A DNA stretch of 64,000 nt from an uncultured Gammaproteobacteria bacterium. GTDB taxonomy: Bacteria > Patescibacteriota > Microgenomatia > Levybacterales > GWA1-39-11. The DNA lies in contig CAZXND010000002.1 of NCBI GenBank assembly GCA_964641355.1, positions 143,112-207,111 of the forward strand. Direction: 5' to 3'. The position numbers and the translations under genes were made by a program. Position 1 is the stretch's first letter; every line of letters begins with the position of its first letter. This document shows, one piece after another, positions 1 to 64,000 of this stretch. The notes beneath the pieces are model-generated. The model was not told the DNA's origin. It searched no databases and was given only the letters and a program-made list of their open reading frames with translations.

Positions 1-197
1 ATAAGATTAACTCTTACAGTATCGTCTTCATATCCTTTTCTCTTTCTCGGTTTTGTTGCAAAAGCGATGAATATAGACTCTTTTAAAAATCTCATTGCGT
101 GAATCGTCTTGGGTGGAGAATAAACCATGTCTCCAGGATTTATGATTAGTTTTTTTTCTTTAGACAGCTTTGAGAGACTTTTATAGGTATACTCCAT
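1..197 (-). CDS. partial CDS (N-terminal part, continues past window start): small cupin-like sugar-nucleotide isomerase-like protein
   Basis: Reverse-strand translation from ATG at 197 reads MEYTYKSLSKLSKEKKLIINPGDMVYSPPKTIHAMRFLKESIFIAFATKP... and stays open to the window edge. Under 60 aa inside the window, so absent from the ORF track. The resemblance to WxcM/FdtA-type cupin domains in deoxysugar loci is from memory only. Confidence 0.3.
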   Translation of the reverse strand, partial: MEYTYKSLSKLSKEKKLIINPGDMVYSPPKTIHAMRFLKESIFIAFATKPRKRKGYEDDTVRVNL

Positions 198-354
198 TTT
201 TCCACTTACTAAGTATGAATAATGCGAGTCTTTTTTGTGATAATGATTTGCTCTGATCGAGCCTTTTTTACATGTGATAAACAGTACACTTGTAATCTTC
301 GTTTTTTCATCGATAAGAAGACTCATCTCACCTCTATCGTCAATAAAGAATGGT

Positions 355-1371
355 TTAATTTTTTTTATTACTTTCATTTTTTCCTATGTACCATTTTAAA
401 GTTCTAAGAAGACCCTCATCTAGCTTTATTCTAGGTTCAAAGTTGATCAATCTTTTGGCCTTTTTGTTATCACTATTTCTTCTAGGACTTCCGTCGGCCT
501 TTGTTTTGTCGAATTTTACATTTGGTCTGTGATTCAAAAAACCCGATCTCATTGAAATATCAATAATTTTCGTTACCAAGTCTTTAACTGAAATCTCCTC
601 GTCGGTACCTAAATTTATCCCATCTGGCCTTGAAAGTTTTTCTACTGCGTTGATCATTCCCTCGGCCATATCTTCTACGTATAAAAATGCTCTTGTTTGC
701 TTTCCGCTACCCCAAACGATTAAGGGATCTTCCGAGTCAAAAATTCTCTTTATTAGGGCTGGTATAACATGGGAGGTTTCTGGATTAAAATGATCGCGCG
801 GCCCGTAACAATTATATGGTCTGACAATCGCAACTTTCATACCAAATTCCTCAGCATAAAATTTTCCCAAAAGCTCAGCCATACGCTTTGCCCATCCATA
901 CCCGCTATTGGTAGGCTCTGGCTCATCTAAAAATCCTTCAGTTTCGGGAGTTGGAACGGAGCAATTTCTTGGATAGATACATGCAGATGAAACAATCAAA
1001 AATCTTTCAACTTTTGCTTTTCTTGCTGCCTCAATTACTAGAGTTTCTACAAGAAGGTTATCCCTCATCATAGTTGCTTGATGAATCTTATTATATTCAA
1101 TTCCACCTACTCGAGCTGCGAGATTCATAACAACACTCATACCACTACACGCTTTTTCTATAGTCTTAACATCTAAAGCATCTCCTTTAATAAAAGTGTA
1201 TTTACCTTTTACGCTTGAGAGATTGGAAATCTTTCCATTTTGCAAATTATCGAGTACCGTTACTAAAGCTCCCCTGTCTATCAGCTTTTCCACCACATGG
1301 CTCCCAATAAATCCAGCTCCTCCAGTAACAAGTACTTTTTTATTCTTCCAAAAACTTTTCATACTATGCAA
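355..1371 (-). CDS. fcl: GDP-L-fucose synthase family (GDP-4-keto-6-deoxymannose 3,5-epimerase/4-reductase; Fcl/ColC-type SDR)
   Basis: N-terminal GxxGxxG Rossmann motif (VLVTGGAGFIGSHV). Blocks SSACIYPR, EPTNSGYGWAK (YxxxK), YGPRDHFNPETSHVIPALIKRIF, IVWGSGKQTRAFLYVEDMA and KADGSPRR align closely with remembered E. coli Fcl blocks ([67 protein letters not shown]). Confidence 0.8.
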   Translation of the reverse strand: MHSMKSFWKNKKVLVTGGAGFIGSHVVEKLIDRGALVTVLDNLQNGKISNLSSVKGKYTFIKGDALDVKTIEKACSGMSVVMNLAARVGGIEYNKIHQATMMRDNLLVETLVIEAARKAKVERFLIVSSACIYPRNCSVPTPETEGFLDEPEPTNSGYGWAKRMAELLGKFYAEEFGMKVAIVRPYNCYGPRDHFNPETSHVIPALIKRIFDSEDPLIVWGSGKQTRAFLYVEDMAEGMINAVEKLSRPDGINLGTDEEISVKDLVTKIIDISMRSGFLNHRPNVKFDKTKADGSPRRNSDNKKAKRLINFEPRIKLDEGLLRTLKWYIGKNESNKKN

Positions 1372-2536
1372 AAACTTTTAAAATTTTTTTTATTTCCCCA
1401 TCTGTTAACTCAGGATTATTTCCAAAATATAAACCTTGATCATGAATTAATCTTGCATTTGAATTAAAATCATTATTTTTTTTAACATATTTTCTATAGA
1501 AAGGTTGGGAAGACATGTCACCTCCAACAATTGGCCTTATCTCTATTAGATCTCTACACTTTTCAACCAATTCATCTCTTATTGCTTTACTTCTACAAAC
1601 TACTGGGAAAGCGAAATTAGAAATAAAATCCATATGACTATATTTTATAGGATAATATAAATCAATTCTTTTGTATATATTTTTTGCTAATTTTAAAAAA
1701 TTTTTGTTTCTTTTTTTCAAAATTTCTCCTATATATTTCATCTGTGTATTTCCAATAAATCCATTTATTTCTGTTGTTCTCAAATTGTACCCTAAGTCAT
1801 AGAATGTGTATCTCGAGTAGAAAGTAGAATTTACATTATGAGCCAATCTAATCATTAACTGTCTTTTTTCTGTTAAATTCCTATCCCATCCATGGGCTCT
1901 AACAAGTTGTAACATAGTTTGAAGATCTTCATCGTCTGTGCACACCGCACCTCCTTCAATAGTCGAAAGATGATGACCAACGTAGAATGAAAATGTTGAA
2001 GCCAAACCAAAATTACCTAATTTATTTTTTTTATAAACGCTGCCTAAAGATTCACAATTATCTTCTATTAGAATTATATTTTTCTTGTTACAAATCTTCT
2101 TAATCTCATCTATATCGTCACAAAATCCTAATAGATTCGTGAGAAACAACACTTTTATAGGATTTTTATTAATTACATTTAATAATTTTTTACTTGAAAT
2201 GTTTAGAGTATCCATTTCAACATCAACAGGTATTACTTTTAATCCCAATTGGATAAGAGGCATTATGTTTGTCGACCAAGTAATCGCAGAAAATCCCACA
2301 GTATCTCCTCTTTTGATTCTGTTTAAGTTTAAAAGAGCCTGAATTATCGCAAGATTCGCAGAACTACCACTATTCATCATTACACAAAACTTTCTTTTTT
2401 GCCATTTAGAAAAATTATTTTCGAATTTTTTGCACTCCACACCGATGCTTAATTGTGAGGATTCTAATATAAATTTCGACAACTGTTTCTTTACCAATTT
2501 TTCTTTATAGAAAGTGGACTTAATAAGTTTTATCAT
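1364..2536 (-). CDS. DegT/DnrJ/EryC1/StrS-family PLP/PMP enzyme, ColD-like sugar 3-dehydratase candidate (His replaces the Schiff-base Lys)
   Basis: 390 aa. Fold-type I motifs (MMNSGSSANLAIIQAL; IEDNCESLG). In the FSFYVGHHLSTIEGG block the position normally holding the PLP lysine is His188 (counted in the ORF). This matches the His188 substitution known for GDP-4-keto-6-deoxymannose 3-dehydratase ColD; E1/DdhC has an analogous His. Confidence 0.65.
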   Translation of the reverse strand: MIKLIKSTFYKEKLVKKQLSKFILESSQLSIGVECKKFENNFSKWQKRKFCVMMNSGSSANLAIIQALLNLNRIKRGDTVGFSAITWSTNIMPLIQLGLKVIPVDVEMDTLNISSKKLLNVINKNPIKVLFLTNLLGFCDDIDEIKKICNKKNIILIEDNCESLGSVYKKNKLGNFGLASTFSFYVGHHLSTIEGGAVCTDDEDLQTMLQLVRAHGWDRNLTEKRQLMIRLAHNVNSTFYSRYTFYDLGYNLRTTEINGFIGNTQMKYIGEILKKRNKNFLKLAKNIYKRIDLYYPIKYSHMDFISNFAFPVVCRSKAIRDELVEKCRDLIEIRPIVGGDMSSQPFYRKYVKKNNDFNSNARLIHDQGLYFGNNPELTDGEIKKILKVFA

Positions 2537-2541
2537 GAAAA

Positions 2542-3483
2542 TTATTCACTAGTATATAAGAATTCAGAATACCAATCAATGGTTTTTTTCAGCCCTTCTT
2601 CTAAATTCACTTTTGGACTCCATCCTAATATTTTTTTTGCCTTTATCGAAGATACATATTGCAGCGGAATTTCTCCGCTTCTTCCATTTTTAATTTTTTT
2701 TACCACAAGCTTCTTACCACTAATTGATATTATTTTCTTTACCAATTTTTCCACGCTAATAATATTTCCACTACCAAAATTAAATATTTGGTTCTCATAA
2801 TTCCTCTTAACATTAAGAGATGCTAATAAAATGTATGCATCTATTGCATCATCGATAAAAAGATAATCTCTCATTATCTTACCTCCCCACATTTTTGGGT
2901 GACTATTTTTAAGAACGTGTTTAATTGTCTTTGGAATAAGTCTTTGAAAATTAAGATCACCCCCGCCATATATATTTACAAATCGAGGAATGAGAATTGG
3001 TATGTCAAAACTTTTTGCATAAGATTGAGCAATCAAATCGGTACATGCTTTAGAAGTTTCATAAGGTCTTGTTGGGAAAGGCATGTAGTCTTCCTTATAG
3101 GGAATTCTATTTTTTCCATAAACGTGGGCTGAAGATGCAATTATTATTTTTTCAAGTTTGTTAACTCTACCACTTTCAAGAATATTTAACGTTCCATTGG
3201 TATTAGTTTTAAATGTCTGAAATGGGTAATCCTGACCACTCTCAACAAGTGCTTCTGAGGCAAGATGAAAACAGATATTAATCTTATTTCTTTTAATAAA
3301 ATTATTAACTAACTCAAAGTTTTGTATATCTGCATTTAAAATTTTTTTACCATCACCGCTTGTTCGAGAAATCCCAAAAACTTCAACTCCGAAGGAAGAT
3401 AAACGACTATTTAATGATTTTCCAATAAATCCACTTATCCCCGTAATTAAAATCCTTTTATTTTTTAAATATTTATTATTCAC
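2542..3483 (-). CDS. NAD(P)-dependent sugar epimerase/dehydratase (extended SDR)
   Basis: ILITGISGFIGKSL Rossmann motif and YETSKACTD (YxxxK) catalytic motif. Lacks the Gmd NHESPRRG block, so not called as GDP-mannose 4,6-dehydratase. Confidence 0.7.
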   Translation of the reverse strand: MNNKYLKNKRILITGISGFIGKSLNSRLSSFGVEVFGISRTSGDGKKILNADIQNFELVNNFIKRNKINICFHLASEALVESGQDYPFQTFKTNTNGTLNILESGRVNKLEKIIIASSAHVYGKNRIPYKEDYMPFPTRPYETSKACTDLIAQSYAKSFDIPILIPRFVNIYGGGDLNFQRLIPKTIKHVLKNSHPKMWGGKIMRDYLFIDDAIDAYILLASLNVKRNYENQIFNFGSGNIISVEKLVKKIISISGKKLVVKKIKNGRSGEIPLQYVSSIKAKKILGWSPKVNLEEGLKKTIDWYSEFLYTSE

Positions 3484-4312
3484 TTCTTTTTAGAAATAGT
3501 CCCAATCCACCAGCAATGACTTCTGAAGATCTAAGAATAATAATTCCAACGGTAATATGTGGCCTTCTAACAAATATTTTCCAGTGTTTAAAATATGATT
3601 TTTTGATAGGAAAGAACTGCTTTGTTGCAATTCCCGGGTATCTTTTCAAATATTTTCTGAATGCCTTACTATAATAAAATTTTTTTCTTACACGTAAGAA
3701 AAAGCTTGTTTTTCCTTCATCATGATAAATTATGCTTTTAACTTTACCAATCTTTCCCATCTTAAGCATTTTATAATGGAAATCAGAGTCCTCAACTCCA
3801 ACAATACTCTTATCATATCCTCCGATTTTTAATGCATCCTTCTTTTTAAAAAATCTACAACATTCATTCATACCATTTTCTAATACGTCATTTACATATC
3901 TTTCTAGCGCAACGCACTTTGTCCAATAACCCTTTCCAATAGAAATTTCAGGTATTGTTAATGCAATAACTTTTTCTTTTTTATACACATTAAAACATTC
4001 TCTTATTACATTCTTTGTTAGATACATGTCTTGGTCAATTGTAAGAATAAATTTACCTCTCGCCTCTTCAATTCCTCTATTTCTTTGAATACTTCTCTCT
4101 GGACCATCAACTATATATTTTGCATATTTCTTAATTATTTTTTTACATTTTTCTCTATTAGCACCACTATAATAAGGACTGTCTACCACTATAATCTCAA
4201 GATTTTTGTATGTCTGCTTTTTTAGAGAAGACAAGCATCTACGAATAGTCCTACCTGAATCGTATGTAGGAATTATCACTGAAATTAAGGGAAACTTATT
4301 TTTTTTTAACAT
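3476..4312 (-). CDS. family 2 glycosyltransferase (GT-A)
   Basis: N-terminal ISVIIPTYDSGRTI and downstream DQDM (DxD-like) motif. Confidence 0.7.
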   Translation of the reverse strand: MLKKNKFPLISVIIPTYDSGRTIRRCLSSLKKQTYKNLEIIVVDSPYYSGANREKCKKIIKKYAKYIVDGPERSIQRNRGIEEARGKFILTIDQDMYLTKNVIRECFNVYKKEKVIALTIPEISIGKGYWTKCVALERYVNDVLENGMNECCRFFKKKDALKIGGYDKSIVGVEDSDFHYKMLKMGKIGKVKSIIYHDEGKTSFFLRVRKKFYYSKAFRKYLKRYPGIATKQFFPIKKSYFKHWKIFVRRPHITVGIIILRSSEVIAGGLGLFLKRSE

Positions 4313-5399
4313 TTTCTATCAACTCCAGGCTTTTTTTTGATGCATCTTTCCATGTCAAACTTTTTGCCCATTGGATCCCATTTTTTTGTAATTTTAAATA
4401 CTCTTTTTTATTTTTGAAAACCTTTAAACCGTATTTAGCCATATCAATTGGCGTATTTCTCTTTAAAACAATTCCTGTTTTTTTATCTAATACTGAATCC
4501 TTAAGCCCTGAAGCACCATAAACAATAGAAGGCGTTCCTTGACTTGCAGCCTCTATTACAACAAGCCCCCACCCTTCCCGAATTGAAGCATGAAGTAAAA
4601 GATGTGCTTTCTTCATTAATGCCAACTTTCTCCTCTCAGAGATTTTGCCAAAAAACTTTACCTTAGATTCAATTGAATAGTTACTAATAATTTTTTTTAG
4701 GTAATTAAAATATTTTTCGTCCCCGCTGCCAATAATCCATAAATTTCCCTCCTTAAGCTCTTTTAGTATATAAAAAAAAGATTTAATTACATCTTCGATC
4801 CCTTTCATCCTCACAACCCTACTAACAAATATAAAAGTTGCCACTTTTTCTTTCTTTGGGAGCGATTTTATCGTTTTATTCTGTGCCGGACAATAAATGG
4901 CTGTACAATTTTCTCTTTTAATGCCGAGTTTAATTAAATCCTTAATGGTTGACTCTGCATCTGTCCAAAAAATAGTATTCCTATAAAAAAGAAAGTATAC
5001 TCTTTCACTGATTTTCCCGATTAAATTCAGAGGAAAAGGGTACATATAGTCCCAAATATTACTAGCTACTTCATGAATAAAAGCTATCTTAGGAACTCGG
5101 ACATACAATGGTGTAAAGAATGGTATTCCATGAATCTCATCGATTACCACATCAAATTTTTTTCTGGATAAAAAATAATAAAATGGCGCAAAAAAATAAA
5201 CCAAAAAAGAATTACCCAACCTAACAAAATAGATACCTTTTTTTCTTTCTTTAAACAAAGAACCAGAAAATCTTGATGTAAACCATGTTACATCATGTCC
5301 CTTTTTAATCCAGGCTTTAGCATGCTCTAGAGTTACTATCTCGGCACCCCCAGACTTAGGATTATAAGGATCTCTCCAGTTTAAAATTAGAATATTCAC
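4296..5399 (-). CDS. family 4 glycosyltransferase (GT-B, retaining)
   Basis: C-terminal EGWGLVVIEAASQGTPSIV (E-x7-E motif), 367 aa. Confidence 0.7.
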   Translation of the reverse strand: MNILILNWRDPYNPKSGGAEIVTLEHAKAWIKKGHDVTWFTSRFSGSLFKERKKGIYFVRLGNSFLVYFFAPFYYFLSRKKFDVVIDEIHGIPFFTPLYVRVPKIAFIHEVASNIWDYMYPFPLNLIGKISERVYFLFYRNTIFWTDAESTIKDLIKLGIKRENCTAIYCPAQNKTIKSLPKKEKVATFIFVSRVVRMKGIEDVIKSFFYILKELKEGNLWIIGSGDEKYFNYLKKIISNYSIESKVKFFGKISERRKLALMKKAHLLLHASIREGWGLVVIEAASQGTPSIVYGASGLKDSVLDKKTGIVLKRNTPIDMAKYGLKVFKNKKEYLKLQKNGIQWAKSLTWKDASKKSLELIENVKKK

Positions 5400-6151
5400 T
5401 TTTTCTTTCTTTTTTTATCGTAATATCTTAAAAACTTTAATCTATAAAAAACGGCAGCTGTATCCCAAAGCATCCAAAAAACAATATTCCAAAAATTTTT
5501 GGAATTTATAGTATTCTCGCCTTTAAAATTTAATTTAACGGGAGCTTCAAAAATTCTTACATACCCAAGTTTATGCGCAACTGCCAAGACTTCGATATCG
5601 AATGCAAATCTCTTGACAACTATTTTTGAAAAAACTTTTTTGGCTACTTTATTTTTAAATATTTTAAGTCCAACTTGGGTGTCTTTAACTTTAAATCCAA
5701 AAAGAACATGTGTTAACTTCCGATAACCCCAAGATAAAATCTTTCTAATCAAAGGATAGGTGACTTTTGACTCAGGGTGCAGTTTACTACCGATTACAAT
5801 ATCAGCATCATTCCAATTCATGATATCAATCATTATAGATATTTCCGTAGGATCCAAATCCATTCCCGCGTCAATAAAGCCGATAATATCTCCTTTCGCC
5901 CTTATAATTCCCTGCCTAATAGCAAATCCCTTTCCTTTATTTTTTTTATATCCAAAAACTTTTATCGACTTGTCTTTTAAGGGTTTTATTTTTTCATAAG
6001 TTTTATCAAAAAATCCATCCACAACGACTAATATCTCGTATCTTTTGAACATTGATGATAAAATCTTATTCAAACTTCTTATATCTTTAACAATAGTCTT
6101 TTCTTGTTTATATGCGGGGACGATTAAAGAAAAAAAACTGGCTTTTTCCAT
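5396..6151 (-). CDS. GT2, DPM1/GtrB-like polyprenyl-phosphate sugar synthase candidate
   Basis: SLIVPAYKQEKTI...VVVDGFFDKT...KNKGKGFAIRQGI...FIDAGMDLDP...GSKL; FKxF and FDIE blocks typical of Dpm1-like enzymes. Confidence 0.6.
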   Translation of the reverse strand: MEKASFFSLIVPAYKQEKTIVKDIRSLNKILSSMFKRYEILVVVDGFFDKTYEKIKPLKDKSIKVFGYKKNKGKGFAIRQGIIRAKGDIIGFIDAGMDLDPTEISIMIDIMNWNDADIVIGSKLHPESKVTYPLIRKILSWGYRKLTHVLFGFKVKDTQVGLKIFKNKVAKKVFSKIVVKRFAFDIEVLAVAHKLGYVRIFEAPVKLNFKGENTINSKNFWNIVFWMLWDTAAVFYRLKFLRYYDKKRKKK

Positions 6152-6215
6152 TACATTGCGAGATTATTATTTGAAGATAATAACAAACAAGAAGACCTGA
6201 TGCAATAATTTATAA

Positions 6216-7535
6216 TTAATTCCTCGGATTGTTTACAACCCCTATTGCATTTTTTAACTTTTCAAAATTTAAGAACTCCTTTACATAAAAAATTAATAGT
6301 AAAAATAGGACACAAAGAGAGGAGAAAATTGATACCCCAATAACTTGGTAGAATGAATCGTGCAAATAAAAAATTAATACACATTGGGCTACGGCTCCAA
6401 ATGCCGTTATTAAAAATACAATCGTTTTTTTAAGTGAAAGAAAAAAATTTACAAAAACATTAAGCAGGCTAAACACACCAATAAATAATCCATATAGTCC
6501 TAGGTATGGAGCAACACTTACATACTCCTCCCCTCCTAAAAAGAAATTAATACTAAATAAAGGAAAAATACTAAAAAAAACAATAATGCAAAAAGATGGA
6601 AATGACACCAAAAGCATCGCTAAATAAAAAAGTCTATTAAAATTTTGTCCTAAATTATGTCTTTTTATTAACAAGGGAAACATTACAGAAGTAATAGGAC
6701 CGGTGAGATAAAAAATTGTTTTGCCTACTAAAGATAATCCTCCATATAACCCCGCTTCATATGAATTAAAAAAATGCTTAACCAAAACAACATCAGTAGA
6801 AACAAGAGAATTTAAAGCCAAAATAGAAATTGACGTTGGAAGCGCGTATCTTAAAACATCCCTCATTGGAAACCTAACATTCATTTTTCCTTTATGAGTA
6901 ATTAAAAATCTTAAAGGAAAGAAAGTAAACACAAAAGGAATTAATATTGATAGGAAGATCGCCCACAAAGCCCCAAAGACTTTTAACCCCAAAGTCACGA
7001 GTATTATTCCAAAAAGAACTTTAATTAAACCTCCTAGAGCAGAAGATAGGGATATAAATCTAAATCTTGTCAGACTTTGAAGGAAAGCAAAGTTTACGAT
7101 ACTAATATATCCAAAACTCACAATAAAACCAGTTATTAATATGTACCATTGATTCTCAAGATGTAAAAAGAGTTTCAAAAAAGGAGAAAAGATAACAAAA
7201 AATGTAAATAAAATGGCAAAGATTATTATAGAAAGTAACAAAACTTTTAAATAAAAAGCTTTGGCTTCGCTTAGCTTTTCTTGAGCAAAATAATCCGTAG
7301 CAAACCTCACTATAATGGTCGTTAAAGATTGAGAAGGAATTCCTAATAACACAAAAAGCGATAACAACGAAGCATATATTCCATACTCATGAGCGGAAAA
7401 ATTTCTAACAAGAAATAAATTCAAAAGAAAAGACAAAAAACTTGATGCAAAGAATCCAACAAAAATATAAGCACTTCCACTAATTAACTCGTTGTTCAAG
7501 ATCAGTCTTCCATAACTAATAATTTTATGCTTCAT
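6216..7535 (-). CDS. MOP-superfamily polysaccharide/oligosaccharide flippase (Wzx-like)
   Basis: 439-aa highly hydrophobic polytopic protein (about 12 predicted TM helices), located in a glycan gene cluster. Confidence 0.55.
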   Translation of the reverse strand: MKHKIISYGRLILNNELISGSAYIFVGFFASSFLSFLLNLFLVRNFSAHEYGIYASLLSLFVLLGIPSQSLTTIIVRFATDYFAQEKLSEAKAFYLKVLLLSIIIFAILFTFFVIFSPFLKLFLHLENQWYILITGFIVSFGYISIVNFAFLQSLTRFRFISLSSALGGLIKVLFGIILVTLGLKVFGALWAIFLSILIPFVFTFFPLRFLITHKGKMNVRFPMRDVLRYALPTSISILALNSLVSTDVVLVKHFFNSYEAGLYGGLSLVGKTIFYLTGPITSVMFPLLIKRHNLGQNFNRLFYLAMLLVSFPSFCIIVFFSIFPLFSINFFLGGEEYVSVAPYLGLYGLFIGVFSLLNVFVNFFLSLKKTIVFLITAFGAVAQCVLIFYLHDSFYQVIGVSIFSSLCVLFLLLIFYVKEFLNFEKLKNAIGVVNNPRN

Positions 7536-8583
7536 ATAATGATCTATAAATACTCATCATTTTATCAGCAGTACTAGCCCAAGAAAATTTCTTAGACACC
7601 CTAAATCCCTTTTCAATCAAAGAATTTCTTACATCGTTATTTTTTTCAAGTACTTGAATTGCTTTTTTTAAATCACCAACATCAATCGGATTAACATAGA
7701 ATGCCGCGTTTTGTGTAATTTCAGGAAGAGAACCTTCTTTAGAAGTAATCACGGGGCATCCAGATTGCATAGCCTCAAGAACCGGTAATCCAAAACCTTC
7801 ATAGAATGAAGGCATAATCAAAGCAGTCGCTAAATTGTAGATCAACGATAAATCCTCGTTTGACAAAAAACCTGTGAGGAAACAATTTTTACTAGTAGCC
7901 AGAGCGTCTTTAATTAATACCCTATCTCTATTCCATTTATTGCCTTTATCAAAATCGTTATCAACCAATGACTTTCCAACAAATACACAGTTAACGCCAG
8001 ATAATTTTACAGCCTCTGTGATATTTATTAAATTTTTATTCCAAGTAACATCACCTACATAAACAAAAAACTTTCTAGGAAGATTGTGCCTTTTAATAAA
8101 ATCAAATTTTACTTTGTCGGATATAATCTCTCTTTTAAATATTTTATCAGCTGCCAAATATACAACAGAAACTTTCTCCGGATTTACCCCTATTAAATTA
8201 ACAATGTCCTTTTTAGAACTATCCGAATCAGTTATTATCTTATCCATTTTTAACAATAAATTTTTTTGGAAAAACCATTTAGTTGATCCTGCCAACCCTG
8301 ATGGGAAATGGTCGGGATAAAGAATTGGAATTAGATCATGTACGGTTACAACAGTTTTAGCCTTTTTTTTCAAAGGTAAACTTAAAAAAAACGGCTCAAA
8401 AAATGGAATATGTATAGCATCAGGCTTAATTGTTAATTTACCTCCTTTAAATTCATAAAAGTGATCCTCAGGAAAATTCTCAAGTAAAGAATTAAACAAG
8501 TGACTATAGTAAAAACCACTCCCCCTCACCCCATGTTGGTCAAAACGTTTTTTACTTCTAGATGTATCAAAAACTATTTTCAT
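7525..8583 (-). CDS. family 4 glycosyltransferase (GT-B)
   Basis: EGFGLPVLEAMQSGCPVITS E-x7-E motif near the C-terminus. Confidence 0.7.
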   Translation of the reverse strand: MKIVFDTSRSKKRFDQHGVRGSGFYYSHLFNSLLENFPEDHFYEFKGGKLTIKPDAIHIPFFEPFFLSLPLKKKAKTVVTVHDLIPILYPDHFPSGLAGSTKWFFQKNLLLKMDKIITDSDSSKKDIVNLIGVNPEKVSVVYLAADKIFKREIISDKVKFDFIKRHNLPRKFFVYVGDVTWNKNLINITEAVKLSGVNCVFVGKSLVDNDFDKGNKWNRDRVLIKDALATSKNCFLTGFLSNEDLSLIYNLATALIMPSFYEGFGLPVLEAMQSGCPVITSKEGSLPEITQNAAFYVNPIDVGDLKKAIQVLEKNNDVRNSLIEKGFRVSKKFSWASTADKMMSIYRSLYEA

Positions 8584-8623
8584 ATTAGCTACTTAGAAAA
8601 GATGCCTATAAATCTTATCATAA

Positions 8624-10294
8624 TTAGATCCTTCGATCCCAACTTTTAACAGTTGATAAAATGGTGAGGCCCAAGACCAGAAAAAAAGAAAGAAGGGTAA
8701 TGATTGTTGCAAAACTTCTAACTTGAGTATTTTTAAAAACAACTATTACACTATTTCTACCCTTAGGAAGGGTAAAAGATATAATTCCTTTTTCATTGTT
8801 AACGCTTTTAGTTTTTCCATCAGAAACATACGACCATCCAGGAAAATAAGATATATTTCCCAAAACTTTTACCTTATTTTTTGAAACAACACTCACAAGG
8901 TACTTCGATCCTAATTGCTTTACACTAGCTATATTACCCAACCCTTCTTCTAAAATAAATTTCTTTTCGGGACGCAAGGACACGGTCTTAAACCATATCG
9001 TGTTGAATAAGTCACCTGGACTATTAGTGCCATCAATAAAATTAGATTTATTTATATAATATGAATCAGTTCTATCATGATAATACGCTGGAACAGTATA
9101 GCCATATGTTAAAATTATTGACAGTAGGACGAATAAGGGAAGTACTAAATATTTTTTGTTTACAGATATTAATCCATTAAAAAATACTGCCCCAGATAAA
9201 AATGCTGAAATAAGCATTTCAATACTTAGAAGCCGCCAGGGAAATTGAAAATATGAAATAAGTGGAAGTCTCCAAAAAATCTTAGAATACGCGGTCATTA
9301 AGAAAAAAGTAAAAAAATATGATACTAGGAAAAAAAGTAATATATAGAAGATATTCGCAGATCTTCTACTATTAGCAACTTTTAACAGAATAAATAATGA
9401 TAACAACACAAAAAAAATATTAATTACTCCCAACTGCAACGACATCTTATTATTAAATGTAGAGCTAACAAAACCGGTGCCCCAAGATGGAAATATAAGC
9501 TCTGCTAATTCAGGAAAATTCGATTCTACACTGTAAAGCTCCAACCCCTTAACTATGTTTTTTTCTGAAAGTGCGGGTATCCAAAAAATGGATGCTATTC
9601 CCAAACCAAAAATAGAAATAATTAATACTTTTTTAATTCCATTTAGCCCCTTATTGTAAACTTTGATTAAAAAGACTGAATATAGTAGATAAAAAATAAA
9701 AAATGCTAGACCTAATATGTTATGTGAAAAAATAACCGCAGCCAGAGACAACGCAGAGACTCCTTGCCAAAAAAATGATTTATTAAAAATGGCCTTAGTG
9801 GATGTATATAATAAGAAAGGTGCAAATGCTAAAGCCCAAACCTCCCCTATTGAACCCCTCACGTATACATCAACAAAATGATAAGGCGTATAAGTATAAA
9901 CCACGGCCGACAAAAAACCTCCCCCTTTTCCCCAAAAACATTTAGACCAAAAATACATAGAAAACCCTCCTATAAAACTAGCCAATATCATTGATAACTT
10001 AAATGAAGAGACAAAACTAAATCCAAGTTGGTGAAGTAAAAGCGCAATATAGTTAGGTAATGGGTAAACAAAGTTAAATAAAGGTATCCCAAAAGTAAAA
10101 TTCAAATCAGGAGCCCATCTTGGATATAAAGATCCAAAGGAAAATTCTCTCCAAAACTCATAGAATCGGATTAAATGATATTCTCCATCATGAGTGGGAG
10201 GAAAACCTGGATGAAAGAGAGAAAGAACCGATGGTAGAAGTACGACAAATAGCAGGATCTGTATTATAAAATCGTTTTTGATTATTTTTTTCAC
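8624..10294 (-). CDS. polytopic membrane protein, family C (HDG...PRW...GYG family, distant YfhO-like), putative GT-C glycosyltransferase
   Basis: 556 aa. N-terminal TM followed by the loop HPGFPPTHDGEYHLIRFYEFWREF...LYPRWAPDLNFTFGIPLFNFVYPLP. C-terminal ISYFPGWSYVSDGK module and a terminal TM helix. Four paralogs in the window. Confidence 0.55.
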   Translation of the reverse strand: MKKIIKNDFIIQILLFVVLLPSVLSLFHPGFPPTHDGEYHLIRFYEFWREFSFGSLYPRWAPDLNFTFGIPLFNFVYPLPNYIALLLHQLGFSFVSSFKLSMILASFIGGFSMYFWSKCFWGKGGGFLSAVVYTYTPYHFVDVYVRGSIGEVWALAFAPFLLYTSTKAIFNKSFFWQGVSALSLAAVIFSHNILGLAFFIFYLLYSVFLIKVYNKGLNGIKKVLIISIFGLGIASIFWIPALSEKNIVKGLELYSVESNFPELAELIFPSWGTGFVSSTFNNKMSLQLGVINIFFVLLSLFILLKVANSRRSANIFYILLFFLVSYFFTFFLMTAYSKIFWRLPLISYFQFPWRLLSIEMLISAFLSGAVFFNGLISVNKKYLVLPLFVLLSIILTYGYTVPAYYHDRTDSYYINKSNFIDGTNSPGDLFNTIWFKTVSLRPEKKFILEEGLGNIASVKQLGSKYLVSVVSKNKVKVLGNISYFPGWSYVSDGKTKSVNNEKGIISFTLPKGRNSVIVVFKNTQVRSFATIITLLSFFLVLGLTILSTVKSWDRRI

Positions 10295-11400
10295 TTAATT
10301 AAATATTTATATTCAAAAATTGCAGTAGCTACCACAGGTAAGACTATTATTAAATACTTAAATAGTGGAGTATATCCAAAATAAGAACCAGTCAACATGT
10401 AAGGAGTGTAACTTAAAAGCATTCCAAGACTTAAAGCCACAGACAAATTAATTAACTTTTTACTATCTATTAAGGGCGTGAAAATCAAAAACCATATTGC
10501 ATACCATGGATATATTTCTTCTCTAAGTACGGAAAGAAAAAAAATTGCTACCATCGCCCAAAAAGAAAGCATATATACTGATCTTTGGTTAACCTTCTCT
10601 TTAACAATATGTTTGTAAATTACATATAAAGCGATTGGTAATAAGACGATTGTTCCATATTTTATTAATATAGAAAAAATTATAAATATTGTAAAAAATA
10701 AGTATCTTTTTTTAAATAAGAAATAATATGAGAGCAAAGCTAAACTCATCATAACTATATCATTATGATTTCCAACAAAGGTTTCAATAACAACTAATGG
10801 GTTAATGGCAAAAAGCGAGGTTTTATAAATCGATTTTGTCATTTCATACAATAGTAATACTGCAAGTAAATAAAAGAGGATAACTAAGAGTTTAAAATTA
10901 ATAAGAATTAGTAAAAAATTTCCAAACCCAAGAATAAAAGGAATTAAAGATAATAATAGCCAAACAGGTCCATATAAAGCTACCTTATTAGTAGCTCTCG
11001 TAAAGAAAAGGTATGGTTCGTTCGTAAATTCAATAGGCATAATTATATACGGATTTTCTTGATAACTAGACACTACTTTAGCTGTCATAATATAGTTAAA
11101 AATATCATACGAAAGCATAGCCGGATATGAAAATAACAAAATAAAAAATGTTATAAAAATTACCAGTAAAAAACTTTTTAAGTTAATTAGATTTTCTTTA
11201 AAAGTAGAAACAAATTTTAAATAGAAGATGTAAAAGAGAATGATCATCCCAAAATAGATAACAGAGACAAGTTCTCTTTTTAGATATAGCCCTGAGTATA
11301 GGAAATTAAAGTAAGATAAATTTGCATCGATAAATATATAACTAAAAAAATTTAGCAAAATCAAAAAAATTACGTACGATATTATCAAATACTTACTCAT
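10291..11400 (-). CDS. polytopic membrane protein, family D (NPY...YGPxW...HNDIVMM), possible DUF2029/GT87-like glycosyltransferase
   Basis: 369 aa. Motifs DIFNYIMTAKV, NPY, YGPVWLL, NPLVVIE, HNDIVMM and IKYG are shared with the proteins at 56976..58145 and (more weakly) 27419..28645. Confidence 0.5.
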   Translation of the reverse strand: MSKYLIISYVIFLILLNFFSYIFIDANLSYFNFLYSGLYLKRELVSVIYFGMIILFYIFYLKFVSTFKENLINLKSFLLVIFITFFILLFSYPAMLSYDIFNYIMTAKVVSSYQENPYIIMPIEFTNEPYLFFTRATNKVALYGPVWLLLSLIPFILGFGNFLLILINFKLLVILFYLLAVLLLYEMTKSIYKTSLFAINPLVVIETFVGNHNDIVMMSLALLSYYFLFKKRYLFFTIFIIFSILIKYGTIVLLPIALYVIYKHIVKEKVNQRSVYMLSFWAMVAIFFLSVLREEIYPWYAIWFLIFTPLIDSKKLINLSVALSLGMLLSYTPYMLTGSYFGYTPLFKYLIIVLPVVATAIFEYKYLIK

Positions 11401-11911
11401 ACTTTTGTCTTAACAGTAAAGATTCACCTACATTTCTTTTTAATTCTAGTTTTTTAACTTCTTTTTTTTCTTCGTTCCAATTAAACTTTTCAGGCAATTC
11501 CTCACTTACTTTAATAAGAGTTTGATAATGTTTTTTTGCAGCTAGTTTTAAAGTATGTTTTTTTTCTTCACTACCATTCTTTCTCACATTTAAGATTTTA
11601 GATGCTTCAATAAAATATACATCTGATTTTCTAAGTGCGTTATAACCAAGTAAATACTGCTTGTATTCAAAAAGTACCTTCGCCTCAACAAGATACTTAT
11701 CTGAAAGCTTAAGATAATAAACGAAATTTCCATAATCACCGAAATACCAAAATTTAGAAATATAGTAATAAAATTGGTTTAGGTTGTAGAATTTACTTCC
11801 TGGAAGAACTGATGGGTATGGAAGCACGTAAGAAGAGTCAGAGTTCGCTAAAACTATTTTTACGTTAAAAAATAAAAGAAAAAAGAAGAACAGTAGATAA
11901 CGCCACATCAA
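11393..11911 (-). CDS. small secreted protein (signal peptide, Tyr-rich N-domain, Lys/Glu-rich C-tail), unknown function
   Basis: N-terminal MMWRYLLFFFFLLFFNVKIVLANS looks like a signal peptide. Tyr-rich stretch YYYISKFWYFGDYGNFVYY. 8-bp overlap with the upstream gene. Confidence 0.45.
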   Translation of the reverse strand: MMWRYLLFFFFLLFFNVKIVLANSDSSYVLPYPSVLPGSKFYNLNQFYYYISKFWYFGDYGNFVYYLKLSDKYLVEAKVLFEYKQYLLGYNALRKSDVYFIEASKILNVRKNGSEEKKHTLKLAAKKHYQTLIKVSEELPEKFNWNEEKKEVKKLELKRNVGESLLLRQKYE

Positions 11912-12879
11912 TAGTTATTTTCACTATGCCATTTCCATGCGCTTTTTACTATCGTTGAAAGATCAGAAAATCTTGGATGGAAATTTAGGTCTTTTTTAAT
12001 ATTTCCCACATCCGCTATTAAGACATCCGCGTCTCCTGGTCTTGGAGGAGAAGTAATAGTTTTTACTTTTTTTCCTGAAACCTTCTCAATTTCAGAAACA
12101 ACTTCCTTATTTGAGTAACCGTTTCCAGTTCCTACATTATAGAAGTACATTCCACCATCACTAACCACCTTATCGAGTGCAAGAAGATGAGCATCGATTA
12201 AGTCAAGAACATGAATATAATCTCTAACACAACTTCCGTCAGAAGTATTATAACTATCCCCATATAATTCGAATTCTTTATCTTTTAAGATCGCGTTAAT
12301 CACATTTGGAATAAGATGAGATTCTGGTTGATGGGATTCTCCATATTTCCCATCGAGCGATGCTCCAGCAGCATTAAAATATCTAAGACTGATAAAATTT
12401 AAATCGAAAATTTCTCCATACCATTTTAAAACCGTTTCTACCATTAATTTACTCTCACCATAGGGATTAGTAGGAAGTTTCGGGTGTTCTTCTTTTATTG
12501 GAGTTTCTTGTGGATTTCCGTAAACCCCAGCTGTTGATGAAAAAATAATATTCCCAACATTTCCCTTGATCATAGCCTCTATTAGGTTAAGTGTGCCATA
12601 TGTATTATTTTCAAAGTATATGTATGGATTTTGCATAGATTCACCCATAGATATTAGTCCAGCAAAATGAATTACACAATCGAATTTATCTCTAAAAACC
12701 TTCTCAAGAAATTTTTTATCAAGAAGATCACCATTTAGAACTTTCACGGATGAATCTAAATCTACCTCCGTACTCCTCGAAAAATTATCTAGAACAGAAA
12801 CCTCATCACCTCTATTTAATAAGCCCCTTACCATAAATCCTCCAATATATCCTGCTCCTCCTGTTACAAGTATTTTCAT
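11908..12879 (-). CDS. galE: UDP-glucose 4-epimerase (GalE-type)
   Basis: MKILVTGGAGYIGGFMVRGLLNRGDEVSVLDNFSRS N-terminus, YGESKLMVE (YxxxK), 323 aa, typical GalE layout. Confidence 0.75.
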   Translation of the reverse strand: MKILVTGGAGYIGGFMVRGLLNRGDEVSVLDNFSRSTEVDLDSSVKVLNGDLLDKKFLEKVFRDKFDCVIHFAGLISMGESMQNPYIYFENNTYGTLNLIEAMIKGNVGNIIFSSTAGVYGNPQETPIKEEHPKLPTNPYGESKLMVETVLKWYGEIFDLNFISLRYFNAAGASLDGKYGESHQPESHLIPNVINAILKDKEFELYGDSYNTSDGSCVRDYIHVLDLIDAHLLALDKVVSDGGMYFYNVGTGNGYSNKEVVSEIEKVSGKKVKTITSPPRPGDADVLIADVGNIKKDLNFHPRFSDLSTIVKSAWKWHSENNY

Positions 12880-13664
12880 ATTTCTATTCTATTCTTATTT
12901 AAAGATATTATATACGATACCGGATATCTAAGTGAAGAAAAGAAAGAAAACACGAATCCTTGCCATGAATCCATGAATCCTTTATGTCTTAAATATGTCA
13001 AAAAAAACCAGTATAATGGCCTTATTAACAAAAACTCAGGAACAGAGTACAATTTCAAAGGAAAAATTCTCTTCCTCATCATTTTCTGTATCTGATGTGC
13101 ATAAATATTATTGTATCTCTCCCATTTTTGCAAATAAACAGAAAAGTTTTTATAGGGATAATGGAGAAGAGGGTGGGATAAATAGCCAACGACACCATCT
13201 ACCACAGCTTGCTCATGAACATCTTTTTGCGGGAGTTTTCCTTTGCCATTTTTATATAAACGGAGTGTATAGTCAGGATATTGACCACCTTTCATAAGGA
13301 ATCTACCAAGGAAAAAGTTTTTTCTCGGAATCCAATATCCACTCTCTTCTCTTACCTCATCATTAATTACTCGAATAATTTCGTCTTTCAGCTCTTTAGA
13401 AACTCTCTCGTCTGCATCAAGCTGCAATATCCAATCAGAGGTAGCTTTATCAATAGCTTTTTGTTTATTGATGTGAAATATCTCTTGATTGGGTAATATA
13501 CTAACTATTGCCCCATAGCTCCTCGCAATTTCTACAGTCTTGTCATTCGATTCTCCATCAACTAAAACTATTTCAGACACCCATCCCTCAACAGAATCGA
13601 GTGTTCTGCCAATACTTGCCTCTTCGTTGTATGTTGCTAAAACAACACTTATTGTTTTCTTCAA
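12876..13664 (-). CDS. family 2 glycosyltransferase (paralog of 43497..44399 and 37881..38615)
   Basis: ISVVLATYNEE...VLVDGESNDKT...QLDADE. C-terminal block QYPDYTLRLYKNGKGKLPQKDVHE is shared with 43497..44399 (WYPDYQLRLFKNGSGKFPEKHVHE). Confidence 0.7.
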   Translation of the reverse strand: MKKTISVVLATYNEEASIGRTLDSVEGWVSEIVLVDGESNDKTVEIARSYGAIVSILPNQEIFHINKQKAIDKATSDWILQLDADERVSKELKDEIIRVINDEVREESGYWIPRKNFFLGRFLMKGGQYPDYTLRLYKNGKGKLPQKDVHEQAVVDGVVGYLSHPLLHYPYKNFSVYLQKWERYNNIYAHQIQKMMRKRIFPLKLYSVPEFLLIRPLYWFFLTYLRHKGFMDSWQGFVFSFFSSLRYPVSYIISLNKNRIEI

Positions 13665-15319
13665 GGCTTAACCTCTCCTATTATTATAGCTTGTTTGTTT
13701 GTAGGAAATTCAACACTTTTAACAAGAACTAAAGGACTTTTAAATTCAGACGGGTTTAAAACATAAAGAACCTCTTTTTCGAATTTTATCGGTTTTTCAA
13801 AATAATATTTTCCAATTTTATGTGTTTCTGCAAATCCACCTGACCTTGTTCCTCCTGACATTTGATAGTTCATTGGATCTACTTTTCTTGAAAATAAATA
13901 AAACATATAACTCTCTAGTAGGCTTTCTCTGTTAGAAACTACAATTTTATTGTATTTATCTTCATTTTTTTTAGCAAAGGCAATCGCCTGCAACAGTCCA
14001 TATTGAAACTGATGAGCAGAATTATTTCTAAAAATATTAAAATAACTGTATGAAAAAAATAGAACATATGAACAAATTACCAATGCGAAAACCCCTATAA
14101 TCAGATTTCTTATTAACATGCTCATTTTTAACAAATAAGAAACAGCTACGATTATTCCATATGATTCAACTATTTGAGGCAAAGGTAAAATCTGAATTAC
14201 CCTCATGGCATGAGGATAACCGTTTGTTATAGCCCCAGGAACCAACGATGAAAGCAACCAGAACAAAAAGAAAAGTTTTATTTTATTATCGAAATCTTTT
14301 CTTGTTATCAAAAAAAATGCACCAAAGAGAATTATCACTAATTCAAATGGATAAAACAATCCAAAGTTTGGAACTTTAAAGATCTCATCTCCGGTATTTG
14401 TAAATAACCAGAATGGGTTAAAATGTGACATATACGCTGAGAAGATTAGACCTCCATACATAACCCTCCTGTTGTACATCACTTGGCCAAAAAAATCATT
14501 TTTACTTTTCGCCTCTAAAACCTTAACGGCACTATTACTTAAAAGCTGAGGATTTGAAGATAATATATTTGTACCTGAAAATCTAATAAGCGCTCCTGGT
14601 TTTAATGTTTCAACAATCACTGGCAACACTATAATTAATCCCAAAAAAATGCTTAAGGTTAAATTTTTTTTATTTCTGGTTAAAGACTTAATAAATATTG
14701 ACGCAATAATAAGCGAAATAAGAGGGATAAAGATTTTTCCACTTTGATAAGAATCGAAAGAAAGAGCCATAAAAGCAGCAGAAAGTGGTAAAAATATAAT
14801 TGACCCTCTCTTTGACCCTAAAATAAATTTGAAAAAAAATGTAAGACCTAGAATAAAAAAAGAGAGAAATGCATTTACTTCGTGTCCTAACCTAGAAATA
14901 TAAATATGCCAAGGGGAAATCGCCAACAAGAACATTACTAAAAACGGTAGAGCTGAGATAAAACGTAACGATAACTTTGAAATAAAACAATCAACGAGAA
15001 AGTAAACAGAAATTACACTTATTATCGATAAAATTACCGACGGTAGTCTTACGGCTAAAGCACTTAAACCTAAAAACTTAACGAATGGAATAACTAAGTA
15101 GACATATAAGGCAGGTCTATAATCATCATACGCCCTTAGCAACACTGGAAAAGAACTAAGATACTCATCTTTCCCTGTTAATAATATTGAATATGCATTG
15201 TAACCAATCGAAACCTCATCAAGGCTTGGATGTGACGGAATATTGCCCAATTCATAAAATCTAAAAAAAATTGCAATCGAGAGGATTGTTAAAAAAATAA
15301 TTTTTTTCACTTTTTCCAC
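13661..15319 (-). CDS. GT-C family A (PMT_2/ArnT-like, GT39/GT83-type) membrane glycosyltransferase, paralog 1
   Basis: 552 aa polytopic. Loop-1 motif LDEVSIGYNAYSILLTGKDEY, later ISPWHIYISRLGHE and VPHAMRVIQILP. The same three motifs are conserved in 7 paralogs. Confidence 0.65.
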   Translation of the reverse strand: MEKVKKIIFLTILSIAIFFRFYELGNIPSHPSLDEVSIGYNAYSILLTGKDEYLSSFPVLLRAYDDYRPALYVYLVIPFVKFLGLSALAVRLPSVILSIISVISVYFLVDCFISKLSLRFISALPFLVMFLLAISPWHIYISRLGHEVNAFLSFFILGLTFFFKFILGSKRGSIIFLPLSAAFMALSFDSYQSGKIFIPLISLIIASIFIKSLTRNKKNLTLSIFLGLIIVLPVIVETLKPGALIRFSGTNILSSNPQLLSNSAVKVLEAKSKNDFFGQVMYNRRVMYGGLIFSAYMSHFNPFWLFTNTGDEIFKVPNFGLFYPFELVIILFGAFFLITRKDFDNKIKLFFLFWLLSSLVPGAITNGYPHAMRVIQILPLPQIVESYGIIVAVSYLLKMSMLIRNLIIGVFALVICSYVLFFSYSYFNIFRNNSAHQFQYGLLQAIAFAKKNEDKYNKIVVSNRESLLESYMFYLFSRKVDPMNYQMSGGTRSGGFAETHKIGKYYFEKPIKFEKEVLYVLNPSEFKSPLVLVKSVEFPTNKQAIIIGEVKP

Positions 15320-16590
15320 CTCTTTTCATAAATATAATGAATATAAGATTCAGGCGCTCCATAAAGGAAATCATTTTTAATACCTCTATTTACCTCTATC
15401 CTCACTTCCTTCCTATATTCAGACAAACCCTTTGTTTTGTAGGAAAAAAAAGCCGAAATATTTATCGCTAAAAAGTAACTAATAACCAAAATAAAAATAA
15501 CTTTTGGCAAGATGTTTTTTAACCTCCATAGCTTCATTAAAAAATAAGACAATACAAATATAGCTATAAACCTAGTACTTGAAAAGAAGTAATTAGAAAT
15601 ATCTCCCTTATAAGTTGCGATTACCACCCAAGGGACTACAAACCAAAGCACAACTAAAAAAACAAAAATTAATCTATCTCTATTAAATTTTTCTCTAAGA
15701 TATGTTAGCGAGAAAAACGGAACCACCAATATTGAAACAATCTGAGGTATATTAAAACGAGTTAAACCTGAAAATTCAATAAATGCATCACCCGATAATT
15801 GAATCATCCTTCTTAAGTGTAATCCGTGATAATTACTGGATAAAAAAGAAAAAACATTGACACCACTTTTAGAATTAAGTGATGAAATTATATTTGGAAT
15901 TAAAAAAACAAAAAAAATGGGAATTGCTAATAGTATATATTTAAGCGTTTTAACTTTAAATGGAATAAGTGGTAAACAGAATAATAATATTACAAAATAA
16001 AAAACAGATGTAGTATGGATATGCAGAGAAACTCCAAGTAAAACAGCTAAAACCAAAATCTTACTTACATCTCCAAGTAATATTCTATATATAAAATAAA
16101 AGATTAGTAATGATATCGATGCAATAAATCCGACTGGCCATTGTGTTCGTTCAAAGCTTATATTGTAAAACGATATACTTTGAATTAATAAAGCAGTTAA
16201 AGCTACTTTAGAATCGAATAACTTTTTCGTTATAGAGAATAAAACAAGAAGCGAGAACAATGCCGTTACTAGTGCTGCGATTGGAGACGCAATTGGGTCT
16301 AAATTTGTAACCAGATAGAAAAAGGCAATGAAGTAATAATATAGAGGTCCAATAAATATTCCCGTTCCCTGCCTAGCTTGCATACCAACAAGAGGGTATT
16401 CTTTATTAACTAAAATATTCTTTGACACCCATGCATTATCAACTTGATCCCATCCAAAAGAGTGATTTGATTCAAATTTATACACACGAAAGAAAATAAA
16501 CACAAGAAGTATTGTCAAAAAAACAATTAACTCTTTTTTACTATTAAAATTTATACCAAAAAATTTAAAAATCTTGTTAATCTTTTTCAT
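15307..16590 (-). CDS. polytopic membrane protein, ArnT/GT83-like candidate
   Basis: 427 aa. TM1, then FGWDQVDNAWVSKNILVNKEYPLVGMQARQGTGIFIGPLYYY loop, about 11 TM helices. Confidence 0.45.
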   Translation of the reverse strand: MKKINKIFKFFGINFNSKKELIVFLTILLVFIFFRVYKFESNHSFGWDQVDNAWVSKNILVNKEYPLVGMQARQGTGIFIGPLYYYFIAFFYLVTNLDPIASPIAALVTALFSLLVLFSITKKLFDSKVALTALLIQSISFYNISFERTQWPVGFIASISLLIFYFIYRILLGDVSKILVLAVLLGVSLHIHTTSVFYFVILLFCLPLIPFKVKTLKYILLAIPIFFVFLIPNIISSLNSKSGVNVFSFLSSNYHGLHLRRMIQLSGDAFIEFSGLTRFNIPQIVSILVVPFFSLTYLREKFNRDRLIFVFLVVLWFVVPWVVIATYKGDISNYFFSSTRFIAIFVLSYFLMKLWRLKNILPKVIFILVISYFLAINISAFFSYKTKGLSEYRKEVRIEVNRGIKNDFLYGAPESYIHYIYEKRWKK

Positions 16591-16615
16591 TAATATTTAA
16601 TATATGTGAGCTATC

Positions 16616-18280
16616 CTATCCCTCTACAATAATAATTGCAGGTTTCCCATCTAAATAATTTACGGTTTTTAGTATTTTTACACCATCTGGAAAATCGCCA
16701 GGCCTACCGATAAAAAGCTTATTCTCTTTATTCTCATTATTCCAATCAATATTTCTAAAAACATAGTTTGCAAACCCTTTATGATCTTCCGCAAATCCTC
16801 CACTAACCGTTCCTCCATTTTTTTGATATATATCAGGTGGATATTTTAAATAAAACAGGAAAAACATATACGACTGGTCAAGTGGCCTAACATTGCTGAC
16901 AACTACTTCTCTATATCTATTTTGAATAGGATACACAAAAGAGACTACTTTTTCATACCCGTATTGCCAATCTGAAGAATTAAAATAATTCAACTGAATA
17001 AAGTACTGATTGAGAAAATAAACAAAATTAAAGAGAAATAAAATAGAAAATATACTTATAAATGTGTACCTATATACAACTTTTTGCTTCAAAGCCCAAA
17101 TAAAACTAGATAGAATTCCTAATGCAATAAAGATTTGAATAACAGGTAAAAAATTAAGAGTTCTTACAGCATGAGGGACTCCACTAGTAATAGACGCCGG
17201 AAGAGGTGCTATTAAAAAATATGAAAAAATTACAGTTTTTATTTTTAGATTAAATCTCCCGAAAATCAAGATATAAATTCCCAATAATAGAAACGGGAGT
17301 TCAATTAAATATAGTAAACCCATAAATGGAGCGTGATGTCTGGATATATCTCCCGTGATAAACAACCAATTAATATCGAAATGAGAAATATAACCTGAAA
17401 CTATAGCCCTACCGTATTCAATTCTTCTATTGTCCAGAACTAAACCTAAAAGATTTTCCGTTTTCTTATCCTCTGCTGATTTAATAACGTTTCTTTTAAG
17501 AAATTGGGTTTGATCTGAAAAAACACTAACCCCTTTTGCTCTTAAAAGTGCATTTTTATCCGTAATCGTATAATGAACCATTGGAAAAACAATTATGGAT
17601 ATTAACACAAATGATATAAGCAAATATTTTTTAGGAATTGATAATATAGTCTTCCAGTACAGAAGCAAAAGAATTAAAAACAAAATAACAGTAAATACTT
17701 TCTCGCTTTGATACATATAGATATTTATGGACGCAAAGAAAAAAGAAATAGGTAAGATCTTTGGAACCTTTAGTCCTTTTAAAAAAAAGAGCAAAGCAAG
17801 AACATTTAGTGCGGCGCCAACATTTGATTCAAAAGCAATTCTGGAAAAATTAATACTCCAAGGAGAAATCGCCAATATAAACGAAGCTATAAGTGCTAAA
17901 TAATCTGCTTTTACTGTTTTTTTTGAAATCTCTATTTCCTTCCCAAAAAGCTCTTTGATGAGAAAAAAGACTGCAATGACTGTAATTATTCCAAAAATTG
18001 CAGAAACCAATCTAACAGAAACGATATTCAATCCAAACACTTTTATAAAAGGGATTGCGAAATATGCATAAAGTGCAGGCTTGTAATCATCAAAAGATCT
18101 AAGGGCGACAGGAAAAATCTTTCCATATTCATCCTTACCAGTAAGAAGTAGTGAATAAGCGTTGTATCCAAGAGCCGCTTCGTCCCAATCAGGAGAGGGA
18201 GGAACACTCCCAATGTTCCAAAGTCTCAGAATAGAGGCAATTATAATTATACCTATAAGGATTAACCAAATCTTCTTCAT
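16616..18280 (-). CDS. GT-C family A (PMT/ArnT-like) paralog 2
   Basis: PDWDEAALGYNAYSLLLTGKDEYGK; ISPWSINFSRIAFE; VPHAVRTLNFLP; 554 aa. Confidence 0.65.
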   Translation of the reverse strand: MKKIWLILIGIIIIASILRLWNIGSVPPSPDWDEAALGYNAYSLLLTGKDEYGKIFPVALRSFDDYKPALYAYFAIPFIKVFGLNIVSVRLVSAIFGIITVIAVFFLIKELFGKEIEISKKTVKADYLALIASFILAISPWSINFSRIAFESNVGAALNVLALLFFLKGLKVPKILPISFFFASINIYMYQSEKVFTVILFLILLLLYWKTILSIPKKYLLISFVLISIIVFPMVHYTITDKNALLRAKGVSVFSDQTQFLKRNVIKSAEDKKTENLLGLVLDNRRIEYGRAIVSGYISHFDINWLFITGDISRHHAPFMGLLYLIELPFLLLGIYILIFGRFNLKIKTVIFSYFLIAPLPASITSGVPHAVRTLNFLPVIQIFIALGILSSFIWALKQKVVYRYTFISIFSILFLFNFVYFLNQYFIQLNYFNSSDWQYGYEKVVSFVYPIQNRYREVVVSNVRPLDQSYMFFLFYLKYPPDIYQKNGGTVSGGFAEDHKGFANYVFRNIDWNNENKENKLFIGRPGDFPDGVKILKTVNYLDGKPAIIIVEG

Positions 18281-19911
18281 CTTATATAAGCAGATAAAAT
18301 CTCCTGTCCATTAGGTAAAAAGAATGATTTCACCTTCTCTGACCCATTTGGAACTCTTGAAGGACTATCAATTACTAAAATTTTTCCCATTCCTTTCCTA
18401 TCTAACACAAGTTTACCCTTGTCAAAGAAAACGTATTTTCCAAAACTTTCGATATGGACAAAACCAGCAGCTTCTCTTTCTACTCTGGCCTCTGATCTGA
18501 ACATACTTGGATCGTATTTTTTATAAAAAAGAACGTAGATATAAGGTCTACCCAACTCTGTTGTAATGTAAACTCTATCATATTTTTTTTCTACGTTATT
18601 AACATAATCAATTACCTCTTTATACCCAAACTGCCATTCTCCGGCAAACTCATTGGGATAATGATCCATAAGGTTATGGTAAAAATAAGTAAAATTGATC
18701 AAGATTACACTCGAAACCAAAAAAATAAAAACTTTTTTAATCTGGAAGGTACCTAAATTTATATTGTTAAGTAATTTTGTTAATTGATAAATTCCATACG
18801 CAGATAAAACTTGGAATGTTGGAAGGGCCGCTTCGATACGAAGAGCATGGGGAGTTTCCCTAGCAGTTCCTGCAGGAATCAATCCAATAACTAACCAATA
18901 AGGAATAATTAACCACTTTCCCTCTCTCCTTCTGAAGAGGAAAAGAACACCTGATACAAAAAACGGAATTTCCCAGATGTACATCTCTCCAACATCCTGA
19001 ATTGAAAACTTTGGATTACCATCTCCCTTAATGAATAAGAACTGAGGATTTAAATTATCGAAATAGTGATGGAGGAACTCCACCCCATAAGCAAATCTTC
19101 TGTTGTGGATCATCTTAGACCACAAGGAATTTTTATCATTTTCAATTTCCCTATTAGCTCTCTCTACTACATTTGGGTCAGAAAATATATTCACTTCGGT
19201 AAATCTAAGCTGTGCCTGAGGGGTTAAAAGAAACATGGCTAAAGGTATAAATAATAAAAACGCAAGAAAAGCTGAAATAGTAGTCTCTGTTTTACGATTA
19301 ATTAAATTTTTTCTATAGAAAAAAAATAAACCTAAAACAAGAAGAGGAGAAACTATTCTTGAAGTGTTAAATGTATACATTGACAAAACAAAAGAGGTTA
19401 AAGAAAAAAATAGATATCCCTTTCTTTCCATACCAGCTAAAAAAAGATATACGCCAAACACAATAAAAAAGGATGCTAAATTAGCTTCAAACGCTGCTCT
19501 TGAGAGCATGATGTGCCAAGGTGAAATGGCAAGTAAAAATGACGAAAGCAAGGCAATATCTTTATTCTCAAATATCTTCTTTATTAATAAGTATGTTATT
19601 AGAACAGTGAGTACTCCAAAAAATGCCGAGATAAATCTTACTGAAAATCCGTTAAGCCCGAATAACCTAATGGGAATTATTGAAAGATATGCATAAAGAG
19701 GGGGCTTAAAGTCTCCAAAAGATTCAAGATATGATATGGGAAGAAATTTACCAAATTCATCCTTAAAGTCGATTCCTAAACTGTACGCGTTATATCCCCA
19801 GGCTACTTCATCCCACGTTAAAGAGGGAGGGTTTTTATCCAAATCCTGGAATCGAAGAAAAAAAGCCGCAATCAAAACAAGAATTAATATGTATTTTTTA
19901 AAAAACGACAT
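18277..19911 (-). CDS. GT-C family A (PMT/ArnT-like) paralog 3
   Basis: LTWDEVAWGYNAYSLGIDFKDEFGK; ISPWHIMLSRAAFE; TPHALRIEAALP; 4-bp overlap with paralog 2 (tandem pair). Confidence 0.65.
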   Translation of the reverse strand: MSFFKKYILILVLIAAFFLRFQDLDKNPPSLTWDEVAWGYNAYSLGIDFKDEFGKFLPISYLESFGDFKPPLYAYLSIIPIRLFGLNGFSVRFISAFFGVLTVLITYLLIKKIFENKDIALLSSFLLAISPWHIMLSRAAFEANLASFFIVFGVYLFLAGMERKGYLFFSLTSFVLSMYTFNTSRIVSPLLVLGLFFFYRKNLINRKTETTISAFLAFLLFIPLAMFLLTPQAQLRFTEVNIFSDPNVVERANREIENDKNSLWSKMIHNRRFAYGVEFLHHYFDNLNPQFLFIKGDGNPKFSIQDVGEMYIWEIPFFVSGVLFLFRRREGKWLIIPYWLVIGLIPAGTARETPHALRIEAALPTFQVLSAYGIYQLTKLLNNINLGTFQIKKVFIFLVSSVILINFTYFYHNLMDHYPNEFAGEWQFGYKEVIDYVNNVEKKYDRVYITTELGRPYIYVLFYKKYDPSMFRSEARVEREAAGFVHIESFGKYVFFDKGKLVLDRKGMGKILVIDSPSRVPNGSEKVKSFFLPNGQEILSAYIR

Positions 19912-19953
19912 TTATGTTAATATCCGATATAATTGAATTATAGTTAAATCCTC

Positions 19954-21747
19954 GTGAAAATTAAATACACCTCTCTCAAAAAAATAAAGATCTCGACAAG
20001 GTCAGTATTTTTATTTTTAGGAGTCCTCTTTTTAGCCATGCTGTTCAGAGTCACCTTCACAAATCTTATTGAATTTAAGGGAGACGAGGCACTACTCTTA
20101 CTCCTCTCAACAAGACCTATGTATTCAAACTTCTTTGCACAAACAGGAACTGTTTCAAGCGTTGCTATAGCCAACCCACCACTTATTAATTACCTTCTTT
20201 TCCCTTTCGTCACATTTTCCCGAAATCCAGATACAGTTTCATTTTTTATAGGAGTTATAAATTCTCTTGCAATTGTTCTTTTCTTTTTTACTATCAAAAA
20301 ATACCATAAAGAAAGAACAGCCGTATTTTCTACCATACTTCTTTGTCTTTCTCCATGGGCAATCATATATTCTAGAAAAATATGGAATCCTGATTTTATT
20401 CTACCGCTATTCGTGATATTATTTTTTAGCGTTCATAAAATCGTTAAAGAAAAAAGAAACGATTATTGGATAGTATATATAGTTTTTTCTCTTTTTCTCG
20501 TTCAGATTCACCTTATAAACTTAATCTTTATATTCTTCCTCACCCTCTTAATATTAAAAGACAATAGACCTAAAGCAAGAAATATTATTCTAGGATTATT
20601 TGTAGGACTACTCCCGATAATTCCTTATATTATTTTTGAAATTAATAACAATTGCCCAGATTGTAAATCATTTATTGAGTCTAGAGCTAGACTTACAACT
20701 AATTTTAGTCCTCAACTTTTACTTAAACCTTTTCAGATTACTGGAATTAGTGGCTTTGATTTTTTGATCGGAAATAAATTCACAAATTTAACAAAAATTA
20801 ATCTTATTTCAAAAATCTTATTGCTTTTCTATCCGTTGCTAATTTCTGGAGTATTCCTATTCTATAAAGAAAATAAAAAATATAGAGTATTCGTATATGC
20901 AACTTTTCTAACTCCCATATTCTATTTTTTATTAAGAATAGAGAATTTAATGCATTATTTTATTATTCTTCTTCCTATAATCTATCTAATAGTCGGTTAT
21001 TTATTCTCATTTTTAACTACTCATAAAATCAAATATGTTAGATCTCTGGGTTATTCGCTATTTTTTGTAGTCATAATTTGTTACACGGCTCTTAATATAC
21101 AGTTATTCGTTTATTTATCCCGTAATACAAATATAGAAGGTGACTACGGATCAATATTCTCTTACACCAAAGCTCAAAACCTTAAGATACTGTCAAAATA
21201 CAGAAAGGATATACACTTTGAAGAAATGTTTTTGTTTTCATACGTTCCCCGTTTTATTTTTCAAGGAGATTATCCCATGGCCAAGGTTTTTTATGATAGA
21301 GAAAAAACAAAAAATAATCTTTCAAATCTGGAAAATAGACTGATGAAAATTCCCGAAGACAACAGAATAATCACAGAATTAATTTCTTACTATTCACCAA
21401 ATATCCCAACTATAGATAAAATTATTTTCTTAAGGGGTAGGTCTAAATTTATTCCAGGATATTATCAAATTTACAATGAACTCTACTATGGTAGTTATCT
21501 TCTCAGGGGTCATAAAAAGGAACTTAGAAGTAAAAATCTAGGAATTTCTTTTGCTTACCCCGAACATTGGAATGTCAAAGAAGATGAAAAATATATATCA
21601 GTTTACGGGGATGATAATTATCTTAAAATATCAACAACTCCTGTTAGCACAAAGTCTAAGAAAATAAATGGCCAAGATATTTATTTTACATATAAGAAAG
21701 GTACCAAGGTAATTTCGGAAATTATTAAATCATTAAAAGAATACTAA
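19954..21747 (+). CDS. polytopic membrane protein with GT-C-like DE loop; only large plus-strand gene in the cluster
   Basis: 597 aa, GTG start per the ORF track. TM1, then NLIEFKGDEALLLLLSTRP; many TM helices, then a soluble C-terminal domain. Its 3' end overlaps the convergent 21744..23372 stop by 4 bp. Confidence 0.5.
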   Translation: MKIKYTSLKKIKISTRSVFLFLGVLFLAMLFRVTFTNLIEFKGDEALLLLLSTRPMYSNFFAQTGTVSSVAIANPPLINYLLFPFVTFSRNPDTVSFFIGVINSLAIVLFFFTIKKYHKERTAVFSTILLCLSPWAIIYSRKIWNPDFILPLFVILFFSVHKIVKEKRNDYWIVYIVFSLFLVQIHLINLIFIFFLTLLILKDNRPKARNIILGLFVGLLPIIPYIIFEINNNCPDCKSFIESRARLTTNFSPQLLLKPFQITGISGFDFLIGNKFTNLTKINLISKILLLFYPLLISGVFLFYKENKKYRVFVYATFLTPIFYFLLRIENLMHYFIILLPIIYLIVGYLFSFLTTHKIKYVRSLGYSLFFVVIICYTALNIQLFVYLSRNTNIEGDYGSIFSYTKAQNLKILSKYRKDIHFEEMFLFSYVPRFIFQGDYPMAKVFYDREKTKNNLSNLENRLMKIPEDNRIITELISYYSPNIPTIDKIIFLRGRSKFIPGYYQIYNELYYGSYLLRGHKKELRSKNLGISFAYPEHWNVKEDEKYISVYGDDNYLKISTTPVSTKSKKINGQDIYFTYKKGTKVISEIIKSLKEY

Positions 21748-23372
21748 TAAGTTTCCGTTGCAATAAAAGCGCTTTTAATATATCTACCATTTATTGTTTT
21801 AATAATTTTAAGCTTAGAACCCTTGATTCTGTGACTTTCCAAGTCATCTTTTGTGAGAACAAATAAAGTTTTTCCGTACAAAAGTGTTTCCAGATCTGCT
21901 AATCCTAAATTGACTCCATCACTTTTGTCCCAAGAAGCGATACCAAATCTTATATTTTCTACTTTTAAAACACTTCCATCTTTCTGATATTTTATTGGGT
22001 CATATTTTGAATAAAACAAGTAATGAATATATGGTCTCCAATTAGCACCAGTAATATAAATAACATCATATCTCTTTTTAATCGAATTAACATAATCCAC
22101 GAGTTGCATATTACCATCTCCCCAATCTTGTGCCACAAATTTCGGATTGTAGTTAAAATATAAACTATAAAACCTCATATTAAAAAAAATAACTACAACT
22201 ATAATCATAGCGATAGTTAAAGGTTTTTTAATCTGCTTATAAGTTAAAAAAATAGATAGTCCAAGAGTTGAGTAAAATATGAGGGCTGGAACGTTAGCAA
22301 GAGTTCTTAAAGCATTTGGTTGACCAGTAGTTAGTCCTGCTGCCAAAGGAGCAATCAAAAACCAACCAAGCATAAACCATTTATTTTTACTCTTCAAAGA
22401 AAAAGATTTTATAAATCCAAATATAAAAAAAGGTAACTCCCAAATATACGCTAATCCAATGGGTCCAGTTCCATTTGTAAACAAGAAATCTGGAGCAAAA
22501 TTCTTTAAGTAATTTTCAGAAAATTCCTGAAAAAATGCAATCCTTCTATTGTATATAGCTTTAGCAATGTAGGTATTTTTTTCATTAACAATTTCTTGCG
22601 AATAAGGATTAGTTAAGGATTTATCGTTAAAAATACTTACTTGACTCACTCTAGATAAACCCTCTCTCGTTCCCGTATACAGGATAGGGGATGTTATTAT
22701 AATTCCTAAAATTAAACTTGAAATTATTTGTCTTTTATGTTTTAAAACTAAATCTTTATTTATAAAGAAATAAAGCACAGTCAACAAAGGAACTAAAATC
22801 CTAGCTGTATAATAAAAATAAACTGATATAGATAAAAAGAGGACAGATAAGACGTATAAGTGTCTCCTTTTTTGTGCATAGAATAATAAAGCAAAACCTA
22901 AAACTATAAAAAATAGGCTTCCATTTGCTTCAAAAGCCCCCCTCGAAAAATTAATATGCCAGGGAGAAATTGAAAGAATTAGAGCCCCAATTAAAGAGAA
23001 TAATTCAGTATTATCAATAGAATTTTTAACAACGGCCTTAAGTAAAAAATAAAAGCTTACTATAGTCAGAGACCCTAAAAATGCTGAAGTAAATCTCACC
23101 GCAAAGGGAGTGAGTCCAAAAAAATACTCACTTACAGATGTGGAATATATATATCCAGGAAGCTTATAATCTTCGAACGACCTAAACAAGATAGGAAGTT
23201 TTCTGCCGTATTCATCTCTTCCAGTTTGAAGAATAGAATAGGCATTATATCCTATGGCTACCTCATCATGCGACAAAGAAACAGGAGTATGTTCAAGCTT
23301 GTGAAATCTGAAAAAAAATGCAATTAATAATATTAACGATAGCAAAAGAGAATGCTTGAAACTCCTACTCAT
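21744..23372 (-). CDS. GT-C family A (PMT/ArnT-like) paralog 4
   Basis: LSHDEVAIGYNAYSILQTGRDEYGR; ISPWHINFSRGAFE; QPNALRTLANVP. Confidence 0.65.
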   Translation of the reverse strand: MSRSFKHSLLLSLILLIAFFFRFHKLEHTPVSLSHDEVAIGYNAYSILQTGRDEYGRKLPILFRSFEDYKLPGYIYSTSVSEYFFGLTPFAVRFTSAFLGSLTIVSFYFLLKAVVKNSIDNTELFSLIGALILSISPWHINFSRGAFEANGSLFFIVLGFALLFYAQKRRHLYVLSVLFLSISVYFYYTARILVPLLTVLYFFINKDLVLKHKRQIISSLILGIIITSPILYTGTREGLSRVSQVSIFNDKSLTNPYSQEIVNEKNTYIAKAIYNRRIAFFQEFSENYLKNFAPDFLFTNGTGPIGLAYIWELPFFIFGFIKSFSLKSKNKWFMLGWFLIAPLAAGLTTGQPNALRTLANVPALIFYSTLGLSIFLTYKQIKKPLTIAMIIVVVIFFNMRFYSLYFNYNPKFVAQDWGDGNMQLVDYVNSIKKRYDVIYITGANWRPYIHYLFYSKYDPIKYQKDGSVLKVENIRFGIASWDKSDGVNLGLADLETLLYGKTLFVLTKDDLESHRIKGSKLKIIKTINGRYIKSAFIATETY

Positions 23373-25086
23373 TTACTTCAATTTTTTCAAGATACCCTTT
23401 TTCAACTAGTTTCTTTGCTACTTCTTCCACAACGTCTTTACGAATGTATGTTTTTGCATCTAAATCTAGCTTATTCTCAACGCTGATAGGTAATCTAGAG
23501 TGATATGTGAAACTTCCATTTCTATAATTTAATAAATTTGTGTAATGTTTGTCGAGATAAGATTGAAAAAATGACGTATAACTTTCAACCTTCGTGCCAA
23601 GAATAAAGAAATTTTTGTCAAAAACTACAATTTTAGGCTTAGTCTTTTGTAGATCACTAATCAACTTGTCTTGAAGTCGTTTTGATTTTCCTATACCAGG
23701 GATCAATATCTGAATACCAGAGGCTGGTCTTGCGTTAGTATAAAAAAGTTCTTCAAATTCAAAGGGACCAATCCAAACATAATCTTGTGAACTCAGAGCT
23801 GTATTAACTACTGGGGCAATACTTGGTCGATCATAAATCAAAGGTGCTTTACCCATATATTTTGCAAAATATTTATCAGAAAAGCTTTTAACAAGAAAAA
23901 TTAAACTCATCACCATGTACGCAAAAGATATTAAGAAAAGAGTTGAGAAAATCAACCTCTTACCATTTTTTCTTGTTAAATTTATCGATCGATATATTTC
24001 ATTCAAAGCAAAAAAGGAATTAAAGAAAGAAAGCAGTATATACACTGCTGATTGATAATCTGTTTCTTTTGAATTAAGCGGGTTACTTCTTGCATTTGCA
24101 TAAACCAAAGTCAAAAAAATAAAAAATACTAAGGAATATTTCCTTCTAAAAAGCAGGTATAACACTAAAGAAAAGTTTAAAGTTGCCATAGTTGTGTTAA
24201 GAGGAAAATCAAATGAAAAGTTTCTTATACCGAGTGCTAAAATATAGAAACTCCCCATAAAATTATTCAGAATAACGATTGCGTATCTAACCGGATTGAT
24301 AAAAGTAGAATCAGATGAACGTGGGTAATTATAAATATAGTATTTCGCATTAAAAACTATATTTTGATATAAATAATCTCCAATACTACCCGTTAGCGTA
24401 AGATACAGAGCAAAAATCACATGAGGCAGTAAAATATAAAAAATAGGTTTAAGGTTGCTTTTTTTAAAGTTTAGATCTTTTACTTTCGAATAAAAGAGAA
24501 ACATAGTGTAGAAAATGGTTATTAGATATAAATAAAGGTAGGTCAAGGAAGAATAAACTCCTAAAGCAGATAATATTGAGATAAAAAGAATATCAGAATT
24601 TGTTAAATTTTTAGAAGAAAATGCTTTTAGAATTATCAATCCGTAAACTGCCAAGAAACAAAATGCTGCAATATTGTCTGCAAGAAGCATATGCGACCAA
24701 TAGTAAGTGGACGCAAGACCGATGAATCCGATCAACCAAGGATAGAAAGATATGTTTTTAGAGTAACTTTTTCGAATATAAAAGTAGGGGACTACGAGCA
24801 TCAGTAGTACAATTAGCGAGTAAAATAATCTAAAGACTACAAAAGATTGACCACTAAACAATTCAACTAAAGCAGCAATTAAATAAGGAACAGGGCCATG
24901 ATGAGTAAAATAACCACTATAAAGAAAATGACCATGCAAGGTAAACCATCCTCCAAGAATATTGTCGAATTCGTCAGGATAAGTTTCATGAAAGGCGTTT
25001 GAAACAAACAATATAATTAGTATAATTCCTGACAAAAATTGCCAAGACCACAATGATTTGATAGTTTTTAAGAAATAACTTCTCAT
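23365..25086 (-). CDS. large polytopic membrane protein, possible additional GT-C-type glycosyltransferase
   Basis: 573 aa. HETYPDEFDNILGGWFTLHGHFLYSGYFTHHGP loop after TM1, about 12 TM helices, C-terminal soluble domain. Confidence 0.4.
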   Translation of the reverse strand: MRSYFLKTIKSLWSWQFLSGIILIILFVSNAFHETYPDEFDNILGGWFTLHGHFLYSGYFTHHGPVPYLIAALVELFSGQSFVVFRLFYSLIVLLMLVVPYFYIRKSYSKNISFYPWLIGFIGLASTYYWSHMLLADNIAAFCFLAVYGLIILKAFSSKNLTNSDILFISILSALGVYSSLTYLYLYLITIFYTMFLFYSKVKDLNFKKSNLKPIFYILLPHVIFALYLTLTGSIGDYLYQNIVFNAKYYIYNYPRSSDSTFINPVRYAIVILNNFMGSFYILALGIRNFSFDFPLNTTMATLNFSLVLYLLFRRKYSLVFFIFLTLVYANARSNPLNSKETDYQSAVYILLSFFNSFFALNEIYRSINLTRKNGKRLIFSTLFLISFAYMVMSLIFLVKSFSDKYFAKYMGKAPLIYDRPSIAPVVNTALSSQDYVWIGPFEFEELFYTNARPASGIQILIPGIGKSKRLQDKLISDLQKTKPKIVVFDKNFFILGTKVESYTSFFQSYLDKHYTNLLNYRNGSFTYHSRLPISVENKLDLDAKTYIRKDVVEEVAKKLVEKGYLEKIEVNE

Positions 25087-25095
25087 CTATAAAGA

Positions 25096-26769
25096 TTACA
25101 ACGATAGTATATCAAATACAGGTGAATTATCCTTCCTATTAATTTTTTTTAAAGTGTTAAATCTCTTATCATTTTCTCGACAAAGACCACTATTAACATA
25201 AAGCACTCCTTGCTTACCTGAACTTACTGTATCATTACTTTTTAAAGGACACTCTTCTTGACTAAATTCAAACTTTCCGAAGTTTTCCCTATCATAATCC
25301 TTTATACTTTTCCTCTTTGTTTCTTCTAAATACTTTAACGGATCGTATCTATTGTAGAAAAGAAAAAAAATTGCAGGAGCCGACTCGCGATTTGTAATAA
25401 TAGATTTTTTATAAACAGGAAGAAGTCTCGAAACATTAGCAACAAGCTCTTTATAACCTTGGTGTCTATACCATGGCCTATATATTGGCCCGTGTACATA
25501 GTACTCATGTAAGTAGAAAAGAAATTGATATGTAAAAATAATAAATATCCCAACAATTATAAATTTGTAATAATCTTTATGTCTTATTAAGGAAATAAAT
25601 TTTAATAACCCCACTGACATAATCATCGATAATGCAGGAAAAATAAAAAGAGTTCTTTGTAAATTTGGCACATCGTCTTGACTAAGAGAACTGCCAATAG
25701 GAGATAACAAAACCCAAAAGATAATAAAAACCCTAGACCAAGAAAATTTTTTAAATAAAGTAAATGTACCCAAAATAACTAAAATAAAATCAGTTATATA
25801 CAAGAGTCCCGTAAGTGGCACTCTGTATCTGTCCGGATAACCTTTATCAGAAAAAAGGAATCTATATGAAAAATGATCAGAATAATTTTCTAAAAACTTA
25901 AAAGATAGTCCAATAAGCTTATTGTGGAAAACTCTAGTATTAAAATTATCTATATTTTCAACTCCATCTTCTCTTATCTTTTCTTCTAAAATCAACCCCA
26001 CTTCATCGTTATTTGTAATACTTAAACTTCTTGCTCTGATAGATAAAGTTGGAGATAACAAAGAAATTACAACGGGAGCTATGATCGCAAATAAGTATAT
26101 AAGCTTTATTGTATTGTTCTTAAAATTATATTTCCCGTCAAAAGTTAAAAACATAACAGGAATTAGTAAAGGTAGAAAAGCGTAAGGAGCAATATAAAAG
26201 GACAAACTGGCTTCAATAGATAGAAGTGAAAGAATTATAAATATTATTTTTTTTCTATCTAACCATTCAAAAAAAAGATAAACACCAAAAGAAATAAAGA
26301 AAACAACTGGAGTAATAGAGCTAGCTGTTCTGGCAAGATTTATACTCCAAGGTGAAACTGAAATAAAAATTGCAGTGAGCAATCCAAAAATATAAGAGTT
26401 AAATCCAAAAAGCTCTTTGAACTTACCGTGTTTATAAATTTTAACTGCCAATAAATAACTACTAATGATCGTCAATGATCCAAAAAGAGCAGAGGCAAAT
26501 CTTACAGAATATTCACTTAAACCAAATAAGTAAATAAAGGGGACAGATAGATATGAGTAACCCGCAGGAGTATATAAGAAAGATCTTAAGTGAAGAGGGA
26601 AAAATGCTCCAGTCATATCCCTACCTGTTTTGAGCAAAGAATAAGAGTTATAACCAAAAAAAGCTTCATCCCTATGGAAACCGTTTGGATAACTATCTAA
26701 TTTATAGAATCTTAAAAATAAAGCTAAAATAAAAATAACAAATAGTACCCAATAATATTTTTTAATCAT
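25096..26769 (-). CDS. GT-C family A (PMT/ArnT-like) paralog 5
   Basis: FHRDEAFFGYNSYSLLKTGRDMTG; VSPWSINLARTASS; VPNLQRTLFIFP. The ORF track extends to 26814, overlapping the upstream methyltransferase by 22 bp. Internal Met (MIKKYYWV..., about 26769) chosen as the likelier start. Confidence 0.6.
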   Translation of the reverse strand: MIKKYYWVLFVIFILALFLRFYKLDSYPNGFHRDEAFFGYNSYSLLKTGRDMTGAFFPLHLRSFLYTPAGYSYLSVPFIYLFGLSEYSVRFASALFGSLTIISSYLLAVKIYKHGKFKELFGFNSYIFGLLTAIFISVSPWSINLARTASSITPVVFFISFGVYLFFEWLDRKKIIFIILSLLSIEASLSFYIAPYAFLPLLIPVMFLTFDGKYNFKNNTIKLIYLFAIIAPVVISLLSPTLSIRARSLSITNNDEVGLILEEKIREDGVENIDNFNTRVFHNKLIGLSFKFLENYSDHFSYRFLFSDKGYPDRYRVPLTGLLYITDFILVILGTFTLFKKFSWSRVFIIFWVLLSPIGSSLSQDDVPNLQRTLFIFPALSMIMSVGLLKFISLIRHKDYYKFIIVGIFIIFTYQFLFYLHEYYVHGPIYRPWYRHQGYKELVANVSRLLPVYKKSIITNRESAPAIFFLFYNRYDPLKYLEETKRKSIKDYDRENFGKFEFSQEECPLKSNDTVSSGKQGVLYVNSGLCRENDKRFNTLKKINRKDNSPVFDILSL

Positions 26770-26792
26770 TTTATAAAACCTAAGAAAGTATA

Positions 26793-27398
26793 CTATTTTC
26801 TTGCAATAACCCAAATATTGAATCCTAATTCAAAATACCCATATTCTATTCTTCTCTTTTCTAATCCTGCATTTTTTAGAAAATTAATTATTTTTTTTGG
26901 ATTCGAAAGAGGTTTATGGTCCTCTATTTCGACTTTGCTTATTAAGCCTATTTTGGAAAATAACCATAGTATAGGAACAGACCAGGGGGCAGGAGTAGTA
27001 ATAATAAGAACACCATCCTTTTTCAGTACTCTTTTAATTTCTGACAACACATTTTTTAATTTCATTGGATGAATGTGCTCAAAGACTGCGAGCATAGTCA
27101 CTACATCAAAATAATTATTTCTGTATGGAAGAGAGTTTTTTTCTATATCGATTTTTTTTAGCTTTATTCCTTTGATTTTAAAGCCTACTTCGTTGATATA
27201 ACCATCTACTCCGTGTTTTTCGACAAAACCGCAGGAAGCAAGGAAATAAGGAAATGATCCACAACCTATATCAAGCACCCTATCACCTCTTTTTTTAACC
27301 TTTGATTGAAGCAATAAATTCGCAGTTGAAGCTCTTTTCTTAGCAAGAAATATCTCTAAAAAACCGAAACCCCGAGTAGCGCTATGTTTTTGATGCAT
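26793..27398 (-). CDS. class I SAM-dependent methyltransferase
   Basis: VLDIGCGSFPY glycine-rich SAM motif, FDVVTMLAVFEHI, VLKKDGVLIITTP. Confidence 0.7.
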   Translation of the reverse strand: MHQKHSATRGFGFLEIFLAKKRASTANLLLQSKVKKRGDRVLDIGCGSFPYFLASCGFVEKHGVDGYINEVGFKIKGIKLKKIDIEKNSLPYRNNYFDVVTMLAVFEHIHPMKLKNVLSEIKRVLKKDGVLIITTPAPWSVPILWLFSKIGLISKVEIEDHKPLSNPKKIINFLKNAGLEKRRIEYGYFELGFNIWVIARK

Positions 27399-27418
27399 AA
27401 AGTAACGGGCAGATAAAG

Positions 27419-28645
27419 TTATCCATTTTTTTCATCCGGCCAAAAATACGCCGTGACAAAAATCATAGATAAATATCCCATGTGACTATTATTGAAATAT
27501 CGCGAAAGATACCAATAAACAAAAAGAAATATACCATAAACTATAATTAACCTTTGAGTTGTATTATGCTTTATTTGATAGCGAATCAATATAAAAACGA
27601 GAGGGATGCATATTATAAGTTGCAACAAAATAAATGGGAAATACATTTTAAGATCACGTATTAAACCGAATTCATTTAATAACATCCCTACACCATAGCC
27701 AGAAATCGGATAACTGTGTGTTCCTGAACCTGAGAGATAAAAAACAGTACTATCAAGAAAAGCATTAATATCCCAAAACATAAAAGGTAGATTAATTAAA
27801 GTAAAAATTATTAAAAATGGTAATAGAACAAATAATGTTTTTTTAATATTTCTTTTTTTAAGATAAATGTAGGTTAAATAAAATGGAAATATTGGCCAAG
27901 TAGATTGTTTTATAGCAAAGGCTAATCCCATAAAGACTCCTGACCAACTCAATCTTTTCTCTGTTAAAAGAAGTAATGAAAAGAACAAAAAAGCATACAT
28001 GAACATATCTGATCTACCTTCAAGAATATAAGGAAGCATTACGGGATTTAAAGCAAGAAGAGTAATAAATTGTCTTTTTTCTTCATTATTTTTTTTAATG
28101 CTCCAAGCCATTAAGAGTGTACTGAGAAATAATAAATAGAGTGGAACTCTAGCGTCAAAAAAACCGAAAAAGAAGTTACTACTAAAATAGAATGGGATGG
28201 CAAATAAAAGATAAAATGGCTCCATCACAAAGTGGTATAATGCAGGGTTTGTTTCTGTATCAGAATAATGCCAGGCCTCAAGTGGAGTTCCAAAGTATGT
28301 TTCTTTATATGGATTTTTACCGTGAATTACATATCGAATCGCTGCCTCCTGCTGCAAAATAATATCATGCACCCCATATATCGGCGCAGTTCTATGTCTA
28401 ACAATAACAGAAGAGATAAAACCACTTGCTATAACCAAGACAATAATCACCAATAATAAATAGCTTTTTATCCTGTCGTAATATTTTTCATTCATTTTAA
28501 ACAAATCAATGACTATATAGGAGATCAGAAGAGAGAAGATTAACGTGAACAACCAAAATGGAGTATTTTCCCAAGAAAGTCTATATTGGGTTATAAAAAA
28601 TATAACAAGTGGCAACAATAAAACAGTAGATAATTTAAGCTTCAT
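27419..28645 (-). CDS. polytopic membrane protein, family D-like (NPY...EGRSDMFMY...IKQ)
   Basis: 408 aa. HGKNPYKETYFGTPLEAWHY and EGRSDMFMYAFLFF...FAIKQ parallel the NPY / HNDIVMM / IK[YF] blocks of 10291..11400 and 56976..58145. Confidence 0.45.
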   Translation of the reverse strand: MKLKLSTVLLLPLVIFFITQYRLSWENTPFWLFTLIFSLLISYIVIDLFKMNEKYYDRIKSYLLLVIIVLVIASGFISSVIVRHRTAPIYGVHDIILQQEAAIRYVIHGKNPYKETYFGTPLEAWHYSDTETNPALYHFVMEPFYLLFAIPFYFSSNFFFGFFDARVPLYLLFLSTLLMAWSIKKNNEEKRQFITLLALNPVMLPYILEGRSDMFMYAFLFFSLLLLTEKRLSWSGVFMGLAFAIKQSTWPIFPFYLTYIYLKKRNIKKTLFVLLPFLIIFTLINLPFMFWDINAFLDSTVFYLSGSGTHSYPISGYGVGMLLNEFGLIRDLKMYFPFILLQLIICIPLVFILIRYQIKHNTTQRLIIVYGIFLFVYWYLSRYFNNSHMGYLSMIFVTAYFWPDEKNG

Positions 28646-28651
28646 TTAAAT

Positions 28652-30295
28652 TTACTTTTTAACACTCAATTCATTAATAATATAAGCTTGAGTACTATCT
28701 TCCCTTACGATATCTCCAACCTTAACAACATCCTCTGTCCCACAATTAGGAGAATCTACAATCAAAATCTTCTCTCCCTTTATTACACCCACTGAAGAAA
28801 TCTTTTTTTTAGGACAATCATCTGAAACAAAATAATATTTTCCAATATTAAAGTCATTTTTTAGCTTTCCCCTAGAAAAAGAGGGTATTTTAGTTTGTCG
28901 ATTGTAATAAAAATAGTAAATTGGAAGATCTTCATAGTTTGATATTATAATCTTTGAATACTCAGCCTCTTTTCGCTTTAATAGTGAAAAAAGTTTTTCG
29001 TTTCCATCATTCCTGGAATAAGAAATAAAAGAAGGTGAATGAACAAAATATTGGTGAAGAAAGTAGACAAGATTTAAAATTAAACCTAAAAGTAAAATCG
29101 TAATCAAAGTTTTCTTGAATGGATAACTTCTCTTAACCATATAAAATAATCCAAACCCTTCAATTATTTGAAACGCTGGAATCATGAAAATCGCCCTTTG
29201 TATATTAGGGCTATCTTCAAGCGTAAGAGAGGCGGCTACTGGAGCAGAAAAAAGCCAAATCAGAATCATAAAGGAATATTTATCTCTTCTTCGTAATAAT
29301 ACATAAAATCCTAAAAGCAGTAAGGGCGCTTCAAAATAGTAAAAAAGCCCCATATCAGGGATTACATATCGATTAGGAAGACCGCCTTTTATATAAAGAA
29401 ATTGAGTTGAGAAGTAACTTAGATATTGATCTACCACTTCTTTTGTAAAAAGCACCACCTTATTGTGGAATATTCGTGCAGTTAGAATATTTCCCTGATC
29501 AACATCTGAGAGAACTTTTGTTCTCGATATTATGTCTCTGTTGGAAAAAACTGAAGTTTGAGAAAATCTTCCTGTTCCAAACTTGGTAAAAGATAATGAG
29601 ATAGTTAAAAAAACAAAAAATACGGTTATAAAAAATAGGTTTTTATTTTTTTTGAAAACCAATTTAATCTTGTGTTTGTCATAAGACTCAAGGTTAAAAA
29701 ATAAAAACCAGAAAAGTAGCAAAGGAACAAATAATCTAGGGGTATGGTAGAAAAAATAAGAAAGAGAAAGTAATAAGATTGATATTAAGAAGTAAACTCT
29801 TTTGTTCTTTTGCAAATTCAGCAGTAAAAAATTTATACCAAGTAAAATAAGAAAGATAGCAACTATAGACTCAGAGGTGGCCCTACTTGCAACAATATGC
29901 CAAGGCGAAATAGCCAAAAGCAGAGCTGAAGATAAAGACGCAACCTTATTCTTACTTATTAAATAAGTGAGAAAGTAAACCAAAAAAATAGATAACGAAG
30001 ATATGAATGCTACAGGAAATCGTATTGCAAAGTTACCAAGACCAAATATTAACGTTGATAACCCAGTCAAATAAAAAATTCCTGCTGGCCTATAATCTCC
30101 AAACCTATTTATATATATAGGAAGATACTCTCCAAAAATGTTTTTTCCGGTAGTAATTATCTGATATCCTTGATAGCCAACATTAACCTCATCAAGCTGA
30201 ACTCCATTTGGAATCTTAGATAAATCATAGAATCTTAAAACTAAAGCAAAAATAAATATTAATACGAGAATCCAATTATTTTTAAGAAAATCCAT
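28652..30295 (-). CDS. GT-C family A (PMT/ArnT-like) paralog 6
   Basis: VQLDEVNVGYQGYQIITTGKNIFGE; ISPWHIVASRATSE; SPNIQRAIFMIP. Confidence 0.65.
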   Translation of the reverse strand: MDFLKNNWILVLIFIFALVLRFYDLSKIPNGVQLDEVNVGYQGYQIITTGKNIFGEYLPIYINRFGDYRPAGIFYLTGLSTLIFGLGNFAIRFPVAFISSLSIFLVYFLTYLISKNKVASLSSALLLAISPWHIVASRATSESIVAIFLILLGINFLLLNLQKNKRVYFLISILLLSLSYFFYHTPRLFVPLLLFWFLFFNLESYDKHKIKLVFKKNKNLFFITVFFVFLTISLSFTKFGTGRFSQTSVFSNRDIISRTKVLSDVDQGNILTARIFHNKVVLFTKEVVDQYLSYFSTQFLYIKGGLPNRYVIPDMGLFYYFEAPLLLLGFYVLLRRRDKYSFMILIWLFSAPVAASLTLEDSPNIQRAIFMIPAFQIIEGFGLFYMVKRSYPFKKTLITILLLGLILNLVYFLHQYFVHSPSFISYSRNDGNEKLFSLLKRKEAEYSKIIISNYEDLPIYYFYYNRQTKIPSFSRGKLKNDFNIGKYYFVSDDCPKKKISSVGVIKGEKILIVDSPNCGTEDVVKVGDIVREDSTQAYIINELSVKK

Positions 30296-30297
30296 AG

Positions 30298-32712
30298 CTA
30301 AAACAATTTAAATTTTATCGGTTTTATATTTAAAAATGCAAGAATCACTAATAGTAATACAGAAACAAAAGACACAACAGCTCCGATTTTAAAAGTTAAC
30401 GGGTCATAAATGAACACAACCTTACTTTCTCCTTTAGGGACCACTACAGATCTAAAAGTATAATCAGCTCTATAAATCTTACTATTTACCCCATTAATAT
30501 AAGCTCTCCATCCTGGAAAATAGTTATCCGATATAAAAAGGAAACCACTACCGTCTGTATATAATTGTATTTCTATTTTATTGGGGGTGTAGCTTATCTT
30601 TTTTATCTCACCCTTTTTAAAAATTTTATCGTCAATTTCTGGAGTCTCTTCCAAGATCACAGTGTCTTTAAGATTGATTTTAGAATTAAAAATATTGTTT
30701 AGAATTGATTGTTGCTCCTTTTTAACAAGATATTTCTTTGCAATAAACACTCGAGACATGGAATTCAAATTTTCGTAAATATTATATTTTCCATCGCTCC
30801 AAATCTTTTTAAAGGATTTGGTAGTGTTAGATTCTTCACTTGAAAGCAAAAAATATCTAACTCCAACAAGATTCAAAAATCTAGATCGGTAAACGTTGTT
30901 ATCATATTCACTTAGACTTTTGAGAAAAGGGATTTGAGCATCTGCCCTTGGAATTTCTTTATCATATTTACCTTTTAGAGATAGGGAGTTTACTAATTCT
31001 CCATACCTACTTATATAAATTGAGTCGTAACCTTCTGGTGAATAAATACCATAATAGGAAAGTAAATTTTTTTCAATATATCCATTACCGATGGATAAAA
31101 CCCTATTAATACCACTTAGTTCTTTCACTTTAGATATAACTGGTGTCGTAGGAAATACAAATTTTCTTTGTGAAAAATATAGATATTTATTTGCCATATA
31201 CAGAGAGGCCAAGATAGATATTCCTAGAAGTGCAAAAAGTGAAAATACTCTATATCTTTTAATACCTCCAACAATAAATATAGTCGATGAAACAATTAGT
31301 ATAAAAATTTGGAAAATGATATTTTTAAATGAAACACTTATATTCAAGATGGCATTTTTTATCCCGACAAACCTTAATAGATCAAAGCTTACAATAGCCC
31401 CTATTAGAAGATAGATCACGACTAAAAATACTATTATTATTAATATTTTTTTAATATTAAATTTATTGAGATATTCCCTAACTCCATAAGCACTTATTAT
31501 CGCGAGTGAAAAAGTAGATAAATAAAAGATTCTTGAAGGAATAATTTTTGAAATAAAGGGAATGTTTAGATGATAAAGTATTAGCCACGTGGTAGGAAGA
31601 GAAAAACCTAAAGACATGGTTAACACGAACAAAAATTTAAAAAACTTCTCCCTTGAATCCTTCGATGGACTAATAAACGCAAAAAAAACAAATAATAAAG
31701 CCGGAATTCCTACAAACATTACCTTTTCATAATAAAATCCTTCACCAAAATAGTTATAAACACCAGGGTTACCGAACACGTCAGGAACAAAAAATGTAGC
31801 TAAATCCTTAGCTTTTAAGAGATATGATTCAAAAAGATATCTCGCATCTGTGGATCCTCTTGGAGCATATAAAAGTGCCTCAAATGAAGGAAGAAGATGA
31901 ATTGCAGAAACCAAAATAGAAAAAATAAATCCAAAACAAATAACCAAAAATCTTTTATATTTTTTTGTTTTGAATAGAAGAAAAACGGAGTAAATAAACG
32001 AGACAGAATAAAGATATAAACTCATTTGAAACCAACCTGAAAGAACTGAAAAACAAAGTGATAAAATGAGAATCAATAAATTAATCTTCCCAAGCCTTAA
32101 ATAGATTTTCTCGATTGCAAAAAGACTTAAAGGTAAAAACAACGCTGAATAATAACTCATCAATGATTCTTCCCACCAGACAATCGAGAAGGAAGATAGA
32201 CCAAAAACCACAGACCCAAAAATCGAAGACTTACGATTAAAGCCTATCTGTTTTAGATATAAGTATGTAAAAGAAAGTCCCAAAATAGGACCAACTATTA
32301 TAATCAATGACCATGCATCAATTAATGGGAATATCAAAAATAAAAAACTTAAAGGATGAAAAATCGCAGATTGATAGGTAGCCAAATGTGTATTACCAGA
32401 AAAACTATAAGGATTCCAAAGTGGTACTTCTCCCATTTTTATTTCATCAGTTGTTATTTTCCTATATGGGTAAAATATTCTTAAATTATCGAATCCAATA
32501 GGTTTATTTGGTGGACCGTTAGGAAACTCTGGATCTTTATATGTCGTCCATGGTTGATAATTAGCAACAAGAAGATTAGACGGAAAAGGAACAAGATTTT
32601 TAAAAAAGTAGTCTCTAAAAATAAAAACAGATAAAAAAATAAAGAATAAAAAGACAAGAAAGTCCTTGTTTTTATAATTTAATTTACGAACCTGTATTTT
32701 AATAATGTCCAT
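30298..32712 (-). CDS. YfhO-family membrane glycosyltransferase (GT-C), paralog 1
   Basis: 804 aa. VPLWNPYSFSGNTHLATYQSAIFHPLSF, FVPDVFGNPGVYNYFG, C-terminal NYFPGWRAYINGV...FRSVVVPKGESKV plus a terminal TM. 34-bp overlap with the upstream CsbB-like GT2. Confidence 0.7.
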   Translation of the reverse strand: MDIIKIQVRKLNYKNKDFLVFLFFIFLSVFIFRDYFFKNLVPFPSNLLVANYQPWTTYKDPEFPNGPPNKPIGFDNLRIFYPYRKITTDEIKMGEVPLWNPYSFSGNTHLATYQSAIFHPLSFLFLIFPLIDAWSLIIIVGPILGLSFTYLYLKQIGFNRKSSIFGSVVFGLSSFSIVWWEESLMSYYSALFLPLSLFAIEKIYLRLGKINLLILILSLCFSVLSGWFQMSLYLYSVSFIYSVFLLFKTKKYKRFLVICFGFIFSILVSAIHLLPSFEALLYAPRGSTDARYLFESYLLKAKDLATFFVPDVFGNPGVYNYFGEGFYYEKVMFVGIPALLFVFFAFISPSKDSREKFFKFLFVLTMSLGFSLPTTWLILYHLNIPFISKIIPSRIFYLSTFSLAIISAYGVREYLNKFNIKKILIIIVFLVVIYLLIGAIVSFDLLRFVGIKNAILNISVSFKNIIFQIFILIVSSTIFIVGGIKRYRVFSLFALLGISILASLYMANKYLYFSQRKFVFPTTPVISKVKELSGINRVLSIGNGYIEKNLLSYYGIYSPEGYDSIYISRYGELVNSLSLKGKYDKEIPRADAQIPFLKSLSEYDNNVYRSRFLNLVGVRYFLLSSEESNTTKSFKKIWSDGKYNIYENLNSMSRVFIAKKYLVKKEQQSILNNIFNSKINLKDTVILEETPEIDDKIFKKGEIKKISYTPNKIEIQLYTDGSGFLFISDNYFPGWRAYINGVNSKIYRADYTFRSVVVPKGESKVVFIYDPLTFKIGAVVSFVSVLLLVILAFLNIKPIKFKLF

Positions 32713-33395
32713 AAAGCAAGAAACCCGTCTCTGAATGTATGTATCTTCTTACCCTCATCATAACCTCTAGGAGTTGTTTTTATGTCAATCTCCTTAATTT
32801 TAATTCCCTTTTTGAGTATCTTTGCTGTTATTTCAGGTTCAAAATCAAACGACCTTGCCTTCAAATGAACACTCTTTATCACCATAGAGTCAAATGCCTT
32901 ATAACATGTTTCCATGTCAGAAATATAACTACCGTATATGATAGTTGTTATGTAGCTTAAAAATTTGTTACCAAAAAAGTGAAGCAAGAGCGGTGTTCGA
33001 TTTTTTCCAAAAAAAACTGGCTTTACTTTTAATCTTGTGCCATAAACAACTTTATTTTTTTTCTCTAGAATTGGCTTTATTATTTTTGGAATATCGTTAG
33101 GGTTATATTCAAGATCTGCATCTTGAATTATTATAATATCACCCGATGCTTGTTTAAATCCTGAATTTACAGCCGACCCTTTTCCCATATTCTTCTTATG
33201 AGTAATAACCTTAATTGACTTATTTTTTGATGAAATTTTTAGAAGTATATTTGGTGTTTTATCTGATGAACCATCATTTACGACAATTATTTCTTTTTTG
33301 ACCTTAGGAATAGTTAAATAGATTATCTTTTTCAAGATAATTGGAAGTGTCTTCTCTTCATTAAAAACAGGTATTATTATGGATAACTTCATCAA
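32679..33395 (-). CDS. GT2, CsbB/GtrB/DPM1-like polyprenyl-phosphate sugar synthase
   Basis: LSIIIPVFNEEKTL...IIVVNDGSSDKT...KNMGKGSAVNSGF...IIIQDADLEYNP. Immediately upstream of, and overlapping, a YfhO-like gene (csbB-yfhO-like arrangement). Confidence 0.65.
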   Translation of the reverse strand: MMKLSIIIPVFNEEKTLPIILKKIIYLTIPKVKKEIIVVNDGSSDKTPNILLKISSKNKSIKVITHKKNMGKGSAVNSGFKQASGDIIIIQDADLEYNPNDIPKIIKPILEKKNKVVYGTRLKVKPVFFGKNRTPLLLHFFGNKFLSYITTIIYGSYISDMETCYKAFDSMVIKSVHLKARSFDFEPEITAKILKKGIKIKEIDIKTTPRGYDEGKKIHTFRDGFLALWTLLKYRFVN

Positions 33396-34318
33396 GGGTA
33401 GTCTGAAAAAATTTGACGATCAGTTCTTTTATAAAGTTTTTTTTGCTTAAATCGTTTAAAGATTATATCAGGAATTTTGAACAGCGCAAGCAAAAATCCA
33501 AGATAAAATGCAAAATCCAGTTTGAATAATGCTCTGATAAAATAGTATGGCAAAAATAAAATATGTGAAATTATTTTTTCAAAATCCGAAATGTTTTTCC
33601 AAATAAATATGAATTGATTTCTAAAAGAAATCACCTTTATTCTAAAGTCTTGATTGTTTTTTCTTATAGACCCTTCGTCATGTCTATGAATTACTCTACT
33701 TTTCGGATTAAATTTTAAGTTGTAACCAGATTTAACTGCTCTAAAAGAAATGTCTATATCTTCCCAGTAAAAAGGATTATATAAAGAATCAAAACCTCCA
33801 AGAGCAATAAAAATACTTCTTTTAACAATACTACTTCCACCAGAAATCCAAAATGTATCTAACTCGTCTACGTCTCCCCTCTTATGAAAAAACATTCCGT
33901 TTTTCCAATATGCTAATCCTCTTCCACGAAATACAACCCCCCCTTTTTCTTCACTTTCATCTAGACAACCTACGCCAAATAGTTTTGGATCTTCTTTAAA
34001 ATCATTTAATATTGGATCTAAAAAATTTTGATAGGGTTTGACATCTGTATTTAAAAGAACTACATATTCCCCCGTTGCTACTTCAACCCCCTTATTTACG
34101 GCTGAAGAAAATCCTTCATTTTTTTTATTTTTTACTAATATCACTGAGTAATTTTCGACAAACTTCTCTAATCTATCTAACTCGATCTTACTAGAACCAT
34201 CATCAACTACTATTACTTCATTTTCACCATAATTTTTAAGAGAGGATATAACATGAGGTAAATTATTCTTAATGAGATTAAAACCATTATAATTAGGTAT
34301 GACAACACTTATTTTCAT
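33392..34318 (-). CDS. family 2 glycosyltransferase
   Basis: KISVVIPNYNG...VIVVDDGSS...NEGFSSAVNKG...LLNTDV; 308 aa; paralogous to 42592..43491. Confidence 0.7.
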   Translation of the reverse strand: MKISVVIPNYNGFNLIKNNLPHVISSLKNYGENEVIVVDDGSSKIELDRLEKFVENYSVILVKNKKNEGFSSAVNKGVEVATGEYVVLLNTDVKPYQNFLDPILNDFKEDPKLFGVGCLDESEEKGGVVFRGRGLAYWKNGMFFHKRGDVDELDTFWISGGSSIVKRSIFIALGGFDSLYNPFYWEDIDISFRAVKSGYNLKFNPKSRVIHRHDEGSIRKNNQDFRIKVISFRNQFIFIWKNISDFEKIISHILFLPYYFIRALFKLDFAFYLGFLLALFKIPDIIFKRFKQKKLYKRTDRQIFSDYP

Positions 34319-34320
34319 CT

Positions 34321-36531
34321 TTAAAACAACTTCATATCAAAAACAATTAGATGCTTTCCTTCTGGCACAATTACACCTCTAAAAGTTAAATCAATTCTGT
34401 ACACATCAACCTCTTTTCCGTCAATCTTAGCAATCCAATTTGGATAATATACATCGGTAAGAACTAAAAAACCTTTACCAACATTTTGTGTTTCAATTGT
34501 CATACTATTTTCTTTAGTTTCAAGAATTCTTACTTTTCCCTTTTTAAAGTTTCCCCCAGGTGAATTCTGACTAAAAGCTAGTTTCGATAAATCAGAGGAA
34601 AGCATCTCTGACATCATTTGTTTTTCATCTTCTACTTTTTTAACTTCTTCAACAAAAAATGCACGATCAATAACATTTAAATTTTCGTAAACGATTGTCT
34701 GTCCTTCCCTGAAAACCTCTTTAAATTTTGATTGCTTAATTTCTGATAGTGAAAGAACATACTTAACATTTAATAAATCTAATAATTTAGAACTTACGTT
34801 ATGAGGAGTAATAATTCTATTATATCCATAGGGTGGGTCAATATCTGAGGAATTTCTCTCAAGAGCTGCTATATATTTTGCGTAAGATAAAAGATAAAGA
34901 GGGTCATATCCTTCAATAGATTCTAATTTGTAAATTACTGAGAAATTAGGAGGAAAAATCCTTCTATCCGTTGAGGCAATTCTAAAAAGACCGTTTTTAC
35001 TTTTACTTTGCAAAAAATCTATTATTTTAGTCTTCGGATAGAGATATTCTTTTCTTTCAAATGGTTCAAACTTATATGCGAACCTGAAAAGGTCAAACAC
35101 GAGAACAAATAAAATTAAGAACATTAAATATTTTTTGTACTTTTTTAGAAACATGATTACCAATATCACTACAAAAAGCGTTATTGTTAATAGGGTGGGA
35201 AAAACAAGATTTCTTCTTGATACCAAGATATTTACTTGATCAAATGATAATGTATTGCTTAAATTAAACAACCAAAGAAGAGATAGTAAAAACATAATTA
35301 GTCCCAAAACTAGAAACACTTTTTTGCTCGGCTTTTCAATAAACTCATTAAAGCCATAGGCTGATAAAACTGATAAAGAAAAACAAATAACAAAAAGAAG
35401 TCTTGTAGGTTGAGCAGTGGCTATAAAAGGAAGATTTAACCTAAATGGAAGACTAGACAATGGACTATCAATTGAGAAAACTAGAGACATGACGACTACT
35501 ATAGCAAAAAATAATATATTCCTTTTTACAAAAAATAGAGAATATGCTGCAAAAATAATTCCCGCTATTCCGATGTATCCAATTAGTTCTGCATAGTTCC
35601 ACGCTCCAAAATAATTCATCGTTGCAGGATTACCAAAAAAATCTGGAACTATAAATTGCACTAAGTGCTTTAAAGGAATAAACCAGCCTTCTACTTTCCA
35701 ATTTAAATCGTACGCTCTTGAAGAAAGTAAAATAAATCTTAAAGTTGAAAACCATTGAATTAACGTTGCAAGCACAAAAAACAAAATTACCAAGAAAACC
35801 GATACAATGGCTTTTCTATTCCCTGACTGAATAAACTTAAAAATAACATACGCTAGGAAAAGTGCGAAAACGTAAAAAAAGATTTGTAGATGACCTGAAA
35901 GAAAAGAACTAACCAAACTAAAGGCTAAAATTAAAACCCATTTTTTTTCAAATCTTCCAAAGATTTTATCGACTGATAAAAGAATCAATGGTAACCAAAT
36001 CCCGGTATGTAAAACATTTCCCCACTCAAGCCAAGCAACTGAGAATCCAGAAAAGATAAAAGCTATTGCACCAAATGCCGAAGCTTTATGGTCAATCTTT
36101 AAGTTAGATAAATACAAGTACATGAATATTCCTCCTAAAATGAGTTGTAACAAAATAAATAATGTCCAAGATAAATGAAAGGGTTTAATAAAGAATAATA
36201 TGTTAAGAGGATAAAGTGCACCTGTTTGAAAGTTTGCAAGCAAAGGCTTTCCACCCATTTCGTAAGGATTCCACAAGGGTAATTGTCCTTTTGAAAAACT
36301 ATCGATCGCCAAATTCTTCCAAGGATAAATTTGTCTTACAGGATCCGTGATAAGGAAATTTTTGAATGGCACTCCCCTGGGAAACTCTTTTATGTAAAAG
36401 TCTCTGTAAGGATAGTACAATCCTACTATAGTATCTGATGGAATAGGTAATAATCCTTTTATGAAAAAAGGGTTAAAAAAAGCTACCACCAGCACACAAA
36501 TAAAAAAAACAAAATAATTTCCTAATTTCAT
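34321..36531 (-). CDS. YfhO-family membrane glycosyltransferase, paralog 2
   Basis: LPLWNPYEMGGKPLLANFQTGALYPLNILFF; IVPDFFGNPATMNYFG; C-terminal VYYPNWIAKIDGKEVDVYRIDLTFRGVIVPEGKH. Confidence 0.7.
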   Translation of the reverse strand: MKLGNYFVFFICVLVVAFFNPFFIKGLLPIPSDTIVGLYYPYRDFYIKEFPRGVPFKNFLITDPVRQIYPWKNLAIDSFSKGQLPLWNPYEMGGKPLLANFQTGALYPLNILFFIKPFHLSWTLFILLQLILGGIFMYLYLSNLKIDHKASAFGAIAFIFSGFSVAWLEWGNVLHTGIWLPLILLSVDKIFGRFEKKWVLILAFSLVSSFLSGHLQIFFYVFALFLAYVIFKFIQSGNRKAIVSVFLVILFFVLATLIQWFSTLRFILLSSRAYDLNWKVEGWFIPLKHLVQFIVPDFFGNPATMNYFGAWNYAELIGYIGIAGIIFAAYSLFFVKRNILFFAIVVVMSLVFSIDSPLSSLPFRLNLPFIATAQPTRLLFVICFSLSVLSAYGFNEFIEKPSKKVFLVLGLIMFLLSLLWLFNLSNTLSFDQVNILVSRRNLVFPTLLTITLFVVILVIMFLKKYKKYLMFLILFVLVFDLFRFAYKFEPFERKEYLYPKTKIIDFLQSKSKNGLFRIASTDRRIFPPNFSVIYKLESIEGYDPLYLLSYAKYIAALERNSSDIDPPYGYNRIITPHNVSSKLLDLLNVKYVLSLSEIKQSKFKEVFREGQTIVYENLNVIDRAFFVEEVKKVEDEKQMMSEMLSSDLSKLAFSQNSPGGNFKKGKVRILETKENSMTIETQNVGKGFLVLTDVYYPNWIAKIDGKEVDVYRIDLTFRGVIVPEGKHLIVFDMKLF

Positions 36532-37595
36532 CTCGAGATTATAAGCTTTTGTATTTGCTCACAAAAGTTTTCCTTGCTAAATTTCTCAGACTTTGTCACT
36601 GCTCTTTTTGACATTTTATTAAGCAGTTCTGTATTGTTCATTAGATGTAGAGTTTTTTCCTTCATCTCAATTAGAGTATTCCATAAAAATCCATCTAAAC
36701 CATTTTCAATAATTTCGCTTTGACCTCCAGCATTAATAACTACTGGTACTACTCCAGCCCCCATAGCTTCAACGGTGGAGATGCCAAAATGCTCTGCATT
36801 TTCTGGATGTGCATCTAAATTTTCTCCGACGCCAGTTGCATGCCAATATATTTTAGCTTCAGAATAAAGATTCCACAAATCTTGATTACTGGGATTAACG
36901 ATAATGTCTATCGGATAACCTAAGACCGTATCTTGAAGCTTTTTGACTTGATCGCCAAATTCTACCCTAGACCCCAAAACAAGTTTAAATCTCCACCCCT
37001 CAACTCCTTCATCAATCATCTTCTTAAATTCAGATATCATAACATCTTGCTTCTTGTATAGCTGACCATTTAAAGTGAAACCGATCCTACCCACACTAAG
37101 TATTGTCTTTTTCTTTCGCTTACTCTTATCTGCTTTAATCTCTACTGGAGGATATACCACAAGACTATCAACGCCAAATTTTTTGTCTATATATTTTTTT
37201 GTAAATTTTGAATTACAAATAATTTTCTTAATCCTAGTGAGCTTTATTTTTGTTTTAATGGAATTTCCAACCCACTCTACAGGAAACTGAAAATGGACGA
37301 TCAGCTTTTTAGATGGAATAAAAGGAAGACTACCATCGCTGAGAAAAAAAATTAAATCAAATTTATTCAATTCGCTAATTCTTTGTAAGGTGTTTTTTAC
37401 AGTTCCGAAAGGATTTTTATCAACTTTAACATTATTTAAGTCTATTGCGAATTTATTTTCTCCTTTGGAAAGAACTTCTGGATCATCCCAAAATAGGTGG
37501 ACGTCTTCGTGGGATAAGCAAGAAGCTAAAGTTAACATATACCTTTCTCCACCTTCCAAAACACCTAAGTATGGGTCGTAAATACCTATCTTCAT
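36528..37595 (-). CDS. family 4 glycosyltransferase (GT-B)
   Basis: EHFGISTVEAMGAGVVPVV E-x7-E motif; 355 aa. Confidence 0.65.
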   Translation of the reverse strand: MKIGIYDPYLGVLEGGERYMLTLASCLSHEDVHLFWDDPEVLSKGENKFAIDLNNVKVDKNPFGTVKNTLQRISELNKFDLIFFLSDGSLPFIPSKKLIVHFQFPVEWVGNSIKTKIKLTRIKKIICNSKFTKKYIDKKFGVDSLVVYPPVEIKADKSKRKKKTILSVGRIGFTLNGQLYKKQDVMISEFKKMIDEGVEGWRFKLVLGSRVEFGDQVKKLQDTVLGYPIDIIVNPSNQDLWNLYSEAKIYWHATGVGENLDAHPENAEHFGISTVEAMGAGVVPVVINAGGQSEIIENGLDGFLWNTLIEMKEKTLHLMNNTELLNKMSKRAVTKSEKFSKENFCEQIQKLIISR

Positions 37596-37652
37596 ACGTT
37601 TATTTTAACAACTATTGAATAGCAATAAAAGTTATGTTAAATTCAATAAGTT

Positions 37653-37877
37653 ATGAATCTTTCGCCAGATACAAATATCTTAATCTTCCTTCTACTAATT
37701 TGGTCAACAGGGGTAAAAGGTGTAGCTTTGTGGAGAGCAGCTAGATTAGACCAAAGAAATTGGTTTATAGTAATGCTTCTTGTTAATATTTTTGGGATTC
37801 TAGAGATAATATATTTATTTAAATTCGCAAAAAAGAAACTGACCCTCAAAGAACTTAGATCATGGTTCTCCAAATGA
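37653..37877 (+). CDS. small two-TM membrane protein (74 aa), unknown function
   Basis: ORF fills most of the only large intergenic gap (285 bp) in the cluster. Two clear hydrophobic helices flanking a WRAARLDQRNW loop. A competing minus-strand ORF (37643..37873) has no recognisable features. Confidence 0.4.
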   Translation: MNLSPDTNILIFLLLIWSTGVKGVALWRAARLDQRNWFIVMLLVNIFGILEIIYLFKFAKKKLTLKELRSWFSK

Positions 37878-37880
37878 TAT

Positions 37881-38615
37881 TTAGTTATTTTGTTTTTCCC
37901 AAAGTTTAGCGTAAGTAATAAACATTGAGAACGATTGATAAATTGACTCTATCATTCCTTTAGTACCATTCTTATAGCCTTTATCATTAAGATAAGAGCT
38001 AATGAAACCGGTCAATATTATTCTGCAAAATCTCAAAATGGTCATTCGAGGGTGTTTTGATTTAAGTCTTAATTCTGCTTCAAAATTTGACCAATCGTTT
38101 GTTTTATTAACCATCTGAAAAAGGTTGGAATGTGTAAAATGGTTTATAGGAGAACTAATCACCCCAAACTCTCCTTCTATTTTAGGCGTCTCATGAACAA
38201 GACCATACCATCCTATAAATTTTTTTCTTAAAAATAATCTTTGAACTTTATCAATAAGCCCCCAATCTTTTCCAAAATAGTAAGTTTTTCTTTGCAAATA
38301 ATATCCCGACATAACATCAGTTTTTGAAATAATCTCTTTGACTTCATTTTTAAAATCTTCTGTTAATTCTTCATCGGAATCTACATATAACACCCACTCA
38401 CCAGATGTTCTATCTATTCCATAATTTCTTTGATCTGAAAAATCAATAAATTTCTTTTCAACCATCCTAATATCAAATCCTTTAACAATTTTTTTTGTAT
38501 CATCATTCGAATCAGAGTCGATTACAAGCACTTCATCGCCAAACCCTTCAATACTTTTAAGAGTTCTTTTAATCGTGTCTTGAGAGTTCTTCGTTAAAAT
38601 GATTATTGAAAGCAT
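37881..38615 (-). CDS. family 2 glycosyltransferase
   Basis: LSIIILTKNSQDTI...VLVIDSDSNDDT...YVDSDEEL; same GT2 subfamily as 12876..13664 and 43497..44399. Confidence 0.7.
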   Translation of the reverse strand: MLSIIILTKNSQDTIKRTLKSIEGFGDEVLVIDSDSNDDTKKIVKGFDIRMVEKKFIDFSDQRNYGIDRTSGEWVLYVDSDEELTEDFKNEVKEIISKTDVMSGYYLQRKTYYFGKDWGLIDKVQRLFLRKKFIGWYGLVHETPKIEGEFGVISSPINHFTHSNLFQMVNKTNDWSNFEAELRLKSKHPRMTILRFCRIILTGFISSYLNDKGYKNGTKGMIESIYQSFSMFITYAKLWEKQNN

Positions 38616-38622
38616 AATTTAA

Positions 38623-40929
38623 TTATACATTTTTACTTCTTACTAACATCGTGAATACAATAACTATTGAAACTCCCACAACCGACATTATAATACCCAC
38701 GAAAAAAATCTTTGGATCATAATAAAATTCTACAGTACTACTACCTTTTGGAACGACCACAGCTCTAAAAGCGTAATTTGCCTTTAATAGGGGACTATCT
38801 TTACCGTTTACCTTAACCTTCCAACCCGGATAATAATTATCTGAGAGAAAAAGTAATGCCGGATTAGTAACTTTTACGGTTATTTTTATATAATTAGGAT
38901 TTTCTTTGACAATTGTTGCAACACCTTGACCTTTTGATCTAATAAAATTCAAAGGCATCATATCTAAAATAAGCTTATTCCTAAAATCAAAATTCTTATC
39001 ATAAAATCGTTTGATCGCTTTTGTTTTATCCTTTATCAACTCGTAGTCAAAAAATAAAGTCGGACGCTTTAGGGCCTCTTTATTTTTATAGAGTACGAAT
39101 TTGTCATCCCTGAGCCGTGTTTCATATCTATTGGGATAATTCCATACAGGATACGCCCATGATTGATTAATATCAGAAATTGGAGTAAAAATATTTTCTA
39201 CTCCAAGAGTATCAAGAACTCTATTTGTATTTTGTGAAATTCGATTAAGCTTAACAACTGATCTTTCAGCCTTTTCGCGATTACCCGTCGAGGAAGAGCT
39301 GATCAACTCCCCATAACTTTCTATATAGAGAGGATCGTACCCTTCTATTAAAGAGATATGATAATAAGTACCCACTTGAGCCTCTAGATTTCCGAAAACT
39401 CTTTGATTGTCAACGGTCTTTTTAATCTTACTGATGATTGGCAGATCTATAAAAACGGACTCCTTCTGATCAAAAGGCATCCATTTCTTAACAAACCTCA
39501 GAGAATCATAAGATGAAAAAATTAACAAAACCAAAGATGTAACAATAAAAAACTTTTTGCTCTTTTTTAAATAGTTAACAAATATAAATAAAATGAAAAA
39601 CACCGTAAAAATAGTTGGAATAACCATATTTCGCATAGCAATCTGGCTTTTGCCCGGCTCTAAATGGCCAGAAAATAAATATATCCAAATTGAAAGTAAA
39701 AACGCTAAAGATAGAAATATTTGAATAACAATATTTTTCTTCTTTTCATTAATTAGAATAGCTATTCTGTCGTACCCAAACCCAGACAATACACAAATAG
39801 AGAAACTGAGCATAATAACTGCCCTTGAAGGATTACTTGTAGATAGAACTGGAATTCTGAATGCTCCAATTAACTCTTGGATCGACGAATCTAATGCAAA
39901 AATCAATGAAATTAAAGATGCGACTATGAAAAAAATAGTATATTTATTTTTCCTAGAAAAAGAGTACAAACCAAAGAGAACCGTTATAACTCCGACATAA
40001 CTTGCCCACTCTGCATATTGTCCTAACCAGTCATTTCGCGTGACCGGGTTACCGAAAAAGTCTGGGGAAAAAATTGTTATTAAATAATAAACAGGAATTC
40101 CTCCACCTATGTTAAAAACTGAACTACGGACCGAATTTAAATAGAACTCAATAGAGGGAAGAATCTGAACAGAACCTATTAAAATACCTGCAAAAAATGG
40201 AATAAATAATTTATAACTCTTTTTATCAAAAATAATGACGAATACCAAATACAAAAAGGAGAAAGATAATAAATAAAGGGTGGTTTGGAAATGTCCTGAA
40301 AAAATTGAAAGAACTATTCCCAATGCAGTGATAAAACTTCCCAGAGTAGTCTTATCTTGATTGTACAAGTTTATTCCATACAACACTAAAGGAAGAAATA
40401 AAATCGCATAAGAGAGAGTACCGTATGCCATCCAAACAACAATAAACCCACAGAACATGAAAGCAATACTTCCAAATAAACCACCAACAGTGCTTATTTT
40501 GAGGGTTCTTAAAAACAAAAACATAAAAATTCCAGCCAGTAGGGGTTGGAGAAAAATTAATATATCCCACGCATCAATAAATGGTAAGATAAAGAATATA
40601 ATATTAAAGGGTGAGAACACGGCAGTCTGGAAATTAGCTAGATGTGGACTTCCAGAAAAACTGTAGGGGTTCCAGAAGGGAATCAATCCGTTCTTCAACG
40701 ATTCAATAGTAAAATGTTTCCATGGAAAAATCTGAACAATAATATCTGGCATCGCTCCGTTTTTTACTGGACCCCAATATTCTTGAAAATAACTCCAAAG
40801 AGGAAAGTTGTTAACCTGATAAGTTGAAGGAAAAGAGGTCTTCCCTCCAATGTAATAAGGTAAGATAAAAATTAACCATAAAAAAATAATATAGAAATAT
40901 GGCCAAAATTTTTTAATTACTTTTAACAT
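38623..40929 (-). CDS. YfhO-family membrane glycosyltransferase, paralog 3
   Basis: IPFWNPYSFSGSPHLANFQTAVFSPFNIIFF; FSPDFFGNPVTRNDWLG; C-terminal NYYPGWKVKVNGKDSPLLKANYAFRAVVVPKGSS. Confidence 0.7.
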   Translation of the reverse strand: MLKVIKKFWPYFYIIFLWLIFILPYYIGGKTSFPSTYQVNNFPLWSYFQEYWGPVKNGAMPDIIVQIFPWKHFTIESLKNGLIPFWNPYSFSGSPHLANFQTAVFSPFNIIFFILPFIDAWDILIFLQPLLAGIFMFLFLRTLKISTVGGLFGSIAFMFCGFIVVWMAYGTLSYAILFLPLVLYGINLYNQDKTTLGSFITALGIVLSIFSGHFQTTLYLLSFSFLYLVFVIIFDKKSYKLFIPFFAGILIGSVQILPSIEFYLNSVRSSVFNIGGGIPVYYLITIFSPDFFGNPVTRNDWLGQYAEWASYVGVITVLFGLYSFSRKNKYTIFFIVASLISLIFALDSSIQELIGAFRIPVLSTSNPSRAVIMLSFSICVLSGFGYDRIAILINEKKKNIVIQIFLSLAFLLSIWIYLFSGHLEPGKSQIAMRNMVIPTIFTVFFILFIFVNYLKKSKKFFIVTSLVLLIFSSYDSLRFVKKWMPFDQKESVFIDLPIISKIKKTVDNQRVFGNLEAQVGTYYHISLIEGYDPLYIESYGELISSSSTGNREKAERSVVKLNRISQNTNRVLDTLGVENIFTPISDINQSWAYPVWNYPNRYETRLRDDKFVLYKNKEALKRPTLFFDYELIKDKTKAIKRFYDKNFDFRNKLILDMMPLNFIRSKGQGVATIVKENPNYIKITVKVTNPALLFLSDNYYPGWKVKVNGKDSPLLKANYAFRAVVVPKGSSTVEFYYDPKIFFVGIIMSVVGVSIVIVFTMLVRSKNV

Positions 40930-42595
40930 AACTCTTTAAAAAAACTAAAACTCCATAAATTAAAAAAATTACAATGCCTATAGCGCTTACAATATTTGAT
41001 AACAATCTTAATTTTGTTTCCGTAAATAGCAGCTTTAAACTGTGGGTTCCTTTATTCACATCAAAAGTAATAAGACCTCTACTATTCGGATCTTGGAATT
41101 GGGGATTAATCATCTGATTATCTAAAAAGACTTTCCAACCTGGAAAAAATAACGTATTCTCTCTAATCCTGGAATTTTCTTTTGCATTTATTTTATAGGT
41201 ATGATCTGTGCTCGTTCTTTTTTTCTGTACCAATTCTCCAGAACCACTAACAAATTCTATATTGGCTTTTGCCTTTTTCTCCATAAATCTAATCGACCAA
41301 ATGGGAGCACTTTCTCCAGTGTCTGTCGTTCCAAAATATATATTCTTATAAACAGAATCATTTTCTAATAAATATCCATTAGCTTTCCATTGATAAGAAT
41401 CAAATACTAAAATTGAAACGAATATAATCATGATAAGAAAAATGGTTCTTTTTGCACTCTTAATAAATACGAATGGGATTGCTCCTAGGAAAGATGTTGT
41501 AAATATTGTTACTGATAGAAATCTCCATGGAAACTGAAATTTTTGCAAAACCGTTAAAGTTTTCCATATTAGAACAGACTCCTTCGTCATTAAAAATAGA
41601 GAAAAAATACAGTAAATGAACATAAATAGAGAGAGTATAAAAAGGTTTTTATACTTAGTTCTATTTTTTGTAATAAGGCAAACTCCCAGAAAAACAAGTA
41701 ATACATGAATCCAACCTAATTGAAAACTAAAGTTTGGACTTCCTGAAAAACTCCAATCTGTTATAAAAAACCTATTCCAAGTTATAAAATGATTAAGATA
41801 ATCTTTTCCAGTAACAATATCTCTGAGTGTATATTTTCCTTCAAAAAAAGCTGGAATTAAAAAAAACGATGAAAGAATAAATCCAGAGAAGATAGAAAAA
41901 GTACTTATGAAAAATATTTTTACTTTATGATCAGATATTAAAACTAAAAAAAACACACTAAATAATACTATTGGTAAAAACATTATAGTTAAAGCGTTAT
42001 GAGATAAAATAAGAGAAGCAAAAGAAAAAGAAGATAGAAGTATTAAAAAATAAATTTTTCTATTCAATAAATCCAATTTTTCATTTTTTTGAATTTTAAA
42101 TAAAAAATAGAGCAAAAAAGGTAAGAAGACAAAAGATACGTGTTCACCAATAGCTCCTCTCACATATATATCTACGAATCTGTATGGTGCAGATAAATAG
42201 AGAACTCCTGATACTAAACCAGCAAATCTATTTCCAAAAACATTTTTAGTCCATAAGTACATCCCTATCCCACTCATAATGTAAGAAGAGAAAAATACAA
42301 GTTTATACGAGTCAGGGATAGAAAATCCTAGAAAAATAAATAACGAAGCTATATATGACGGTAGAGGATAAAGAAACATTAAGATTGGATGCCCATATCC
42401 CCAGTTTAAATTTCCTGCCCACCGTGGGATTATATTTCCGTCCGACAAGCTTTGATAAAAATTAGCGATTCTTGCCAAATGGTCTTTTCCGTCGTGGGTT
42501 AGAGGAATCCCTTGATTCAATAATGGTAATAGAACAAAAATTGAAAAAATTAAGAGCACAATAACTTCTACAAAATTCGTGCGTGACATATTCAA
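40913..42595 (-). CDS. polytopic membrane protein family C (HDG...PRW...GYG), paralog 2
   Basis: LTHDGKDHLARIANFYQSLSDGNIIPRWAGNLNWGYGHPILMFLYPLP; C-terminal LFFPGWKVFLDNQ...GTHSLKLLF plus terminal TM. Confidence 0.55.
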   Translation of the reverse strand: MNMSRTNFVEVIVLLIFSIFVLLPLLNQGIPLTHDGKDHLARIANFYQSLSDGNIIPRWAGNLNWGYGHPILMFLYPLPSYIASLFIFLGFSIPDSYKLVFFSSYIMSGIGMYLWTKNVFGNRFAGLVSGVLYLSAPYRFVDIYVRGAIGEHVSFVFLPFLLYFLFKIQKNEKLDLLNRKIYFLILLSSFSFASLILSHNALTIMFLPIVLFSVFFLVLISDHKVKIFFISTFSIFSGFILSSFFLIPAFFEGKYTLRDIVTGKDYLNHFITWNRFFITDWSFSGSPNFSFQLGWIHVLLVFLGVCLITKNRTKYKNLFILSLFMFIYCIFSLFLMTKESVLIWKTLTVLQKFQFPWRFLSVTIFTTSFLGAIPFVFIKSAKRTIFLIMIIFVSILVFDSYQWKANGYLLENDSVYKNIYFGTTDTGESAPIWSIRFMEKKAKANIEFVSGSGELVQKKRTSTDHTYKINAKENSRIRENTLFFPGWKVFLDNQMINPQFQDPNSRGLITFDVNKGTHSLKLLFTETKLRLLSNIVSAIGIVIFLIYGVLVFLKSYVKSN

Positions 42596-43491
42596 CTATA
42601 ACTTCCTTTTCCAAACTTTCTTATGAAAAAATCTATTGCACCTACTCGCTGCCATTTCCTACCAGATATAATCAAACTAATTCCCTCTTTTATCAGAAAA
42701 AGCTTGCTTTTGATCGGTGCAAATTTAATTCCAAAAAGCAGTCTATTTCGAGTAATATAATAATCTTGAAGAGATGAACCAGAGCCACCAGAAGACGATG
42801 CATTACTATGCCAAATTATTGCACGAGGTACAAAAATAATTTTATAACCTAAATTTTTAAATCTCATTGATAAATCAGTATCTTCATAATAAAGAAAATA
42901 CTTTTCATCAAATAAGCCTACCCTTTTGAGTGCGCTTTTTTTTATTAACATGCAACATCCTGATGCAAAATCAGTTTCTCCACCACTGTATTGATCTATA
43001 TCAACTTCATCAACTCCTCTATGCTCGCCCATTACAGTGTTCCAATTCATTATTCCTCCTGCGTACCAAATAACTTTCCCTAATTGGTTTTTTTGGTATC
43101 GAGATTTATGGAATTCACTTCCTTCAGAAAAGTAAATCTTTGGAGAAGCAATCCCTGTATCTTCATTTTGAAATGATGAAAGAAGATAATTAATAGAGCT
43201 TGACTCCAAGATTGTGTCATTGTTAAGAACTAAAATATAATCCGCTTTATTTAAAATTTTTTTTATAATTAAATTATGCCCACTAGCAAAACCAAGATTT
43301 TTTTCGCTCTTTATAACTTCCAAATTCAAGGAATATTCCTGCTCTTTCAATTCAAATTCATCTGAAGCATTATCTAGAAGATAAACAAACAAGCTTACAT
43401 CTTTGTTAAGCTTGAGATTCTGAATAGAATCAAGACATTTTTTCGTAGCTAAAAGGCTATTATAATTTATTAATGAAATATATAAATTCAT
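42592..43491 (-). CDS. family 2 glycosyltransferase
   Basis: LYISLINYNS...YLLDNASDE...NLGFASGHN...VLNNDT; 299 aa. Confidence 0.65.
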   Translation of the reverse strand: MNLYISLINYNSLLATKKCLDSIQNLKLNKDVSLFVYLLDNASDEFELKEQEYSLNLEVIKSEKNLGFASGHNLIIKKILNKADYILVLNNDTILESSSINYLLSSFQNEDTGIASPKIYFSEGSEFHKSRYQKNQLGKVIWYAGGIMNWNTVMGEHRGVDEVDIDQYSGGETDFASGCCMLIKKSALKRVGLFDEKYFLYYEDTDLSMRFKNLGYKIIFVPRAIIWHSNASSSGGSGSSLQDYYITRNRLLFGIKFAPIKSKLFLIKEGISLIISGRKWQRVGAIDFFIRKFGKGSYS

Positions 43492-43496
43492 TTAAA

Positions 43497-44399
43497 TTAG
43501 AGAGGCAATTTCTTTTTTACATTCCAGAAAACTTTTTTAATTCTATTCTTCTCTCTTTTTCTCTTTTCTTCATAAATCCAAAATCTGATTTCTTTTGCTG
43601 AATCTCTACTCCCTAATTCAAAGTCATAAAGAGAATCATTGGTAGATTCAAATCCTTGACTTTCCCAAACTCTTGATAAAACAATTAAGTGGTAAAAAGC
43701 CATGAATAATGACAGAACCAAACCGTGAATACCATCTTTATATCCATGTTGATAAAAAAATCTTCTGACGAACTCTGACGCTGGATTTCTTATAAAGTCC
43801 GAACGGTTTAATTTATAACCGGAGCGAATTAAATTTTCCGATTCAGATGGTGTATAGATCCTATTGAGCTTATCAAGAAATTGGGTAATTGTTTCATAAT
43901 TCAAGTGTAATATATTTTCATTTAGTGTGCCTGTCTCTCCGCTTACCTCAATCATTTCATGTACATGTTTTTCGGGAAATTTTCCAGATCCATTTTTAAA
44001 CAGTCTAAGTTGATAATCAGGATACCAACCCGTATGCTCTATCCATTTTCCAAATATTATGTTTTTTCTTGGGATATTGTACGCGTTAAAATCCATCTTA
44101 TGTCTCAGTATGTTTTTGATTTCTTGCCTCAACTCCTCTGTCACCCTTTCATCTGCATCTAACGATAGAATAAAATCTCCTTTTGCTTTTGAAAAACCAA
44201 AATTTTTATTTACATTTAACATTAAATTATTATCTCTTTTAAATATATTCTTTGTATACTCAGAGGCGATTTCATAAGTTTTATCACTCGAAGAATTATC
44301 AATTACAATAACCTCGTCTGCAAACTTAACTGACTCAAGACAGTCTTTAATTTTCTTTTCTTCGTTAAAAGCCGATATTACTACAGATAGAGTTCTCAT
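43497..44399 (-). CDS. family 2 glycosyltransferase (paralog of 12876..13664)
   Basis: LSVVISAFNEEKKI...VIVIDNSSSDKT...SLDADERV...WYPDYQLRLFKNGSGKFPEKHVHE. Confidence 0.7.
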   Translation of the reverse strand: MRTLSVVISAFNEEKKIKDCLESVKFADEVIVIDNSSSDKTYEIASEYTKNIFKRDNNLMLNVNKNFGFSKAKGDFILSLDADERVTEELRQEIKNILRHKMDFNAYNIPRKNIIFGKWIEHTGWYPDYQLRLFKNGSGKFPEKHVHEMIEVSGETGTLNENILHLNYETITQFLDKLNRIYTPSESENLIRSGYKLNRSDFIRNPASEFVRRFFYQHGYKDGIHGLVLSLFMAFYHLIVLSRVWESQGFESTNDSLYDFELGSRDSAKEIRFWIYEEKRKREKNRIKKVFWNVKKKLPL

Positions 44400-45850
44400 T
44401 CTTTAATTGACCGTTTCACAAAGGTAAGAGTTTTTAGTAAATCATCTTTTGCTATCGCAAATAAAATTATACCGTAAAAAGTACCAGCAACAACTACCCA
44501 TAAAAGAAGAATATAAATATTAGTTAGAATCCCTCTAGTAAGCAAAATAAAGATACCCATAAGAAGAGCAGCAAAAAACTGCCTACCCACAGGTTTTATC
44601 AATGAAAATTCTACATGTTTCCTAGCAATTAGAATAACAAAGACTGAAGAGAGAGAAATTAAAAATGAAGCAAATGCTACGCCGTTATATCCTATTTTTT
44701 GTATAAAAAAGAAGGTTGCTATCCAAGTTGATATCGTCCAAAAAATCATAAAATTTAAAGTTGTTTTTACCTTTCCTATAGCATTAAGGAAATTTGTGAG
44801 AGGGGTTGAAATGGAAGAAAAAACTGTGTTTAAAGCAAAAAATGTCAAAGATAAAAGAGCAGGCTCCCATTTTTGATACCTCGGGATATATTCAATAAAA
44901 TACGGAGAAAGCAATATTATTCCAACTGCAGCGGGAAAAATAACAGAAGAAACTAGAAAAAGAGACTTCTCAATTGCAAGTCTAAGAGCGCTCTTATCAT
45001 GCTGAAGTCTACTATAAGAAGGGAATGTTATCCTAATTACGTTATCCATCACAAGCCTAAGTGGCATGAATGCCCATTTTTGAGAAAATCCTATAAATCC
45101 CACCTGAGAAAGCGGTAGGACCTTTCCAATATATACATTAAGCAAATCATCTTTAAACAATGCCAGAATACTATTGGTTTGAAATGGAATTCCAAATGTA
45201 AGCAATCTCTTCAAGACGCCTCTATCAAACGAGACTCCAATTTCCCAAGGTTGGATCCAATAAATTACAACTAAACCAAGAAAACTTCTAGCAAGCACTG
45301 CTATTGTAAAACTTGTTATACCAAAACCCGTCACCGCAAAAAATATAAGACAAAGATTGTAAATTAAATTTTCGGCAATTTCGGGTACAACAAGTTTATT
45401 AAAATCTAGTTTTCTTTCAAGAATTATTGTGGGAATAGTCTTTAGCGATGAAGCAAAAAATGAAATTAATAATGCATTGAACAAAATTATTCCAGAATTA
45501 TTCAAATGATAAAAATGACCAATTTTAGACGAAAAAACTGCTGCTGGAACAATCAATGATAATACTAATATTTGTTGGATTGTAAAAGTTGTTCTTAAGT
45601 CTTTTACTGTTGGCTCTTCTTTCATCTGAATAAGAGACGCCGCCAAACCAATATCTTGAAAATAGTTAAGAAATACAACTATTGAAGAAACAACAAAAAA
45701 GATTCCAAAACTCTTAGGGTCAAGAAAAATTGTTAAAACCAGGCTAGCAATTACAGAAAGAATTTGTATTAAAAAGGTCCTTGAAACCAAAGCAAATACA
45801 CCCTTAACCGACTTTTTTGCAATTAGCTCTAATTCTAATTCTTCTTCCAT
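44396..45850 (-). CDS. MOP-superfamily oligosaccharide flippase (Wzx-like), second copy
   Basis: 484 aa, about 12-14 TM helices, 4-bp overlap with the upstream GT2. Confidence 0.55.
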   Translation of the reverse strand: MEEELELELIAKKSVKGVFALVSRTFLIQILSVIASLVLTIFLDPKSFGIFFVVSSIVVFLNYFQDIGLAASLIQMKEEPTVKDLRTTFTIQQILVLSLIVPAAVFSSKIGHFYHLNNSGIILFNALLISFFASSLKTIPTIILERKLDFNKLVVPEIAENLIYNLCLIFFAVTGFGITSFTIAVLARSFLGLVVIYWIQPWEIGVSFDRGVLKRLLTFGIPFQTNSILALFKDDLLNVYIGKVLPLSQVGFIGFSQKWAFMPLRLVMDNVIRITFPSYSRLQHDKSALRLAIEKSLFLVSSVIFPAAVGIILLSPYFIEYIPRYQKWEPALLSLTFFALNTVFSSISTPLTNFLNAIGKVKTTLNFMIFWTISTWIATFFFIQKIGYNGVAFASFLISLSSVFVILIARKHVEFSLIKPVGRQFFAALLMGIFILLTRGILTNIYILLLWVVVAGTFYGIILFAIAKDDLLKTLTFVKRSIKE

Positions 45851-45876
45851 GAATATCCAACGCTTAGTGTGTACCT

Positions 45877-46617
45877 TTAAAATCTTTTATTCTTCAAGTC
45901 CCACCAGAGAATAAAACTTTCAAGTACCGCCCTAATAATTACAGGGATATTTCCTCCGCTTTGATTGCCAAACTTACGAGGCAAGTGATTTACCTCGACT
46001 TGAGCGATCTTAAGTTTTTTTCTCTTTGCTTTAGCTAAAATTTCTGTTGTAATCATTGCCCCTTCAGATCTTAATGGCATTATCTCTTTTACTGCGTGTT
46101 GAGTAAACATCTTAAAACCACAATCGATATCTTTAAAATAAAAACCGAAAAATATAAAATCCCACACCTTCAACATGTTCATTAATAGGTGCCGAACAAG
46201 ATTGTCTTTTCTACTACTTCTAAAACCTATTACCATATCGTTGGTTTTTATTTTATCAATAAACTTTATGACTTCTGAGAAATCGAATTGACCATCACCA
46301 TCATTAAAGACTATGTATTTATAGGAAGAATTATTAAAACCTTCTTTTAGAGCAGCCCCGTAACCTCTGTTTGGACTATGTGAAATCACCTTTAGATTTT
46401 TGTTCTTTTTCTCCCATTCAATTGCCTTTTTAAGCGTCCCGTCGCTTGAACCATCGTCTATCAGGACTATCTCCCACTTATTTGCGATTTTATCGGCAAC
46501 TACGATCGCCTTTCCAACAACTTCATCTATATTTTTTTCCTCATTCCAAAATGGAAAAAAGATGGATAGTTCAGATAATTTTCCCGGCATTAGCTTATTC
46601 TCCTTAAAAAAGGCCAT
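45877..46617 (-). CDS. GT2, DPM1/GtrB-like polyprenyl-phosphate sugar synthase
   Basis: LSIFFPFWNEEKNI...IVLIDDGSSDGT...NRGYGAALKEGF...VFNDGDGQFD...DIDCGFKMF. Confidence 0.65.
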   Translation of the reverse strand: MAFFKENKLMPGKLSELSIFFPFWNEEKNIDEVVGKAIVVADKIANKWEIVLIDDGSSDGTLKKAIEWEKKNKNLKVISHSPNRGYGAALKEGFNNSSYKYIVFNDGDGQFDFSEVIKFIDKIKTNDMVIGFRSSRKDNLVRHLLMNMLKVWDFIFFGFYFKDIDCGFKMFTQHAVKEIMPLRSEGAMITTEILAKAKRKKLKIAQVEVNHLPRKFGNQSGGNIPVIIRAVLESFILWWDLKNKRF

Positions 46618-48281
46618 CTAATTATACCAATAATAATTGTTAAAATAGTAACTAAAGAAATTAAATTAGATATATTTTCCAAAAGCGTTTGTCTAATCTT
46701 TAAAGAGATATTATAACTTCCATTCGTTAAATCAACATAAAGTCCATCATTTTTTATTTTAAAAGTTGTGTTTCTATCATTAACCTTCAAATCCCAAGAA
46801 TGAGAAGGAGTTCTATTTATTCGTATAGTTGCATTATCTTCCAAATTAATTACCCCACTTACACCTATCTTGTCCTCTTGCTTAATTTTAAGCTGAGCTT
46901 CTCCAGAAACAATTTCTATAGGGTTTTTCGGTATTTGATGCTCTGAATTAGGTTTTATAAAATTTTTTGGTAAATATTCATCAGATATTTTTGAAACATT
47001 CCAAAGAAGATAAGAGTTATTTGTGTAATAGTTTACATCCTTTAAATACAAAAATTGAGGCGTAAATAATTTACTATTATTATAGATAGTTAACCCAATG
47101 ACTAAAACCGTTAAGGCAAAGATCAAAAATCTACTTTTAATAAACCAGAAAGCCTCTACAAATATAAAACCTACAATTACTGAGACGAATAAAGAAGTGA
47201 AATTTAAGAATCTCCAAGGATACTGAAGAAAAGAAGCAAATGGAATTGTTCGCCATATTATTTCCGAAACAGAGGACATCATAAAAATAGAAATGAACAG
47301 AGAAAATATAGAAAAAACAACGAACATATTTTTTCGAGTTTCGTTGAACTTTATTAACGATATGACTAGAGAAAGAATTACTAGTGCAATATTCAATTTT
47401 CCAAGCCTAAAGCTCATTCCATCAATGCAACCTGGCGCAGAACCTCCAAAACCCCAAGTACTTTCCCAAAATTGACTCAAGCATACAAAATGGTCTTTAA
47501 AATTTGCTCCTCCACCTATTTGAGAACTGAGGTTAGTACTGGACGACTCAAAAACCGCAGGTAAAGAATAAAAGGATGATGCCAAAAGTCCCCCAATACA
47601 TGCAGCAGAGACAAGAACTAGATATTTCTTCTTCTTTTTCGTATAGAATACAGAAATAGCTACAAAGATTAACAAAAAGAATAAAAGCATAAAAGACGTG
47701 AGATTATGAGATATTATTACCAAAAAAAGGAAGATTGAAGTAATCAAACTCCATCTCACATTGTGGGTTTTAAAAATCTTCATCATTCCGAAAAATACAA
47801 GCGGAATAAACGAATATGCCCAAAGCTCATCCAAATCCCCTCTAACATAAATATTAAGGGCATGATATGGGAAATATAGATACACAACGGATGATACTAT
47901 TCCAGAAAGAGTGCCGAATAAGTCTTTTACTAGAATAAACATCGACATTCCAGACAATATAATTGCTAAAATAAAAACTAGCTTGGTAGAAATAAGCGCA
48001 TTAAATCCTAAAATATTTAGTATTCCACCAATATAGTATGGGAAGGGAGAATAGAAATTAAAAATTGGGTAACCATAACCATATCCCAAATCCTCAACCC
48101 ATCTTACAGGGAATACACCCCTTTTTAACTCTTTCCCCATTTCATAAACTCTTGCTACCTGCGTATCATCATGGATTGAAAAAAAACCTTTTTGAAAAAA
48201 GGGTAAAAAAGTGATAACACTTATTATTAAAATAAGAAAAAAAGCCAAATATAACTTGTACGTATTATTGATAAATCTCAT
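46590..48281 (-). CDS. polytopic membrane protein family C, paralog 3 (tandem with 48278..49846)
   Basis: FSIHDDTQVARVYEMGKELKRGVFPVRWVEDLGYGYGYPIFNFYSPFP; 563 aa; the C-terminal domain lacks the YFPGW block found in the other paralogs. Confidence 0.55.
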   Translation of the reverse strand: MRFINNTYKLYLAFFLILIISVITFLPFFQKGFFSIHDDTQVARVYEMGKELKRGVFPVRWVEDLGYGYGYPIFNFYSPFPYYIGGILNILGFNALISTKLVFILAIILSGMSMFILVKDLFGTLSGIVSSVVYLYFPYHALNIYVRGDLDELWAYSFIPLVFFGMMKIFKTHNVRWSLITSIFLFLVIISHNLTSFMLLFFLLIFVAISVFYTKKKKKYLVLVSAACIGGLLASSFYSLPAVFESSSTNLSSQIGGGANFKDHFVCLSQFWESTWGFGGSAPGCIDGMSFRLGKLNIALVILSLVISLIKFNETRKNMFVVFSIFSLFISIFMMSSVSEIIWRTIPFASFLQYPWRFLNFTSLFVSVIVGFIFVEAFWFIKSRFLIFALTVLVIGLTIYNNSKLFTPQFLYLKDVNYYTNNSYLLWNVSKISDEYLPKNFIKPNSEHQIPKNPIEIVSGEAQLKIKQEDKIGVSGVINLEDNATIRINRTPSHSWDLKVNDRNTTFKIKNDGLYVDLTNGSYNISLKIRQTLLENISNLISLVTILTIIIGIIRWPFLRRIS

Positions 48282-49846
48282 TTTTTCCCAAAATTGCTTT
48301 TTAAGCTTAGACCGATCAAAAAAAGAAAAGATAATAGAGTAATCAAATCGCTTATTAACCTGACCGGAGTTTCAATAAATTTTATCACAATACTGTTTAT
48401 TCCTGGAGGTATTTTAAACTCAATTAATCCTAAATCATTTTGGTAATTAATCTTAGTATTCTTATCATTTACTCGAACTATCCACCCTGGAAAATAGATT
48501 ATATTTATTCTAATGCTTACAGGGGTCTCAGAAGAACTTCTAAAACTTATTAGGTTTTGATTTATAAATAAATTTGATATATGTGAATCGCCATTTAAAA
48601 TTTCTATTTTATCTTTATAATGACTATTCACCCTACGCTTTGACCAAATTGGCATATATTCATCTCTTACTGTTGTTGTCCCTTCATTCGTTGAATAGAA
48701 TCCTTCCTCTTTACCAAAAAACTCTTTTGGAAATACGTATCTAATTGATGAAATTAAAGTTAAAATAATTAAAAATATTCCCAGAATTAATAAATATTTT
48801 TTTTGAAAACGAGAAATCACAAAAGAAGTTAGAAATGCCATAGATATAATTGTTAGAGACAAAAACCTAAAGGGAAATTGAACAAATTCAACAGGAATCA
48901 CATTCCACAAAAATGAGCTCATTTTTATCGATAGGAATAAAGAGATAATGCTAAAAGCCAAAAACAAGATTGTCATTTTATTTTTACCTAATAAGTTTCT
49001 GCTCCAAAAAACTTGAAGTGCCGCGATTAACAAAATAAAAAGAGTTGAAATACCAATAATATCTAATCCCGCAAAATAACTCTTCCAATCAGAAACTGAA
49101 GTCTGATAAAAAATCGTATATTTTAAATCATAAATTGCTGGAAGAATAAAAAAACACGATAGGCCAAACCCTAAAATAAGAGATCCTGCAAACTTAATTA
49201 TTAACGGTCTCCTCTCGTTGCTATGTAAAACAGATAATAAAAGGTAGAAAAATAAAAGAAATAAAAATATGATCGACAACGTATTGTGTGAAAGAATCAA
49301 GAAGAATATTCCCAAACTAATCCAAAAAACACTTCTTCTTTCTACTTGCCAGAGAATAAATGGAATCACTGCAAAAGCAAAACACTCACCTATCGACCCG
49401 CGTTTTGTCAAATCATATAAATGATATGGTGCGTAGATATAATATAAGCTTCCAAAAAATGCTGGGATATCCTGAAACTTTCTTCTTAACCATAAAAAAG
49501 AAAAAACTCCTGATCCGAACATCGAAGAAATAAATATAATTTTTACTGAATCAACGAAATTGAATCCTAAAAGGTGTAATGGTGTAGCAATATACATGAA
49601 TCCTGGATAGAGAAAATTTGCGACGGGATAACCATAACCATAGTTGAGTCTTGACAAAAATCTGACCGGAAATTGACCGTCACGAAGAACTTGGAAAAAT
49701 GCAGAGAAACGAATAACCATCCACTCACCATCGTCACTTAAAAAGTACCCGGGTTTTATTAAAAATAGAACTGATGGAACAGTTAATAAAATCAAAAGAA
49801 GAAATAATCTTTGTTTTTTAATTAGATTCAACCACCACATATGCAT
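48278..49846 (-). CDS. polytopic membrane protein family C, paralog 4
   Basis: YFLSDDGEWMVIRFSAFFQVLRDGQFPVRFLSRLNYGYGYPVANFLYPG; C-terminal IYFPGWIVRVNDK. The ORF track extends to 49939 (122-bp overlap with the upstream gene). Start moved to the internal MHMWW Met at 49846. Confidence 0.55.
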   Translation of the reverse strand: MHMWWLNLIKKQRLFLLLILLTVPSVLFLIKPGYFLSDDGEWMVIRFSAFFQVLRDGQFPVRFLSRLNYGYGYPVANFLYPGFMYIATPLHLLGFNFVDSVKIIFISSMFGSGVFSFLWLRRKFQDIPAFFGSLYYIYAPYHLYDLTKRGSIGECFAFAVIPFILWQVERRSVFWISLGIFFLILSHNTLSIIFLFLLFFYLLLSVLHSNERRPLIIKFAGSLILGFGLSCFFILPAIYDLKYTIFYQTSVSDWKSYFAGLDIIGISTLFILLIAALQVFWSRNLLGKNKMTILFLAFSIISLFLSIKMSSFLWNVIPVEFVQFPFRFLSLTIISMAFLTSFVISRFQKKYLLILGIFLIILTLISSIRYVFPKEFFGKEEGFYSTNEGTTTVRDEYMPIWSKRRVNSHYKDKIEILNGDSHISNLFINQNLISFRSSSETPVSIRINIIYFPGWIVRVNDKNTKINYQNDLGLIEFKIPPGINSIVIKFIETPVRLISDLITLLSFLFLIGLSLKSNFGKK

Positions 49847-51509
49847 TATCCGTAACTGGATATTCAAAAATCTTCTCTTTATCAGAGATGACAACAGGTC
49901 TTTGTGGAAAATCAAATGTAGCAAGAGTGTTAATCTCACGAGGTTTGTTTTCTTGATTCGTTACAATGAGTACTCCCTTTTTAAGGTCTTTTGTCCAATC
50001 AATATCCTTAAACTCATATTTTCCGAATGATTTTATCTCAGAAAAACCTTCAGAATCATCAGAAGCTCTTACAGAGGCGGTTTGAAAATTTTTTGGATCG
50101 TATTTATTGTAAAAGAGTAATGAGCTATAAATGAATCCTGATTTCTTGTCAAAAATTATTTTTTCATAACTGCTTTGATTGTTTTTTATAAACTCAGAAA
50201 GATTTTTATCTTCTTCCCTCCAGGCCTTTGCGTAAGCTATTGGAAATCTTACATAATAGGAAGTGAAATAATAAATTAAATTGTAAGTAAATATTAAAGA
50301 AATAACGACAATAGAAATTTTTCCCAAAAGTTTCAGATTAAGGAGATAATTCCAAATCGAAAGAATCCCTGCAGCCGAAAATATAGCAAGCGGAATAACT
50401 AGAAAAAAACTTCTAGTTGCATGTGGAGTCTCACGAGTTAACGCTGCGACTAAAACCACCAACACCGCCCATGATATAAGTAACTTTATCCATTTTGCTT
50501 TTACTTTGATAAGATGAATAATTCCCCAAGGTATAAACAAAAACTCAATTAAATAGAACTGACCCACATTTCCAATACCGTGATTACCATGATTAGATCC
50601 AGAAATAAAGAAAAATTGAGCAGAAAAGTAAGATGCAATATTGTTCAGATACTTCCAAACGATGGAAACATCAATACTAAAAAAAAGTTTTGAAAACCAA
50701 ACAGGATATGTAGCAAGATAACTTTTAAATTCTAATAAAGGCGCTTTTATTGAAGCGCTAGTTGTAATTAATGTTCCAGAAGCAGAATTAACACCTCCAC
50801 CCGAAAAAAAGGTAAAAATAAAAGGTAGAATTAACAAAAAAGAAGAAATAACTGTCACAGTCTTCCATTCTTTAGGAATTTTCGCTATATCATCTTTTTT
50901 ATAAAACAAAAAAATAACTAACAATAAAGGAGAAAGAAGTCTTGTAAGATTGTAGGTATACAAGTTTATTAAAAACAAAATTACTCCTAAAATAAAAAGG
51001 ACAAACTTTTTTTTCTCTATAGAATATAAAAATAACAGCCCACCAAATAGATACAGAAATAAAGCCACACTTACTTCGAACGTCGCCCGGTTATAATGTA
51101 GAGTCCACGGATTAACTGCGAAAAGAAAAGATGATACAAGAGATAAATTTTCATTTTTTGTGAGTTGTTTAACAAAAAAATATAGAATGATTACTGATAA
51201 AAATCCGCAAAAAGCAGAAGGAAATCTTACTGCAAAGGCAGTTATTCCAAATACAGCTTCAGAAAAAACGGTTGCATAGATATAGATTGGATGCTTCCAG
51301 TCTCCAAATGACTTAAAATACAAAGGGGAATTTTTACCATACTCATCCTTTCCAGTTTTAAGAATTGAATAGGCGTTATATCCTATTGCAGTTTCATCTT
51401 GATACAAACCAGTTGGTACTTCTCCAAGCTGATAAAACCGTAGAATAAATGCAAGAAGAATAATTCCAATAAAAATATATTTCCTAAAGTTCATATTTCC
51501 ACAAAACAA
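49818..51509 (-). CDS. GT-C family A (PMT/ArnT-like) paralog 7
   Basis: LYQDETAIGYNAYSILKTGKDEYGK; VNPWTLHYNRATFE; TPHATRSFFLVIP. Confidence 0.65.
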   Translation of the reverse strand: MFCGNMNFRKYIFIGIILLAFILRFYQLGEVPTGLYQDETAIGYNAYSILKTGKDEYGKNSPLYFKSFGDWKHPIYIYATVFSEAVFGITAFAVRFPSAFCGFLSVIILYFFVKQLTKNENLSLVSSFLFAVNPWTLHYNRATFEVSVALFLYLFGGLLFLYSIEKKKFVLFILGVILFLINLYTYNLTRLLSPLLLVIFLFYKKDDIAKIPKEWKTVTVISSFLLILPFIFTFFSGGGVNSASGTLITTSASIKAPLLEFKSYLATYPVWFSKLFFSIDVSIVWKYLNNIASYFSAQFFFISGSNHGNHGIGNVGQFYLIEFLFIPWGIIHLIKVKAKWIKLLISWAVLVVLVAALTRETPHATRSFFLVIPLAIFSAAGILSIWNYLLNLKLLGKISIVVISLIFTYNLIYYFTSYYVRFPIAYAKAWREEDKNLSEFIKNNQSSYEKIIFDKKSGFIYSSLLFYNKYDPKNFQTASVRASDDSEGFSEIKSFGKYEFKDIDWTKDLKKGVLIVTNQENKPREINTLATFDFPQRPVVISDKEKIFEYPVTDNAYVVVESN

Positions 51510-53832
51510 TTGTCGATCCTAAAATAACTATAAACAATGATATTATAGTGATTTTTAATCCTAATTTAAATGAATCAGAACTAAAAACAAACTTTACCGA
51601 ATGATTTCCGGAAGGGATCAAAATTGCTCTGAAAGCATAGTTAGCTTTAAAGATCTTAGTTTCTTGATTGTCGACAAATGCCTTCCAACCTGGATAATAT
51701 GTGTCTGATAAAAAAAGAAGATTATTTGACTTGGATTCAGTTGTAAATAAGATGCCCTCTGACTTATAAGAAACGAGTTTAACTTTTCCAATAGAACCAC
51801 CTAACTCAGATTCTACTCTTTCTTCTAATATTAAACTTAGATTTGGGTTAAATTCTTTCGAAAAGAAGATTTTTTCAAACTCCTCTTTGGATCTTACAAC
51901 CTTATAAGAGTTAGTCAAAAAGAATCTTGGTACAACTTTTAAGTTTTCGAATATTCTCCAATCATTTCTATCATATATTTTATTAAAATCTTTTGTGGGA
52001 AAAGTTTTTTCCGATGTTCCGTTCTGATATCTGTCTAAGATATACCTCACACCTAGCAAGTTCAACACTTTTTGTCTATATTTATTTTCGGCGAAATCGT
52101 TTTCCCCAAATCCTTGGAAAATTCTTGCATCAGACCGGGTTTCATTGTTAAATAGCGAGGGAAATTCCCCATTTTTTGATAATTCTATAAACTCTCCGTA
52201 GTCTTTTGGGTAAAGCGGATCGTAACCATCAGGAGAATACATGAACAGTTGCGTTGCAAAATTAGCTTCTATATTTGCAGTTCCATAACCCCAAAATCTG
52301 TATATATTCGACTTATTTTTTAAAAAGGAAGAGATTTCTGTTGGTGGATATACCAATAGTGAAGGCACAAAAGGATTAAATTTATTAAAAAAATAAAAAA
52401 GATCAAAAATGGTGATAAAAATAAAAAGATATACATAGTATTTTTTAGCAACTATTCTAGACGAGAGTAAAACGAAACCTAACATAAGAGTAAGTATTAG
52501 ATTTGATAATAAAAAGCTCTTCATATTCATTGGAGATTTTGTAATAAATAAAATCCATCCATAAAATATAAGAAAAAAAACTGGAACCGATGCATAAAAA
52601 AAGTTTCTCCGCTTGTTCCAAACACTATCAATTCCAAACGAAGAAAGAGTCGCAAAGGAGAATGATATTAGAAAAATCGCATTTGCCGGTGAGCTTGTAG
52701 ATAATAGGGGAATTGGTATTTTAAAGAATAATTCAGATAATGGGTTTTTGAAAGTAATCAGAAGCAGAAGAGTTAAAGCCAATAAATAAAATCTAACGAT
52801 CTTATCTTTTTTATAACTCACAATACCTAAAATCGAAAAGAAAAAAGGGATAATTCCAAAATATAATGCCGATCCAGGATAAGATTTTGACAAGAGGAAA
52901 TTTTTAGTAACTGGGTTACCAAAGAAATCTGGAGAGAGAAATAAAATTATTTCTTTAGGTTGTAATAATAAAGTATTAACTAAATAATTATAGGGCTGAT
53001 TACTCCTTGCAGAATTCGAAATTAACTCTAACGTCGGGAGAAGTTGTACTCCTCCAACTAATAATGGGAGGATTATTGCGAAAAATATCAATATTATTTT
53101 ACCTGTATTTTTTTTCTTAAAGGAAAGAGAAATAAATAAAAAATAAAAAAATATGAATGAAAATACTAAGAAAAAAACCTGAATATGCCCAGCGAAAAAA
53201 GAAAATAAAAGTGCTAGAAAAACGCCAATAAGGTAAGATAATTTTATTTTTTTAATCAATTTCTCAAGAAAATATAGTACAAGAGGAAGATAAAGAACTG
53301 AATGAAGAATAGTATTGTACTCAAGAAAAACAGTGAAATATAGAGAGAAAGAAAAAGCAATCGATGCAAAAAGCGAAGCTTCTTTACTTCTCTTTATCTC
53401 CCTTAAATACAGATAAGTAAATAAAAGTGCTAGTAACGGCTGCAATAGAACCTGGATAGTCCAAGCTAAGGTTTGAGGCAAAAAGAAATAGAAGATGTTA
53501 AATGGGTAAAAGATAGAGGACTGAAAATTTGCCAATAGTGGAGCTCCCGAAAAGTTATACGGATTCCACAAAGGGATTTGTCCATTTTTAATCGAGTTTA
53601 TTGAATAAGTCTTCCAGGGAAAAATCTGTCTTGCAGTATCAAAATATTGATCTTTTGACGGATATGTTCCAGGATTAAACCCTAAATAGGAATAGGTTTT
53701 CCAAGGATTGTAGGATGAAATAAGTAAATCTCCAGGAAATGGAACAAAGCCAAAGAAAAAAAATTTATGAAAGAATAATACAATTATAAGAACAAAAAAT
53801 GTCTTACTTATAATTAATTCTTTTAATTTCAT
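51484..53832 (-). CDS. YfhO-family membrane glycosyltransferase, paralog 4
   Basis: IPLWNPYNFSGAPLLANFQSSIFYPFNIFYF; LSPDFFGNPVTKNFLL; C-terminal TYYPGWKAFVDNQETKIFKANYAFRAILIPSGNHSV. Confidence 0.7.
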   Translation of the reverse strand: MKLKELIISKTFFVLIIVLFFHKFFFFGFVPFPGDLLISSYNPWKTYSYLGFNPGTYPSKDQYFDTARQIFPWKTYSINSIKNGQIPLWNPYNFSGAPLLANFQSSIFYPFNIFYFFLPQTLAWTIQVLLQPLLALLFTYLYLREIKRSKEASLFASIAFSFSLYFTVFLEYNTILHSVLYLPLVLYFLEKLIKKIKLSYLIGVFLALLFSFFAGHIQVFFLVFSFIFFYFLFISLSFKKKNTGKIILIFFAIILPLLVGGVQLLPTLELISNSARSNQPYNYLVNTLLLQPKEIILFLSPDFFGNPVTKNFLLSKSYPGSALYFGIIPFFFSILGIVSYKKDKIVRFYLLALTLLLLITFKNPLSELFFKIPIPLLSTSSPANAIFLISFSFATLSSFGIDSVWNKRRNFFYASVPVFFLIFYGWILFITKSPMNMKSFLLSNLILTLMLGFVLLSSRIVAKKYYVYLFIFITIFDLFYFFNKFNPFVPSLLVYPPTEISSFLKNKSNIYRFWGYGTANIEANFATQLFMYSPDGYDPLYPKDYGEFIELSKNGEFPSLFNNETRSDARIFQGFGENDFAENKYRQKVLNLLGVRYILDRYQNGTSEKTFPTKDFNKIYDRNDWRIFENLKVVPRFFLTNSYKVVRSKEEFEKIFFSKEFNPNLSLILEERVESELGGSIGKVKLVSYKSEGILFTTESKSNNLLFLSDTYYPGWKAFVDNQETKIFKANYAFRAILIPSGNHSVKFVFSSDSFKLGLKITIISLFIVILGSTIVLWKYEL

Positions 53833-55469
53833 TTAATTGTTTTTTTGAATATAAATAAAGGAATAAATGTTAAAAATGATAAAGTGCTAAGAATATCAGC
53901 TATTAACCTTACTTTGGTTTCGGTAAATTTTACCTCAACAGAATTAATTCCTCGGGGTACAAAAAAAGTTAATTCCCCTCTATGATTTGGGTCTTGAAAT
54001 TGTACCGGTACCTCCTTTTTATTTACAAACACCTTCCATCCAGGAAAATACTCGGTATGATCCACAACCTTTATTCCATTTTTTGATTTAACTACAAAAT
54101 AATGAAGATTAGACTTCTTAACTAAACTAGTAATATTTCCTTTTCCCGAAATAACCTCCACCCTGCTTTTAGGATATGATTTTGCCGGACCTGCCGACCA
54201 TATTACATCAGTCTCACCATAGTAAGTAGTATTTAAAGGAAAATTCCAGTAATATTTTTCACTTATTTTATCCTCTCCCAGCAGAGGTCTAAAATAATAA
54301 CAATTTAAGACAATAACAAACAAAATTAGCAAGTAAAAAATACTTCTTCTATTAAAAATTCTAAATTCTAAATAAGAAATTGCCGAAAGCGATGATGAAA
54401 AAGAAATGACAGAAAGAATCCTCCATGGAAATTGAAATTGTCTTAAAAGAGAGATCTTTTCCCAAAAAAATTTAGAAACTGGCTGCATAAGGAATAATGA
54501 AACAAATGTTAGAAAAAGAGAAAAGTATATGATTTTTTTTATTTTTGTTCCTCTTTTAAAAAGAACTACAATAGAAAGAAGTATACCCAATACATGAAAA
54601 GCTCCTATTTGAACAGGAATTCCTTCAGTTGAAAGAGTAATTTGATTGGTTAAATTGGGAATAAAAAAGTTGAAAAGAGGTGGAAAGTGTGACATATAAA
54701 TGTTTTTCATAAATAAGTCACCATATGTGTATTTATGATCAACAATAGCGGGAATCCAATAATAAGAAGCGAGACATAAACCAAAAAACAAACTAGCAAT
54801 TGCCCAAAATCGATATTTTCCTGAAAGAAAAAATAGATTGAATAAAAGTGAAATCCCAAAAAATAACAAACTTACAGAATTATGAGAAATTATAAGAAAG
54901 TACACTCCACTAGAAATTATCAAAATGTTTAAAAAATTTATTTTTTTCGAAATCCTTACTGAACCGTAAAGAATCAAGGGTAAAAAAACGTATGCATATA
55001 CTTCACCAAAACTTCCACGCATTAAAATCTCAACAAATCTAAATGGAAAAAACTGATAAAAAACACTTACGAGAACTGCCCTTTTATTATCTTGGAAAAA
55101 TTCTTTAGTAAAATAATACATAAAAACACCTGAAAGTATAAATGAGATTCCAAGAGTTAATTTAAAGGAATTAACCAAACCAAATCCTAAAAAAATAAAC
55201 ACAGAAGAAACTAAATATGGAAAATGGTAAATAAAATTAAAGAGAGGAAGACCATATCCATAATTTAAATCACCAGCCCACCTAACTGGTATTTGAAAGT
55301 CTAAAAGAGCCTTATAAAAAGCGGCCATTCTAGGTAGATGTACGAGTCCATCATGCGTATGTGGAAGATTCGAAGTGGAAAAAAAAGATAGTAAAGGAAT
55401 CGTTGATATTAAAACAATAAAAATAAGATCTATATTTTTTTTAATCCAACTATTTTGGAACGACTTCAT
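53829..55469 (-). CDS. polytopic membrane protein family C, paralog 5
   Basis: LPHTHDGLVHLPRMAAFYKALLDFQIPVRWAGDLNYGYGLPLFNFIYHFP; C-terminal EYFPGWKVFVNKKEV...GINSVEVKF plus terminal TM. Confidence 0.55.
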   Translation of the reverse strand: MKSFQNSWIKKNIDLIFIVLISTIPLLSFFSTSNLPHTHDGLVHLPRMAAFYKALLDFQIPVRWAGDLNYGYGLPLFNFIYHFPYLVSSVFIFLGFGLVNSFKLTLGISFILSGVFMYYFTKEFFQDNKRAVLVSVFYQFFPFRFVEILMRGSFGEVYAYVFLPLILYGSVRISKKINFLNILIISSGVYFLIISHNSVSLLFFGISLLFNLFFLSGKYRFWAIASLFFGLCLASYYWIPAIVDHKYTYGDLFMKNIYMSHFPPLFNFFIPNLTNQITLSTEGIPVQIGAFHVLGILLSIVVLFKRGTKIKKIIYFSLFLTFVSLFLMQPVSKFFWEKISLLRQFQFPWRILSVISFSSSLSAISYLEFRIFNRRSIFYLLILFVIVLNCYYFRPLLGEDKISEKYYWNFPLNTTYYGETDVIWSAGPAKSYPKSRVEVISGKGNITSLVKKSNLHYFVVKSKNGIKVVDHTEYFPGWKVFVNKKEVPVQFQDPNHRGELTFFVPRGINSVEVKFTETKVRLIADILSTLSFLTFIPLFIFKKTIK

Positions 55470-56961
55470 AAAGACTCATATAAGAATCTGAAACACCCTT
55501 TCTGTATTTAGCAACTAATTCTAACGGCCAAGAAGTAGGGGGCATTGTTGTTTGATTGAAAATGAAATACACAGGCATTTTTTTGGCCCTATCAACTAAG
55601 TCAATAGGGATTTCTGGTGGAATTGGATATATTCCTCTTTTCTCTACCTTTTTATTATCTCCAAGATATATCTCAACTGCATAAGTAGGAAGAGAGCCGA
55701 AAGTGCCCTCAGAGGCAACATAAATTTTTTCATTCATTGCTTGTTTCTCAAGATATGCGATTATTTCTTTAGTACCACCACCAGCTGGCCAACCATTAAT
55801 ATATTGTTCTAAATCTGCATAAGGAATTGGGGCATAAGAGATATTACTAATTATAAAATAATCTGATTTAAGCATTAGAAAAACAAAAACCAAAATCACC
55901 AAACCCTTTAGATAATACCCTCTTACTCTTATGCATAAATCAAAAAGTCCATATGCAGCAAGAACTAAAAGCGGCATAGTCATAAAGAAAATAAAACGAG
56001 GATAAAGAACTCTTCCAAACAGAGCTAAAGCAAAAAAAGGTGCTGCAAACCAGATAATCATAAGTAATTTTTCGAAAATAAATTTTCTACTGAAAAATGG
56101 CATCAAAACAAGAATGATTCCTGGAATTGTGAAGTAAGTTATAAGCCAATCAAATTGCCCTCTTAAATTTCCTATTAAAAATCTTGTTGGATGCTCTAAC
56201 CACTCACGAAAAGTGTATACAAAAATCGCGTTTTTATCGTTGATTATATGGTAAAAGGGAGACAATCTTAAAATAGAGTAAATAGCATATGCTAAGACTA
56301 CAGACACAGATGATAAAAAGATCCACTTTATTATTTTTTCAACAATATTCTTTTCTTTGAAATTAAAAAGTAGAATCGAAAAAGGTAAAAGGTAAATAAA
56401 GAAAAAAGCGCTTGTTTTAGTAAGAACTCCGAATCCGATAACCATTCCTAAAATAATTGCTAAATCCAATCTAAGTTTTCTTACTAAAAGAATCTCTAAA
56501 TAAAGTGCCCATATCGCACTTGCGGCAACAATTGAGTCGTAAAGAGCCATTCTATCGTAAACAAGGGCAAATGGGAAAATTAGATATAGGAAGCTTGCAA
56601 ACAAACCTATTTTTTTATTATTAAAAAGTTCCGAAGTAAGAAGATAGAGACCTAAAAGACTTACAAAGCCCGATACAACAGAAACCAATCTTCCAGCAAG
56701 TAAAGGATCTGAGATAAATCTCATAAAAATCATGTCCAGCCATACAAAGGAGGGTTGTTTTCCATCTGTTAGAGAGATAAACCTCCATGCGGCATCAAAC
56801 CTTGCAATCTGCGACCACCTTGTATAAATTGCCTCATCTGTAAATAAAGGAAGAGACATTATATTTATCAATCGAAGAATAAAATATACTACGGCAAAAG
56901 ACAATAAAACAAAAAACGAGATTTTGTTTTTTTTCCAAAAAGCAAGAAGATCTGAAGTCAT
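55450..56961 (-). CDS. ArnT/GT83-like polytopic membrane glycosyltransferase candidate
   Basis: 503 aa. TM1, then SLPLFTDEAIYTRWSQIARFDAAWRFISLTDGKQPSFVWL; about 12 TM helices. Confidence 0.5.
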   Translation of the reverse strand: MTSDLLAFWKKNKISFFVLLSFAVVYFILRLINIMSLPLFTDEAIYTRWSQIARFDAAWRFISLTDGKQPSFVWLDMIFMRFISDPLLAGRLVSVVSGFVSLLGLYLLTSELFNNKKIGLFASFLYLIFPFALVYDRMALYDSIVAASAIWALYLEILLVRKLRLDLAIILGMVIGFGVLTKTSAFFFIYLLPFSILLFNFKEKNIVEKIIKWIFLSSVSVVLAYAIYSILRLSPFYHIINDKNAIFVYTFREWLEHPTRFLIGNLRGQFDWLITYFTIPGIILVLMPFFSRKFIFEKLLMIIWFAAPFFALALFGRVLYPRFIFFMTMPLLVLAAYGLFDLCIRVRGYYLKGLVILVFVFLMLKSDYFIISNISYAPIPYADLEQYINGWPAGGGTKEIIAYLEKQAMNEKIYVASEGTFGSLPTYAVEIYLGDNKKVEKRGIYPIPPEIPIDLVDRAKKMPVYFIFNQTTMPPTSWPLELVAKYRKGVSDSYMSLYEVVPK

Positions 56962-56975
56962 ATTTTGATTATATA

Positions 56976-58145
56976 TTATCGCCTGTATTTAACAAACATC
57001 AAACCTATAATTAACAATGAGACAACAACTCCACCAATATTGATACAAGCAAGGTAATACGGAATTGGATCATTCCAGTTTCCGTATCTTAAATATGGAT
57101 AATAATTCAAAAGAGATGAAATAGAAATAACAACAACAGGGATAAATATAAAATACTTTTTAACAAGAAGAGATGCGAAGGGAAGAGAGAAAAGCAAATA
57201 CCATGGCTGGAAATTTGTTCTAATGGTTGCAATAATAATTGTAAATGTCATAAGAATTAAACTAGCATAAATAACTGTTTCGGTTTTTAGCCTATCACCT
57301 AAAAACTTTTTTCTTAAAATAAATACTAGATATATCGGCGCAAGAAAAAAAGTAACGAATTTAACACCACCTGATATTAAGAAAAGGATAAAAGTCTTCA
57401 TCCACTCTTCTCTGATAAGAAAATAAAACGAAGCCATTGCGAAAAACATCATAACTATATCGTTATGAGAAGAAACCAAAGCTTCAATTAGCACAAGAGG
57501 ATTTAGAGCAAAAAAAGCTGCTCCCAATAATGGATTTTTCTCTTTTGTATACTTGAGTATCTTTTCTATAAAATAAACGCTACCCAAATAACAAATTAAT
57601 GATAAAAATTTAAACAGATAAAAGGTAATAAGAAAGATATTAAACCCAGCAAAAGAAATTGGAATTGTCATACCAAGCCAGGTAGGACCATACGGATAAG
57701 TTCTATGAGTCCATCTCATAAAAGAGAGCATTGGATCCAAAGGATAGTCCAACGCCTTCTTGAAGTAAGGATTATCGTGATAATACGTAAATACTTTCGC
57801 ATCGAAAATATAATTAAACAAATCATATGAAAAAGCGTTGTATGAAAAAAATAGAATGGTGGAAATTAGAACAATTATTGTCCAAAAACTTTTTCTACTT
57901 ATTTTTCCCTGATTAACTAAATAAAGAGTCTTTAGAAATAGTATAAAACCAAAAAATAAAATTATCAGATAAATAGCAGACGACAGAGGTCTTTCAAAAT
58001 AACCAACATATTGAAAATATTTTTCTATGGTTTGATAAATAGAAGCCTGAGAGAGGGTAAGAGATAGGTCAACCTGAGTAAACGAGTATAAGGTTAGCAA
58101 GATTGCAAATAGAACCCAAAGAGGAAAAAATAATCGGTTAAGCAT
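56976..58145 (-). CDS. polytopic membrane protein family D (NPY...YGPTW...HNDIVMM), paralog
   Basis: DLFNYIFDAKVFTYYHDNPY...YPYGPTWLGMT...NPLVLIEALVSSHNDIVMMFF...GGVKFVTFFLAP; collinear with 10291..11400. Confidence 0.5.
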   Translation of the reverse strand: MLNRLFFPLWVLFAILLTLYSFTQVDLSLTLSQASIYQTIEKYFQYVGYFERPLSSAIYLIILFFGFILFLKTLYLVNQGKISRKSFWTIIVLISTILFFSYNAFSYDLFNYIFDAKVFTYYHDNPYFKKALDYPLDPMLSFMRWTHRTYPYGPTWLGMTIPISFAGFNIFLITFYLFKFLSLICYLGSVYFIEKILKYTKEKNPLLGAAFFALNPLVLIEALVSSHNDIVMMFFAMASFYFLIREEWMKTFILFLISGGVKFVTFFLAPIYLVFILRKKFLGDRLKTETVIYASLILMTFTIIIATIRTNFQPWYLLFSLPFASLLVKKYFIFIPVVVISISSLLNYYPYLRYGNWNDPIPYYLACINIGGVVVSLLIIGLMFVKYRR

Positions 58146-59028
58146 TTTTATTTGAGTAAACTCCGGACATTATATTCTTTCTAATCCTTAATAAATCTAG
58201 AACACCTTCTATAGAATCTCTTATTGGGCTTACCCTTCTAGTCTCCACATATAACCACTCAACAGGAACCTCTTTTATTTTGTACTTCTTTTGTTTTGCT
58301 ACATACAGTATTTCAATATCAAACCCAGCAGTTACCGACGATCCACTAATAGATCTAAAACCGTTATGAATTTTTTTAACTTTTTCAAACACATCTCTTC
58401 CCGCTTTTCTTGTAAACATTTTAAATCCACATTGAGTATCTTTTACTTCTCCGATACCTACAAGAAAAGATCTTAGAATTATCATCCCTTCAGCCATTAT
58501 TTTTCTTGATATTGGAGCTCCTCGTCTTGTCCCCGCACGAGATCCGATTACAATATCAAATCCTTCTGAAAAATAAGGAAAAAGTTTTCCTATTTCCTCA
58601 ATCGGTGTTGCCTGATCCATATCTGAAAACAAAATATAATCACCTTTTGCTTCTAGAACTCCTGTAGTTACTGCTCCAGCCTTACCCATATGTTCGTTTT
58701 TTATCAGTTTAAATTTTTTATTTTCTGAAGCAAACTTACTCACAAACTCTCGACTCCCATCTGTTGAACCATCATCAACGACTATAACCTCATAGTTATA
58801 TATCTGTTTTTCCAAATAACTTTTTACTTTTTCAAGAGGTCCCTTCTGAAGATTGGCCATCTCGTTATATGACGGGATAACCACTGAAACTACAACGTCT
58901 TTCACAATACAAATATTATACAAAATAACTAATATCAAATACACAACACTCTGCTTGCCAAAATAAGAGCAAAGACCTATAATGATCGGATGGCAAATCA
59001 TGAAAGCCTTTTCAGACCAGAAAATCAA
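58138..59028 (-). CDS. GT2, DPM1/GtrB-like polyprenyl-phosphate sugar synthase; probably the first gene of the cluster
   Basis: VVSVVIPSYNEMANL...VIVVDDGSTDGS...KNEHMGKAGAVTTGV...FSDMDQATP...DTQCGFKMF. The track ORF start at 59028 overlaps the divergent plus-strand gene by 39 bp. An in-frame GTG at 58905 would give a canonical MKDVVVSVVIPSYNE N-terminus and is preceded by TGTATAAT. Confidence 0.6.
   Translation of the reverse strand: MIFWSEKAFMICHPIIIGLCSYFGKQSVVYLILVILYNICIVKDVVVSVVIPSYNEMANLQKGPLEKVKSYLEKQIYNYEVIVVDDGSTDGSREFVSKFASENKKFKLIKNEHMGKAGAVTTGVLEAKGDYILFSDMDQATPIEEIGKLFPYFSEGFDIVIGSRAGTRRGAPISRKIMAEGMIILRSFLVGIGEVKDTQCGFKMFTRKAGRDVFEKVKKIHNGFRSISGSSVTAGFDIEILYVAKQKKYKIKEVPVEWLYVETRRVSPIRDSIEGVLDLLRIRKNIMSGVYSNKNA
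58955..58989 (+). promoter_or_regulatory. candidate sigma70-type promoter giving a leaderless transcript for the P-loop kinase gene
   Basis: TTGCCA (58955-58960), 17-nt spacer, TATAAT (58978-58983), then 6 nt to the ATG at 58990. No SD possible in that spacing. Confidence 0.35.
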
Positions 59029-59757
59029 GAAAGACTTAAAGAGTATCCATATCTTATAACAATATCTGGATACTCCGGAGTTGGTAAAACAAAAACTGGG
59101 GAAGCTATAGCAATGCGTCTTGGAATGCGTTATTTTAAAGGTGGAGAGTTAATAAGACTACGTCATAGAGAGCGAACAAAAAAAGATATTGTAGGACCCA
59201 CAAATAGAAAAGTGCGAGAAGATATTAACCTCGATAGAGAATTAGCAAAACTCATAAAAAGATCTTCCTATAATCATCCTTCAGTAATTGAGTCAAGACT
59301 TGGAGGACTTATAGCAAAAGGCGTAATTAAAATTGAAGATGAAGATGGGCAAATTATAGAAATTCCTCAAAATCCCGGTATAGTCACTGTTTGTATAATA
59401 GCGAGTGATGAAAATACGAGATTTAAAAGACTTGAAAAAAGATATTCAGCAGAAAGTGGATCGATATTACCGTTTGAAGAAATAAAACATCTTACCCGTG
59501 AAAGAGAAAAACAAGATTTATCTCTTTGGATGGAGGCTCATCCAGAACTTAGAGAATTAAACATACAAAACCCATTCGATCCAGAATTAAAAACACTTGA
59601 TGGAAAGCGCGTATACGACATCGTTATTGACACACAAAATCTCAACTTACAAGAAGCAACTGAAGAACTAATGAGAAGACTCAAATTGGAAGAAAAAAAT
59701 ACTCCCGAAAGAAATAGGCAATCAATGAAACCTAAAACTTCTTATTTTATTGGGTAG
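58990..59757 (+). CDS. P-loop NTPase, cytidylate/adenylate-kinase-like
   Basis: Walker A ITISGYSGVGKTKTGEAIA; 255 aa; divergent from the glycosylation cluster. Confidence 0.5.
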   Translation: MANHESLFRPENQERLKEYPYLITISGYSGVGKTKTGEAIAMRLGMRYFKGGELIRLRHRERTKKDIVGPTNRKVREDINLDRELAKLIKRSSYNHPSVIESRLGGLIAKGVIKIEDEDGQIIEIPQNPGIVTVCIIASDENTRFKRLEKRYSAESGSILPFEEIKHLTREREKQDLSLWMEAHPELRELNIQNPFDPELKTLDGKRVYDIVIDTQNLNLQEATEELMRRLKLEEKNTPERNRQSMKPKTSYFIG

Positions 59758-60106
59758 AGCAAGTTCTACCAAATCCATTTTTTCCAAAAACTGTAGAACT
59801 TTTCCTTTTTACAAGATCTTCTTCAATCATCTTCGCTGCACTAGCTCTATGTTCAATCCCACAAACAAGAAGTTGTTCTGGTACACCCAGAATGTCAAAA
59901 TCCAATGTTTGAGTTCCGTTGTTCGAACATCTTTCTATTTCACATTCCTCTTTCCTGGCAACTCTCTCAAAAGCCCTTCTCCCCAATTCCCCCTTTGCAA
60001 ATTCTCTTCTAAAATCTCTTGCTTTGCTTAAAGGAGCGCTTATGCCTTCAGCAATCGATCGAGATTTAACTTCGATAATCATGCTCGACATTATAACCGA
60101 AAGCAA
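59747..60106 (-). CDS. hypothetical protein (119 aa), locally GC-richer than the surroundings
   Basis: Longest ORF in the 59.76-60.10 kb gap. Uses G-rich codons (GGG GAA TTG GGG AGA AGG) atypical for this window. No family recognised. Confidence 0.3.
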   Translation of the reverse strand: MLSVIMSSMIIEVKSRSIAEGISAPLSKARDFRREFAKGELGRRAFERVARKEECEIERCSNNGTQTLDFDILGVPEQLLVCGIEHRASAAKMIEEDLVKRKSSTVFGKNGFGRTCSTQ

Positions 60107-60201
60107 GCTATAGGTAAATCTTTAAATTATAAAAAGATTTTAGCTTATAAATTGGGGAAAATTGTAATTCAAGGTAATTTTGAGTAAAATGGAGAACAAT
60201 T

Positions 60202-60275
60202 GCCCTCGTCGTCTAGTGGCCTAGGATATCTGGTTCTCATCCAGAAGATCACCGGTTCAAATCCGGTCGGGGGCA
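60202..60275 (+). tRNA. tRNA-Glu (anticodon CUC)
   Basis: Manual cloverleaf: acceptor GCCCTCG/CGGGGGC (one G-U pair), 3-bp D stem GTC/GAT as in tRNA-Glu, anticodon stem TCTGG/CCAGA with loop TTCTCAT (U33, CUC, A37), variable AGATC, T arm ACCGG-TTCAAAT-CCGGT, discriminator A. No encoded CCA. Confidence 0.8.
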
Positions 60276-60287
60276 CAATAAATATAA

Positions 60288-62684
60288 TTATTCTGCGGGA
60301 GTTGGACGAAGAGAAGTGAGGTTTTCCTTTGTATGTAACTCCCCTTTCATTTCTTGAAATCCTGGAATAGGCTTTGTAAGAGCAACTCTTAGTACATCAT
60401 CCATGTGCTCAGCAAAAACAAAACGCAAATCCTTAGTAACTTCTTGTGGAATCTCTTCAAGATCTTTTCTATTCTCTTTTGGAAGAATTATTGTTTTCAA
60501 ACCGGCTCTATGAGCTGCAATAACTTTTTCTTTTACTCCACCTATTTCAAGAACTCTTCCTCTAAGAGTTATTTCTCCAGTCATTCCAACTAGATGATTA
60601 ACTGATATTTTAGTGAAAGCGGAAACCAAAGCCGTTGTTATAGCAGCACCAGCTGATGGTCCATCTTTTGGAACCGCCCCTTCAGGAACATGAATGTGTA
60701 CATCAACTTTGTTATAAAAATTCTCATTTAATCCCAATTTCTTAGCTCGAGATCTTATATATGACATTGCAGCTTGTGCACTCTCCTTCATTACATCTCC
60801 AAGTTGCCCTGTTAAAATTAACTGTCCCTTTCCAGACATAAAAGCTACTTCTATAAAGAGGATATCTCCCCCAGCTTCTGTCCAAGCTAGTCCTGTTGAA
60901 ATTCCAACATCATCCTTCTTCTCAGCAAGAGTTGAAGAGAATTTTTCAGGACCTAGATATTTAGCCGTGTTTTTTTCTGTAACAACTACCTTATCCTTAA
61001 TTCCTTCAGCTATCGCTTTTGCAACTTTTCTAAATATTCCTGTCATTTCACGCTCGAGGTTTCTAACTCCTGCCTCTCTTGTGTATCTTCGAATTATGTG
61101 ATGGAGAGCATCGTCCTTTATTTCAACATTTTCATCTTTAAGTCCATGTGCCTCAAGCTGTTTTTTAAGCAAGAAGTCTTTTCCGATATGGAATTTTTCA
61201 TCTTCTGTATATCCTGCAAAATGTATTATTTCGAGTCTATCACGAAGAGCTGGAGGTATAGTATCCAAAACATTTGCAGTGGTTATAAACATTACATCCG
61301 AAAGATCAAATGCAACATCTAAATAGTGGTCTGAGAATTTATCGTTCTGTTCGGGATCCAAAGCTTCAAGAAGCGCAGCAGAAGGATCTCCACGATAATC
61401 TGCACCTACCTTGTCAATTTCATCGAGCATAAAAACAGGATTTTTAGTACCAGCGTCTTTTATTCCTTGTATTATTCTTCCTGGGAGAGCTCCAACATAT
61501 GTTCTTCTATGTCCACGAATCTCAGCCTCATCTCTAATTCCACCTAAAGATATTTTGACAAATTTTCTACCCAAGGATTTTGCAATAGACTTTCCAATAG
61601 AAGTTTTTCCCACTCCTGGAGGTCCAACAAAACATAAAATTGGACCCTTCATTTTTCCTGCAAGCTTGTGAACTGCAAGATATTCAACTACTCGCTCTTT
61701 AGTTTTTTTCAAACCATAGTGTCCCTCATCAAGGATTTTTTCTGCATCTTTAATATTGATACTAGACTTCGTTTTTTTGCTCCAAGGAAGAGCAATTAGA
61801 GTTTCAATGTAGTTTCTTAGCCATCCCTGATCAGGACTGTAGGGTGAAGTAGATTCGAGCTTTTTAAGCTCTTTCATTGCTTTTTCCTCTACGTCTTTTG
61901 GCATTCCGGCTTTTTTAATTTTGTCAGCAAGCTCTTTAAATTCATTCCCTTCCTCAGATTGTCCAAGCTCTTTCTCAATAGTCTTTATTCTTTCTCTAAG
62001 TATTGCTTCTTTTGCGTTTTTCTCAAAAGATTCTTGAGTTTTTGCCGCAATTTTTCTCTCAAGCTCTAGAACTTTTACTTCTCTTGATAAGAATTCTGAT
62101 ATTTTCTCAAGCCTCTTTTTAATATCCAAGCTCTCAAGAATTTCTTGTCTCTCAGATCCTTTGATGTCAAGCGTAGATGCAATCTGATCAGCAAGCTCTC
62201 CAGGAGTAATCTCAGAAAGTATATTCATATAAACCAAAAAGTCGGCTTGCTTCCCAAGGCTTAAAGCTTTTTTAAACTCATTAACTAAGTGATTAGACAA
62301 AGCCTTAATATCCGCACTTTCATTAACGTCTTCATCTATCTCCTCCACTTTTGCCAAAAAATAGGAATCTTTTTCTTCATACGAAAGAATTTTTGCACGA
62401 GATAGACCTTTAACGAGAGCATTTACCTCCCCATCTGTCCTAATCATTCTTTCAATGTGGGAAACAGTACCCATTTTGTATAAATCATCAGCGGCTGGTT
62501 CGTTAATCCTGGGGTTCTTTTGTAGAACAAGACAAACTATTCCATCATCAGCATAAGCTGCCTCAAGTGCAGAAAGACTTTTTGGCCTTCCAAAAGTAAG
62601 TATAGATTCAGTGTGGGGAAAAACAATTCCGTCTCGGATGGGAATAATAGGTATAAGTCTGATTTTACTTTTGCTACTGATCAT
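60288..62684 (-). CDS. lon: ATP-dependent Lon protease (La)
   Basis: 798 aa. AAA+ Walker A GPPGVGKTSIGKSIAKSL, Walker B FMLDEIDK, proteolytic-domain serine motif PKDGPSAGAAITTALVSAF, Lon N-domain at the N-terminus. Confidence 0.95.
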   Translation of the reverse strand: MISSKSKIRLIPIIPIRDGIVFPHTESILTFGRPKSLSALEAAYADDGIVCLVLQKNPRINEPAADDLYKMGTVSHIERMIRTDGEVNALVKGLSRAKILSYEEKDSYFLAKVEEIDEDVNESADIKALSNHLVNEFKKALSLGKQADFLVYMNILSEITPGELADQIASTLDIKGSERQEILESLDIKKRLEKISEFLSREVKVLELERKIAAKTQESFEKNAKEAILRERIKTIEKELGQSEEGNEFKELADKIKKAGMPKDVEEKAMKELKKLESTSPYSPDQGWLRNYIETLIALPWSKKTKSSINIKDAEKILDEGHYGLKKTKERVVEYLAVHKLAGKMKGPILCFVGPPGVGKTSIGKSIAKSLGRKFVKISLGGIRDEAEIRGHRRTYVGALPGRIIQGIKDAGTKNPVFMLDEIDKVGADYRGDPSAALLEALDPEQNDKFSDHYLDVAFDLSDVMFITTANVLDTIPPALRDRLEIIHFAGYTEDEKFHIGKDFLLKKQLEAHGLKDENVEIKDDALHHIIRRYTREAGVRNLEREMTGIFRKVAKAIAEGIKDKVVVTEKNTAKYLGPEKFSSTLAEKKDDVGISTGLAWTEAGGDILFIEVAFMSGKGQLILTGQLGDVMKESAQAAMSYIRSRAKKLGLNENFYNKVDVHIHVPEGAVPKDGPSAGAAITTALVSAFTKISVNHLVGMTGEITLRGRVLEIGGVKEKVIAAHRAGLKTIILPKENRKDLEEIPQEVTKDLRFVFAEHMDDVLRVALTKPIPGFQEMKGELHTKENLTSLRPTPAE

Positions 62685-62691
62685 AGGTTAT

Positions 62692-62725
62692 TTAGCAGTC
62701 TAGCACAAGAGTTGCTAATTGTCAA
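62692..62725 (-). promoter_or_regulatory. CIRCE-like inverted repeat (HrcA operator candidate) overlapping a sigma70-like lon promoter
   Basis: Plus-strand TTAGCAGTC-N9-AGTTGCTAA (62692-62718). Arms TTAGCA/TGCTAA are perfect inverted repeats 15 nt apart, the same geometry as the CIRCE consensus TTAGCACTC-N9-GAGTGCTAA. Minus-strand reading shows TTGACA, 17 nt, TAGACT, 12 nt, ATG(lon), so the IR spans the -35/-10 interval. Confidence 0.45.
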
Positions 62726-62809
62726 CGGTATCAAAATGTAACAATTTTAAAGCTAAAATGAATAAATTCAGCTAGAAGAAAAACAGTATAAGGAAAACAA
62801 AAGAACGAG

Positions 62810-63304
62810 TCAAGCCCTCCACAATATAAAAAGCCCCAGAACAACAACCGCCACTTGCCACACATCTGCTTTTCCCCAAATAAGAGCCTTATTATAGCGA
62901 CCATGCCAATGTAAAAGCTGATGAAAATCATTTTCAACTTTTATCACACCTCGTGGCTTAACTACCTTTATATATATAAGGCCATCCATTACATCTGGAA
63001 GTTGGGATCCTCCAATCGCAAATAATATATAGAGAAATTCTAACCCACCCCCAAGCTTGAAAAATGCTAATCCAAGAAAAATAATAAGACTCAGAAGTAG
63101 ATCAAAAACAATAACACCCCATACCTTCTTTTTATAATCCTTATGTTTAAAGAAATGTCCATGAGGTATAAAATCAGCAACATAATGAGAAACCACACCA
63201 GTAGCTCCGGCTATCAATAGTCCTTCGATTGGCCTGTCTGGAATAAGAGAATACGCTCCAACTCCTACAACCGCTCCAATTGCTGTGTGTCCAAAAGATA
63301 TCAT
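62810..63304 (-). CDS. small integral membrane protein, possibly membrane-bound metal-dependent hydrolase-like (YdjM/DUF457-like)
   Basis: 164 aa. His-rich loop SHYVADFIPHGHFFKH between hydrophobic helices. The family assignment is tentative. Confidence 0.35.
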   Translation of the reverse strand: MISFGHTAIGAVVGVGAYSLIPDRPIEGLLIAGATGVVSHYVADFIPHGHFFKHKDYKKKVWGVIVFDLLLSLIIFLGLAFFKLGGGLEFLYILFAIGGSQLPDVMDGLIYIKVVKPRGVIKVENDFHQLLHWHGRYNKALIWGKADVWQVAVVVLGLFILWRA

Positions 63305-63882
63305 TACTTTGAGAAAGATTTAGAAATAACTAATGAGATAAATGTAGCACCTAAGGTAATTATCCAGGCAATTCCGATAATTTTTGCAAATCCATGAATC
63401 CTATCCTCTACTTCCTTCAGAGATCTTCCTACCATAACATAACCCGACATAGTTTTATTTTTAAAGGGTACGGTTACTGTCGCGCTTCTTGCACCTTTTG
63501 CGGTTTGCCAAGTCACTCGATTTTCCCCATCATCCGAAGCTTTAATTGCACCCCTAGGAAAAGTCGGCTCCTCGCCATTTTCAACGGCTGTTGAGGCAAT
63601 AAGCTTTCCATCTTTATCAAAAACCATGATAAAGGCTGCAAGACTTTTATCTATATCTACTTTACTATCAAAAGCACCAGGATTGATACTGTTTCCAGCT
63701 GAAAGAGAATTAGCAGTGTCCTCTGCTAATTGAATTTGAGGATCGTTTGCCGCTTGTCGATAAGTCTGTTGAACTATTACATATATAAGAGCATAGGCAA
63801 GAGTTATCGCAACAAAAAAAGGGAAGAATGAAATAAAGATATTTTTAGAAGGAAATTTTAATTGATTTTTTCTTTTTGGCAT
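63304..63882 (-). CDS. hypothetical bitopic membrane protein with about 120-aa extracytoplasmic domain
   Basis: 192 aa. N-terminal TM (IFISFFPFFVAITLAYALIYVIV), soluble middle, C-terminal TM (IIGIAWIITLGATFISLVI). Confidence 0.4.
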   Translation of the reverse strand: MPKRKNQLKFPSKNIFISFFPFFVAITLAYALIYVIVQQTYRQAANDPQIQLAEDTANSLSAGNSINPGAFDSKVDIDKSLAAFIMVFDKDGKLIASTAVENGEEPTFPRGAIKASDDGENRVTWQTAKGARSATVTVPFKNKTMSGYVMVGRSLKEVEDRIHGFAKIIGIAWIITLGATFISLVISKSFSK

Positions 63883-63900
63883 TCTTTAATTATTATATCA

Positions 63901-64000
63901 TTAAAAAAATTTCTTTTTGGAGTTCCTAATCCAGATTAAAGCAAGTGATAATAAATAACTACCAACAAGAATAAAGATTACATATTTAGACACACCTAGA
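63901..64000 (-). CDS. partial CDS (C-terminal end; gene continues beyond window end), hydrophobic C-terminus
   Basis: Reverse translation ...LGVSKYVIFILVGSYLLSLALIWIRNSKKKFF* with stop at 63901-63903. Too short to classify. Confidence 0.25.
   Translation of the reverse strand, partial: LGVSKYVIFILVGSYLLSLALIWIRNSKKKFF

Follow-up and report, generated by a model that had tools for sequence, protein, structure and literature searches.

GT2(237), a 237-residue family 2 glycosyltransferase from a Candidatus Levybacteria (Microgenomates, CPR) bacterium, groups by sequence, profile and predicted fold with the polyprenyl-phosphate glycosyltransferases, not with polymerising GT2s. It is the best-conserved gene of a block whose upstream members are constant among relatives, and the slot directly downstream, occupied here by the YfhO-family GT-C gene YfhO(804), is variable. 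The reading that we favor, with some confidence, is that this predicted polyprenyl-phosphate sugar synthase is a conserved hub feeding a variable set of GT-C enzymes that includes YfhO(804). It probably serves many of the approximately 23 GT-C-like transferases of the surrounding island, not YfhO(804) alone.

Gene organization and the 34-bp overlap

The window (the whole 64-kb stretch of DNA analyzed) contains a glycosylation island with approximately 23 polytopic GT-C-like genes, 10 GT2, three GT4 and two Wzx-like genes, together with sugar-modifying enzymes and one methyltransferase. The relevant features are:

355..59028, minus strand: glycosylation island, 59 kb, 44 closely spaced ORFs, of which 43 are on the minus strand
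5396..6151, minus strand: GT2(251), DPM1-like paralogue, adjoining a Wzx-like gene (6216..7535)
27419..30295, minus strand: PMT_2(547) and GT87(408), GT-C-like genes downstream of YfhO(804)
30298..32712, minus strand: YfhO(804), YfhO-family GT-C glycosyltransferase, 804 aa (PF09586)
32679..32712, minus strand: GT2(237)/YfhO(804) overlap, 34 bp
32679..33392, minus strand: GT2(237), predicted polyprenyl-phosphate sugar synthase of the DPM1/GacI type (PF00535)
33392..34318, minus strand: GT2(308), second GT2, not DPM1-like (PF00535, E 1.4e-24)
34321..36531, minus strand: YfhO(736), YfhO paralogue of the conserved block (PF09586, E 3.9e-29)
36528..37595, minus strand: GT4(355), cytoplasmic glycosyltransferase of the GT-B type, first gene of the block (PF00534, E 1.3e-14)
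37653..37877, plus strand: DUF5652 protein, 74 aa, two TM helices (PF18893, E 1e-20)
45877..46617, minus strand: GT2(246), DPM1-like paralogue, followed by a Wzx-like gene (44396..45850)
58138..59028, minus strand: GT2(296), DPM1-like paralogue, first gene of the island

The first-pass annotation had placed GT2 at 32679..33395. This is indeed the longest ORF, opening with TTG; the likelier gene is 32679..33392, since the ATG at 33392 gives a 237-residue protein whose N-terminus (MKLSIIIP) agrees with all homologues and with PfDPMS residue 1. Its report of a 34-bp overlap with the downstream gene is borne out, with both ORFs on the minus strand where it had placed them. Upstream of the first hydrophobic helix of YfhO(804), the sole in-frame ATG, GTG or TTG is the ATG at 32712, and the overlap is therefore real. 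This start codon lies within the last 11 codons of GT2(237), where it is formed by an Ala-Leu-Trp stretch (GCT TTA TGG). The same 34-bp overlap with an identical Ala-Leu-Trp arrangement occurs in two related genomes (L006 and L011), and a third (L012) has a 1-bp TAATG overlap in its place. With its start inside the GT2(237) coding region and the arrangement conserved across these relatives, YfhO(804) is probably co-transcribed with, and translationally coupled to, GT2(237).

Within the island, this overlap is nothing special. Same-strand junctions, computed on longest ORFs, overlap in 27 of 41 cases (median spacing -4 bp, six overlaps of at least 20 bp), so overlap is not specific to the GT2(237)/YfhO(804) pair; PTPS_related(563), for instance, overlaps GT2(246), the gene downstream of it, by 28 bp. 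Scans of 26000..41000 found promoter-like sites to be rarer than in shuffled sequence and terminator-like sites to be at chance level, and are thus uninformative on operon boundaries. In genome L007, which has no YfhO(804) at this position, a short MDFIKI reading frame followed by a stop was considered as a relic of the YfhO(804) start; this was rejected, because in the other frame those codons encode, and are fixed by, the conserved C-terminus of GT2.

A predicted polyprenyl-phosphate glycosyltransferase fold lacking a membrane anchor

GT2(237) matches PF00535 with an E-value of 1.9e-36. Its best PDB sequence matches (phmmer) are PfDPMS (3e-18), ArnC (1.8e-17) and GtrB (6.5e-17), and a profile of its family aligns positions 1-232 to native PfDPMS residues 1-226 (E 1.3e-25), against about 3e-12 for GpgS. 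The best NCBIfam matches are AglJ (4.5e-31, residues 4-234), ArnC (1e-23) and PgfS (3.5e-21), with PpgS matching residues 6-205 at 1.1e-12. A Foldseek search with the AF2 model (pLDDT 86.7) gave ArnC, GtrB and PfDPMS entries for all of the best 25 matches, at full length, with E-values of 5e-15 to 1e-10 and TMq of 0.61-0.77 (0.69-0.77 for the ten best). The first GT2 outside the polyprenyl-phosphate group follows at 8e-10, and the first polymerising GT2 trails the best of these relatives by some five orders of magnitude in E-value. The first-pass assignment to the lipid-phosphate sugar synthases is thus upheld by sequence, profile and fold, and the closer affinity to polymerising enzymes that it had named as contrary evidence is not seen.

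The invariant metal-site motif of the GT2(237) family, D91-A-D93-L-E95-Y96, aligns with D89ADLQH94 of PfDPMS. Other functional residues of PfDPMS are likewise matched by invariant residues of the family (PfDPMS E12, D39, D89/D91, R117, F177, R202, E206, and K208; their roles, including those of loop-locking R202 and of K208 with E12, are described in PMC5526996). R117 corresponds to the invariant R120, and the equivalents of the loop-locking residues are covered by invariant E12, R209, E213, and K215. The correspondence weakens around the acceptor phosphate. PfDPMS R131 and S135, on interface helix 1, fall opposite L137 and G141 in the sequence-profile alignment, and the K178 position is D183 in the GT2(237) family, which does keep R132, T133, P134, H138, G141, N142, and K143 around this helix. 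Lacking one-to-one equivalents of R131 and S135 and with K178 replaced, the acceptor site would differ from that of bona fide Dol-P-Man synthases.

After the GT-A core, the model contains helices 136-153 and 219-235, the predicted interface helices, whose hydrophobic moment is no higher than that of the core helices. No transmembrane helix or hydrophobic segment was found in the 237 residues, and the protein does not extend past the second interface helix, ending where the TM domain of PfDPMS begins. The first-pass description of a CsbB-like architecture therefore does not hold: by sequence, GT2(237) is of the DPM1/GacI/PpgS type and not of the membrane-anchored CsbB/GtrB/ArnC subtype. Such an architecture has active precedents, as PfDPMS truncated at residue 230 retains membrane targeting and full activity (PMC5526996), and GacI, which has no TM helices, is nonetheless membrane-associated and active alone (10.1101/180810). 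All of the approximately 120 closest homologues listed are 233-250 residues long. Homologues across Levybacteria are about 60-78% identical, and in a contig profile search with the GT2 alignment the matches listed came mostly from other phyla (39-51% identity), with one Levybacteria-like locus; judged from these sequences, the TM-less orthogroup is widespread beyond Levybacteria.

YfhO(804) is a distant YfhO-family GT-C enzyme

The downstream gene is YfhO-like, as first annotated: YfhO(804) matches PF09586 over residues 113-700 and a C-terminal part (E 6.6e-25, 88.1 bits against a cut-off of 28.5), and its homologues carry the NCBI name "YfhO family protein." It is predicted to have a polytopic GT-C fold with approximately 10-12 TM helices, a large extracytoplasmic, β-rich C-terminal domain and a terminal TM anchor. 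In GT-C enzymes, the first extracytoplasmic loop usually holds a conserved, catalytic acidic residue. Two acidic residues are conserved in YfhO(804), D75 and D311; D75 is invariant across 44 orthologues and all four window paralogues, and lies in a loop modeled with low confidence (pLDDT below 50 at residues 71-74). The distance from characterized members is considerable. NCBIfam PgfM2 matches at 25 bits, with PgfM1/M2 matches (25-30 bits) confined to the C-terminal domain, and a PDB sequence search returned no solved close relative, the best match being an antibody chain (E 0.69).

A constant block with a variable downstream slot

Synteny was tallied from ORF calls made here and BLAST against the window proteins, in samples of up to 80 loci per scan. 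Every full-length locus examined from Levybacteria and Roizmanbacteria has the order GT4 - YfhO(736) - GT2(308) - GT2(237); GT2(308) is the commonest immediate upstream neighbor of GT2(237) (16 of 26 informative loci), and the DUF5652 gene keeps its position beside the block in all Levybacteria loci with sufficiently long flanks. The gene directly 3′ of GT2(237) is of at least eight kinds across loci. Among 28 loci listed via GT2, it is a YfhO(804) orthologue in one and another polytopic, non-Wzx protein in 19, relatives having GT87 or another GT-C gene there. L006 and L007 are collinear except that the former has YfhO(807) and then GT87 after GT2(237), and the latter has GT87 directly. Identities to the L006, L011, and L012 orthologues are 73, 57, and 60% for GT2(237), against 59, 50, and 47% for YfhO(804).

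The association appears closer from the side of YfhO(804). In seven other genomes with an orthologue, the GT2(237) orthologue is adjacent in four and separated by a single gene in another; one of these five cases (L176) has the reversed order. In L175, another DPM1-like GT2 instead lies at a distance of two genes from the YfhO(804) orthologue, and in L014 no GT2 is nearby. Among 64 listed loci of GT2(237) orthologues in other phyla, a large polytopic protein is encoded within three genes in 26.

The first-pass annotation had correctly located three further YfhO paralogues (starting at 34321, 38623, and 51484) and three further DPM1-like GT2s (5396, 45877, and 58138; 27-33% identical to GT2(237) over almost their full length), and had proposed that these could form additional donor/transferase pairs. 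Four such pairs are not seen: four DPM1-like GT2s face approximately 23 GT-C-like genes, the GT2 partnered with YfhO(768) is of another kind, and GT2(296) is three genes away from YfhO(782). A relaxed Pfam scan of three unassigned polytopic ORFs (10291, 23365, and 56976) gave no match.

Flippase and acceptor

No GtrA/GtcA-family protein (small, with 3-4 TM helices) was found among the window ORFs, in agreement with the first-pass remark that no GtcA-like flippase is adjacent. Such a neighbor is practically never present in the listed loci of GT2(237) orthologues from other phyla, a small protein with at least three TM helices being encoded within three genes in 1 of 64. Model systems encode the flippase at an unlinked locus (in B. 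subtilis, elsewhere in the genome), and it can be of the Wzx type (PMC8035078), so the missing GtcA weighs little. The two Wzx-like genes of the island are candidate flippases, and an unlinked GtrA-type gene is also possible.

Teichoic acid, the acceptor implied by the first-pass comparison with Bacillus and Listeria, is unsupported: none of the 49 ORFs of the window carries a teichoic-acid synthesis domain (TagF, LtaS or LCP-type), and the S. mutans Pgf system (PgfS, PgfM1, PgfE, and PgfM2), in which one GT2 and two YfhO-like GT-Cs are encoded in a single operon, indicates that protein glycosylation, too, can employ YfhO-type enzymes (10.1101/2022.10.10.511621). Possible acceptors are surface proteins and glycopolymers of the wall or membrane.

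Comparison with known systems

The closest known systems are CsbB-YfhO-GtcA of B. subtilis and S. aureus and Lmo2550-Lmo1079-GtcA of Listeria, which glycosylate LTA or WTA in a multi-component transmembrane process (PMC5836110, PMC8035078). The label "YfhO/GtlA-type GT-C" used in the first-pass annotation is a misnomer, since GtlA of Listeria is a cytoplasmic GT-A enzyme; GtlB is a GT-C unrelated to YfhO, and the YfhO homologue is Lmo1079 (PMC5836110). As in the CsbB system, the GT2 gene lies directly upstream of a PF09586 GT-C gene, the flippase gene is not beside the pair, and a cytoplasmic C55-P-sugar synthase followed by extracytoplasmic GT-C transfer is predicted. In contrast to that system, GT2(237) has no C-terminal anchor, the window has no teichoic-acid genes, the host belongs to the CPR, and YfhO(804) is a distant family member that would share the GT2 with another, conserved YfhO amid the many GT-C-like genes of the island.

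In lacking TM helices, GT2(237) resembles S. pyogenes GacI and M. tuberculosis PpgS, polyprenyl-phosphate sugar synthases that associate with the membrane by themselves (10.1101/180810, PMC8035078). A Wzx-type flippase candidate (GacK in S. pyogenes) and completion of transfer by a GT-C enzyme are further likenesses to the Gac system, although there the GT-C partner is the PMT_2-type GacL and here it is YfhO-type. Unlike the GacJ and Rv3632 systems, no DUF2304 gene was found in the window; the sole small membrane protein of the block is the DUF5652 protein, encoded on the opposite strand and with no known relation to GacJ.

Type III PfDPMS is the best solved relative, with a full-length profile alignment in which the DXD-type motif and the equivalents of E12, R117, R202, and K208 are conserved, and human DPM1 (type II, DPM1/DPM2/DPM3) shares with GT2(237) the absence of sequence beyond the second interface helix (PMC5526996). 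GT2(237) differs from DPMS in its DADLEY motif (DADLQH in PfDPMS) and appears to lack the full bona fide DPMS signature, as S135/R131 and K178 are not conserved in the alignment; in a bacterium, polyprenyl phosphate would take the place of dolichyl phosphate as the lipid. The S. mutans Pgf system resembles the present genes in combining a GT2 with two YfhO-like GT-Cs, and PgfS and PgfM2 are among the NCBIfam matches; PgfS, however, is membrane-anchored and GtrB-like, and the genes described here have no gene for an LPXTG adhesin next to them.

Proposed scheme and alternatives

In the proposed scheme, GT2(237) would be a peripheral membrane enzyme of the cytoplasmic face that moves one sugar from a nucleotide sugar onto polyprenyl phosphate; its GT-A domain would provide the DADLEY metal site, and two interface helices would stand in for transmembrane anchors. 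The lipid-linked sugar would then cross the membrane through a flippase, for which the Wzx-like island genes are candidates, and serve on the outer face as donor for GT-C enzymes, YfhO(804) being one user. The companions of the predicted synthase upstream (GT4, YfhO(736), and GT2(308)) would be fixed, with GT-C genes gained and lost in the downstream slot among relatives. Coupling a donor synthase to a GT-C transferase is reasonable, since GT2(237) groups with lipid-phosphate synthases and YfhO(804) is a GT-C enzyme, and known systems of this kind include a single GT-A enzyme that works for two GT-C enzymes, a flippase common to three systems and a flippase of the Wzx type (PMC8035078). Because nearly every island gene overlaps or abuts its neighbor, overlap and adjacency are no proof that YfhO(804) uses the GT2(237) product, and its donor may come from any of the three other DPM1-like GT2s.

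One alternative, along the lines of the first-pass annotation, is a dedicated CsbB/YfhO-type pair, in which GT2(237) would supply YfhO(804) only, the overlap would equalize their amounts and the sugar would pass to teichoic acid. Shared gene order with B. subtilis csbB-yfhO (PMC5836110), conservation of the overlap in three genomes and the adjacency of GT2(237) to four of seven YfhO(804) orthologues are consistent with this. It is nevertheless distinctly unlikely, given that GT2(237) is highly conserved without an adjacent YfhO(804) in 27 of 28 loci listed, that L007 lacks YfhO(804) in otherwise collinear DNA, that overlaps are usual in the island, and that neither the CsbB/GtrB membrane anchor nor, within the 64-kb window, a TagF, LtaS or LCP-type gene is present. 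At the other extreme, the adjacency might be positional only, GT2(237) working with the YfhO(736) block and YfhO(804) being a cassette in a gene-gain hot spot that draws on another donor synthase such as GT2(246), GT2(251) or GT2(296). The constant upstream block, the diversity of the downstream slot and the L175 and L014 loci would all accord with this; a merely positional relationship is, however, hard to reconcile with the presence of GT2(237) within one gene of YfhO(804) in five of seven genomes, and the reversed order in L176 is difficult to explain by a single insertion site. We regard it as unlikely.

It is also conceivable, but very unlikely, that GT2(237) is not a polyprenyl-phosphate glycosyltransferase and instead acts as a soluble or peripheral GT2, extending a lipid-pyrophosphate glycan of a Wzx pathway or glycosylating a small molecule in the manner of GpgS. 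The absence of a TM helix and the lack of conservation of the PfDPMS acceptor-phosphate residues S135 and R131 in the alignment would fit such a role, the GT-A core also superposes well on GpgS (Foldseek TMq 0.74, E 2.4e-9), and the two Wzx-like, three GT4 and other GT2 genes show that a classical oligosaccharide pathway coexists. Sequence and profile nevertheless favor the polyprenyl-phosphate enzymes over GpgS by at least 10 orders of magnitude. The alignment continues through the acceptor loop and on through the second interface helix, R209, E213, and K215 being retained; lipid-phosphate hexose transferases make up all of the best NCBIfam matches, and active TM-less members of the polyprenyl-phosphate class are known (PMC5526996, 10.1101/180810).

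Significance

The GT2(237)/YfhO(804) pair is an ordinary member of the known two-step surface glycosylation scheme and adds nothing new to its mechanism. It does put the annotation of a widespread orthogroup (approximately 237 residues, labeled only "glycosyltransferase family 2") on a firmer footing, and it indicates that gene overlap is unreliable as a pairing signal in islands of this kind. As a small, soluble-type enzyme, GT2(237) is an obvious first target for heterologous biochemistry.

The cell surface of CPR bacteria (Patescibacteria) is almost unexplored, and nothing relevant on CPR arrays of YfhO or GT-C genes turned up in the literature searched. Since these organisms live attached to other cells, surface glycans are likely to be central to their biology. 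An island of this size would amount to approximately 8% of the complete genome of another member of the Levybacteria (CP066685.1, 762,565 bp; a figure for that genome and not for the present host). It is tempting to extend the favored reading to the island as a whole, as a hub-and-spoke locus for surface-glycan diversification in which a few conserved TM-less synthases feed more than 20 fast-turnover GT-Cs, gained, lost and swapped just downstream of the hub GT2(237), with the DUF5652 protein as a possible membrane partner of the synthases by analogy with DPM2/DPM3 or GacJ. This extension is tentative, and we consider it doubtful as it stands; if true, it would give an episymbiont the means to build lineage-specific surface coats, for example in host attachment or phage evasion.

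Gene structure and identity of the GT2 protein

Both open reading frames of interest lie where the first-pass annotation placed them, on the minus strand (genes are named by family, with protein length in residues in brackets).

32679..33395 (-), GT2(237), predicted polyprenyl-phosphate sugar synthase, ORF from TTG
30298..32712 (-), YfhO(804), YfhO-like GT-C gene, 804 residues

An ATG at 33392 yields a GT2 protein of 237 residues starting MKLSIIIP, the same start as in all homologs and in PfDPMS, the dolichyl-phosphate mannose synthase of known structure. ATG 32712 is the sole in-frame start codon ahead of the first hydrophobic helix of YfhO(804), and the 34-bp overlap between the genes is therefore real. 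It is also present at two loci of other genomes (L006 and L011), with TAATG instead at a third (L012). Pfam assigns the proteins to PF00535 (E = 1.9e-36) and PF09586 YfhO (E = 6.6e-25, 88 bits versus a cut-off of 28.5), respectively. The nearest named relatives of both belong to Candidatus Levybacteria/Levyibacteriota.

Among proteins of solved structure, those nearest in sequence to GT2(237) are PfDPMS (3e-18), ArnC (1.8e-17), and GtrB (6.5e-17). In a family profile built from 43 homologs, positions 1-232 match native residues 1-226 of PfDPMS (E = 1.3e-25). With this profile, the top-ranked polymerizing GT2, chondroitin synthase (7e-20, none of the matched segments reaching the E-value cut-off individually), is matched over the N-terminal half only, as is glucosyl-3-phosphoglycerate synthase (~3e-12). 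The best NCBIfam matches are AglJ (4.5e-31, residues 4-234), ArnC, and PgfS; scores fall far under the equivalog cut-offs, making GT2(237) a relative, not an ortholog, of these proteins. The first 25 Foldseek matches of an AlphaFold2 model (pLDDT 86.7) are exclusively ArnC, GtrB, and PfDPMS chains, matched over the full length (TMq 0.61-0.77, with the top ten at 0.69-0.77), and the next fold class begins at 8e-10. Since sequence, profile, and Foldseek searches all rank ArnC, GtrB, and PfDPMS first, and NCBIfam agrees, GT2(237) is nearer the lipid-phosphate sugar synthases than the polymerizing GT2s, as proposed in the first-pass annotation.

Functional residues of PfDPMS (PMC5526996) were mapped onto GT2(237). 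By its sequence signature, GT2(237) appears not to be a bona fide mannose synthase, and the signature does not identify its sugar.

Table. PfDPMS functional residues and their GT2(237) counterparts
PfDPMS; GT2(237); conservation
E12; E12; invariant in family
D39; D40; invariant in family
D89ADLQH94; D91ADLEY96; invariant in family, two motif positions differ
R117; R120; invariant in family
F177; F182; invariant in family
R202, E206, K208; R209, E213, K215; R209 and K215 invariant
R131, S135 (interface helix 1); no one-to-one counterpart; not conserved
K178; D183; replaced

Membrane architecture and DPM1-like paralogs

GT2(237) contains no hydrophobic segment, its C-terminus coinciding with the position at which the PfDPMS membrane domain starts, and its closest homologs (n~120) are all 233-250 residues long. 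The architecture is that of the DPM1/GacI/PpgS type, and the earlier description as CsbB/GtrB-like is revised accordingly. PfDPMS cut at residue 230 is still membrane-targeted, with activity equal to wild type (PMC5526996), and GacI by itself is membrane-associated and active, GacJ merely stimulating it (10.1101/180810). Enzymes of this type function without a membrane anchor.

Three GT2 paralogs in the window, GT2(251), GT2(246), and GT2(296) (at 5396, 45877, and 58138), share its type and are 27-33% identical to GT2(237) over near-full length; the remaining six window GT2s are of other types. Of the four DPM1-like GT2s, two directly adjoin a Wzx-like gene. The gene orders around the paralogs are as follows.

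5396..7535 (-), Wzx(439), GT2(251)
44396..48281 (-), PTPS_related(563), GT2(246), Wzx(484), the first two genes overlapping by 28 bp
56976..58145 (-), polytopic protein gene, sharing 8 bp with the preceding upstream gene, GT2(296)

At two further loci (L113 and L116), the slot that GT2(246) occupies in the window, after a PTPS_related(563)-like gene, is taken by a gene resembling GT2(237) (55% identity), and in L113 the gene after that is Wzx(484)-like. Candidatus Woesearchaeota (DPANN archaea; L017, L026, L031) have relatives of GT2(237) at 48-51% identity, a distance equal to or smaller than that seen for most bacterial phyla. Such closeness may reflect CPR-DPANN gene sharing.

A DUF5652 gene is the only small opposite-strand gene of the block.

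37653..37877 (+), DUF5652 gene, 74 residues, two TM helices (E = 1e-20)

Every Levybacteria locus whose flank extends there has this gene between the GT2(244) and GT4(355) orthologs, and it was not found adjoining GT2(237) relatives from other phyla. In size and topology the protein resembles DPM2/DPM3, which serve TM-less DPM1 as membrane partners; this is a likeness and nothing more.

Genomic neighborhood across relatives

The first-pass annotation treated GT2(237) and YfhO(804) as a coupled pair. The overlap carries little weight, as 27 of the 41 junctions in the surrounding gene island overlap. In loci found via GT2(237) homologs, the constant upstream block is GT4, YfhO(736), GT2(308), GT2(237), beyond which lie the DUF5652 gene and a YfhO(768)/GT2(244) pair. 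GT2(237) is the best-conserved gene of the block, and GT2(308) directly precedes its homolog in 16 of 26 loci. The gene 3' of GT2(237) varies by genome: PMT_2-like (L001, L015, L104), an unassigned protein with 9-14 TM helices (L003, L004, L095, L100), GT87 (L007, L101, L102), and further types elsewhere. Among the 28 informative loci of those listed (GT2(237) homolog at least 50% identical), a polytopic non-Wzx protein lies directly 3' in 19, any YfhO in two, and a YfhO(804) ortholog in one (L006), which argues against an exclusive pair. L006 and L007, from sequencing runs with neighboring accession numbers (GT2 homologs 73% and 75% identical to GT2(237)), are otherwise collinear, with YfhO(807) between GT2 and GT87 in L006 only; the window has an extra PMT_2 gene at this spot.

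Approached from YfhO(804), the picture differs. For its orthologs in seven other genomes, a GT2(237) ortholog is directly adjacent in four (one with reversed order) and one gene off in another; of the remaining two, one has a different DPM1-like GT2 two genes off and one has none. The relation is thus asymmetric: YfhO(804) tends toward GT2(237), while GT2(237) mostly has other neighbors.

A second YfhO/GT2 arrangement lies nearby.

37881..40929 (-), YfhO(768), always followed by GT2(244), a GT2 of another kind

In NCBIfam, GT2(244) best matches the N-terminal region of the SunS-family peptide S-glycosyltransferase; its relatives in the window include GT2(262) and GT2(300). This conserved pair is at odds with the DPM1-like donor model. 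In two close relatives, L006 (2711..3451) and L007 (2705..3451), an opposite-strand F420_ligase-like gene (PF01996), absent from the window, lies between the GT2(244) ortholog and DUF5652. The records of L015 (CAZQSX010000006.1) and L037 bear the title 'uncultured Gammaproteobacteria'. The gene order of L015 is the complete Levybacteria one (65% identity), L037 shows the 5' gene order of the window, and these taxonomic labels look wrong.

Proposed mechanism

On the inner side of the membrane, GT2(237) would form a polyprenyl-monophosphate sugar, a flippase would carry it across, and GT-C enzymes, including YfhO(804) and YfhO(736), would pass the sugar to acceptors outside. Each element is already displayed by known systems (PMC8035078): a GT-A enzyme (GttA) shared by a pair of GT-C enzymes (GtlB and GttB), a single flippase for three systems (CflA), a flippase gene distant from the transferase genes (B. 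subtilis gtcA), a Wzx-type flippase (GacK), and a GT-A enzyme without TM helices assisted by a small protein (GacI/GacJ). Both enzyme classes and the donor-synthase/GT-C logic of the first-pass annotation are retained. Its pairing of YfhO with GtlA was mistaken: GtlA is a cytoplasmic GT-A, GtlB is a GT-C unrelated to YfhO, and the Listeria YfhO homolog is Lmo1079. The teichoic-acid target it implied is not supported, since the 64-kb window holds no teichoic-acid genes and YfhO-type enzymes serve LTA, WTA and, in S. mutans Pgf, adhesin glycosylation.

Levy-, Roizman-, Gottesman-, and Shapirobacteria carry orthologs of YfhO(804) at 36-59% identity. Features conserved in 44 orthologs and all four window paralogs are D75 (first outer loop), PLWNPY (97-102), PDxFGNP (310-316), R285, R537, and one block of the β-rich C-terminal domain.

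The glycosylation island

The genes belong to a single island (355..59028) of 44 ORFs, all except one on the minus strand, in a window of ~30% G+C. Summed ORF length is 99.7% of the span (overlaps counted twice), and the median spacing of the packed one-strand genes is -4 bp. Content was assigned by Pfam and BLAST clustering.

Table. Island content
YfhO paralogs (~30% mutual identity); 4
PMT_2; 7
PTPS_related; 4
GT87; 1
Further polytopic proteins clustering with the above families; 4
Polytopic proteins of no known family; 3
Non-GT-C: GT2, 10; GT4, 3; Wzx-like, 2; epimerase/dehydratase, 3; aminotransferase, 1; methyltransferase, 1

Further ORFs are as follows.

48278..49939 (-), PTPS_related match and YfhO C-terminal-domain match in one protein
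49818..51509 (-), overlaps the preceding entry by 122 bp
10291..11400 and 56976..58145 (-), related proteins of 369 and 389 residues, 8-9 TM helices, without a Pfam match up to E = 1

The 122-bp overlap refers to the longest ORFs; the downstream gene therefore probably starts at a more internal position.

GT-C-like genes number ~23 (YfhO, 4; PMT_2-like, 10; PTPS_related-like, 5; GT87, 1; family-less, 3), and a search of the available literature found no description of comparable GT-C arrays in CPR. Taken whole, the island is more striking than the GT2(237)/YfhO(804) pair; one of such size would equal ~8% of one complete Levyibacteriota genome (CP066685.1, 762,565 bp).

Follow-up and report, generated by a model that had tools for sequence, protein, structure and literature searches.

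The operator CIRCE of the heat-shock repressor HrcA has the consensus TTAGCACTC-N9-GAGTGCTAA, and groESL is the sole constant target of the HrcA/CIRCE system, its other targets being variable (PMC545781). In Mollicutes (Mycoplasma, Spiroplasma), lon, clpB and dnaK are under HrcA/CIRCE control, and in Mycoplasma gallisepticum CIRCE sites with more than two mutations were judged to be non-functional (PMC5138195). Induction of lon by heat or unfolded proteins is achieved by other means in other groups: an alternative sigma factor, sigma-32, is used in Proteobacteria and a different repressor with a different repeat, HspR/HAIR, in Actinobacteria. There, lon is controlled by HspR. In the literature that we searched, no paper linked HrcA or CIRCE to CPR, Patescibacteria or Microgenomates.

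A 64-kb stretch of DNA from a Microgenomates bacterium, hereafter referred to as the window, contains a CIRCE-like inverted repeat inside the promoter of the heat-shock gene lon. The repeat resembles the CIRCE/HrcA system of the Bacillus subtilis type (dnaK, groESL) in its 27-bp span, in its identical outer hexamers and in a right arm that is one nucleotide off; likewise, it is located in the promoter of a quality-control gene and is presumed to act by promoter occlusion. It differs from the B. subtilis type in its target, which is lon and not the chaperone operons, in the degeneracy of its inner triplets (14/18 positions match) and in its placement: the B. subtilis-type operator is found downstream of the promoter, whereas the lon operator is inside the promoter, with the right arm fused to the −10 element. 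The HrcA proteins of CPR bacteria also differ from the B. subtilis type in being short, ~240 aa.

With Mollicutes the locus shares lon as a CIRCE target in genome-reduced bacteria. However, Mollicutes are an unrelated phylum and their sites retain a near-full 9-mer consensus, with at most two mutations in functional ones; at Microgenomates lon only the outer hexamers are kept, and, in contrast to Mollicutes lon, a leaderless mRNA is predicted. The outer hexamers and the spacing are also common to the lon site and to the hrcA operators of Parcubacteria (loci L156, L204, L206 and L209); these, however, come from another CPR class and lie over or around the −35 element or past the −10 element (Table 1). 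What the lon site would have in common with sigma-32 or HspR/HAIR control is the outcome, with lon induced when cells face heat or unfolded proteins; neither a sigma-32-type promoter nor a HAIR-like repeat was found at lon of the window.

The lon promoter and its probable operator

The identity of the gene downstream of the repeat, originally proposed to be lon, was confirmed by the Pfam domains of its open reading frame. On the minus strand, the elements upstream of it are arranged in the order TTGACA-a-TTAGCAACT-cttgtgcta-GACTGCTAA-ataacct-ATG (Table 1). The outer hexamers TTAGCA and TGCTAA are perfect complements of each other with 15 nt between them. The two 9-nt arms and the 9-nt spacer together cover 27 bp at positions 62692–62718, which is the geometry of CIRCE. 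Comparison with TTAGCACTC-N9-GAGTGCTAA revealed three mismatches in the left 9-mer and one in the right 9-mer, all of them confined to the inner triplets. Because the 9-mers carry 3 + 1 mismatches, the lon site was missed when the full CIRCE consensus was searched for at up to three mismatches.

The promoter scan revealed a sigma-70-type promoter, TTGACA-17-TAGACT with a TGn before the −10 element, that matches at 10/12 promoter positions and has its −35 and −10 elements within the 17 ± 1 nt spacing that defines this type. The −10 element ends with the first T of the right arm and has its middle formed by the inner triplet of the same arm; TGCTAA reaches 5 nt past it. The end of the −10 element is separated from the lon ATG by 12 nt. 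Thus, the original prediction of a TTAGCA-N15-TGCTAA repeat with the arms and spacing of CIRCE, one and three mismatches in its 9-mers, and a position between a perfect TTGACA and a TAGACT −10 element 12 nt before the ATG was confirmed.

Table 1. Elements of the lon locus in the window and operators of hrcA genes of CPR bacteria.
Feature	Position in the window	Strand	Sequence	Remarks
−35 hexamer	62720–62725	−	TTGACA	promoter scan; in 7/7 GTDB relatives
Left CIRCE-like arm	62710–62718	−	TTAGCAACT	outer hexamer TTAGCA at 62713–62718; begins 1 nt past the −35
Spacer, 9 nt	62701–62709	−	cttgtgcta	holds the extended −10 TG (62704–62705) and the first two −10 bases
−10 hexamer	62697–62702	−	TAGACT	promoter scan; overlaps the right arm
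Right CIRCE-like arm	62692–62700	−	GACTGCTAA	outer hexamer TGCTAA at 62692–62697; 1 mismatch to GAGTGCTAA
Operator-to-ATG gap, 7 nt	62685–62691	−	ataacct	ATG at 62684–62682; predicted transcription start at ~62689–62691
Second promoter-like site	62785–62813	−	TTGACT-17-TATACT	consensus scan only; link to the lon system uncertain
lon (ATP-dependent protease La), 798 aa	60288–62684	−		Pfam Lon_C (2e-93), LON_substr_bdg, AAA, Lon_lid
hrcA operator, L206			TTAGCACTC-N9-GAGTGCTAA	directly past a TTGACA-17-TATAAT promoter
hrcA operator, L204			TTAGCACTT-N9-GACTGCTAA	overlaps the −35
hrcA operator, L156			TTGGCACTC-N9-GACTGCTAA	overlaps the −35
hrcA operator, L209			TTAGCAATC-N9-GATTGCTAA	surrounds the −35, with TTGACA in the spacer
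hrcA operator, L202			TTATCACTC-N9-GAGTGATAT	TTGACA in the spacer; more divergent variant

By chance, 0.02 copies of the exact hexamer repeat would be expected per window (2 occurrences in 100 shuffles), and one was observed. In 889 kb of related loci there was no further perfect TTAGCA-N15-TGCTAA beyond the sites that the scan described below targeted, and only three repeats with one mismatch were left unexplained. The perfect TTGACA had originally been considered conspicuous in DNA of such low G+C content (0.30–0.37, with ~0.30 in the window). This does not hold for the hexamer alone, which is present in 30 copies in the window; TTGACA-N17-TAnnnT is present in a single copy, at the lon site.

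A second promoter-like site was noticed on the minus strand, ~90 nt ahead of the lon promoter, where the 3′ end of the preceding open reading frame lies. Initiation at this site would yield transcripts containing the repeat as RNA.

Most of the window (355–59028, mostly on the minus strand) is taken up by a ~58-kb co-directional envelope-glycosylation cluster with genes for GT2 and GT4 glycosyltransferases, epimerases and a flippase, as well as for PMT_2, YfhO and PTPS-related membrane proteins. Large families of paralogues are found in the cluster, one of them consisting of nine membrane proteins of ~430–570 aa; the one member of this family that was tested had no Pfam match. The cluster extends at least 8.6 kb past the left edge of the window (L207), and only glycosylation genes are found there.

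Distribution of the element in Microgenomates and in metagenomes

The Lon protein of the window is 57–79% identical to Lon proteins of Microgenomates, and its identity to Lon of other phyla is at most 53%. With one genome taken per species, the closest Lon loci come from seven MAGs: one each of Roizmanbacteria, the ‘Microgenomates group’ and Woesebacteria, and four that are mislabelled. The latter (L002, L004, L005 and L007) bear the title ‘uncultured Gammaproteobacteria’; both the Lon proteins and the low G+C content assign them to Microgenomates, and the titles look like placeholder mislabels. The usual upstream neighbours of lon are 2-oxoacid:ferredoxin oxidoreductase-like genes and genes for membrane proteins, and no conserved regulator gene adjoining lon was found among the lon loci.

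These seven GTDB relatives were picked by Lon protein similarity alone. In every one of them TTGACA-N-TT(A/G)GCA-N15-TGCTAA was found directly upstream of lon, the left outer hexamer being TTAGCA in six and TTGGCA in one (L008). Among the seven, sequence differences were seen in the 9-nt centre and in the inner triplet of the left arm. The element is, in other words, conserved at orthologous promoters with a drifting spacer, in 7/7 GTDB relatives and in a set of 96 unique sites from metagenomes and relatives. None of 73 non-CPR lon loci had a site with at most one hexamer mismatch within 400 nt upstream of the gene. All full-length Lon proteins encoded behind the element formed one cluster with Lon of the window, apart from the 69 full-length non-CPR Lon proteins that the same genome search had yielded. 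Exact-sequence look-up assigned those element-bearing Lon proteins for which a name was available to Levybacteria, Gottesmanbacteria, Woesebacteria and Shapirobacteria, and Roizmanbacteria were added through the GTDB search. As judged by these sequence comparisons, the lon promoter element spans the Microgenomates group.

Outside this group, a conserved repeat, ATAGCACAA-N9-GTGTGCTAT, was observed ~250 nt upstream of lon in Alkaliphilus and other Clostridia (L023, L025, L047 and L054). It has the span of CIRCE and a TAGCAC/GTGCTA core, and may be either a divergent CIRCE or an element of the neighbouring gene.

Metagenomes were scanned with the pattern TTGACA-N-TTRGCA-N15-TGCTAA, which contains 18 fixed bases, and at least 120 stretches matched. 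Among the 120 matches listed, 87 were located upstream of lon, and about ten more were incomplete and opened with the same Lon N-terminus. The non-lon matches among those listed preceded hsp20 (6), clpB (3), groES-groEL (2), rpoH (2), hrcA (1) and ftsH (1); one listed match flanks an hrcA-grpE-dnaK locus, and a handful of others were left unexplained. Since nearly all of the listed matches precede lon or classical HrcA targets, the pattern marks heat-shock promoters almost exclusively. Classing of the non-lon matches by similarity to the lon loci was uninformative.

Since the 87 lon sites were selected by the pattern, independent evidence comes only from the positions that the pattern did not fix and from the seven GTDB loci. 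At such unfixed positions of the −10 element, the T and the first A were present in all 96 unique lon sites, the second A in 94 and the C in 76; the T and the G of the extended −10 element were present in 80 and 74 sites, respectively. The resulting consensus of lon sites is TTGACA-n-TTAGCA-(a/g)-n6-TG-n-TA-g-A-C-TGCTAA. Complementarity is lacking between the two inner triplets, and therefore only the 6-bp half-sites are kept as a repeat in the lon class.

The position of the start codon relative to the element is also characteristic. The lon start codon follows TGCTAA after a median of 6 nt, after 10 nt or less in 58 of 87 unique sites and after 7 nt in the window, and no Shine-Dalgarno sequence precedes the lon start in the window or in the lon loci. 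With the transcription start site predicted from the usual −10-to-start distance, ~7 nt after the −10 element, a 5′ UTR of ~4–7 nt would be produced. Because the start codon is separated from the repeat by a median of 6 nt, a leaderless or nearly leaderless lon mRNA is predicted for Microgenomates, and the very short leader that had been proposed for the window locus finds support in the related sites. Leaders of 40–70 nt were seen in a minority of Microgenomates lon loci (among L002–L008 and L082–L201).

Several other matches of the scan have features of their own. The same promoter/operator design without a long open reading frame downstream was found in L116 (298–450), L103 (minus strand, after the motif) and L130 (11811–11950). 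A terminator-like hairpin is located ~100 nt downstream of the motif in L116 and L103, and L103 has a 13-codon open reading frame. The motifs in these three loci may control small RNAs or peptides of the heat-shock response. Two tandem CIRCE-like repeats are present upstream of hsp20 in L192 (~787–846) and L197 (~2662–2722), on contigs with a G+C content of 0.55–0.57. In L139 and L157 (G+C 0.57), a perfect CIRCE lies within a TTGACA promoter upstream of an rpoH-like sigma factor gene, an arrangement reported for Geobacter sulfurreducens (PMC545781). In L195 (6573–6700), a low-G+C contig, hsp20 has a CIRCE promoter but no convincing CIRCE was found at groES-groEL; regulon membership thus varies between lineages.

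HrcA and its operators in CPR bacteria

In typical bacteria HrcA is ~340 aa long. In L156, the hrcA match of the scan, the gene product has 245 aa and contains Pfam HrcA domains (PF01628), and relatives of this protein, ~240 aa in length, come from Staskawiczbacteria, Nealsonbacteria, Moranbacteria and the ‘Parcubacteria/Patescibacteria group’. A profile search of 1.84 billion representatives yielded 3986 HrcA proteins at E ≤ 1e-30. The set of short CPR HrcA considered here consists of proteins P0001–P0241 and P0407–P0554, with loci L202–L206 and L209. Genes of short CPR HrcA proteins head hrcA-grpE-dnaK-dnaJ operons of the Parcubacteria type. An even shorter class of ~167 aa (P0112, P0114 and P0118–P0120) retains the DNA-binding N-terminus and a C-terminal motif and is devoid of the middle part.

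The operators upstream of these hrcA genes are compared in Table 1. The L156 and L204 operators have the same right arm as the window site. The ATC/GAT arm variants of the L209 operator recur in many lon sites, and the range of variation of CPR hrcA operators includes the arms found in the window. Upstream of Staskawiczbacteria hrcA (L202/L203, ~9940–9975), the sequence TTATCACTC-TTGACAAGA-GAGTGATAT was observed, in which the TTAGCA core is changed to TTATCA (T/A for G/C). This variant operator may reflect changed HrcA specificity.

Searches for the regulator itself were carried out at several levels. No hrcA gene was found in the 64-kb window, in 8.6 kb of flank on its left side or in ~100 Microgenomates lon loci, and no groESL or dnaK with the same repeat was found in the window and the 8.6-kb flank. 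When the window and related loci were searched with tblastn and with an HMM built from 116 short CPR HrcA proteins, only L156 and L176 matched. In HrcA protein searches seeded with L156 and P0116, every named match was from Parcubacteria and no Microgenomates HrcA was recovered. L179, a groESL locus with a promoter built like that of lon, belongs to Parcubacteria GW2011_GWB1_46_8, and its GroES was rejected as a Microgenomates chaperone. The hrcA gene and the chaperone-linked repeat that the original prediction called for were thus encountered in Parcubacteria only. P0102 was rejected as a Microgenomates HrcA, being from another Parcubacteria-type locus.

Probable control of lon by a heat-shock repressor

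We consider it probable that the 27-bp repeat is a CIRCE-type operator within a sigma-70-type lon promoter and that lon is subject to HrcA-type repression, as the original prediction had it; comparative support comes from the presence of the element in 7/7 relatives and from the occurrence of the same pattern on genes of the HrcA regulon. A dimeric repressor of the HrcA family bound to the repeat would cover the spacer between the −35 and −10 elements and the −10 element itself. RNA polymerase would be excluded, and we propose that lon is kept low in unstressed cells because the repressor occludes the promoter. By analogy with the HrcA/GroEL titration model, unfolded proteins would titrate GroEL away from HrcA, HrcA activity would be lost, and transcription of the derepressed lon would yield an mRNA that is nearly leaderless. 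We infer HrcA as the binder in Microgenomates, as well as the feedback through GroEL, the induction by heat and the position of the transcription start.

The repeat could also be the operator of a different, lineage-specific dimeric repressor of Microgenomates that shares the outer hexamers and spacing of CIRCE. Such a protein would fit with the failure of our searches to find an HrcA assignable to Microgenomates, with the inner triplets of the lon class (canonically CTC/GAG), which are neither conserved nor complementary, and with the dominance of lon in the scan (87 of the 120 matches listed). However, CIRCE is recognized by its 6+15+6 geometry, the same pattern is found elsewhere on classical HrcA targets including hrcA, and the inner triplets of CPR hrcA operators vary in the same way. 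Moreover, lon has no candidate regulator gene linked to it. A non-HrcA repressor therefore appears improbable in the face of these observations, and it is less economical than HrcA as the binder.

Two further explanations dispense with a DNA-binding repressor. If the upstream promoter-like site gave rise to a longer lon transcript, the repeat might function mainly as a hairpin in it and affect mRNA stability or translation; the location of that site ~90 nt upstream would allow this, and in B. subtilis CIRCE has been reported to lower mRNA stability as well. We regard an RNA-level element as very unlikely, since folding prediction gave a weak structure of no unusual stability (−6.4 kcal/mol, z = −1.07), only 6 bp pair, there is no compensatory pattern past the fixed hexamers and no Rfam match, and the conserved −35 and −10 elements place the main start site downstream of the repeat. 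It is also hardly conceivable that no regulator is involved and that the repeat is a by-product of promoter constraints or chance. The overlap of the right arm with the −10 element means that the promoter could explain part of the conservation, but TTAGCA is located in the spacer between the −35 and −10 elements, where no sequence is imposed by RNA polymerase, and yet six of the seven relatives have TTAGCA and the seventh TTGGCA. TGCTAA extends 5 nt beyond the −10 element, the chance expectation is 0.02 per window, and the element is absent from 73 other (non-CPR) lon promoters.

HrcA/CIRCE is a textbook system with lon as a known target in Mollicutes, and the Microgenomates lon site adds no new mechanism to it. 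It is further set apart from the known cases by its conservation throughout the Microgenomates group. The site has four mismatches to the 18-nt consensus, which is over the limit of two mutations set for Mollicutes. A more far-reaching interpretation, which we regard as doubtful, is that the HrcA/CIRCE circuit has been re-centred on lon in Microgenomates, with lon as its most conserved and possibly its principal target, a half-site reduced to TTAGCA, an extended −10 element and a leaderless mRNA, or that the site is read by a repressor other than HrcA. If true, either re-centring on lon or a non-HrcA reader would mean that the heat-shock regulon of CPR bacteria has been rewired across a whole lineage.

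Next to nothing is known of how CPR/Patescibacteria, organisms that cannot be cultivated on their own, regulate their genes. Control of lon by a heat-shock repressor is a prediction testable from sequence for Levybacteria, Gottesmanbacteria, Woesebacteria, Shapirobacteria and Roizmanbacteria. In addition, a defined promoter (TTGACA, 17 nt, TGnTAgACT) combined with a likely leaderless mRNA may be used to calibrate the prediction of promoters, transcription start sites and start codons in CPR genomes.
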